Below are positions 1 to 64,000 of a stretch of 64,000 nt of DNA, in pieces. Source of the DNA: Eledone cirrhosa. Its lineage: Eukaryota. A program made the translations under genes and the position numbers. The notes beneath the pieces are model-generated. The model was not told the origin of the DNA. It saw nothing but the letters and a program-made list of their open reading frames with translations, and ran no database searches. Each line of letters starts with the position of its first letter. Positions within the stretch are counted from its first letter, which is position 1. The DNA is taken from the NCBI GenBank assembly GCA_964016885.1, contig OZ024765.1, forward strand, positions 1,240,001 to 1,304,000. Reading direction: 5' to 3'.

Positions 1-3000
1 CAGGACTGAAACTGATTAATTCTGAGGGTATTAGAAGATTATATGCCATATTTAATACGGAAATGGCTCCTAAAGGACTAAAACTATTTAATTTGAATCG
101 AATAGTAGTGTATATGCAATATTTAATACAGAAATGGCTTCTACAAGACTGAAACTCATTAATATGAGGGGTATTAGTAGTATATATGCCATATTTAATA
201 CGGAAATGCTTCTAAATGAAGAGAACTCTTTATTCGATGGAAATCGTCGTTTATATGCAATATTTAATAGAGAAATGGCTTCTACTGCACTAAAACTCAT
301 TAATTTGATGGAAATAGTAGTGTATATGCAATATTTAATACAGAAATGGCTTCTACAGCACTAAAACTCATTAATATGAGGGGTATTTATAGATTATATG
401 CCATATTTAATACATAAATGGCTTATAAAGAACTAGAATTATTTAATTTGATGGAAATAGTCCTGTATATGCTATATTTAATGGAGAAATGCCTTCTACA
501 GGACTAAAACTCATTAATTTGAGGGGTATTAGTAGTGTATATGCAAAAATGTAATACAGAAATGGCTTCTACAGGAGTGAAACTCATAAATATGATGGGT
601 ATTATTAGATTATATGCCATATTTAATACAGAAATGTCTTCTGAAGGACTAGAACTCATTAATTTGAATCAAATAGTAGTATATATGCAATATTTATTAC
701 AGTAATGGCTTTTACAGGACTGAAATTGATTAATTCTGAGGGTATTAGAAGATTATATGCCATATTTAATACGGAAATGGCTCCTAAAGGACTAAAACTA
801 TTTAATTTGAATCGAATAGTAGTGTATATGCAATATTTAATACAGAAATGGCTTCTACAAGACTGAAACTCATTAATATGAGGGGGTATTAGTAGTATAT
901 ATGCCATATTTAATACGGAAATTGCTTCTAAATGAAGAGAACTCTTTAATTCGATGGAAATAGTCGTGTATATGCAATATTTAATAGAGAAATGGCTTCT
1001 ACTGCACTAAAACTCCTTAATTTGATGGAAATAGTAGTGTATATGCAATATTTAATACAGAAATGGCTTCTACACAGCACTAAAACTCATTAATATGAGG
1101 GGTATTTATAGATTATATGCCATATTTAATACATAAATGGCTTATAAAGAACTAGAATTATTTAATTCGATGGAAATAGTCCTGTATATGCTATATTTAA
1201 TGGAGAAATGCCTTCTACAGGACTAAAACTCATTAATTTGAGGGGTATTAGTAGTGTATATGCAAAATGTAATACAGAAATGGCTTCTACAGGAGTGAAA
1301 CTCATAAATATGATGGGTATTATTAGATTATATGCCATATTTAATACAGAAATGTCTTCTGAAGGACTAGAACTCATTAATTGAATCAAATAGTAGTATA
1401 TATGCAATATTTATTACAGTAATGGCTTTTAAAGGACTGAAATTGATTAATTCAGAGGGTATTAGAAGATTATATGGCATATTTAATACGGAAATGCTCC
1501 TAAAGGACTAAAACTATTAATTTGAATCGAATAGTAGTGTATATGCAATATTTAATACAGAAATGGCTTCTTCAAGACTGAAACTCATTCATATGAGGGG
1601 TATTAGTAGTATATATGCCATATTTAATACGGAAATTGCTTCTAAATGAAGAGAACTCTTTAATTCGATGGAAATCGTCGTTTATATGCAATATTTAATA
1701 GAGAAATGGCTTCTACTGCACTAAAAACTCCTTAATTTGATGGAAATAGTAGTGTATATGCAATATTTAATACAGAAATGGCTTCTACAGCACTAAAACT
1801 CATTAATATGAGGGGTATTTATAGATTATATGCCATATTTAATACATAAATGGCTTATAAAGAACTAGAATTATTTAATTCGATGGAAATAGTCCTGTAT
1901 ATGCTATATTTAATGGAGAAATGCCTTCTACAGGACTAAAACTCATTAATTTGAGGGGTATTAGTAGTGTATATGCAAAATGTAATACAGAAATGGCTTC
2001 TACAGGAGTGAAACTCATAAATATGATGGGTATTATTAGATTATATGCCATATTTAATACAGAAATGTCTTCTGAAGGACTAGAACTCATTAATTTGAAT
2101 CAAATATTAGTATATATGCAATATTTATTACAGTAATGGCTTTTACAGGACTGAAATTGATTAATTCTGAGGGTATTAGAAGATTATATGCCATATTTAA
2201 TACGGAAATGGCTCCTAAAGGACTAAAACTATTTAATTTGAATCGAATAGTAGTGTATATGCAATATTAATACAGAAATGGCTTCTACAAGACTGAAACT
2301 CATTAATATGAGGGGTATTAGTAGTATATATGCCATATTTAATACGGAAATTGCTTCTAAATGAAGAGAACTCTTTAATTCGATGGAAATAGTCGTGTAT
2401 ATGCAATATTTAATAGAGAAATGGCTTCTACTGCACTAAAACTCATTAATTTGATGGAAATAGTAGTGTATATGCAATATTTAATACAGAAATGGCTTCT
2501 ACAGCACTAAAACTCATTAATATGAGGGGTATTTATAGATTATATGCCATATTTAATACATAAATGCTTATAAAGAACTAGAATTATTTAATTCGATGGA
2601 AATAGTCCTGTATATGCTATATTTAATGGAGAAATGCCTTCTACAGGACTAAAACTCATTAATTTGAGGGGTATTAGTAGTGTATAATGCAAAATGTAAT
2701 ACAGAAATGGCTTCTACAGGAGTGAAACTCATAAATATGATGGGTATTATTAGATTATATGCCATATTTAATACAGAAATGTCTTCTGAAGGACTAGAAC
2801 TCATTAATTTGAATCAAATAGTAGTATATATGCAATATTTATTACAGTAATGGCTTTTAAAGGACTGAAATTGATTAATTCTGAGGGTATTAGAAGATTA
2901 TATGCCATATTTAATACGGAAATGGCTCCTAAAGGACTAAAACTATTTAATTTGAATCGAATAGTAGTGTATATGCAATATTTAATACAGAAATGGCTTC

Positions 3001-6000
3001 TACAAGACTGAAACTCATTCATATGAGGGGTATTAGTAGTATATATGCCATATTTAATACGGAAATTGCTTCTAAATGAAGAGAACTCTTTAATTCGATG
3101 GAAATCGTCGTGTATATGCAATATTTAATAGAGAAATGGCTTCTACTGCACTAAAACTCCTTAATTTGATGGAAATAGTAGTGTATATGCAATATTTAAT
3201 ACAGAAATGGCTTCTACAGCACTAAAACTCTTAATATGAGGGGTATTTATAGATTATATGCCATATTTAATACATAAATGGCTTATAAAGAACTAGAATT
3301 ATTTAATTCGATGGAAATAGTCCTGTATATGCTATATTTAATGGAGAAATGCCTTCTACAGGACTAAAACTCATTAATTTGAGGGGTATTAGTAGTGTAT
3401 ATGCAAAATGTAATACAGAAATGGCTTCTACAGGAGTGAAACTCATAAATATGATGGGTATTATTAGATTATATGCCATATTTAATACAGAAATGTCTTC
3501 TGAAGGACTAGAACTCATTAATTTGAATCAAATAGTAGGTATATATGCAATATTTTATTACAGTAATGGCTTTTAAAGGACTGAAATTGATTAATTCTGA
3601 GGGTATTAGAAGATTATATGCCATATTTAATACGGAAATGGCTCCTAAAGGACTAAAACTATTTAATTTGAATCGAATAGTAGTGTATATGCAATATTTA
3701 ATACAGAAATGCTTCTACAAGACTGAAACTCATTAATATGAGGGGTATTAGTAGTATATATGCCATATTTAATACGGAAATTGCTTCTAAATGAAGAGAA
3801 CTCTTTAATTCGATGGAAATAGTCGTGTATATGCAATATTTAATAGAGAAATGGCTTCTACTGCACTAAAACTCCTTAATTTGATGGAAATAGTAGTGTA
3901 TATGCAATATTTAATACAGAAATGGCTTCTACAGCACTAAAACTCATTAATATGAGGGGTATTTATAGATTATATGCCATATTTAATACATAAATGGCTT
4001 ATAAAGAACTAGAATTATTTAATTTGATGGAAATAGTCCTGTATATGCTATATTTAATGGAGAAATGCCTTCTACAGGACTAAAACTCATTAATTTGAGG
4101 GGTATTAGTAGTGTATATGCAAAATGTAATACAGAAATGGCTTCTACAGGAGTGAAACTCATAAATATGATGGGTATTATTAGATTATATGCCATATTTA
4201 ATACAGAAATGTCTTCTGAAGGACTAGAACTCATTAATTTGAATCAAATAGTAGTATATATGCAATATTTATTACAGTAATGGCTTTTACAGGACTGAAA
4301 TTGATTAATTCTGAGGGTATTAGAAGATTATATGCCATATTTAATACGGAAATGGCTCCTAAAGGACTAAAACTATTTAATTTGAATCGAATAGTAGTGT
4401 ATATGCAATATTTAATACAGAAATGGCTTCTACAAGACTGAAACTCATTAATATGAGGGGTATTAGTAGTATATATGCCATATTTAATACGGAAATTGCT
4501 TCTAAATGAAGAGAACTCTTTAATTCGATGGAAATAGTCGTGTATATGCAATATTTAATAGAGAAATGGCTTCTACTGCACTAAAACTCATTAATTTGAT
4601 GGAAATAGTAGTGTATATGCAATATTTAATACAGAAATGGCTTCTACAGCACTAAAACTCATTAATATGAGGAGTATTTATAGATTATATGCCATATTTA
4701 ATACATAAATGGCTTATAAAGAACTAGAATTATTTAATTCGATGGAAATAGTCCTGTATATGCTATATTTAATGGAGAAATGTTTTCTACAGGACTAAAA
4801 CTCATTAATTTGAGGTGTATTAGTAGTGTATATGCAAAATGTAATACAGAAATGGCTTCTACAGGAGTGAAACTCATAAATATGATGGGTATTATTAGAT
4901 TATATGCCATATTTAATACAGAAATGTCTTCTGAAGGACTAGAACTCATTAATTTGAATCAAATAGTAGTATATATGCAATATTTATTACAGTAATGGCT
5001 TTTAAAGGACTGAAATTGATTAATTCTGAGGGTATTAGAAGATTATATGCCATATTTAATACGGAAATGGCTCCTAAAGGACTAAAACTATTTAATTTGA
5101 ATCGAATAGTAGTGTATATGCAATATTTAATACAGAAATGGCTTCTACAAGACTGAAACTCATTAATATGAGGGGTATTAGTAGTATATATGCCATATTA
5201 ATACGGAAATTGCTTCTAAATGAAGAGAACTCTTTAATTCGATGGAAATAGTCGTGTATATGCAATATTTAATAGAGAAATGGCTTCTACTGCACTAAAA
5301 CTCATTAATTTGATGGAAATAGTAGTGTATATGCAATATTAATACAGAAATGGCTTCTACAGCACTAAAAACTCATTAATATGAGGGGTATTTATAGATT
5401 ATATGCCATATTTAATACATAAATGGCTTATAAAGAACTAGAATTATTTAATTCGATGGAAATAGTCCTGTATATGCTATATTTAATGGAGAAATGCCTT
5501 CTACAGGACTAAAACTCATTAATTTGAGGGGTATTAGTAGTGTATATGCAAAAGTAATACAGAAATGGCTTCTACAGGAGTGAAACTCATAAATATGATG
5601 GGTATTATTAGATTATATGCCATATTTAATACAGAAATGTCTTCTGAAGGACTAGAACTCATTAATTTGAATCAAATAGTAGTATATATGCAATATTTAT
5701 TAGAGTAATGGCTTCTACAAGACTGAAACTGATTAATTCTGAGGGTATTAGAAGATTATATGCCATATTTAATACGGAAATGGCTCCTAAAGGACTAAAA
5801 CTATTTAATTTGAATCGAATAGTAGTGTATATGCAATATTTAATACAGAAATGGCTTCTACAAGACTGAAACTCATTAATATGAGGGGTATTAGTAGTAT
5901 ATATGCCATATTTAATACGGAAATTGCTTCTAAATGAAGAGAACTCTTTAATTCGATGGAAATAGTCGTGTATATGCAATATTTAATAGAGAAATGGCTT

Positions 6001-9000
6001 CTACTGCACTAAAACTCATTAATTTGATGGAAATAGTAGTGTATATGCAATATTTAATACAGAAATGGCTTCTACAGCACTAAAACTCATTAATATGAGG
6101 AGTATTTATAGATTATATGCCATATTTAATACATAAATGGCTTATAAAGAACTAGAATTATTTAATTCGATGGAAATAGTCCTGTATATGCTATATTTAA
6201 TGGAGAAATGCCTTCTACAGGACTAAAACTCATTAATTTGAGGTGTATTAGTAGTGTATATGCAAAATGTAATACAGAAATGGCTTCTACAGGAGTGAAA
6301 CTCATAAATATGATGGGTATTATTAGATTATATGCCATATTTAATACAGAAATGTCTTCTGAAGGACTAGAACTCATTAATTTGAATCAAATAGTAGTAT
6401 ATATGCAATATTTATTAGAGTAATGGCTTCTACAGGACTGAAACTGATTAATTCTGAGGGTATTAGAAGATTATATGCCATATTTAATACGGAAATGGCT
6501 CCTAAAGGACTAAAACTATTTAATTTGAATCGAATAGTAGTGTATATGCAATATTTAATACAGAAATGGCTTCTACAAGACTGAAACTCATTAATATGAG
6601 GGGTATTAGTAGTATATATGCCATATTTAATACGGAAATTGCTTCTAAATGAAGAGAACTCTTTAATTCGATGGAAATCGTCGTGTATATGCAATATTTA
6701 ATAGAGAAATGGCTTCTACTGCACTAAAACTCCTTAATTTGATGGAAATAGTAGTGTATATGCAATATTTAATACAGAAATGGCTTCTACAGCACTAAAA
6801 CTCATTAATATGAGGGGTATTTATAGATTATATGCCATATTTAATACATAAATGGCTTATAAAGAACTAGAATTATTTAATTCGATGGAAATAGTCCTGT
6901 ATATGCTATATTTAATGGAGAAATGCCTTCTACAGGACTAAAACTCATTAATTTGAGGGGTATTAGTAGTGTATATGCAAAATGTAATACAGAAATGGCT
7001 TCTACAGGAGTGAAACTCATAAATATGATGGGTATTATTAGATTATATGCCATATTTAATACAGAAATGTCTTCTGAAGGACTAGAACTCATTAATTTGA
7101 ATCAAATAATAGTATATATGCAATATTTATTACAGTAATGGCTTTTAAAGGACTGAAATTGATTAATTCTGAGGGTATTAGAAGATTATATGCCATATTT
7201 AATACGGAAATGGCTCCTAAAGGACTAAAACTATTTAATTTGAATCGAATAGTAGTGTATATGCAATATTTAATACAGAAATGGCTTCTACAAGACTGAA
7301 ACTCATTAATATGAGGGGTATTAGTAGTATATATGCCATATTTAATACGGAAATTGCTTCTAAATGAAGAGAACTCTTTAATTCGATGGAAATCGTCGTT
7401 TATATGCAATATTTAATAGAGAAATGGCTTCTACTGCACTAAAACTCCTTAATTTGATGGAAATAGTAGTGTATATGCAATATTTAATACAGAAATGGCT
7501 TCTACAGCACTAAAACTCATTAATATGAGGGGTATTTATAGATTATATGCCATATTTAATACATAAATGGCTTATAAAGAATAAAAATTATTTAATTCGA
7601 TGGAAATAGTCCTGTATATGCTATATTTAATGGAGAAATGCCTTCTACAGGACTAAAACTCATTAATTTGAGGTGTATTAGTAGTGTATATGCAAAATGT
7701 AATACAGAAATGGCTTCTACAGGAGTGAAACTCATAAATATGATGGGTATTATTAGATTATATGCCATATTTAATACAGAAATGTCTTCTGAAGGACTAG
7801 AACTCATTAATTTGAATCAAATAGTAGTATATATGCAATATTTATTACAGTAATGGCTTTTACAGGACTGAAATTGATTAATTCTGAGGGTATTAGAAGA
7901 TTATATGGCATATTTAATACGGAAATGGCTCCTAAAGGACTAAAACTATTTAATTTGAATCGAATAGTAGTGTATATGCAATATTTAATACAGAAATGGC
8001 TTCTACAAGACTGAAACTCATTAATATGAGGGGTATTAGTAGTATATATGCCATATTTAATACGGAAATTGCTTCTAAATGAAGAGAACTCTTTAATTCG
8101 ATGGAAATAGTCGTGTATATGCAATATTTAATAGAGAAATGGCTTCTACTGCACTAAAACTCCTTAATTTGATGGAAATAGTAGTGTATATGCAATATTT
8201 AATACAGAAATGGCTTCTACAGCACTAAAACTCATTAATATGAGGGGTATTTATAGATTATATGCCATATTTAATACATAAATGGCTTATAAAGAACTAG
8301 AATTATTTAATTTGATGGAAATAGTCCTGTATATGCTATATTTAATGGAGAAATGCCTTCTACAGGACTAAAACTCATTAATTTGAGGGGTATTAGTAGT
8401 GTATATGCAAAATGTAATACAGAAATGGCTTCTACAGGAGTGAAACTCATAAATATGATGGGTATTATTAGATTATATGCCATATTTAATACAGAAATGT
8501 CTTCTGAAGGACTAGAACTCATTAATTTGAATCAAATAGTAGTATATATGCAATATTTATTACAGTAATGGCTTTTACAGGACTGAAATTGATTAATTCT
8601 GAGGGTATTAGAAGATTATATGCCATATTTAATACGGAAATGGCTCCTAAAGGACTAAAACTATTTAATTTGAATCGAATAGTAGTGTATATGCAATATT
8701 TAATACAGAAATGGCTTCTACAAGACTGAAACTCATTAATATGAGGGGTATTAGTAGTATATATGCCATATTTAATACGGAAATTGCTTCTAAATGAAGA
8801 GAACTCTTTAATTCGATGGAAATAGTCGTGTATATGCAATATTTAATAGAGAAATGGCTTCTACTGCACTAAAACTCATTAATTTGATGGAAATAGTAGT
8901 GTATATGCAATATTTAATACAGAAATGGCTTCTACAGCACTAAAACTCATTAATATGAGGAGTATTTATAGATTATATGCCATATTTAATACATAAATGG

Positions 9001-12000
9001 CTTATAAAGAACTAGAATTATTTAATTCGATGGAAATAGTCCTGTATATGCTATATTTAATGGAGAAATGTTTTCTACAGGACTAAAACTCATTAATTTG
9101 AGGTGTATTAGTAGTGTATATGCAAAATGTAATACAGAAATGGCTTCTACAGGAGTGAAACTCATAAATATGATGGGTATTATTAGATTATATGCCATAT
9201 TTAATACAGAAATGTCTTCTGAAGGACTAGAACTCATTAATTTGAATCAAATAGTAGTATATATGCAATATTTATTACAGTAATGGCTTTTAAAGGACTG
9301 AAATTGATTAATTCTGAGGGTATTAGAAGATTATATGCCATATTTAATACGGAAATGGCTCCTAAAGGACTAAAACTATTTAATTTGAATCGAATAGTAG
9401 TGTATATGCAATATTTAATACAGAAATGGCTTCTACAAGACTGAAACTCATTAATATGAGGGGTATTAGTAGTATATATGCCATATTTAATACGGAAATT
9501 GCTTCTAAATGAAGAGAACTCTTTAATTCGATGGAAATAGTCGTGTATATGCAATATTTAATAGAGAAATGGCTTCTACTGCACTAAAACTCATTAATTT
9601 GATGGAAATAGTAGTGTATATGCAATATTTAATACAGAAATGGCTTCTACAGCACTAAAACTCATTAATATGAGGGGTATTTATAGATTATATGCCATAT
9701 TTAATACATAAATGGCTTATAAAGAACTAGAATTATTTAATTCGATGGAAATAGTCCTGTATATGCTATATTTAATGGATAAATGCCTTCTACAGGACTA
9801 AAACTCATTAATTTGAGGGGTATTAGTAGTGTATATGCAAAATGTAATACAGAAATGGCTTCTACAGGAGTGAAACTCATAAATATGATGGGTATTATTA
9901 GATTATATGCCATATTTAATACAGAAATGTCTTCTGAAGGACTAGAACTCATTAATTTGAATCAAATAGTAGTATATATGCAATATTTATTAGAGTAATG
10001 GCTTCTACAGGACTGAAACTGATTAATTCTGAGGGTATTAGAAGATTATATGCCATATTTAATACGGAAATGGCTCCTAAAGGACTTAAACTATTTAATT
10101 TGAATCGAATAGTAGTATATATGCAATATTTAATACAGAAATGGCTTCTACAAGACTGAAACTCATTAATATGAGGGGTATTAGTAGTATATATGCCATA
10201 TTTAATACGGAAATTGCTTCTAAATGAAGAGAACTCTTTAATTCGATGGAAATAGTCGTGTATATGCAATATTTAATAGAGAAATGGCTTCTACTGCACT
10301 AAAACTCATTAATTTGATGGAAATAGTAGTGTATATGCAATATTTAATACAGAAATGGCTTCTACAGCACTAAAACTCATTAATATGAGGAGTATTTATA
10401 GATTATATGCCATATTTAATACATAAATGGCTTATAAAGAACTAGAATTATTTAATTCGATGGAAATAGTCCTGTATATGCTATATTTAATGAAGAAATG
10501 CCTTCTACAGGACTAAAACTCATTAATTTGAGGTGTATTAGTAGTGTATATGCAAAATGTAATACAGAAATGGCTTCTACAGGAGTGAAACTCATAAATA
10601 TGATGGGTATTATTAGATTATATGCCATATTTAATACAGAAATGTCTTCTGAAGGACTGGAACGCATTAATTTGAATCAAATAGTAGTATATATGCAATA
10701 TTTATTACAGTAATGGCTTTTAAAGGACTGAAATTGATTAATTCTAAGGGTATTAGAAGATTATATGCCATATTTAATACGGAAATGGCTCCTAAAGGAC
10801 TAAAACTATTTAATTTGAATCGAATAGTAGTGTATATGCAATATTTAATACAGAAATGGCTTCTACAAGACTGAAACTCATTAATATGAGGGGTATTAGT
10901 AGTATATATGCCATATTTAATACGGAAATTGCTTCTAAATGAAGAGAACTCTTTAATTTGATGGAAATAGTCGTGTATATGCAATATTTAATAGAGAAAT
11001 GGCTTCTACTGCACTAAGACTCATTAATTTGATGGAAATAGTAGTGTATATGCAATATTTAATACAGAAATGGCTTCTACAGCACTAAAACTCATTAATA
11101 TGAGGGGTATTTATAGATTATATGCCATATTTAATACATAAATGGCTTATAAAGAACTAGAATTATTTAATTCGATGGAAATAGTCCTGTATATGCTATA
11201 TTTAATGGATAAATGCCTTCTACAGGACTAAAACTCATTAATTTGAGGGGTATTAGTAGTGTATATGCAAAATGTAATACAGAAATGGCTTCTACAGGAG
11301 TGAAACTCATAAATATGATGGGTATTATTAGATTATATGCCATATTTAATACAGAAATGTCTTCTGAAGGACTAGAACTCATTAATTTGAATCAAATAGT
11401 AGTATATATGCAATATTTATTAGAGTAATGGCTTCTACAGGACTGAAACTGATTAATTCTGAGGGTATTAGAAGATTATATGCCATATTTAATACGGAAA
11501 TGGCTCCTAAAGGACTAAAACTATTTAATTTGAATCGAATAGTAGTGTATATGCAATATTTAATACAGAAATGGCTTCTACAAGACTGAAACTCATTAAT
11601 ATGAGGGGTATTAGTAGTATATATGCCATATTTAATACGGAAATTGCTTCTAAATGAAGAGAACTCTTTAATTCGATGGAAATCGTCGTGTATATGCAAT
11701 ATTTAATAGAGAAATGGCTTCTACTGCACTAAAACTCCTTAATTTGATGGAAATAGTAGTGTATATGCAATATTTAATACAGAAATGGCTTCTACAGCAC
11801 TAAAACTCATTAATATGAGGGGTATTTATAGATTATATGCCATATTTAATACATAAATGGCTTATAAAGAACTAGAATTATTTAATTCGATGGAAATAGT
11901 CCTGTATATGCTATATTTAATGGAGAAATGCCTTCTACAGGACTAAAACTCATTAATTTGAGGGGTATTAGTAGTGTATATGCAAAATGTAATACAGAAA

Positions 12001-15000
12001 TGGCTTCTACAGGAGTGAAACTCATAAATATGATGGGTATTATTAGATTATATGCCATATTTAATACAGAAATGTCTTCTGAAGGACTAGAACTCATTAA
12101 TTTGAATCAAATAGTAGTATATATGCAATATTTATTACAGTAATGGCTTTTAAAGGACTGAAATTGATTAATTCTGAGGGTATTAGAAGATTATATGCCA
12201 TATTTAATACGGAAATGGCTCCTAAAGGACTAAAACTATTTAATTTGAATCGAATAGTAGTGTATATGCAATATTTAATACAGAAATGGCTTCTACAAGA
12301 CTGAAACTCATTAATATGAGGGGTATTAGTAGTATATATGCCATATTTAATACGGAAATTGCTTCTAAATGAAGAGAACTCTTTAATTCGATGGAAATCG
12401 TCGTTTATATGCAATATTTAATAGAGAAATGGCTTCTACTGCACTAAAACTCCTTAATTTGATGGAAATAGTAGTGTATATGCAATATTTAATACAGAAA
12501 TGGCTTCTACAGCACTAAAACTCATTAATATGAGGGGTATTTATAGATTATATGCCATATTTAATACATAAATGGCTTATAAAGAACAAAAATTATTTAA
12601 TTCGATGGAAATAGTCCTGTATATGCTATATTTAATGGAGAAATGCCTTCTACAGGACTAAAACTCATTAATTTGAGGTGTATTAGTAGTGTATATGCAA
12701 AATGTAATACAGAAATGGCTTCTACAGGAGTGAAACTCATAAATATGATGGGTATTATTAGATTATATGCCATATTTAATACAGAAATGTCTTCTGAAGG
12801 ACTAGAACTCATTAATTTGAATCAAATAGTAGTATATATGCAATATTTATTACAGTAATGGCTTTTACAGGACTGAAACTGATTAATTCTGAGGGTATTA
12901 GAAGATTATATGCCATATTTAATACGGAAATGGCTCCTAAAGGACTAAAACTATTTAATTTGAATCGAATAGTAGTGTATATGCAATATTTAATACAGAA
13001 ATGGCTTCTACAAGACTGAAACTCATTAATATGAGGGGTATTAGTAGTATATATGCCATATTTAATACGGAAATTGCTTCTAAATGAAGAGAACTCTTTA
13101 ATTCGATGGAAATAGTCGTGTATATGCAATATTTAATAGAGAAATGGCTTCTACTGCACTAAAACTCATTAATTTGATGGAAATAGTAGTGTATATGCAA
13201 TATTTAATACAGAAATGGCTTCTACAGCACTAAAACTCATTAATATGAGGGGTATTTATAGATTATATGCCATATTTAATACATAAATGGCTTATAAAGA
13301 ACTAGAATTATTTAATTTGATGGAAATAGTCCTGTATATGCTATATTTAATGGAGAAATGCCTTCTACAGGACTAAAACTCATTAATTTGAGGGGTATTA
13401 GTAGTGTATATGCAAAATGTAATACAGAAATGGCTTCTACAGGAGTGAAACTCATAAATATGATGGGTATTATTAGATTATATGCCATATTTAATACAGA
13501 AATGTCTTCTGAAGGACTAGAACTCATTAATTTGAATCAAATATTAGTATATATGCAATATTTATTACAGTAATGGCTTTTACAGGACTGAAACTGATTA
13601 ATTCTGAGGGTATTAGAAGATTATATGCCATATTTAATACGGAAATGGCTCCTAAAGGACTAAAACTATTTAATTTGAATCGAATAGTAGTGTATATGCA
13701 ATATTTAATACAGAAATGGCTTCTAGAAGACTGAAACTCATTAATATGAGGGGTATTAGTAGTATATATGCCATATTTAATACGGAAATTGCTTCTAAAT
13801 GAAGAGAACTCTTTAATTCGATGGAAATAGTCGTGTATATTCAATATTTAATAGAGAAATGGCTTCTACTGCACTAAAACTCATTAATTTGATGGAAATA
13901 GTAGTGTATATGCAATATTTAATACAGAAATGGCTTCTACAGCACTAAAACTCATTAATATGAGGGGTATTTATAGATTATATGCCATATTTAATACATA
14001 AATGGCTTATAAAGAACTAGAATTATTTAATTTGATGGAAATAGTCCTGTATATGCTATATTTAATGGAGAAATGCCTTCTACAGGACTAAAACTCATTA
14101 ATTTGAGGGGTATTAGTAGTGTATATGCAAAATGTAATACAGAAATGGCTTCTACAGGAGTGAAACTCATAAATATGATGGGTATTATTAGATTATATGC
14201 CATATTTAATACAGAAATGTCTTCTGAAGGACTAGAACTCATTAATTTGAATCAAATAGTAGTATATATGCAATATTTATTACAGTAATGGCTTTTACAG
14301 GACTGAAATTGATTAATTCTGAGGGTATTAGAAGATTATATGCCATATTTAATACGGAAATGGCTCCTAAAGGACTAAAACTATTTAATTTGAATCGAAT
14401 TGTAGTGTATATGCAATATTTAATACAGAAATGGCTTCTACAAGACTGAAACTCATTAATATGAGGGATATTAGTAGTATATATGCCATATTTAATACGG
14501 AAATTGCTTCTAAATGAAGAGAACTCTTTAATTCGATGGAAATAGTCGTGTATATGCAATATTTAATAGAGAAATGGCTTCTACTGCACTAAAACTCATT
14601 AATTTGATGGAAATAGTATTGTATATGCAATATTTAATACAGAAATGGCTTCTACAGCACTAAAACTCATTAATATGAGGGGTATTTATAGATTATATGC
14701 CATATTTAATACATAAATGGCTTATAAAGAACTAGAATTATTTAATTCGATGGAAATAGTCCTGTATATGCTATATTTAATGGAGAAATGCCTTCTACAG
14801 GACTAAAACTCATTAATTTGAGGTGTATTAGTAGTGTGTATGCAAAATGTAATACAGAAATGGCTTCTACAGGAGTGAAACTCATAAATATGATGGGTAT
14901 TATTAGATTATATGCCACATTTAACACAGAAATGTCTTCTGAAGGACTAGAACTCATTAATTTGAATCAAATAGTAGTATATATGCAATATTTATTATAG

Positions 15001-16125
15001 TAATGGCTTTTACAGGACTGAAATTGATTAATTCTGAGGGTATTAGAAGATTATATGCCATATTTAATACGGAAATGGCTCCTAAAGGACTAAAACTATT
15101 TAATTTGAATCGAATAGTAGTGTATATGCAATATTTAATACAGAAATGGCTTCTACAAGACTGAAACTCATTAATATGAAGGGTATTAGTAGTATATATG
15201 CCATATTTAATACGGAAATTGCTTCTAAATGAAGAGAACTCTTTAATTCGATGGAAATAGTCGTGTATATTTAATAGAGAAATGGCTTCTACTGCACTAA
15301 AACTCATTAATTTGATGGAAATAGTAGTGTATATGCAATATTTAATACAGAAATGGCTTCTACAGCACTAAAACTCATTAATATGAGGGGTATTTATAGA
15401 TTATATGCCATATTTAATACATAAATGGCTTATAAAGAACTAGAATTATTTAATTCGATGGAAATAGTCCTGTATATGCTATATTTAATGGAGAAATGCC
15501 TTCTACAGGACTAAAACTCATTAATTTGAGGGGTATTAGTAGTGTATATGCAAAATGTAATACAGAAATGGCTTCTACAGGAGTGAAACTCATAAATATG
15601 ATGGGTATTATTAGATTATATGCCATATTTAATACAGAAATGTCTTCTGAAGGACTAGAACTCATTAATTTGAATCAAATAGTAGTATATATGCAATATT
15701 TATTACAGTAATGACTTTTACAGGACTGAAACTGATTAATTGTGAGGGTATTAGAAGATTATATGCCATATTTAATACAGAAATGGCTCCTAAAGGACTA
15801 AAACTATTTAATTTGAATCGAATAGTAGTGTATATGCAATATTTAATACAGAAATGGCTTCTACAAGACTGAAACTCATTAATATGAGGGGTATTAGTAG
15901 TATATATGCCATATTTAATACGGAAATTGCTTCTAAATGAAGAGAACTCTTTAATTCGATGGAAATCGTCGTTTATATGCAATATTTAATAGAGAAATGG
16001 CTTCTACTGCACTAAAACTCATTAATTTGATGGAAATAGTAGTGTATATGCAATATTTAATACAGAAATGGCTTCTACAGCACTAAAACTCATTAATATG
16101 AGGGGTATTTATTGATTATATGCCA
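1..16125. repeat. Satellite DNA array: 715-bp higher-order repeat (10 monomers of 71/72 bp), about 22.5 copies, running off the window start
   Basis: Near-identical sequence recurs every 715 bp (ORF-track hits at 6162, 6877, 7592, 8307...). Each unit splits into ten related monomers (atggcttctacaggactaaaactcattaat...tatatgcaatatttaatacagaa); 5x72 + 5x71 = 715. The array ends abruptly at ...tatgcca. Confidence 0.97.
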
Positions 16126-16266
16126 GGTTTATTTTTCAACATGCAAGATTTCACAGCCCTGGCATCAATTCTTCATAGGCTGACCAAGATACTCTCATGG
16201 AATGACCAAATGAGGTTTATTTTTCAACATGCAAGATTTCACAGCCCTAGCATCACTCCTTCATAG

Positions 16267-17012
16267 TGAGCCTATGAACTTTTAACCTACCTTCGTATAT
16301 GTAAACAATGTATTTATTTAATATACAAATAATTACTATTGCTACAGTTAAAAAATGTACAAAAAATACTTTAAATTCAGTTTTTAATTCATGCAACAAT
16401 TGTGTCAATAGTTAAAGAAATTCGAAATCATTTTTGCACCCATTTTTGTGATTAAGTAAAGACGGAGTTATCGTTCTTGAGATTTCGGCTCGGAGAAATT
16501 TAAGGAACTGATGTCGCTTAATCGCCAAATCATTTACCTGCCCCGTTGCATCATGGGAGGGTAATGGCTGCCTTTTAACTTTTATACCACGGCAAACTTT
16601 TTAATATCTTTCTCGCCAAAATGTTCTAATTATTTACTTATATGAAACAAGGAACAAGATGCTGCGAAAGAAACTAAAGAATCTGCCATCGTTTAAAAAA
16701 TAAAAGGCAGCCATTACCCTCCCATGATGCAACGGGGCAAGTAAATGATTTAGCGATTTAGCGACATCAGTTCCTCAAATTTCTCCGAGCCGAAATCTCA
16801 AGAACGATAACTCCGTCTTTACTTAATCGCAAAAATGGGTGCAAAAATGATTTCGAATTTCTTTAACTATTGACACAATTGTTGCATGAATTAAAAACTG
16901 AATTTAAAGTATTTTTTGTACATTTTTTAACTGTAGCCATAGTAATTATTTGTATATTAAATAAATACATTGTTTACATATACGTAGGTAGGCTTAAAAG
17001 TTCATAGGCTCA
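16267..17012. repeat. Palindrome core P1 (~320-bp inverted arms, ~110-bp spacer)
   Basis: tgagcctatgaac...gggtaatggctgcctttta is followed, after a spacer (~16585-16693), by its reverse complement taaaaggcagccattaccc...gttcataggctca. Confidence 0.95.
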
Positions 17013-17543
17013 CTATGAATGAGTGATGCTAGGGCTGTGAAATCTTGTATGTTGAAAAATAAACCTCATTTGGTCATTCCATGAGATTATCTTGGTCAAC
17101 CTATGAAGGAGTGATGCTAGGGCTGTGAAATCTTGCATGTTGAAAAGTAAACCTCATTTGGTCATTCCATGAGAGTATCCTGGTCAGCCTATGAAGGAGT
17201 GATGCTAGAGCTGTGAAATCTTGCATGTTGAAAAATAAACCCCATTTGGTCATTCCATGAGAGTATCTTGGTAAGCCTATGAAGGAGTGATGCTAGAGCT
17301 GTGAAATCTTGCATGTTGTAAAATAAACCCCATTTGGTCATTCCATGAGAGTAACCTGGTCAGCCTATGAAGGAGTGATGCTAGAGCTGTGAAATCTAGC
17401 ATGTTGAAATATAAACCTCATTTGGTCATTCCATGAGGGTATCTTGGTCAGCCTATGAAGGAATGATGCTAGAGCTGTGAAATCTTGCATGTTGAAAAAT
17501 AAACCCTCATTTGGTCATTCCATGAGAGTATCCTGGTCAACCT
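17013..17543 (-). repeat. 87/88-bp tandem repeat array (reverse orientation, ~6 copies)
   Basis: Reverse complement of the catgcaagatttcacagctctagcatcactccttcataggctgaccaagatactctcatggaatgaccaaatg unit. Confidence 0.92.
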
Positions 17544-17626
17544 AAACACACACACATAGCTATATATATATGTATATGTATGTATATATATATGTATATA
17601 TATATTTATATGTATATATGTATGTA

Positions 17627-17668
<42 letters not shown>

Positions 17669-17712
17669 CGTATATATATTTGTGTGTGTGTTTGTGTGTG
17701 ACTGTGTGTGTT

Positions 17713-18200
17713 ATGTGGGTCTCAATATGTAAACTAAACGACTAACACTGATTTCAGAAAATCAGTGTTAGTCGATTAGAAAAATCATCAACTTCTGCGA
17801 CCCTTTCTATCTCGGACCTTAAAGTATCCCTACAAAATCTCAATTAATGATATGTATAATTGTGAAAGTTATCAAGAAAGCAACTTTGGAAAGTGAAAGG
17901 TAAGATTTTACAAAATAGTAAGTTGAATGAGTTGTTCCCCTTAGATGAAAGACACTAAAACGAAGAGTCTACTGAATGCTAGAAATGGCAGGCACTGAAA
18001 TATTAATAATAATGATAGTTTTAGTGGTCAAACAACCCTCAAATATGGCCATATTCAACAGTTTAACCTAGCATATCTCACTAAACTGATGAAAACCCTC
18101 TTCAGCGGTTACTAATACTAGAAATGGCGACTAAATATACCTCAGATGACAGAGAAGAGACACTGGAAGTATTTAAAACAAATTCAATGATATATATAAT
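17713..18200 (+). mobile_element. Terminal module A of the fold-back element, with a subterminal hairpin
   Basis: Starts atgtgggtctcaatatgtaaactaaacgac next to (TA)n/(TG)n. Hairpin cgactaacactgattt...aaatcagtgttagtcg at ~17739-17774. Other copies at 22288-22785 (-), 29001-29478 (+) and 30780-30945 (-). Confidence 0.85.
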
Positions 18201-21012
18201 CACTCCTTCATAAGCTGACCAAGATACTCTCATGGAATGACCAAATAAGGTTTATTTTTCAACATGCAAGATTTCACAGCTCTAGCATCACTCCTTGATA
18301 GGCTAACCAAGATACTCTCATGGAATGACCAAATGGGGTTATTTTTCAACATGCAAGATTTCACAGCTCTAGCATCACTCCTTCATAGGTTGACCAAGAT
18401 ACTCTCATGGAATGACCAAATGAGGTTTCTTTTTCAACATGCAAGATTTCACAGCTCTAGCATCACTCCTTCATAGGCCGACCAAGATACTCTCATGAAA
18501 TGACCAAATGGGGTTATTTTTCAACATGCAAGATTTCACAGCTCTAGCTTCACACCTTCATAGGCTGACCAAGATACTCTCATGCAATGACCAAATGGGG
18601 TTATTTTTCAACATGCAAGATTTCACAGCTCTAGCATCACACCTGCATAGGCTGACCAAGGTACTCTCATGGAAGGACCAAATGAGGTTTCTTTTTCAAC
18701 ATGCAAGATTTCACAGCTCTAGCATCACTCCTTCATAGGCTGACCAAGATACTCTCATGGAATGACCAAATGGGGTTATTTTTCAACATGCAAGATTTCA
18801 CAGCTCTAGCATCACTCCTTCATAGTTTGACCAAGATACTCTCATGGAATGACCAAATGAGGTTTCTTTTTCAACATGCAAGATTTCACAGCTCTAGCAT
18901 CACTCCTTCATAGGCCGACCAAGATACTCTCATGAAATGACCAAATGGGGTTATTTTTCAACATGCAAGATTTCACAGCTCTAGCTTCACACCTTCATAG
19001 GCTGACCAAGATACTCTCATGCAATGACCAAATGGGGTTATTTTTCAACATGCAAGATTTCACAGCTCTAGCATCACACCTGCATAGGCTGACCAAGGTA
19101 CTCTCATGGAAGGACCAAATGAGGTTTCTTTTTCAACATGCAAGATTTCACAGCTCTAGCATCACTCCTTCATAGGCTGACCAAGATACTCTCATGGAAT
19201 GACCAAATGGGGTTATTTTTCAACATGCAAGATTTCACAGCTCTAGCATCACTCCTTCATAGTTTGACCAAGATACTCTCATGGAATGACCAAATGAGGT
19301 TTCTTTTTCAACATGCAAGATTTCACAGCTCTAGCATCACTCCTTCATAGGCCGACCAAGATACTCTCATGAAATGACCAAATGGGGTTATTTTTCAACA
19401 TGCAAGATTTCACAGCTCTAGCTTCACACCTTCATAGGCTGACCAAGATACTCTCATGCAATGACCAAATGGGGTTATTTTTCAACATGCAAGATTTCAC
19501 AGCTCTAGCATCACACCTGCATAGGCTGACCAAGGTACTCTCATGGAAGGGCCAAATGAGGTTTCTTTTTCAACATGCAAGATTTCACAGCTCTAGCATC
19601 ACTCCTTCATAGGCTGACCAAGATACTCTCATGGAATGACCAAATGGGGTTATTTTTCAACATGCAAGATTTCACAGCTCTAGCATCACTCCTTCATAGG
19701 TTGACCAAGATACTCTCATGAAATGACCAAATGAAGTTTCTTTTTCAACATGCAAGATTTCACAGCTCTAGCATCACTCCTTCATAGGCCGACCAAGATA
19801 CTCTCATGAAATGACCAAATGGGGTTATTTTTCAACATGCAAGATTTCACAGCTCTAGCTTCACACCTTCATAGTTTGACCAAGATACTCTCATGGAATG
19901 ACCAAATGAGGTTTCTTTTTCAACATGCAAGATTTCACAGCTCTAGCATCACTCCTTCATAGGCCGACCAAGATACTCTCATGAAATGACCAAATGGGGT
20001 TATTTTTCAACATGCAAGATTTCACAGCTCTAGCTTCACACCTTCATAGGCTGACCAAGATACTCTCATGCAATGACCAAATGGGGTTATTTTTCAACAT
20101 GCAAGATTTCACAGCTCTAGCATCACACCTGCATAGGCTGACCAAGGTACTCTCATGGAAGGGCCAAATGAGGTTTCTTTTTCAACATGCAAGATTTCAC
20201 AGCTCTAGCATCACTCCTTCATAGGCTGACCAAGATACTCTCATGGAATGACCAAATGGGGTTATTTTTCAACATGCAAGATTTCACAGCTCTAGCATCA
20301 CTCCTTCATAGGTTGACCAAGATACTCTCATGAAATGACCAAATGAAGTTTCTTTTTCAACATGCAAGATTTCACAGCTCTAGCATCACTCCTTCATAGG
20401 CCGACCAAGATACTCTCATGAAATGACCAAATGGGGTTATTTTTCAACATGCAAGATTTCACAGCTCTAGCTTCACACCTTCATAGGCTGACCAAGATAC
20501 TCTCATGGAATGACCAAATGAGGTTTATTTTTCAACATGCAAGATTTCACAGCTCTAGCATCACTCTTTCATAGGCTGACCAAGATACTCTCATGGAATG
20601 ACCAAATGGGGTTATTTTTCAACATGCAAGATTTCACAGCTCTAGCATCACACCTTCATAGGCTGACCAAGATACTCTCATGGAATGACCAAATGAGGTT
20701 TATTTTTCAACATGCAAGATTTCACAGCTCTAGCATCACTCCTTCATAGGCTGACCAAGATACTCTCATGGAATGACCAAATGGGGTTATTTTTCAACAT
20801 GCAAGATTTCACAGCTCTAGCATCACACCTTCATAGGCTGACCAAGATACTCTCATGGAATGACCAAATGAGGTTTATTTTTCAACATGCAAGATTTCAC
20901 AGCTCTAGCATCACTCCTTCATAGGCTGACCAAGTAACTCTCATGGAATGACCAAATTAGGTTTATTTTTCAATATGCAGGATTTCACAGCCCTAGCATC
21001 AATCCTTCATAG
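18200..21012 (+). repeat. 87/88-bp tandem array (~32 copies) with 437-bp (5-mer) and 612-bp (7-mer) higher-order periodicity
   Basis: Variant monomers recur at 437-bp spacing (ORF hits 18508/18945/19382) and at 612 bp (19382/19994). Confidence 0.93.
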
Positions 21013-21759
21013 TGAGCCTATGAACTTTTAAGCCTACCTTCGATTATGTAAACAATGTATTTATTTAATATACAAATAATTACTATGGCTACAGTTAAAA
21101 AATGTACAAAAAATACTTTAAATTCAGTTTTTAATTCATGCAACAATTGTGTCAATAGTTAAAGAAATTCGAAATAATTTTTGCACCCATTTTTGCGATT
21201 AAGTAAAGACGGAGTTATCGTTCTTGAGATTTCGGCTCGGAGAAATTTGAGGAACTGATGTCGCTAAATCGCCAAATCATTTACCTGCCCCGTTGCATCA
21301 TGGGAGGGTAATGGCTGCCTTTTATTTTTTATACCACGGCAAACTTTTTAATATCTTTCTCGCCAAAATGTTCTAATTATTTACTTATATGAAACAAGGA
21401 ACAAGATGCTGCGAAAGAAACTAAAGAATCTGCCATCGTTTAAAAAATAAAAGGCAGCCATTACCCTCCCATGATGCAACGGGGCAGGTAAATGATTTGG
21501 CGATTTAGCGACATCAGTTCCTCAAATTTCTCCGAGCCGAAATCTCAAGAACGATAACTCCGTCTTTACTTAATCGCAAAAATGGGTGCAAAAATGATTT
21601 CGAATTTCTTTAACTATTGACACAATTGTTGCATGAATTAAAAACTGAATTTAAAGTATTTTTTGTACATTTTTTAACTGTAGCCATAGTAATTATTTGT
21701 ATATTAAATAAATACATTGTTTACATATACGTAGGTAGGCTTAAAAGTTCATAGGCTCA
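21013..21759. repeat. Palindrome core P2 (axis of the 9-kb symmetry)
   Basis: Same arms and same spacer orientation as P1; spacer ~21333-21439. Confidence 0.95.
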
Positions 21760-22287
21760 CTATGAATGAGTGATGCTAGGGCTGTGAAATCTTGTATGTT
21801 GAAAAATAAACCTCATTTGGTCATTCCATGAGATTATCTTGGTCAACCTATGAAGGAGTGATGCTAGGGCTGTGAAATCTTGCATGTTGAAAAATAAACC
21901 TCATTTGGTCATTCCATGAAATTATCTTGGTCAGCCTATGAATGAGTGATGCTAGGGCTGTGAAATCTTGCATGTTGAAAAATAAACCTCATTTGGTCAT
22001 TCCATGAGTGTTTCTTGGTCAGCCTATGAAGGAGTGATGCTAGAGTTGTGAAATCTTGCATGTTGAAAAATAACCCCATTTGGTCATTCCATGAGAGTAT
22101 CTTGGTCAGCCTATGAAGGAGTGATGCTAGAGCTGTGAAATCTTGCATGTTGAAAAATAAACCTCATTTGGTCATTCCATGAGAGTATCTTGGTCAGCCT
22201 ATGAAGGTGTGAAGCTAGAGCTGTGAAATCTTGCATGTTGAAAAATAACCCCATTTGGTCATTCCATGAGAGTATCTTGGTCAGCCT
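21760..22287 (-). repeat. 87/88-bp tandem array, reverse (~6 copies)
   Basis: Reverse complement of the R monomer. Confidence 0.92.
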
Positions 22288-22828
22288 ACCCTCGTGTATT
22301 ATATATATCATTGAATTTGTTTTAAATACTTCCAGTATCTCTTCTCTGTGATCTGAGGTATATTTAGTTGCCATTTCTAGTATTAGTAACCGCTGAAGAG
22401 GGTTTTCATCAGTTTAGTGAGATATGCTAGGTTAAACTGTTGAATATGGCCATATTTGAGGGTTGTTTGACCACTAAAACTATCATTATTATTAATATTT
22501 TAGTGCCTGCCATTTCTAGCATTCAGTAGACTCTTCGTTTTAGTGTCTTTCATCTAAGGGGAATAACTCATTCAACTTACTATTTTGTAAAATCTTACCT
22601 TTCACTTTCTTAAGTTGCTTTCTTGATAACTTTCACAATTATACAGGTTATTAATTGAGATTTTGTAGGGATACTTTAAGGTCCCAGCTAGAAAGGGTCG
22701 CAGAAGTTGATGATTTTTCTAGTCGACTAACACTGATTTTCTGAAATCAGTATTAGTCGTTTAGTTTACATATTGAGACCCATATATCACACACACACAA
22801 ATATATATACGTATATATATACATTTAC

Positions 22829-22874
<46 letters not shown>

Positions 22875-22881
22875 ATATAAA

Positions 22882-22928
<47 letters not shown>

Positions 22929-22943
22929 ATATATACATATAAA

Positions 22944-22990
<47 letters not shown>

Positions 22991-23005
22991 ATATATACAT
23001 ATAAA

Positions 23006-23043
<38 letters not shown>

Positions 23044-23178
23044 CATATATACATATAAATATATATACATACATATATACATATAAATATATATATACAT
23101 ATATATATACATACATATACATATATATATATATATACATATATATATACATACATATACATATATATGTGTGTGTGT

Positions 23179-23976
23179 TTAGGTTGACCAGGATACTCTC
23201 ATGGAATGACCAAATGAGGTTTATTTTTCAACATGCAAGATTTCACATCCCTAGCATCACTCCTTCATAGGCTGACCAAGATACTCTCATGGAATGAGGA
23301 AATGACGTTTATTTTTCAATCATGCAAGATTTCACAGCCCTAGCATCACTCCTTCATAGGCTGACCAAGATACTCTCATGGAATGACCAAATAAGGTTTA
23401 TATTTCAACATGCTAGATTTCACAGCTCTAGCATTACTCCTTCATAGGCTGACCAAGATACTCTCATGGAATGACCAAATAAGGTTTATATTTCAACATG
23501 CTAGATTTCACAGCTCTAGCATCACTCCTTCATAGGCTGACCAGGATACTCTCATGGAATGACCAAATGAGGTTTATTTTTCAACATGCAAGATTTCACA
23601 TCCCTAGCATCACTCCTTCATAGGCTGACCAAGATACTCTCATGGAATGAGGAAATGACGTTTATTTTTCAATCATGCAAGATTTCACAGCCCTAGCATC
23701 ACTCCTTCATAGGCTGACCAAGATACTCTCATGGAATGACCAAATAAGGTTTATATTTCAACATGCTAGATTTCACAGCTCTAGCATTACTCCTTCATAG
23801 GCTGACCAAGATACTCTCATGGAATGACCAAATAAGGTTTATATTTCAACATGCTAGATTTCACAGCTCTAGCATTACTCCTTCATAGGCTGACCAAGAT
23901 ACTCTCATGGAATGACCAAATGAGGTTTATTTTTCAACATGCAGGATTTCACAGCCCTTGCATCACTCCTTCATAG
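23179..23976 (+). repeat. 87-89-bp tandem array (~9 copies, ~352-bp 4-mer duplication)
   Basis: R monomer; the variant gaggaaatgacg recurs at ~23297 and ~23649. Confidence 0.9.
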
Positions 23977-24724
23977 TGAGCCTATGAACTTTTAAGCCTA
24001 CCTTCGATTATGTAAACAATGTATTTATTTAATATACAAATAATTACTATGGCTACAGTTAAAAAATGTACAAAAAATACTTTAAATTCAGTTTTTAATT
24101 CATGCAACAATTGTGTCAATAGTTAAAGAAATTCGAAATCGTTTTTGCACCCATTTTTGCGATTAAGTAAAGACGGAGTTATCGTTCTTGAGATTTCGGC
24201 TCGGAGAAATTTAAGGAACTGATGTCGCTAAATCGCCAAATCATTTACCTGCCCCGTTGCATCATGGGAGGGTAATGGCTGCCTTTTATTTTTTAAAGGA
24301 TGGCAGATTCTTTAGTTTCTTTCGCAGCATCTTGTTCCTTGTTTCATATAAGTAAATAATTAGAACATTTTGGCGAGAAAGATATTAAAAAGTTTGCCGT
24401 GGTATAAAAAATAAAAGGCAGCCATTACCCTCCCATGGTGCAACGGGGCAGGTAAATGATTTGGCGATTTAGCGACATCAGTTCCTCAAATTTCTCCGAG
24501 CCGAAATCTCAAGAACGATAACTCCGTCTTTACTTATTCGCAAAAATGGGTGCAAAAACGATTTCGAATTTCTTTAACTATTGACACAATTGTTGCATGA
24601 ATTAAAAACTGAATTGAAAGTATTTTTTGTACATTTTTGTAACTGTAGCCATAGTAATTATTTGTATATTAAATAAATACATTGTTTACATATACGAAGG
24701 TAGGCTTAAAAGTTCATAGGCTCA
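23977..24724. repeat. Palindrome core P3 (spacer inverted relative to P1/P2)
   Basis: Same arms; spacer gatggcagattctttag...aagtttgccgtggta is the reverse complement of the P1/P2 spacer. Confidence 0.95.
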
Positions 24725-25375
24725 CTATGAAGGAGTGATGCTAGGGATGTGAAATCTTGCATGTTGAAAAATAAACCTCATTTGGTCATTCCATGAGAGT
24801 ATCTTGGTCAGCCTATGAAGGAGTGATGCTAGGGCTGTGAAATCCTGCATGTTGAAAAATAAACCTCATTTGGTCATTCCATGAGAGTATCTTGGTCAGC
24901 CTATGAAGGTGTGATGCTAGAGCTGTGAAATCTTGCACGTTGAAAAATAACCCCATTTGGTCATTCCATGAGAGTATCTTGGTCAGCCTATGAAGGTGTG
25001 ATGCTAGAGCTGTGAAATCTTGCACGTTGAAAAATAACCCCATTTGGTCGTTCCATGAGAGTATCTTGGTCAGCCTATGAAGGAGTGATGCTAGAGCTGT
25101 GAAATCTTGCATGATTTAACTTGGTGTCCTTGAAATATGTATAATGAAATAAATATGGTTTTATAAATATAGTTTCCATTTGTTAATATATCGTATTTTT
25201 ACTCCAAATATTTGTTGAGTGCTTTATATCAGTTATAAAAATATTTGCTTGTTGTATCCCAACAATTTAAATAGAACTTTTACATATATATATATATATA
25301 TAAAGAAAAAAAGATGAAATCGAAAATGCAACTGGAGTCGTATTTAAAAAAAATATATATATATTTATTTGGTTC

Positions 25376-25411
25376 CTTTACCGGTTTCGCAGTTCTTCTG
25401 CTTTTCAAAAG
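25376..25411 (-). ncRNA. Minimal type I hammerhead ribozyme motif, U3/A8 variant
   Basis: Minus strand reads ctt-TTGAAAA-gcag aagaa ctgc-GAAA-ccgg-TA-aag: short helix I, 4-bp helix II, palindromic ACCGGT helix III. It lies downstream of the PLE ORF on the same strand. Confidence 0.75.
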
Positions 25412-25583
25412 TAGAGTTGAGATGGAGGGTCTGTGGTTTTTCTCACATCTGGTTGGTCTTTGAATCTTACTTGTTTTATATGGAAAAAGTGGCTCGAAAT
25501 ACCAGTTTTTTCGAGAAGTAATTTGATTGGTTGGTCAATAATTATAATAAGGGAGGGAGTTGTGTGTGTGTGTATATGGGTGT

Positions 25584-25617
<34 letters not shown>

Positions 25618-26027
25618 AGTATGTTAAGATGGAGAGAATATATATTTTGTGTGTGTATATATGTGTGTAGGAAAGTGATTCTATTAGTAGAAATGGGGGA
25701 GGGGAGTTGTGTGTGTGAGTGTGGGGGTTGTTATGTGTGTGTATGGGTGTTATGTGTGTGGGAGTATGGTTAGCATGTTAAGATGAAGAGAATATATATA
25801 TATATATTGTGTGTGTGTGTGTAGGAAAATGATTCCTTTAGTCGGAATATTTTTGAATGAACATATTTTCCTTACTTATTCGTATTTGTTCTGTTGTATT
25901 GTCAGTGCAAACGTATGTTAAGGTTTATTTAGTTCAGGTTTTTTATTTTCTAAAGTAGAAGGTGTTATGTGTGTGTGTATGTGTCTGTTTGGATGGTTAG
26001 CACATTATGGTGTTGACATAATGTATA

Positions 26028-28305
26028 TTAAACCATATTTAATGTTGGTCTATATTTTTGAATAAACATATTTTCCTTATTTATTCGTATTTGTTCTGTT
26101 GTATTGTTAGCGCAAAGGTAAAATGGGAAGACTTGGAATTTGGGTGTCTTATTACTTGCGCATATGTCTAGATGTGCGCTTAGTGGTATCTGTCTCGTGG
26201 TTGGATCTCGTAATTGTTGGCGATGAACTGTCATTCTGTTTCTGAGTGTGAGTTTAGTTTGTCCTATATAATCTTCATTGCATCCTTTACATTTAATGGC
26301 ATAAATTAGATTTTTTGATGAGCAAGTGAAGTGATTTTTTACAGTAAAATTTTGTCCTGATTTAAATGTATACGTGTTGCCTTCAATGAGGTGAGTGCAG
26401 GTTCCACAATTAGAGCGACCACATTTTTTTACACTTGGTTGTGGGTTTGTGGTAGGTAATTTGGCATTGGTGAGTAATGTTTTCAGTGATTTTGGTTGTC
26501 TTTTGATTTTGATTATTTTGTGTGTTTCAAGGGCTTTTTTCATTCTTGGGTTTTGTTTTAGTAGTGGGATGTTCTTGTGAATAGTGCTGTAAGCTTCCGC
26601 ATTTCTTGGGTTGTGTGTTGAGATATATGATAGAATATTGGACGTACCTTGAATTTGTTTCTGTTTTCGTAATTCATCAATGCCTATTGCTTTAGCCCTT
26701 TCTATTCCATTATTTATTAGTAATAGTGGGTACTCTCTTTCGAGTAGAATTTCCTTTAATTCTTGAAGTCTTTTATTTCGAGTTTCATAATTGGAGACAA
26801 TTGTGCAAATTCTTCTTGCTAGGTTAAAAGGAATGTTCGTCTTCGTGTGTTTTGGATGGTTGGAGGTGAATAGCAGATATTGTTTGGAATCTGTTGGTTT
26901 GTAGTGTATGTCAGTTTCAATATTTGTGTCTTTTTTTAAGATTAAGATGTCCAGAAATGGGAGTTGATCTTGGCTGTATTCCATTGTGAATTGGATGTGG
27001 TTATTGATGCCATTTATTAAGTTTTTGTGGTTGTTGATGCCGTTTATCAGTTGGTCGAGTGTGTGGGACCAAAGAATGAGACAATCATCCAAGTAGCGTT
27101 TCCAATTCTCTGATAAATATTTGTGGAAGTTCAATCCGTATTTTGATTTGGACTGTTCATATATCTGGACTTCTAAGTATGCCATGACTAAGTTGGCCTA
27201 AGTTGGAGCGGCTTTTGGACCCATCGCAGTCCCCGATATTTGCTTGTAAGTATTGCCATCGAAATCAAAAAAGTTGTTCTGTAAGATGAATTTTAATCCC
27301 TCGGTGATGAAGCTTTTTTCTATTCTGCCAGGTATCTCATTGGGATATTTCTCTAGTCCGAATCCTATTGCTTCTAGTCCGTATTGGTGTGGGATCGTTG
27401 TGTAGAGATTCACTACATCGAAAGACACAATAATAGTGTCGTTGTTGACATGTTTGGGGAGGTGGTTTAAAAGGTCCAGATCGTCTCTTACAAGGCTTGG
27501 TATGTGTTTGAGAATTGGTTTTAGTCGTATGTCTATAAAGTTGCTGTCTGTGTGTTTCACATTGTGGGCCCGCTACAATTGGTCTTAATTTAAGGTCTGT
27601 GGGGTATTGTGTGTTCACGCAGGCTGAGGTGGATTGTTTACAGGCATCGTTAATTATTTTACACTTGTGGATCTTCGGAAGTTCATAAAGGTTGATGGTT
27701 TTGTATTCAAAATGTGTTAAATAATCGCGTTCCTTTTTAGTTAGGTCTTCCTGGTATCGATAAATCAATGTGTTTAATCTGGTCATTGTTTTTGATTGCT
27801 GGTAGTTTTTTACTCTTTCATAGTAATTAGTATTTTGTAAGAGAGAGAGCATAGAACTTTTATATTTTTCAGCCTCCATAATGACAACAGTACTTCCCTT
27901 GTCCGCTTCCTTAATTATAATGTCCGTATTGTTTTTTAGTTCATGGATAATCTCCCATTCCCTTCGACTCGTGTTGGGTTTGGGTTTAGGTTGCGGTAGC
28001 TCATGGTATGGAAAAGTAGCTATGTGGTCACAAAATTTGTCCAGAACTCTGTTTCTACCTTTTGTTGGGTTGTAGCTGCTTTTATTCCGTACAATTGATT
28101 CGTCGTTATTCTCCTTGTCAAAGAATTCCTCTGTGAGACGTAATTTTCTACAGAAGTGTGAGATATCGTCATTTATCTCATTGGGGTTAGAGTATTGTGG
28201 TGCTGGTGTGAATTTCAGTCCTTTGGAGAGAATTTTTACTTGGGCTGAGAGGTTTGTATTTGAAAGGTTGATTATTTTCGGTTTTTCAAAATCGGTTTGT
28301 GCCAC
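26028..28305 (-). pseudogene. PLE reverse transcriptase + GIY-YIG endonuclease, inactivated (frameshift ~27555, in-frame stop ~27198)
   Basis: PLE N-terminal motifs IINLS..LSKGLKFTP and IIIKEADKGSTVVIM; LRPIVAG; RT motifs SFDVVNLYTTIP, YKQISGTAMG, RYLDD and FLDILI; CGRSNCGTC Cys motif; NLIYAIKCKGCNEDYIGQT..LRNRMTVHR (GIY-YIG). Confidence 0.93.
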
Positions 28306-28830
28306 CGGGTGTCGTGAGTCCTGTAGCCTTGGTCTAAAAAATGATTTTTCTGGAATGTTTTTTCAATGGTATTATTATATCTAATGGTATTTCCCCTGTT
28401 GTTGTGTGGTCTTGTATAGAAGTTTCGGACGTATTGAGGTTCGGTTTGTTGATAGTCTGGGTTGTAGATTTTGTTCCTTTGTGTGGGTTGGTATCTACGG
28501 TTTTGGAACAGGCTCTGTGTGGGCAGGGGTCTACGGTTTTGGAATAGGTTTTGATCTGTGAATAAGGTCCTGCCTTGTGTTCGGGGATCTTCGGATTTTG
28601 TTAGTAGGGTTATAGTTTTGTCTATGGTTTCTGGGATTATCGTTATAGTTTTGCTGGGGGTATGTTGGACGTTTTATTACTTTTTTTGTTATTTGTTGTG
28701 CATGTGGTGTGTGAGTTTTAGTCTGTTTTAAAAATGGGTTACCTGTATGTTGTTCATTTTTGAAGTCCATTTCGTAGTTGTTGAACCAGGTGGCGTTTTT
28801 TTCCCATCGCTGGAGGGATGTATATGTATG

Positions 28831-28868
<38 letters not shown>

Positions 28869-29000
28869 CACGTATATATTTAGATATATAACTATGTATA
28901 TACATATATATAACTATGTATATATATAGATATATAATTATTTCTATATATATATATATATATGTAAATGTATATATATATATGTGTGCATGTGTGTATC

Positions 29001-30057
29001 ATGTGGGTCTCAATATGTAAACTAAACAACTAACACCGGTTTCAGAAAAATCATCAACTTCTGCGACCCTTTCTATCTTGGACCTTAAAGTATCCCTACA
29101 AAATCTCAATTAATAATCTGTATAATTGTGAAAGTAATCAAGAAAGCAACTTAGGAAAGTGAAAGGTAAAATTTTACAAAATAGTAAGTTGAATGAGTTG
29201 TTTCCCTTACATGAAAGACACTAAAACGAAGAGTCTACTGAATGCTAGAAATGGCAGCCACTGAAATATTAATAATAATGATAGTTTTAGTGGTCAAACA
29301 ACCTTCAAATATGGCCATATTCAACAGTTTAACCTAGAATATCTCACTAAACTGAAGGAAACCCTCTTCAGCGGTCAAAATACTAGAAATGGCGACTAAA
29401 TATCCCTCAAATCTCAGTGAAGAGACACTGGAAGTATTTAGAACAAATTCAATGATATATATAATATACGAGGGTAGGTTGACCAAGATACTCTCATGGA
29501 ATGACCAAATGAGGTTTATTTTTCAACATGCAAGATTTCACAGCTCTAGCATCACTCCTTCATAGGCTGGCCAAGATACACTCATGGAATGACCAAATGA
29601 GGCTTATTTTTCAACATGCAAGATTTTACAGCTCTAGCATCACTCCTTCATAATCTGACCAAGATACTCTTATGGAATGACCAATTGAGGCTTATTTTTC
29701 AACATGCAAGATTTCACAGCCTTAGCATCACTCCTTCATAGGCTGACCAAGATACTCTCATGGAATGACCAAATGAGGTTTATTTTACAATGCAGTTATT
29801 AATAGAAAGAGGTGAAATTAATGCATGCAAGATTTCAGAGCCCTATCATCATTCCTATGAACTTTTAAGCCTATATACACATATATATATCTATACATAT
29901 ATATACATATATATGTATATATATGTATAGATATATATATGTATATGTACATATATATGTATATATATATGTATAGATATATATATGTATATGTATATAT
30001 ACATATATATATACATATACATATATACATATATATATATATACATATATATGTATA

Positions 30058-30095
<38 letters not shown>

Positions 30096-30945
30096 CATCA
30101 TGGGAGGGTAATGGCTGAATTTTATTATTTAAACTGCGGCAGATTTTTTAATATCTTTCTCGCCACCTTGTCTCTTGTTTTATATAAGTAAATAATTAAA
30201 ACAAATAATTTATTCTCCAACTCCCTTTAATCTTAACATTAAATTTCCGTGGTCCGGTGAGGGGTTAAGGTAAAGCAAAGGTAATCGTTAAACCGGTGTC
30301 ACAATTAATGTTACCCCATTATTCTCCAAACAATGTTGGATATTACGATTATGCTGAAGAGATAAATTTAATATTTTCTTTGGTGGCTTCCTTGGTAGGA
30401 ATAAAGGATATTTTTTCTTACGTTCAAATTCTAGCTGAAGCTAAAGAAATAATTTTATTTAATTATTTATATATATATATCATTTGTATGTTAAAATAAA
30501 GAAAATTATTTTAACATACAAAATATAATATATATATATATATATATATGAGCTCTTGCCATTTCAATAGGTAGCTGAACTCGTCTAGAAACGCAATAGC
30601 TCAGCCGTCGGGTCCCGACTCTTTATAAAATAACCATACTCTACTATACCAAGTATCGAGTACTCCGTTGAGTAGTGGTATCCATCCACAAATACATAAA
30701 ACTTTACATCTTCCAAATATATATAATAAAATAAACAGAGATGATATAAAGCCCTTCACTTTACTTTACTAAATTTTTTACTTGATAACTTTCACAATTA
30801 TACAGATTATTAATTGAGATTTTGTAGGGATACTTTAAGGTCCCAGATAGAAAGAGTCGCAGAAGTTGATGATTTTTCTAGGTTGTCGCTCTTGATTTTT
30901 TCGAAACCAGATTTAGTCGTTTAGTTACATATTGAGACCCACATA
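29001..30945. mobile_element. Older, degenerate member of the A/R/B fold-back family
   Basis: A (29001-29478), ~3.5 R monomers (to ~29790), start of B, (TA)n, a B-end/spacer-like segment (30097-30210) and an inverted partial A' (30780-30945). Flanked by (TA)n on both sides. Confidence 0.75.
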
Positions 30946-31041
30946 ATATATATATATATACATACATACATATATATATATATACCTAAATATATGTGTA
31001 TATATATATATACATAAATATGTGTATATATATATACATAA

Positions 31042-31105
<64 letters not shown>

Positions 31106-31578
31106 ATGTGTGTGTGTATATACGCGAATGGGAAAGCATAAACAAATTGAGCAAGAGACTAGTGTTGTCCCCATGAAAAATCGGGACTTCTGCATTACTG
31201 CATAAGGCCAGATACCTCAGATTCTAGGGGGTTTTAACAATAGGGGCCCTTAATCCTACCACGCTTAATCTTACAGCTCACACTGGGTTCCTCTCATACC
31301 TAGTCTCTCCCTCAATTCGATCATGTTTCACCGTTCCTGTATATAACTATTACACATCCATTGGAGCAGGTTTAGATATAAACGAAAATAAAACAACTAC
31401 AACAACAAATTAGAAATACAGTTTTTCTTGTTATTTACATAAGTTAGCTTCTTGTGGGATGACTGTCCATGTGGACAAGAATAGCTGCCCAAGAACAGGT
31501 GCTCCTATTTAATATAGAGTCCATATATATAATACAGAGTACATGTATAACAATAAAGTATATATATAACAATATACA

Positions 31579-31616
<38 letters not shown>

Positions 31617-31878
31617 CAATACAGAGTATATATATAACAATATAGAGTACATATACAGAGTATATATATAATACAAAGTACATATATAATACAGAGTATT
31701 ATAATAGAATATAAAAGAAAAACTAACACAGATATATAGGCATATGTGTTCAAATCGTAAGGGAGCAGATTTGCTAAGGTGAAATGAATACTAACTATAG
31801 ACAATAGGGTTTGTTGCTTGTCTGAATGTAAGAAAAAATTAAGAAAATAAATACAAACCGGAATTATGGTAACTACCT

Positions 31879-31956
31879 ATCACCCAGACAACTTGTTGTT
31901 GTTTCGCAATGTCAATTGTGAATAGAATTACCAATTCAAGCTCATCAGTGGGTGAT
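31879..31956 (-). ncRNA. Type I hammerhead ribozyme (mirror copy)
   Basis: Reverse complement of 32059-32136 with intact core and helices I and III. Confidence 0.9.
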
Positions 31957-32058
31957 GAATTAGTATCCTAGACACATCTAAGTATGCTACATATAGAATA
32001 TATGCGATATGCGCTATTTTATATGTAGCATACTTAGATGTGTCTAGGATACTAATTC

Positions 32059-32136
32059 ATCACCCACTGATGAGCTTGAATTGGTAATTCTATTCACAAT
32101 TGACTTTGCGAAACAACAACAAGTTGTCTGGGTGAT
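32059..32136 (+). ncRNA. Type I hammerhead ribozyme (canonical core)
   Basis: atcaccca-CTGATGA-gc[long imperfect stem-loop]gc-GAAA-caac aacaa gttg-TC-tgggtgat: 8-bp helix I, 4-bp helix III, GUC triplet with predicted cleavage after 32128. Confidence 0.9.
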
Positions 32137-33294
32137 AGGTTGTTACCACAATTCCGGTTTGTATTTATTTTCATGATTTTTTCTTACATTGAGACAAGCA
32201 ACAAACCCTATTGTCTATAGTTAGTATTCATTTCACCTTAGCAAATCTGCTCCCTTACGATGGGAACAAATATGTCTATATATCTGTGTTTATCTCTCTT
32301 TTATATTCTATTATAATACACGGCTCGGAAATATCTCTTTCTTAGAGCTATTTTGTTGTAAGAGACTATTTTGAGTTTCTAACTCAATATATACCTTTGA
32401 TATAATACAGAGTACATATATGTAATACAGAGTACATATATATAATACAGAGTACATATATAACAATACAGAGTACATATATATAATACAGAGTACATAT
32501 ATATAATACAGAGTTCATATATATAATACAGAGTACATATATATAATACAGAGTACATATATAACAATACAGAGTACATATATATAATACAGAGTACATC
32601 TATATAACAACAAAGTACATATATATAATACAGAGTACATATATAACAATACAGAGTACATATGTAATACAGAGTACATATGTAACAATACGGAGTACAT
32701 ATATAACAATACAGAGTACATATATATATAATACAGAGTACATATGTAACAATACGGAGTACATATATATAATACAGAGTACATATATATATAATACAGA
32801 GTATATATATATAATACAGAGTACATATATATAATACAGAGTATATATAGAACAATATTCATGAAAATATTCTGGAGTACAGATCAATAGTTATGTCACA
32901 GCTCACCCTATGTAGGTTTAGCTGGCCTCCTACAAGGTTGTATCTCAGGAGGTTTGTTGGCTGTTTTAATGATAGGGACCTCAGTCCTGTCATCTTGTTG
33001 TCACAGTTTATGTAGGTTTAGTTGGCCTCCAGTATATATATATATATATATACATATATATACATACAGATATATATACATACAGATATATATATATGTG
33101 TATATATATGGTGGCTGCCAACTCGTTTTCGAGTACGACCACTACTTTATAACCATGTAGGAGAACCCCTACCGATGCGCTGAACGAGTGTGACTTTTTA
33201 GTCCAGCCAGATATACATACAGATATATATACATATATATACATACAGATATATATACATATATATACATACATACATATATATATATACATAC

Positions 33295-33357
<63 letters not shown>

Positions 33358-33454
33358 CATATATACATACAGATATACATATATATACATACAGATATAT
33401 ATATATTCATACATACATACATACATACATACATACAGATATATATATACATAC

Positions 33455-33495
<41 letters not shown>

Positions 33496-33784
33496 CATAC
33501 AGATATATATACATACAGATATATATATATATATGTTGATTTAAAACTTCACTATTCACAAGTGTTTTTTAACCTTCATATCATATCTTCCTATTTTATC
33601 TGATGAAAACACAAATGTTATTGCAGGATGATATTTGTTTTTGAAATGTGCATAATAAAATACATGGAACTCTTTTAACCATCTTTTGATCTTATATATT
33701 ATATATATATACATACATACATACATACATATATCATCATCGTTTAACGTCCATGTTCCATATATATATATACATACATACATA

Positions 33785-33830
<46 letters not shown>

Positions 33831-33918
33831 CATGTATATATATATATAGAGAGAGAGAGAGACAGAAAGAGGGAAGGTAACAACAAACAAAAACACACAT
33901 ATACACACACAGACTGTC

Positions 33919-63319
<29,401 letters not shown>

Positions 63320-63487
63320 CTGTCAATCAGAACAAAAAAAAAACACAGAAAAAAAGAGAAACTGTTAAGGAAAGATAAACTAAACACACCTGCAACACAC
63401 ACACACGTATCTATGTAATATATATACACGTATACACATTCACATTTATATATATATACACCTATATATATATATATATGGAGGCAG

Positions 63488-63925
63488 TGTAGGTGTCATG
63501 ACAAAAAGCACCCAGTCCACACTGTAAAGTGGTCATGTAGGTGTCACGACAAAAAGCACCCAGTCCACACTGTAAAGTGGTCATGTAGGTGCCATGACAA
63601 AAAACAACCAGTCCACACTGTAAAGTGGTCATGTAGGTGCCACGACAAAAAACAACCAGTCCACACTGTAAAGTGGTCATGTAGGTGTCACGACAAAAAG
63701 CACCCAGTCCACACTGTAAAGTGGTCATGTAAGTGTCATGACAAAAAGCACCCAGTCAACGCCGTAAAGTATTTGGTGTTAGGAAGGGCATCCAGCCGTA
63801 GAAAACCTGCCAGAAACAGTTCTGTACAAGTAAGACACAGTCTCGCGACCAAACTAATCTTGCCTCAAGTGGGACAAAACCGTCTAACCCATGCTAGAGT
63901 GGAAGATGGACGTTAAACGATGATA
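63488..63925 (+). repeat. 48-bp SINE-derived minisatellite running into a SINE 3' end
   Basis: cccagtccacactgtaaagtggtcatgtaggtgtcacgacaaaaagca x5-6, then ggtgttaggaagggcatccagc...ggacgttaaacgatgat. Confidence 0.88.
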
Positions 63926-64000
63926 GATATGTATAGAAATTTGGTTGATTGAAAATCTGCCGACTTTTTCTTAACAGATGTAAAGCACTCCACGCTTTTT

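Follow-up and report, generated by a model that had tools for sequence, protein, structure and literature searches.

Several described systems resemble the locus reported here. miDNA4, a Xenopus Tc1/mariner MITE with an internal satellite, likewise carries a tandem array of variable size between its terminal inverted repeats (TIRs), and short shared words have been proposed to drive deletion and expansion (PMC12628747; this and the other articles are cited from excerpts). Tetris of Drosophila virilis is a non-autonomous element with long inverted arms, a satellite-seeding tandem-repeat domain, and rearranged forms, the copies of which show 8-10-bp target duplications (PMC4079207). In plants, the TA-targeting non-autonomous Mutator-like elements MuTAnT and SaTar are long-armed, non-coding, associated with (TA)n tracts, and sometimes organized in linear arrays (PMC4486113, PMC5907723). 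The arrays of the macro-dyad satellites of Tribolium madens reverse at conserved inversion sites with a diverged turn (PMC13081366). In fold-back inverted duplication (PMC3907307), ODIRA (PMC10766183), and arm-to-arm conversion in Y palindromes (PMC3723533), nearly identical arms have been reported around an interrupted inverted repeat that was already present, with a spacer that is asymmetric. Many of these traits recur in the window analyzed here and at related loci of the genome; the window is a stretch of 64,000 nucleotides from Eledone cirrhosa (contig OZ024765.1, positions 1,240,001 to 1,304,000).

Results

Two kinds of transposon debris in a 9-kb mirror structure

The assembled mirror structure contains no assembly gap and is made of two kinds of transposon debris, namely mariner-derived arrays of an 87/88-bp unit (R) and arms of a foldback element (Table 1). 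As put forward in an earlier note on this DNA, three fold-back cores (P1, P2, and P3; 747-748 bp) are linked by R arrays that reverse strand at every core, and the spacer of P3 is inverted relative to those of P1 and P2 (orientation + + -); this inversion is required by the mirror relation of P1 and P3 and hence is no separate fact.

Table 1. Features of the mirror structure and its neighbours (positions in the window)
Positions	Strand	Feature	Remarks
1..16125	+	143-bp satellite	71/72-bp subunits; no similarity to family modules
16126..16251	+	R array	~1.5 copies; truncated by satellite
16252..17027	+	Core P1 (core proper 16267-17012)	mariner TIR, arm B, fusion point 16626/16627, reversed arm B, mariner TIR
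17028..17544	-	R array	6 copies
17545..17707		(CA)n/(TA)n/(TG)n tract	no strand
17708..18198	+	Module A copy 1 (A1)	R junction without mariner TIR remnant
18199..20997	+	R array	32 copies; 5-unit (437-bp) higher-order repeat
20998..21774	+	Core P2 (core proper 21013-21759)	mirror axis; parent arm positions 603-405 fused to 380-603 at 21373/21374
21012..21042	+	mariner MITE terminal inverted repeat	at R/B border
21775..22288	-	R array	6 copies
22289..22294	-	Other mariner TIR, remnant	outer 6 bases kept, 16 bases lost
22295..22790	-	Module A copy 2 (A2)	
22791..23179		(TA)n/(TG)n tract	no strand
23180..23961	+	R array	9 copies; 4-unit (353-bp) repeat
23962..24739	-	Core P3 (core proper 23977-24724)	reversed spacer; fusion point 24362/24363
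24740..25113	-	R array	4.3 copies; stops at Penelope-like element
25114..28800	-	Broken Penelope-like retroelement	GIY-YIG domain; RT-like motifs by eye
29001..30945	+	Unfused relative	A, R x4, TA tract, B, parent arm running outward (X1), partial inverted A; last R unit retains part of undeleted MITE middle

The absence of intervening DNA between the complex and the satellite, also claimed earlier, was confirmed, as R directly abuts the satellite at 16125/16126; the satellite array extends 3.6 kb past the left edge of the window, where an assembly gap marks its start. The satellite was rejected as a source of A, R, or B, to which it shows no similarity, and as an internal repeat of the element, which is at odds with the satellite-family contacts on C26, the scaffold of the window: the five junctions, that at 16125/16126 included, use four different breakpoints, and at their far ends the arrays run into a different satellite, into a TA tract, or into a gap. 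At all five junctions the family lies at the same array end, but the cases are so few and so interrelated that this carries little weight. On the other side of the structure, tblastn found no match to the Penelope-like element at the other family loci searched, leaving a link between this element and the family unsupported. An origin from Penelope-like inverted ends was discarded as well, because an Rfam search of 15500-31500 returned 77 matches at E<=1 with no hammerhead, the matches, which lie on hairpins and TA tracts, being below-threshold miRNAs only, and because one shared spacer motif occurs in 62 places, rather than a per-copy inversion point.

R is a tandem expansion inside a mariner MITE

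The R arrays result from tandem amplification within a mariner MITE of 198 bp, and thousands of reads pass from R into TA-flanked TIRs. An exact pattern for the MITE TIR has 86 matches genome-wide; both TIRs (~30 bp) are present in 17 of the 30 retrieved, and the far-end TA in 13 of these 17, the near TA being part of the search pattern. The MITE in turn combines both termini of a DD34D mariner of 1.25 kb that this genome also carries. Its ends match both ends of ~1.25-kb elements at 5 of 10 loci, one of which (L189) carries a 360-amino acid frame with PF01359 (3e-22), HTH_48, and the 34-residue DD34D spacing. These partners were located via a transposase 5' fragment in the arms of the C23 palindromes described below; the top 30 PF01359 loci yielded a single edge match only. 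The MITE termini resemble the irritans-type TIRs tabulated in PMC4678618.

The MITE lies at a TA between modules A and B. One of its TIRs is short of 16 bases, and about 50 bases are missing from the MITE interior. The shortened TIR is cut to 6 bases at 33 of 34 A/R junctions, so that the copies in the window lack the two intact TIRs expected of a mobile MITE. An exact pattern search for the empty A/B site gave 0 matches, and we therefore infer the insertion at this site from the TIRs.

The cores are fused arms of a foldback element

Each core consists of positions 380-603 of a parent arm and positions 405-603 of a reversed arm, placed back to back. These arms come from a foldback element that is dispersed and non-coding and has a pair of inverted arms of ~620 bp; in the cores, both have lost their outer ~380-400 bp. 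The search for this parent gave 265 candidates, of which 40 were scored, and intact two-armed parents with paired ~620-bp arms were found at C21, C13, C27, C7, and C9. Parent elements measure 1-5.8 kb, have a variable non-coding interior, and lie within TA tracts on at least eight scaffolds; their long arms, variable interior, and dispersal are those of a foldback/long-TIR DNA transposon. Arm fusions free of R occur elsewhere, with another fusion point at L278 and a nearby one at L215. Neither module A nor the innermost 135 bp of B was found in 15 parent interiors. No transposase partner, including a MULE transposase, was found among 25 frames from 20 parent stretches. The parent ends blur into mirrored TA tracts, and the flanks examined for the 8-11-bp target duplication of the Mutator superfamily are such tracts. 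A piggyBac-like terminus in X1 was dismissed, as the similarity runs on past that terminus, and a hAT-like fragment seen by eye inside parent L280 had no Pfam match. The case that the earlier note had set against itself, single TIR elements nested by chance, describes the parent, which is a TIR element, but not the fused arrays, which form a multi-locus family.

The mirror about P2 and its limits

Two pairs of segments mirror each other about P2, 17543-18200 with 22298-22955 (91% identity) and 16351-17323 with 23666-24638 (96% identity). Folding of the P2 centre gives -113.9 kcal/mol (z -24.5), a value equalled by 0 of 200 shuffles. The mirror symmetry claimed earlier for the module order holds, and the (TG)n/R junction is the same on both sides, but the symmetry does not hold for the array sizes and TA tracts, which are unequal between sides, nor for the A1/R junction (18198/18199), which is unlike the A2/R junction. 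The A1/R junction is the sole one of the 34 A/R junctions without a mariner TIR remnant and is likely the switch point of the inverted duplication. A1 and A2 differ at 16 of 491 sites (3.3%), the next copy being 5.2-6.3% away. P1 differs from reversed P3 at 19 of 776 sites (2.45%) and is closer to P2 (1.55%); a single inversion alone is thus insufficient to explain the window. Evidence that arms are homogenized inside cores was weak: 13 of 19 loci exceeded the median, with p=0.08 in a sign test and p=0.009 in a Wilcoxon test, in a comparison whose loci are not independent and from which 6 of 43 cores were left out for short arms.

Spread and polarity of the family

The 62 occurrences of the spacer motif fall on five scaffolds only, with none on C1-C12, and these five scaffolds hold 5 of the 86 MITE TIR matches. 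Among 75 two-armed cores, neighbours share polarity in 40 of 45 pairs, a ratio that overstates the evidence because cores within arrays are not independent; together with the confinement to five scaffolds, it fits direct tandem duplication and not a rolling-hairpin concatemer. For example, 11 consecutive cores at C23:22.13-22.19 Mb are of one polarity, and the window represents one of the rarer inverted cases. Relative to spacer orientation, module A lies beyond the upstream arm 19 times and beyond the downstream arm 20 times. Flanks beyond the TA tract are common to different loci, and the family arrays span 2-55 kb, with monomers that vary in start and content from locus to locus.

Palindromes on scaffold C23

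Six palindromes on scaffold C23, among them those at 3.96, 9.39, 11.80, and 17.60 Mb, have this core or array at their centre. Their arms reach 21 kb (duplications of up to 43 kb), and at every one of the six loci the arms are sisters of each other. Arm divergence is graded from 0% to about 3% around one shared seed, the outer zones being more diverged than the inner; at two loci the inner 8 kb show 0-1 arm differences, yet the centre is asymmetric. Palindrome ends vary between loci.

Discussion

The structure is probably a short array of foldback-transposon remnants that carry 88-bp arrays of mariner origin and are fused to each other by their arms at the cores. It likely spread by tandem duplication and, now and then, by inverted duplication (fold-back or template-switch). 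Inverted duplication, already raised in the earlier note, is supported by the arm-internal fusion joints, the sister arms at C23, and the mirror about P2. The starting point, a non-coding element with ~620-bp inverted arms in TA tracts, is observed, and so are the truncated MITE repeated as R, the arms placed back to back, and the core arrays of one polarity at most loci. The truncation and amplification of the MITE would have taken place on a single occasion, by slippage between short shared words, and a founder core may have arisen by fold-back or by deletion between neighbouring arms. Unequal exchange and segmental duplication would have produced the same-polarity core arrays, whereas the mirror in the window would stem from a single inverted duplication with P2 as its axis, for which the R array at 18198/18199 served as the priming site, and from subsequent exchange among arms.

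A further proposal, which we put forward tentatively, is that the fused-arm core might act as a reusable germ-line seed for hairpin-primed copying, from which 6-21 kb of one flank are re-copied time and again onto the opposite flank, and that, as in ODIRA, inverted extrachromosomal dimers perhaps carry it from one small chromosome to another, which would make this a gene-free, self-symmetrizing palindrome family. Repeated re-copying from the centre predicts the sister arms at six loci, the near-zero inner zones beside an asymmetric centre, and the more diverged outer zones.

That the whole A-R-core-R-A unit is still mobile as a Tetris-like foldback transposon, with three copies nested or side by side, seems unlikely. 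P2 shows the outer, tandem, and inner domain order of Tetris (PMC4079207), the parent is dispersed, and plant TA-targeting MULEs form arrays (PMC5907723), but the core faces the wrong way, as it corresponds to parent arms joined at their cut outer ends. Moreover, flanks beyond A are common to loci, the family is restricted to five scaffolds, no target duplication was seen, and the outer termini are not fixed, as the palindrome ends vary.

The earlier note had proposed a non-coding element of a poxvirus/parvovirus-like family, replicating by rolling-hairpin and integrated as alternating concatemers, a reading we now regard as very unlikely. A mirror concatemer requires alternation, whereas neighbouring cores mostly share polarity, 11 of them in series on C23; per-arm array sizes and higher-order repeats are unequal, palindrome ends are not constant between loci, and all modules trace to known kinds of DNA transposons. 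A Pfam scan for a Rep, helicase, recombinase, or transposase found none in 76 frames (51 + 25) from family and parent loci, although a helper elsewhere is possible. What rolling-hairpin replication would account for is the strong hairpin at each core, the spacer in both orientations relative to A (19 versus 20), and the six C23 palindromes with sister arms.

An assembly or read artefact is a highly improbable source of the mirror. The C23 palindrome at 17.6 Mb would fit it, with arms that differ at a single site over 6.2 kb and a gap at its end, but the mirrored parts of the window have diverged by 2-3% and differ in array structure, no gap lies inside, and the same junctions occur on other scaffolds; in addition, raw short reads from two other samples reach depths of 12 and 15 at 16626, beside the P1 fusion point, from which we infer that they cross it. 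Finally, a Helitron/Helentron-type rolling-circle element giving head-to-tail arrays and microsatellites is scarcely conceivable, since the same-polarity arrays, the TA/TG tracts, and the tandem-repeat links reviewed in PMC12628747 are set against ~620-bp terminal inverted arms in the parent, no Rep/helicase frame at family loci, and array monomers that vary by locus in start and content.

No description of the family was found in the octopus and cephalopod literature on transposable elements, palindromes, and satellites, including excerpts of PMC13282606, although the MITE or its foldback host may already be listed in some octopus repeat library. Each step of the path from mariner to palindrome is already known singly, and one genome here retains all intermediates, from autonomous mariner to MITE, tandem array, foldback cargo, and finally palindromic-monomer arrays and giant palindromes. 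If supported by reads, the C23 series would offer a natural test set for fold-back re-copying versus arm-to-arm gene conversion outside sex chromosomes.

Compared with miDNA4 as presented in PMC12628747, the unit here derives from subterminal DNA of the mariner itself, both 5' and 3', a TIR is broken, and another element spreads the array as its cargo. In contrast to Tetris (PMC4079207), no target duplications were seen for this family, the repeat domain goes back to the insertion of a mariner MITE, and each palindromic core is a fusion of cut outer arm ends. Relative to MuTAnT and SaTar, as portrayed in PMC4486113 and PMC5907723, the parent differs in that it yielded neither a MULE transposase nor a G-rich terminus nor a 9-bp duplication. 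The Tribolium madens macro-dyads form megabase (peri)centromeric blocks (PMC13081366), whereas the arrays here are 2-55 kb of transposon debris. The fold-back, ODIRA, and Y-palindrome cases cited above (PMC3907307, PMC10766183, PMC3723533) are, as reported there, single events or gene-bearing palindromes, whereas here one repeat seed centres palindromes at at least six loci.

Results

The assembled sequence of the window (G000:C26:1,240,001-1,304,000, assembly size 3.0 Gb) bears out the module order given in an earlier note on this DNA: satellite, 1.5 forward units of the 87/88-bp repeat R, the fold-back core P1, six reversed R, a TA tract, flanking module A, 32 forward R and core P2, followed by six reversed R, A reversed, a TA tract, nine forward R, core P3 reversed and 4.3 reversed R. 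The mirror symmetry about P2 also claimed there holds for the modules but not as a literal mirror, since the arms differ in sequence and array structure. The two A copies, A1 and A2, differ at 16 of 491 positions, P1 and reversed P3 at 19 of 776, and P1 and P2 at 12 of 776. Higher-order repeats comprise five units in the 32-copy array and four in the nine-copy array. This divergence of mirrored parts, together with the unlike array repeats, argues against a fold-back read chimera. In short raw reads from two further samples that carry the same species name, depth beside the P1 fusion point is 12 and 15; about as many reads stop there, as expected of reads from unfused parents. Of the window's three A copies, A1 and A2 are the most alike, and one A|R junction, at 18198/18199, is atypical. 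Within the family of loci with fused-arm cores and R arrays, the window counts among the inverted cases, and this junction is a plausible switch point of the inversion; that P1 is nearer P2 shows either subsequent exchange or a history less simple than one inversion.

Each core consists of two arms of a dispersed, non-coding foldback element (the parent), without their outer ends, fused back to back. On C13, R-less relatives of the core arm B, its spacer and the outward continuation X1 occur as inverted pairs, and a search with one R-less relative gave 265 candidates, 40 of which were scored, on C7, C12, C13, C15, C21, C27 and C1700. What matched were ~620-bp arms; the elements that carry them are non-coding, 1-5.8 kb long and set within TA tracts, into mirrored forms of which the parent ends blur. 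The window core joins arm positions 380-603 to reversed positions 405-603. Such fusions recur, since L278 is a complete parent dimer with a different fusion point (positions 313/323), L215 contains a core that lacks R and was joined close to the point seen in the window, and L281 contains the complementary inner fold-back. No transposase partner was found in 25 frames from 20 parent stretches, nor module A in 15 parent interiors.

By the tests run, R belongs to the class of mariner-derived MITEs. In reads and contigs of this organism aligned to P1, R continues into TA-flanked termini on either side, as it does in a second organism, where most of arm B is missing. A 28-base terminus pattern had 86 exact matches over large scaffolds; in 17 of 30 fetched matches both TIRs lay at most 1.5 kb apart (112-539 bp, five of them 198 bp), 13 of the 17 with the far-end TA. 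The first 118 and last 80 bases of the MITE both matched the ends of ~1.25-kb elements at five of ten loci, one matched at four and neither at one, and one such element has a 360-aa frame with PF01359 (3e-22), HTH_48 and DD34D spacing. The MITE termini are similar to irritans-type TIRs among those tabulated in PMC4678618. In family copies, the 45 bases at the start of the apparent core are the end of the MITE, the other TIR is reduced to six bases in 33 of 34 A|R junctions, and ~50 middle bases are lost; R is thus the product of tandem expansion within a single damaged MITE, whose deletion junction had 1,242 exact matches, the first 100 of which were listed.

The 143-bp satellite has no sequence in common with the family modules. 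Its five contacts with the family on C26 lie at four different breakpoints, and the contact in the window looks like truncation inside a satellite-rich region. Four of the five 143-bp arrays on C26 (L054, L039, L053) have another satellite, of short unit length, adjoining their 5' end, in one case across a gap.

Features located in the window and elsewhere in the assembly
Location	Strand	Feature	Remark
Window 17734-17779, 22724-22764		Small internal inverted duplication in module A	Absent from copy at 29001
Window 25114-28800	minus	Broken Penelope-like retroelement, GIY-YIG domain	Right boundary of 9-kb structure
Window 30545-30760		Piece of very abundant dispersed repeat	2,553 candidates
Window 33000-64000		Many unrelated minisatellites, long TA-rich arrays	Periods e.g. 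40, 47, 48, 51, 61, 108, 135 bp
G000:C26:1,083,927-1,093,764		112-copy R array (9.8 kb)	Within five-unit tandem array
L189:1678-2908 (G000:C8)		Full-length mariner	Open 360-aa transposase frame; ends match MITE
L275:2532-3659 (C27)		Multi-finger C2H2 gene	Beside parent copies
L277:3667-4047 (C27)		Ligand-gated ion-channel exon	Beside parent copies
G000:C23:9,372,366-9,415,571		43-kb palindrome on family core	No gap; L193-L196, L175, L176
G000:C23:17,593,877-17,608,604		Palindrome, 1 mismatch in 6.2 kb	Right arm stops at assembly gap
L042:1-2823		Palindrome, unrelated centre	Beside family copy
L045:359-4436		Palindrome, unrelated centre	Beside family copy
L041:7810-10000		Palindrome, unrelated centre	Beside family copy
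G000:C24:3,542,353-3,545,532		Palindrome, unrelated centre	Beside family copy

Discussion

The spacer motif has 62 exact matches, all on C13 (5), C22 (4), C23 (19), C24 (18) and C26 (16). Rolling-hairpin replication of the poxvirus or parvovirus kind, the origin first proposed for the structure, failed the tests run: of 45 pairs of neighbours at most 15 kb apart, drawn from the 75 two-armed cores of the fetched stretches, 40 have like polarity (11 consecutive cores at C23:22.13-22.19 Mb), and 51 scanned frames from family loci, 48 of them drawn from 119 candidates, contained no Rep, helicase, recombinase or transposase. The frames at these loci encode LINE RT, a GIY-YIG domain and incidental host domains. 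Since a palindromic monomer repeated directly already reverses R at every core, no special mode of replication has to be assumed. Beyond the TA tract, loci have flanks in common, often LINE fragments, as in segmental duplication. Some of the 1-4 kb palindromes beside family copies carry sequence that distantly (80-85%) matches a portion of arm B.

Larger mirrors on C23 are centred on a core or an R array. Four have arms of ~21, 17, 13 and no less than 8.7 kb, a fifth has an arm that stops after 6.2 kb at a gap, and another has two cores. We lean towards fold-back or template-switch re-copying primed within an interrupted inverted repeat that was already there, as in fold-back inverted duplication (PMC3907307) and ODIRA (PMC10766183). 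In a shared 1.28-kb block, arms are sisters at all six loci with both arms recovered, two further loci yielding one arm only; differences are 0, 0, 0, 3, 18 and 29 within loci and 15-51 between them, and at the locus with 29 the raw count for one arm is lower (23) against another locus. Multi-kilobase arm conversion, of the arm-to-arm kind treated in PMC3723533, is a possible but less probable source of this likeness. The 9.39 Mb palindrome has no substitutions in its inner 8.3 kb and three in the outer 7.5 kb (outside microsatellites and the arm end), that at 11.80 Mb one in the inner 7.8 kb and about twenty in the outer part; complex TA tracts are unlike between arms and the central 2 kb are 2.4-2.9% asymmetric. 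Assembly artefact is the least probable origin of these mirrors but a possible one for the near-identical palindromes, most of all for that whose right arm stops at a gap. Outer ends vary by locus, two lying within short dispersed repeats, and their comparison between loci revealed no shared terminus.

The separate parts are already known; no description of their combination and of the palindrome series was found in the literature searched on octopus and cephalopod genomes, transposable elements, satellites and palindromes. The whole unit was also considered as a Tetris-like mobile unit, and this was rejected because flanks are common to several loci and the palindromes' outer ends differ. The structure in the window works like Tetris and miDNA4, whose repeat arrays likewise arose within DNA transposons, and it looks like a small macro-dyad satellite.
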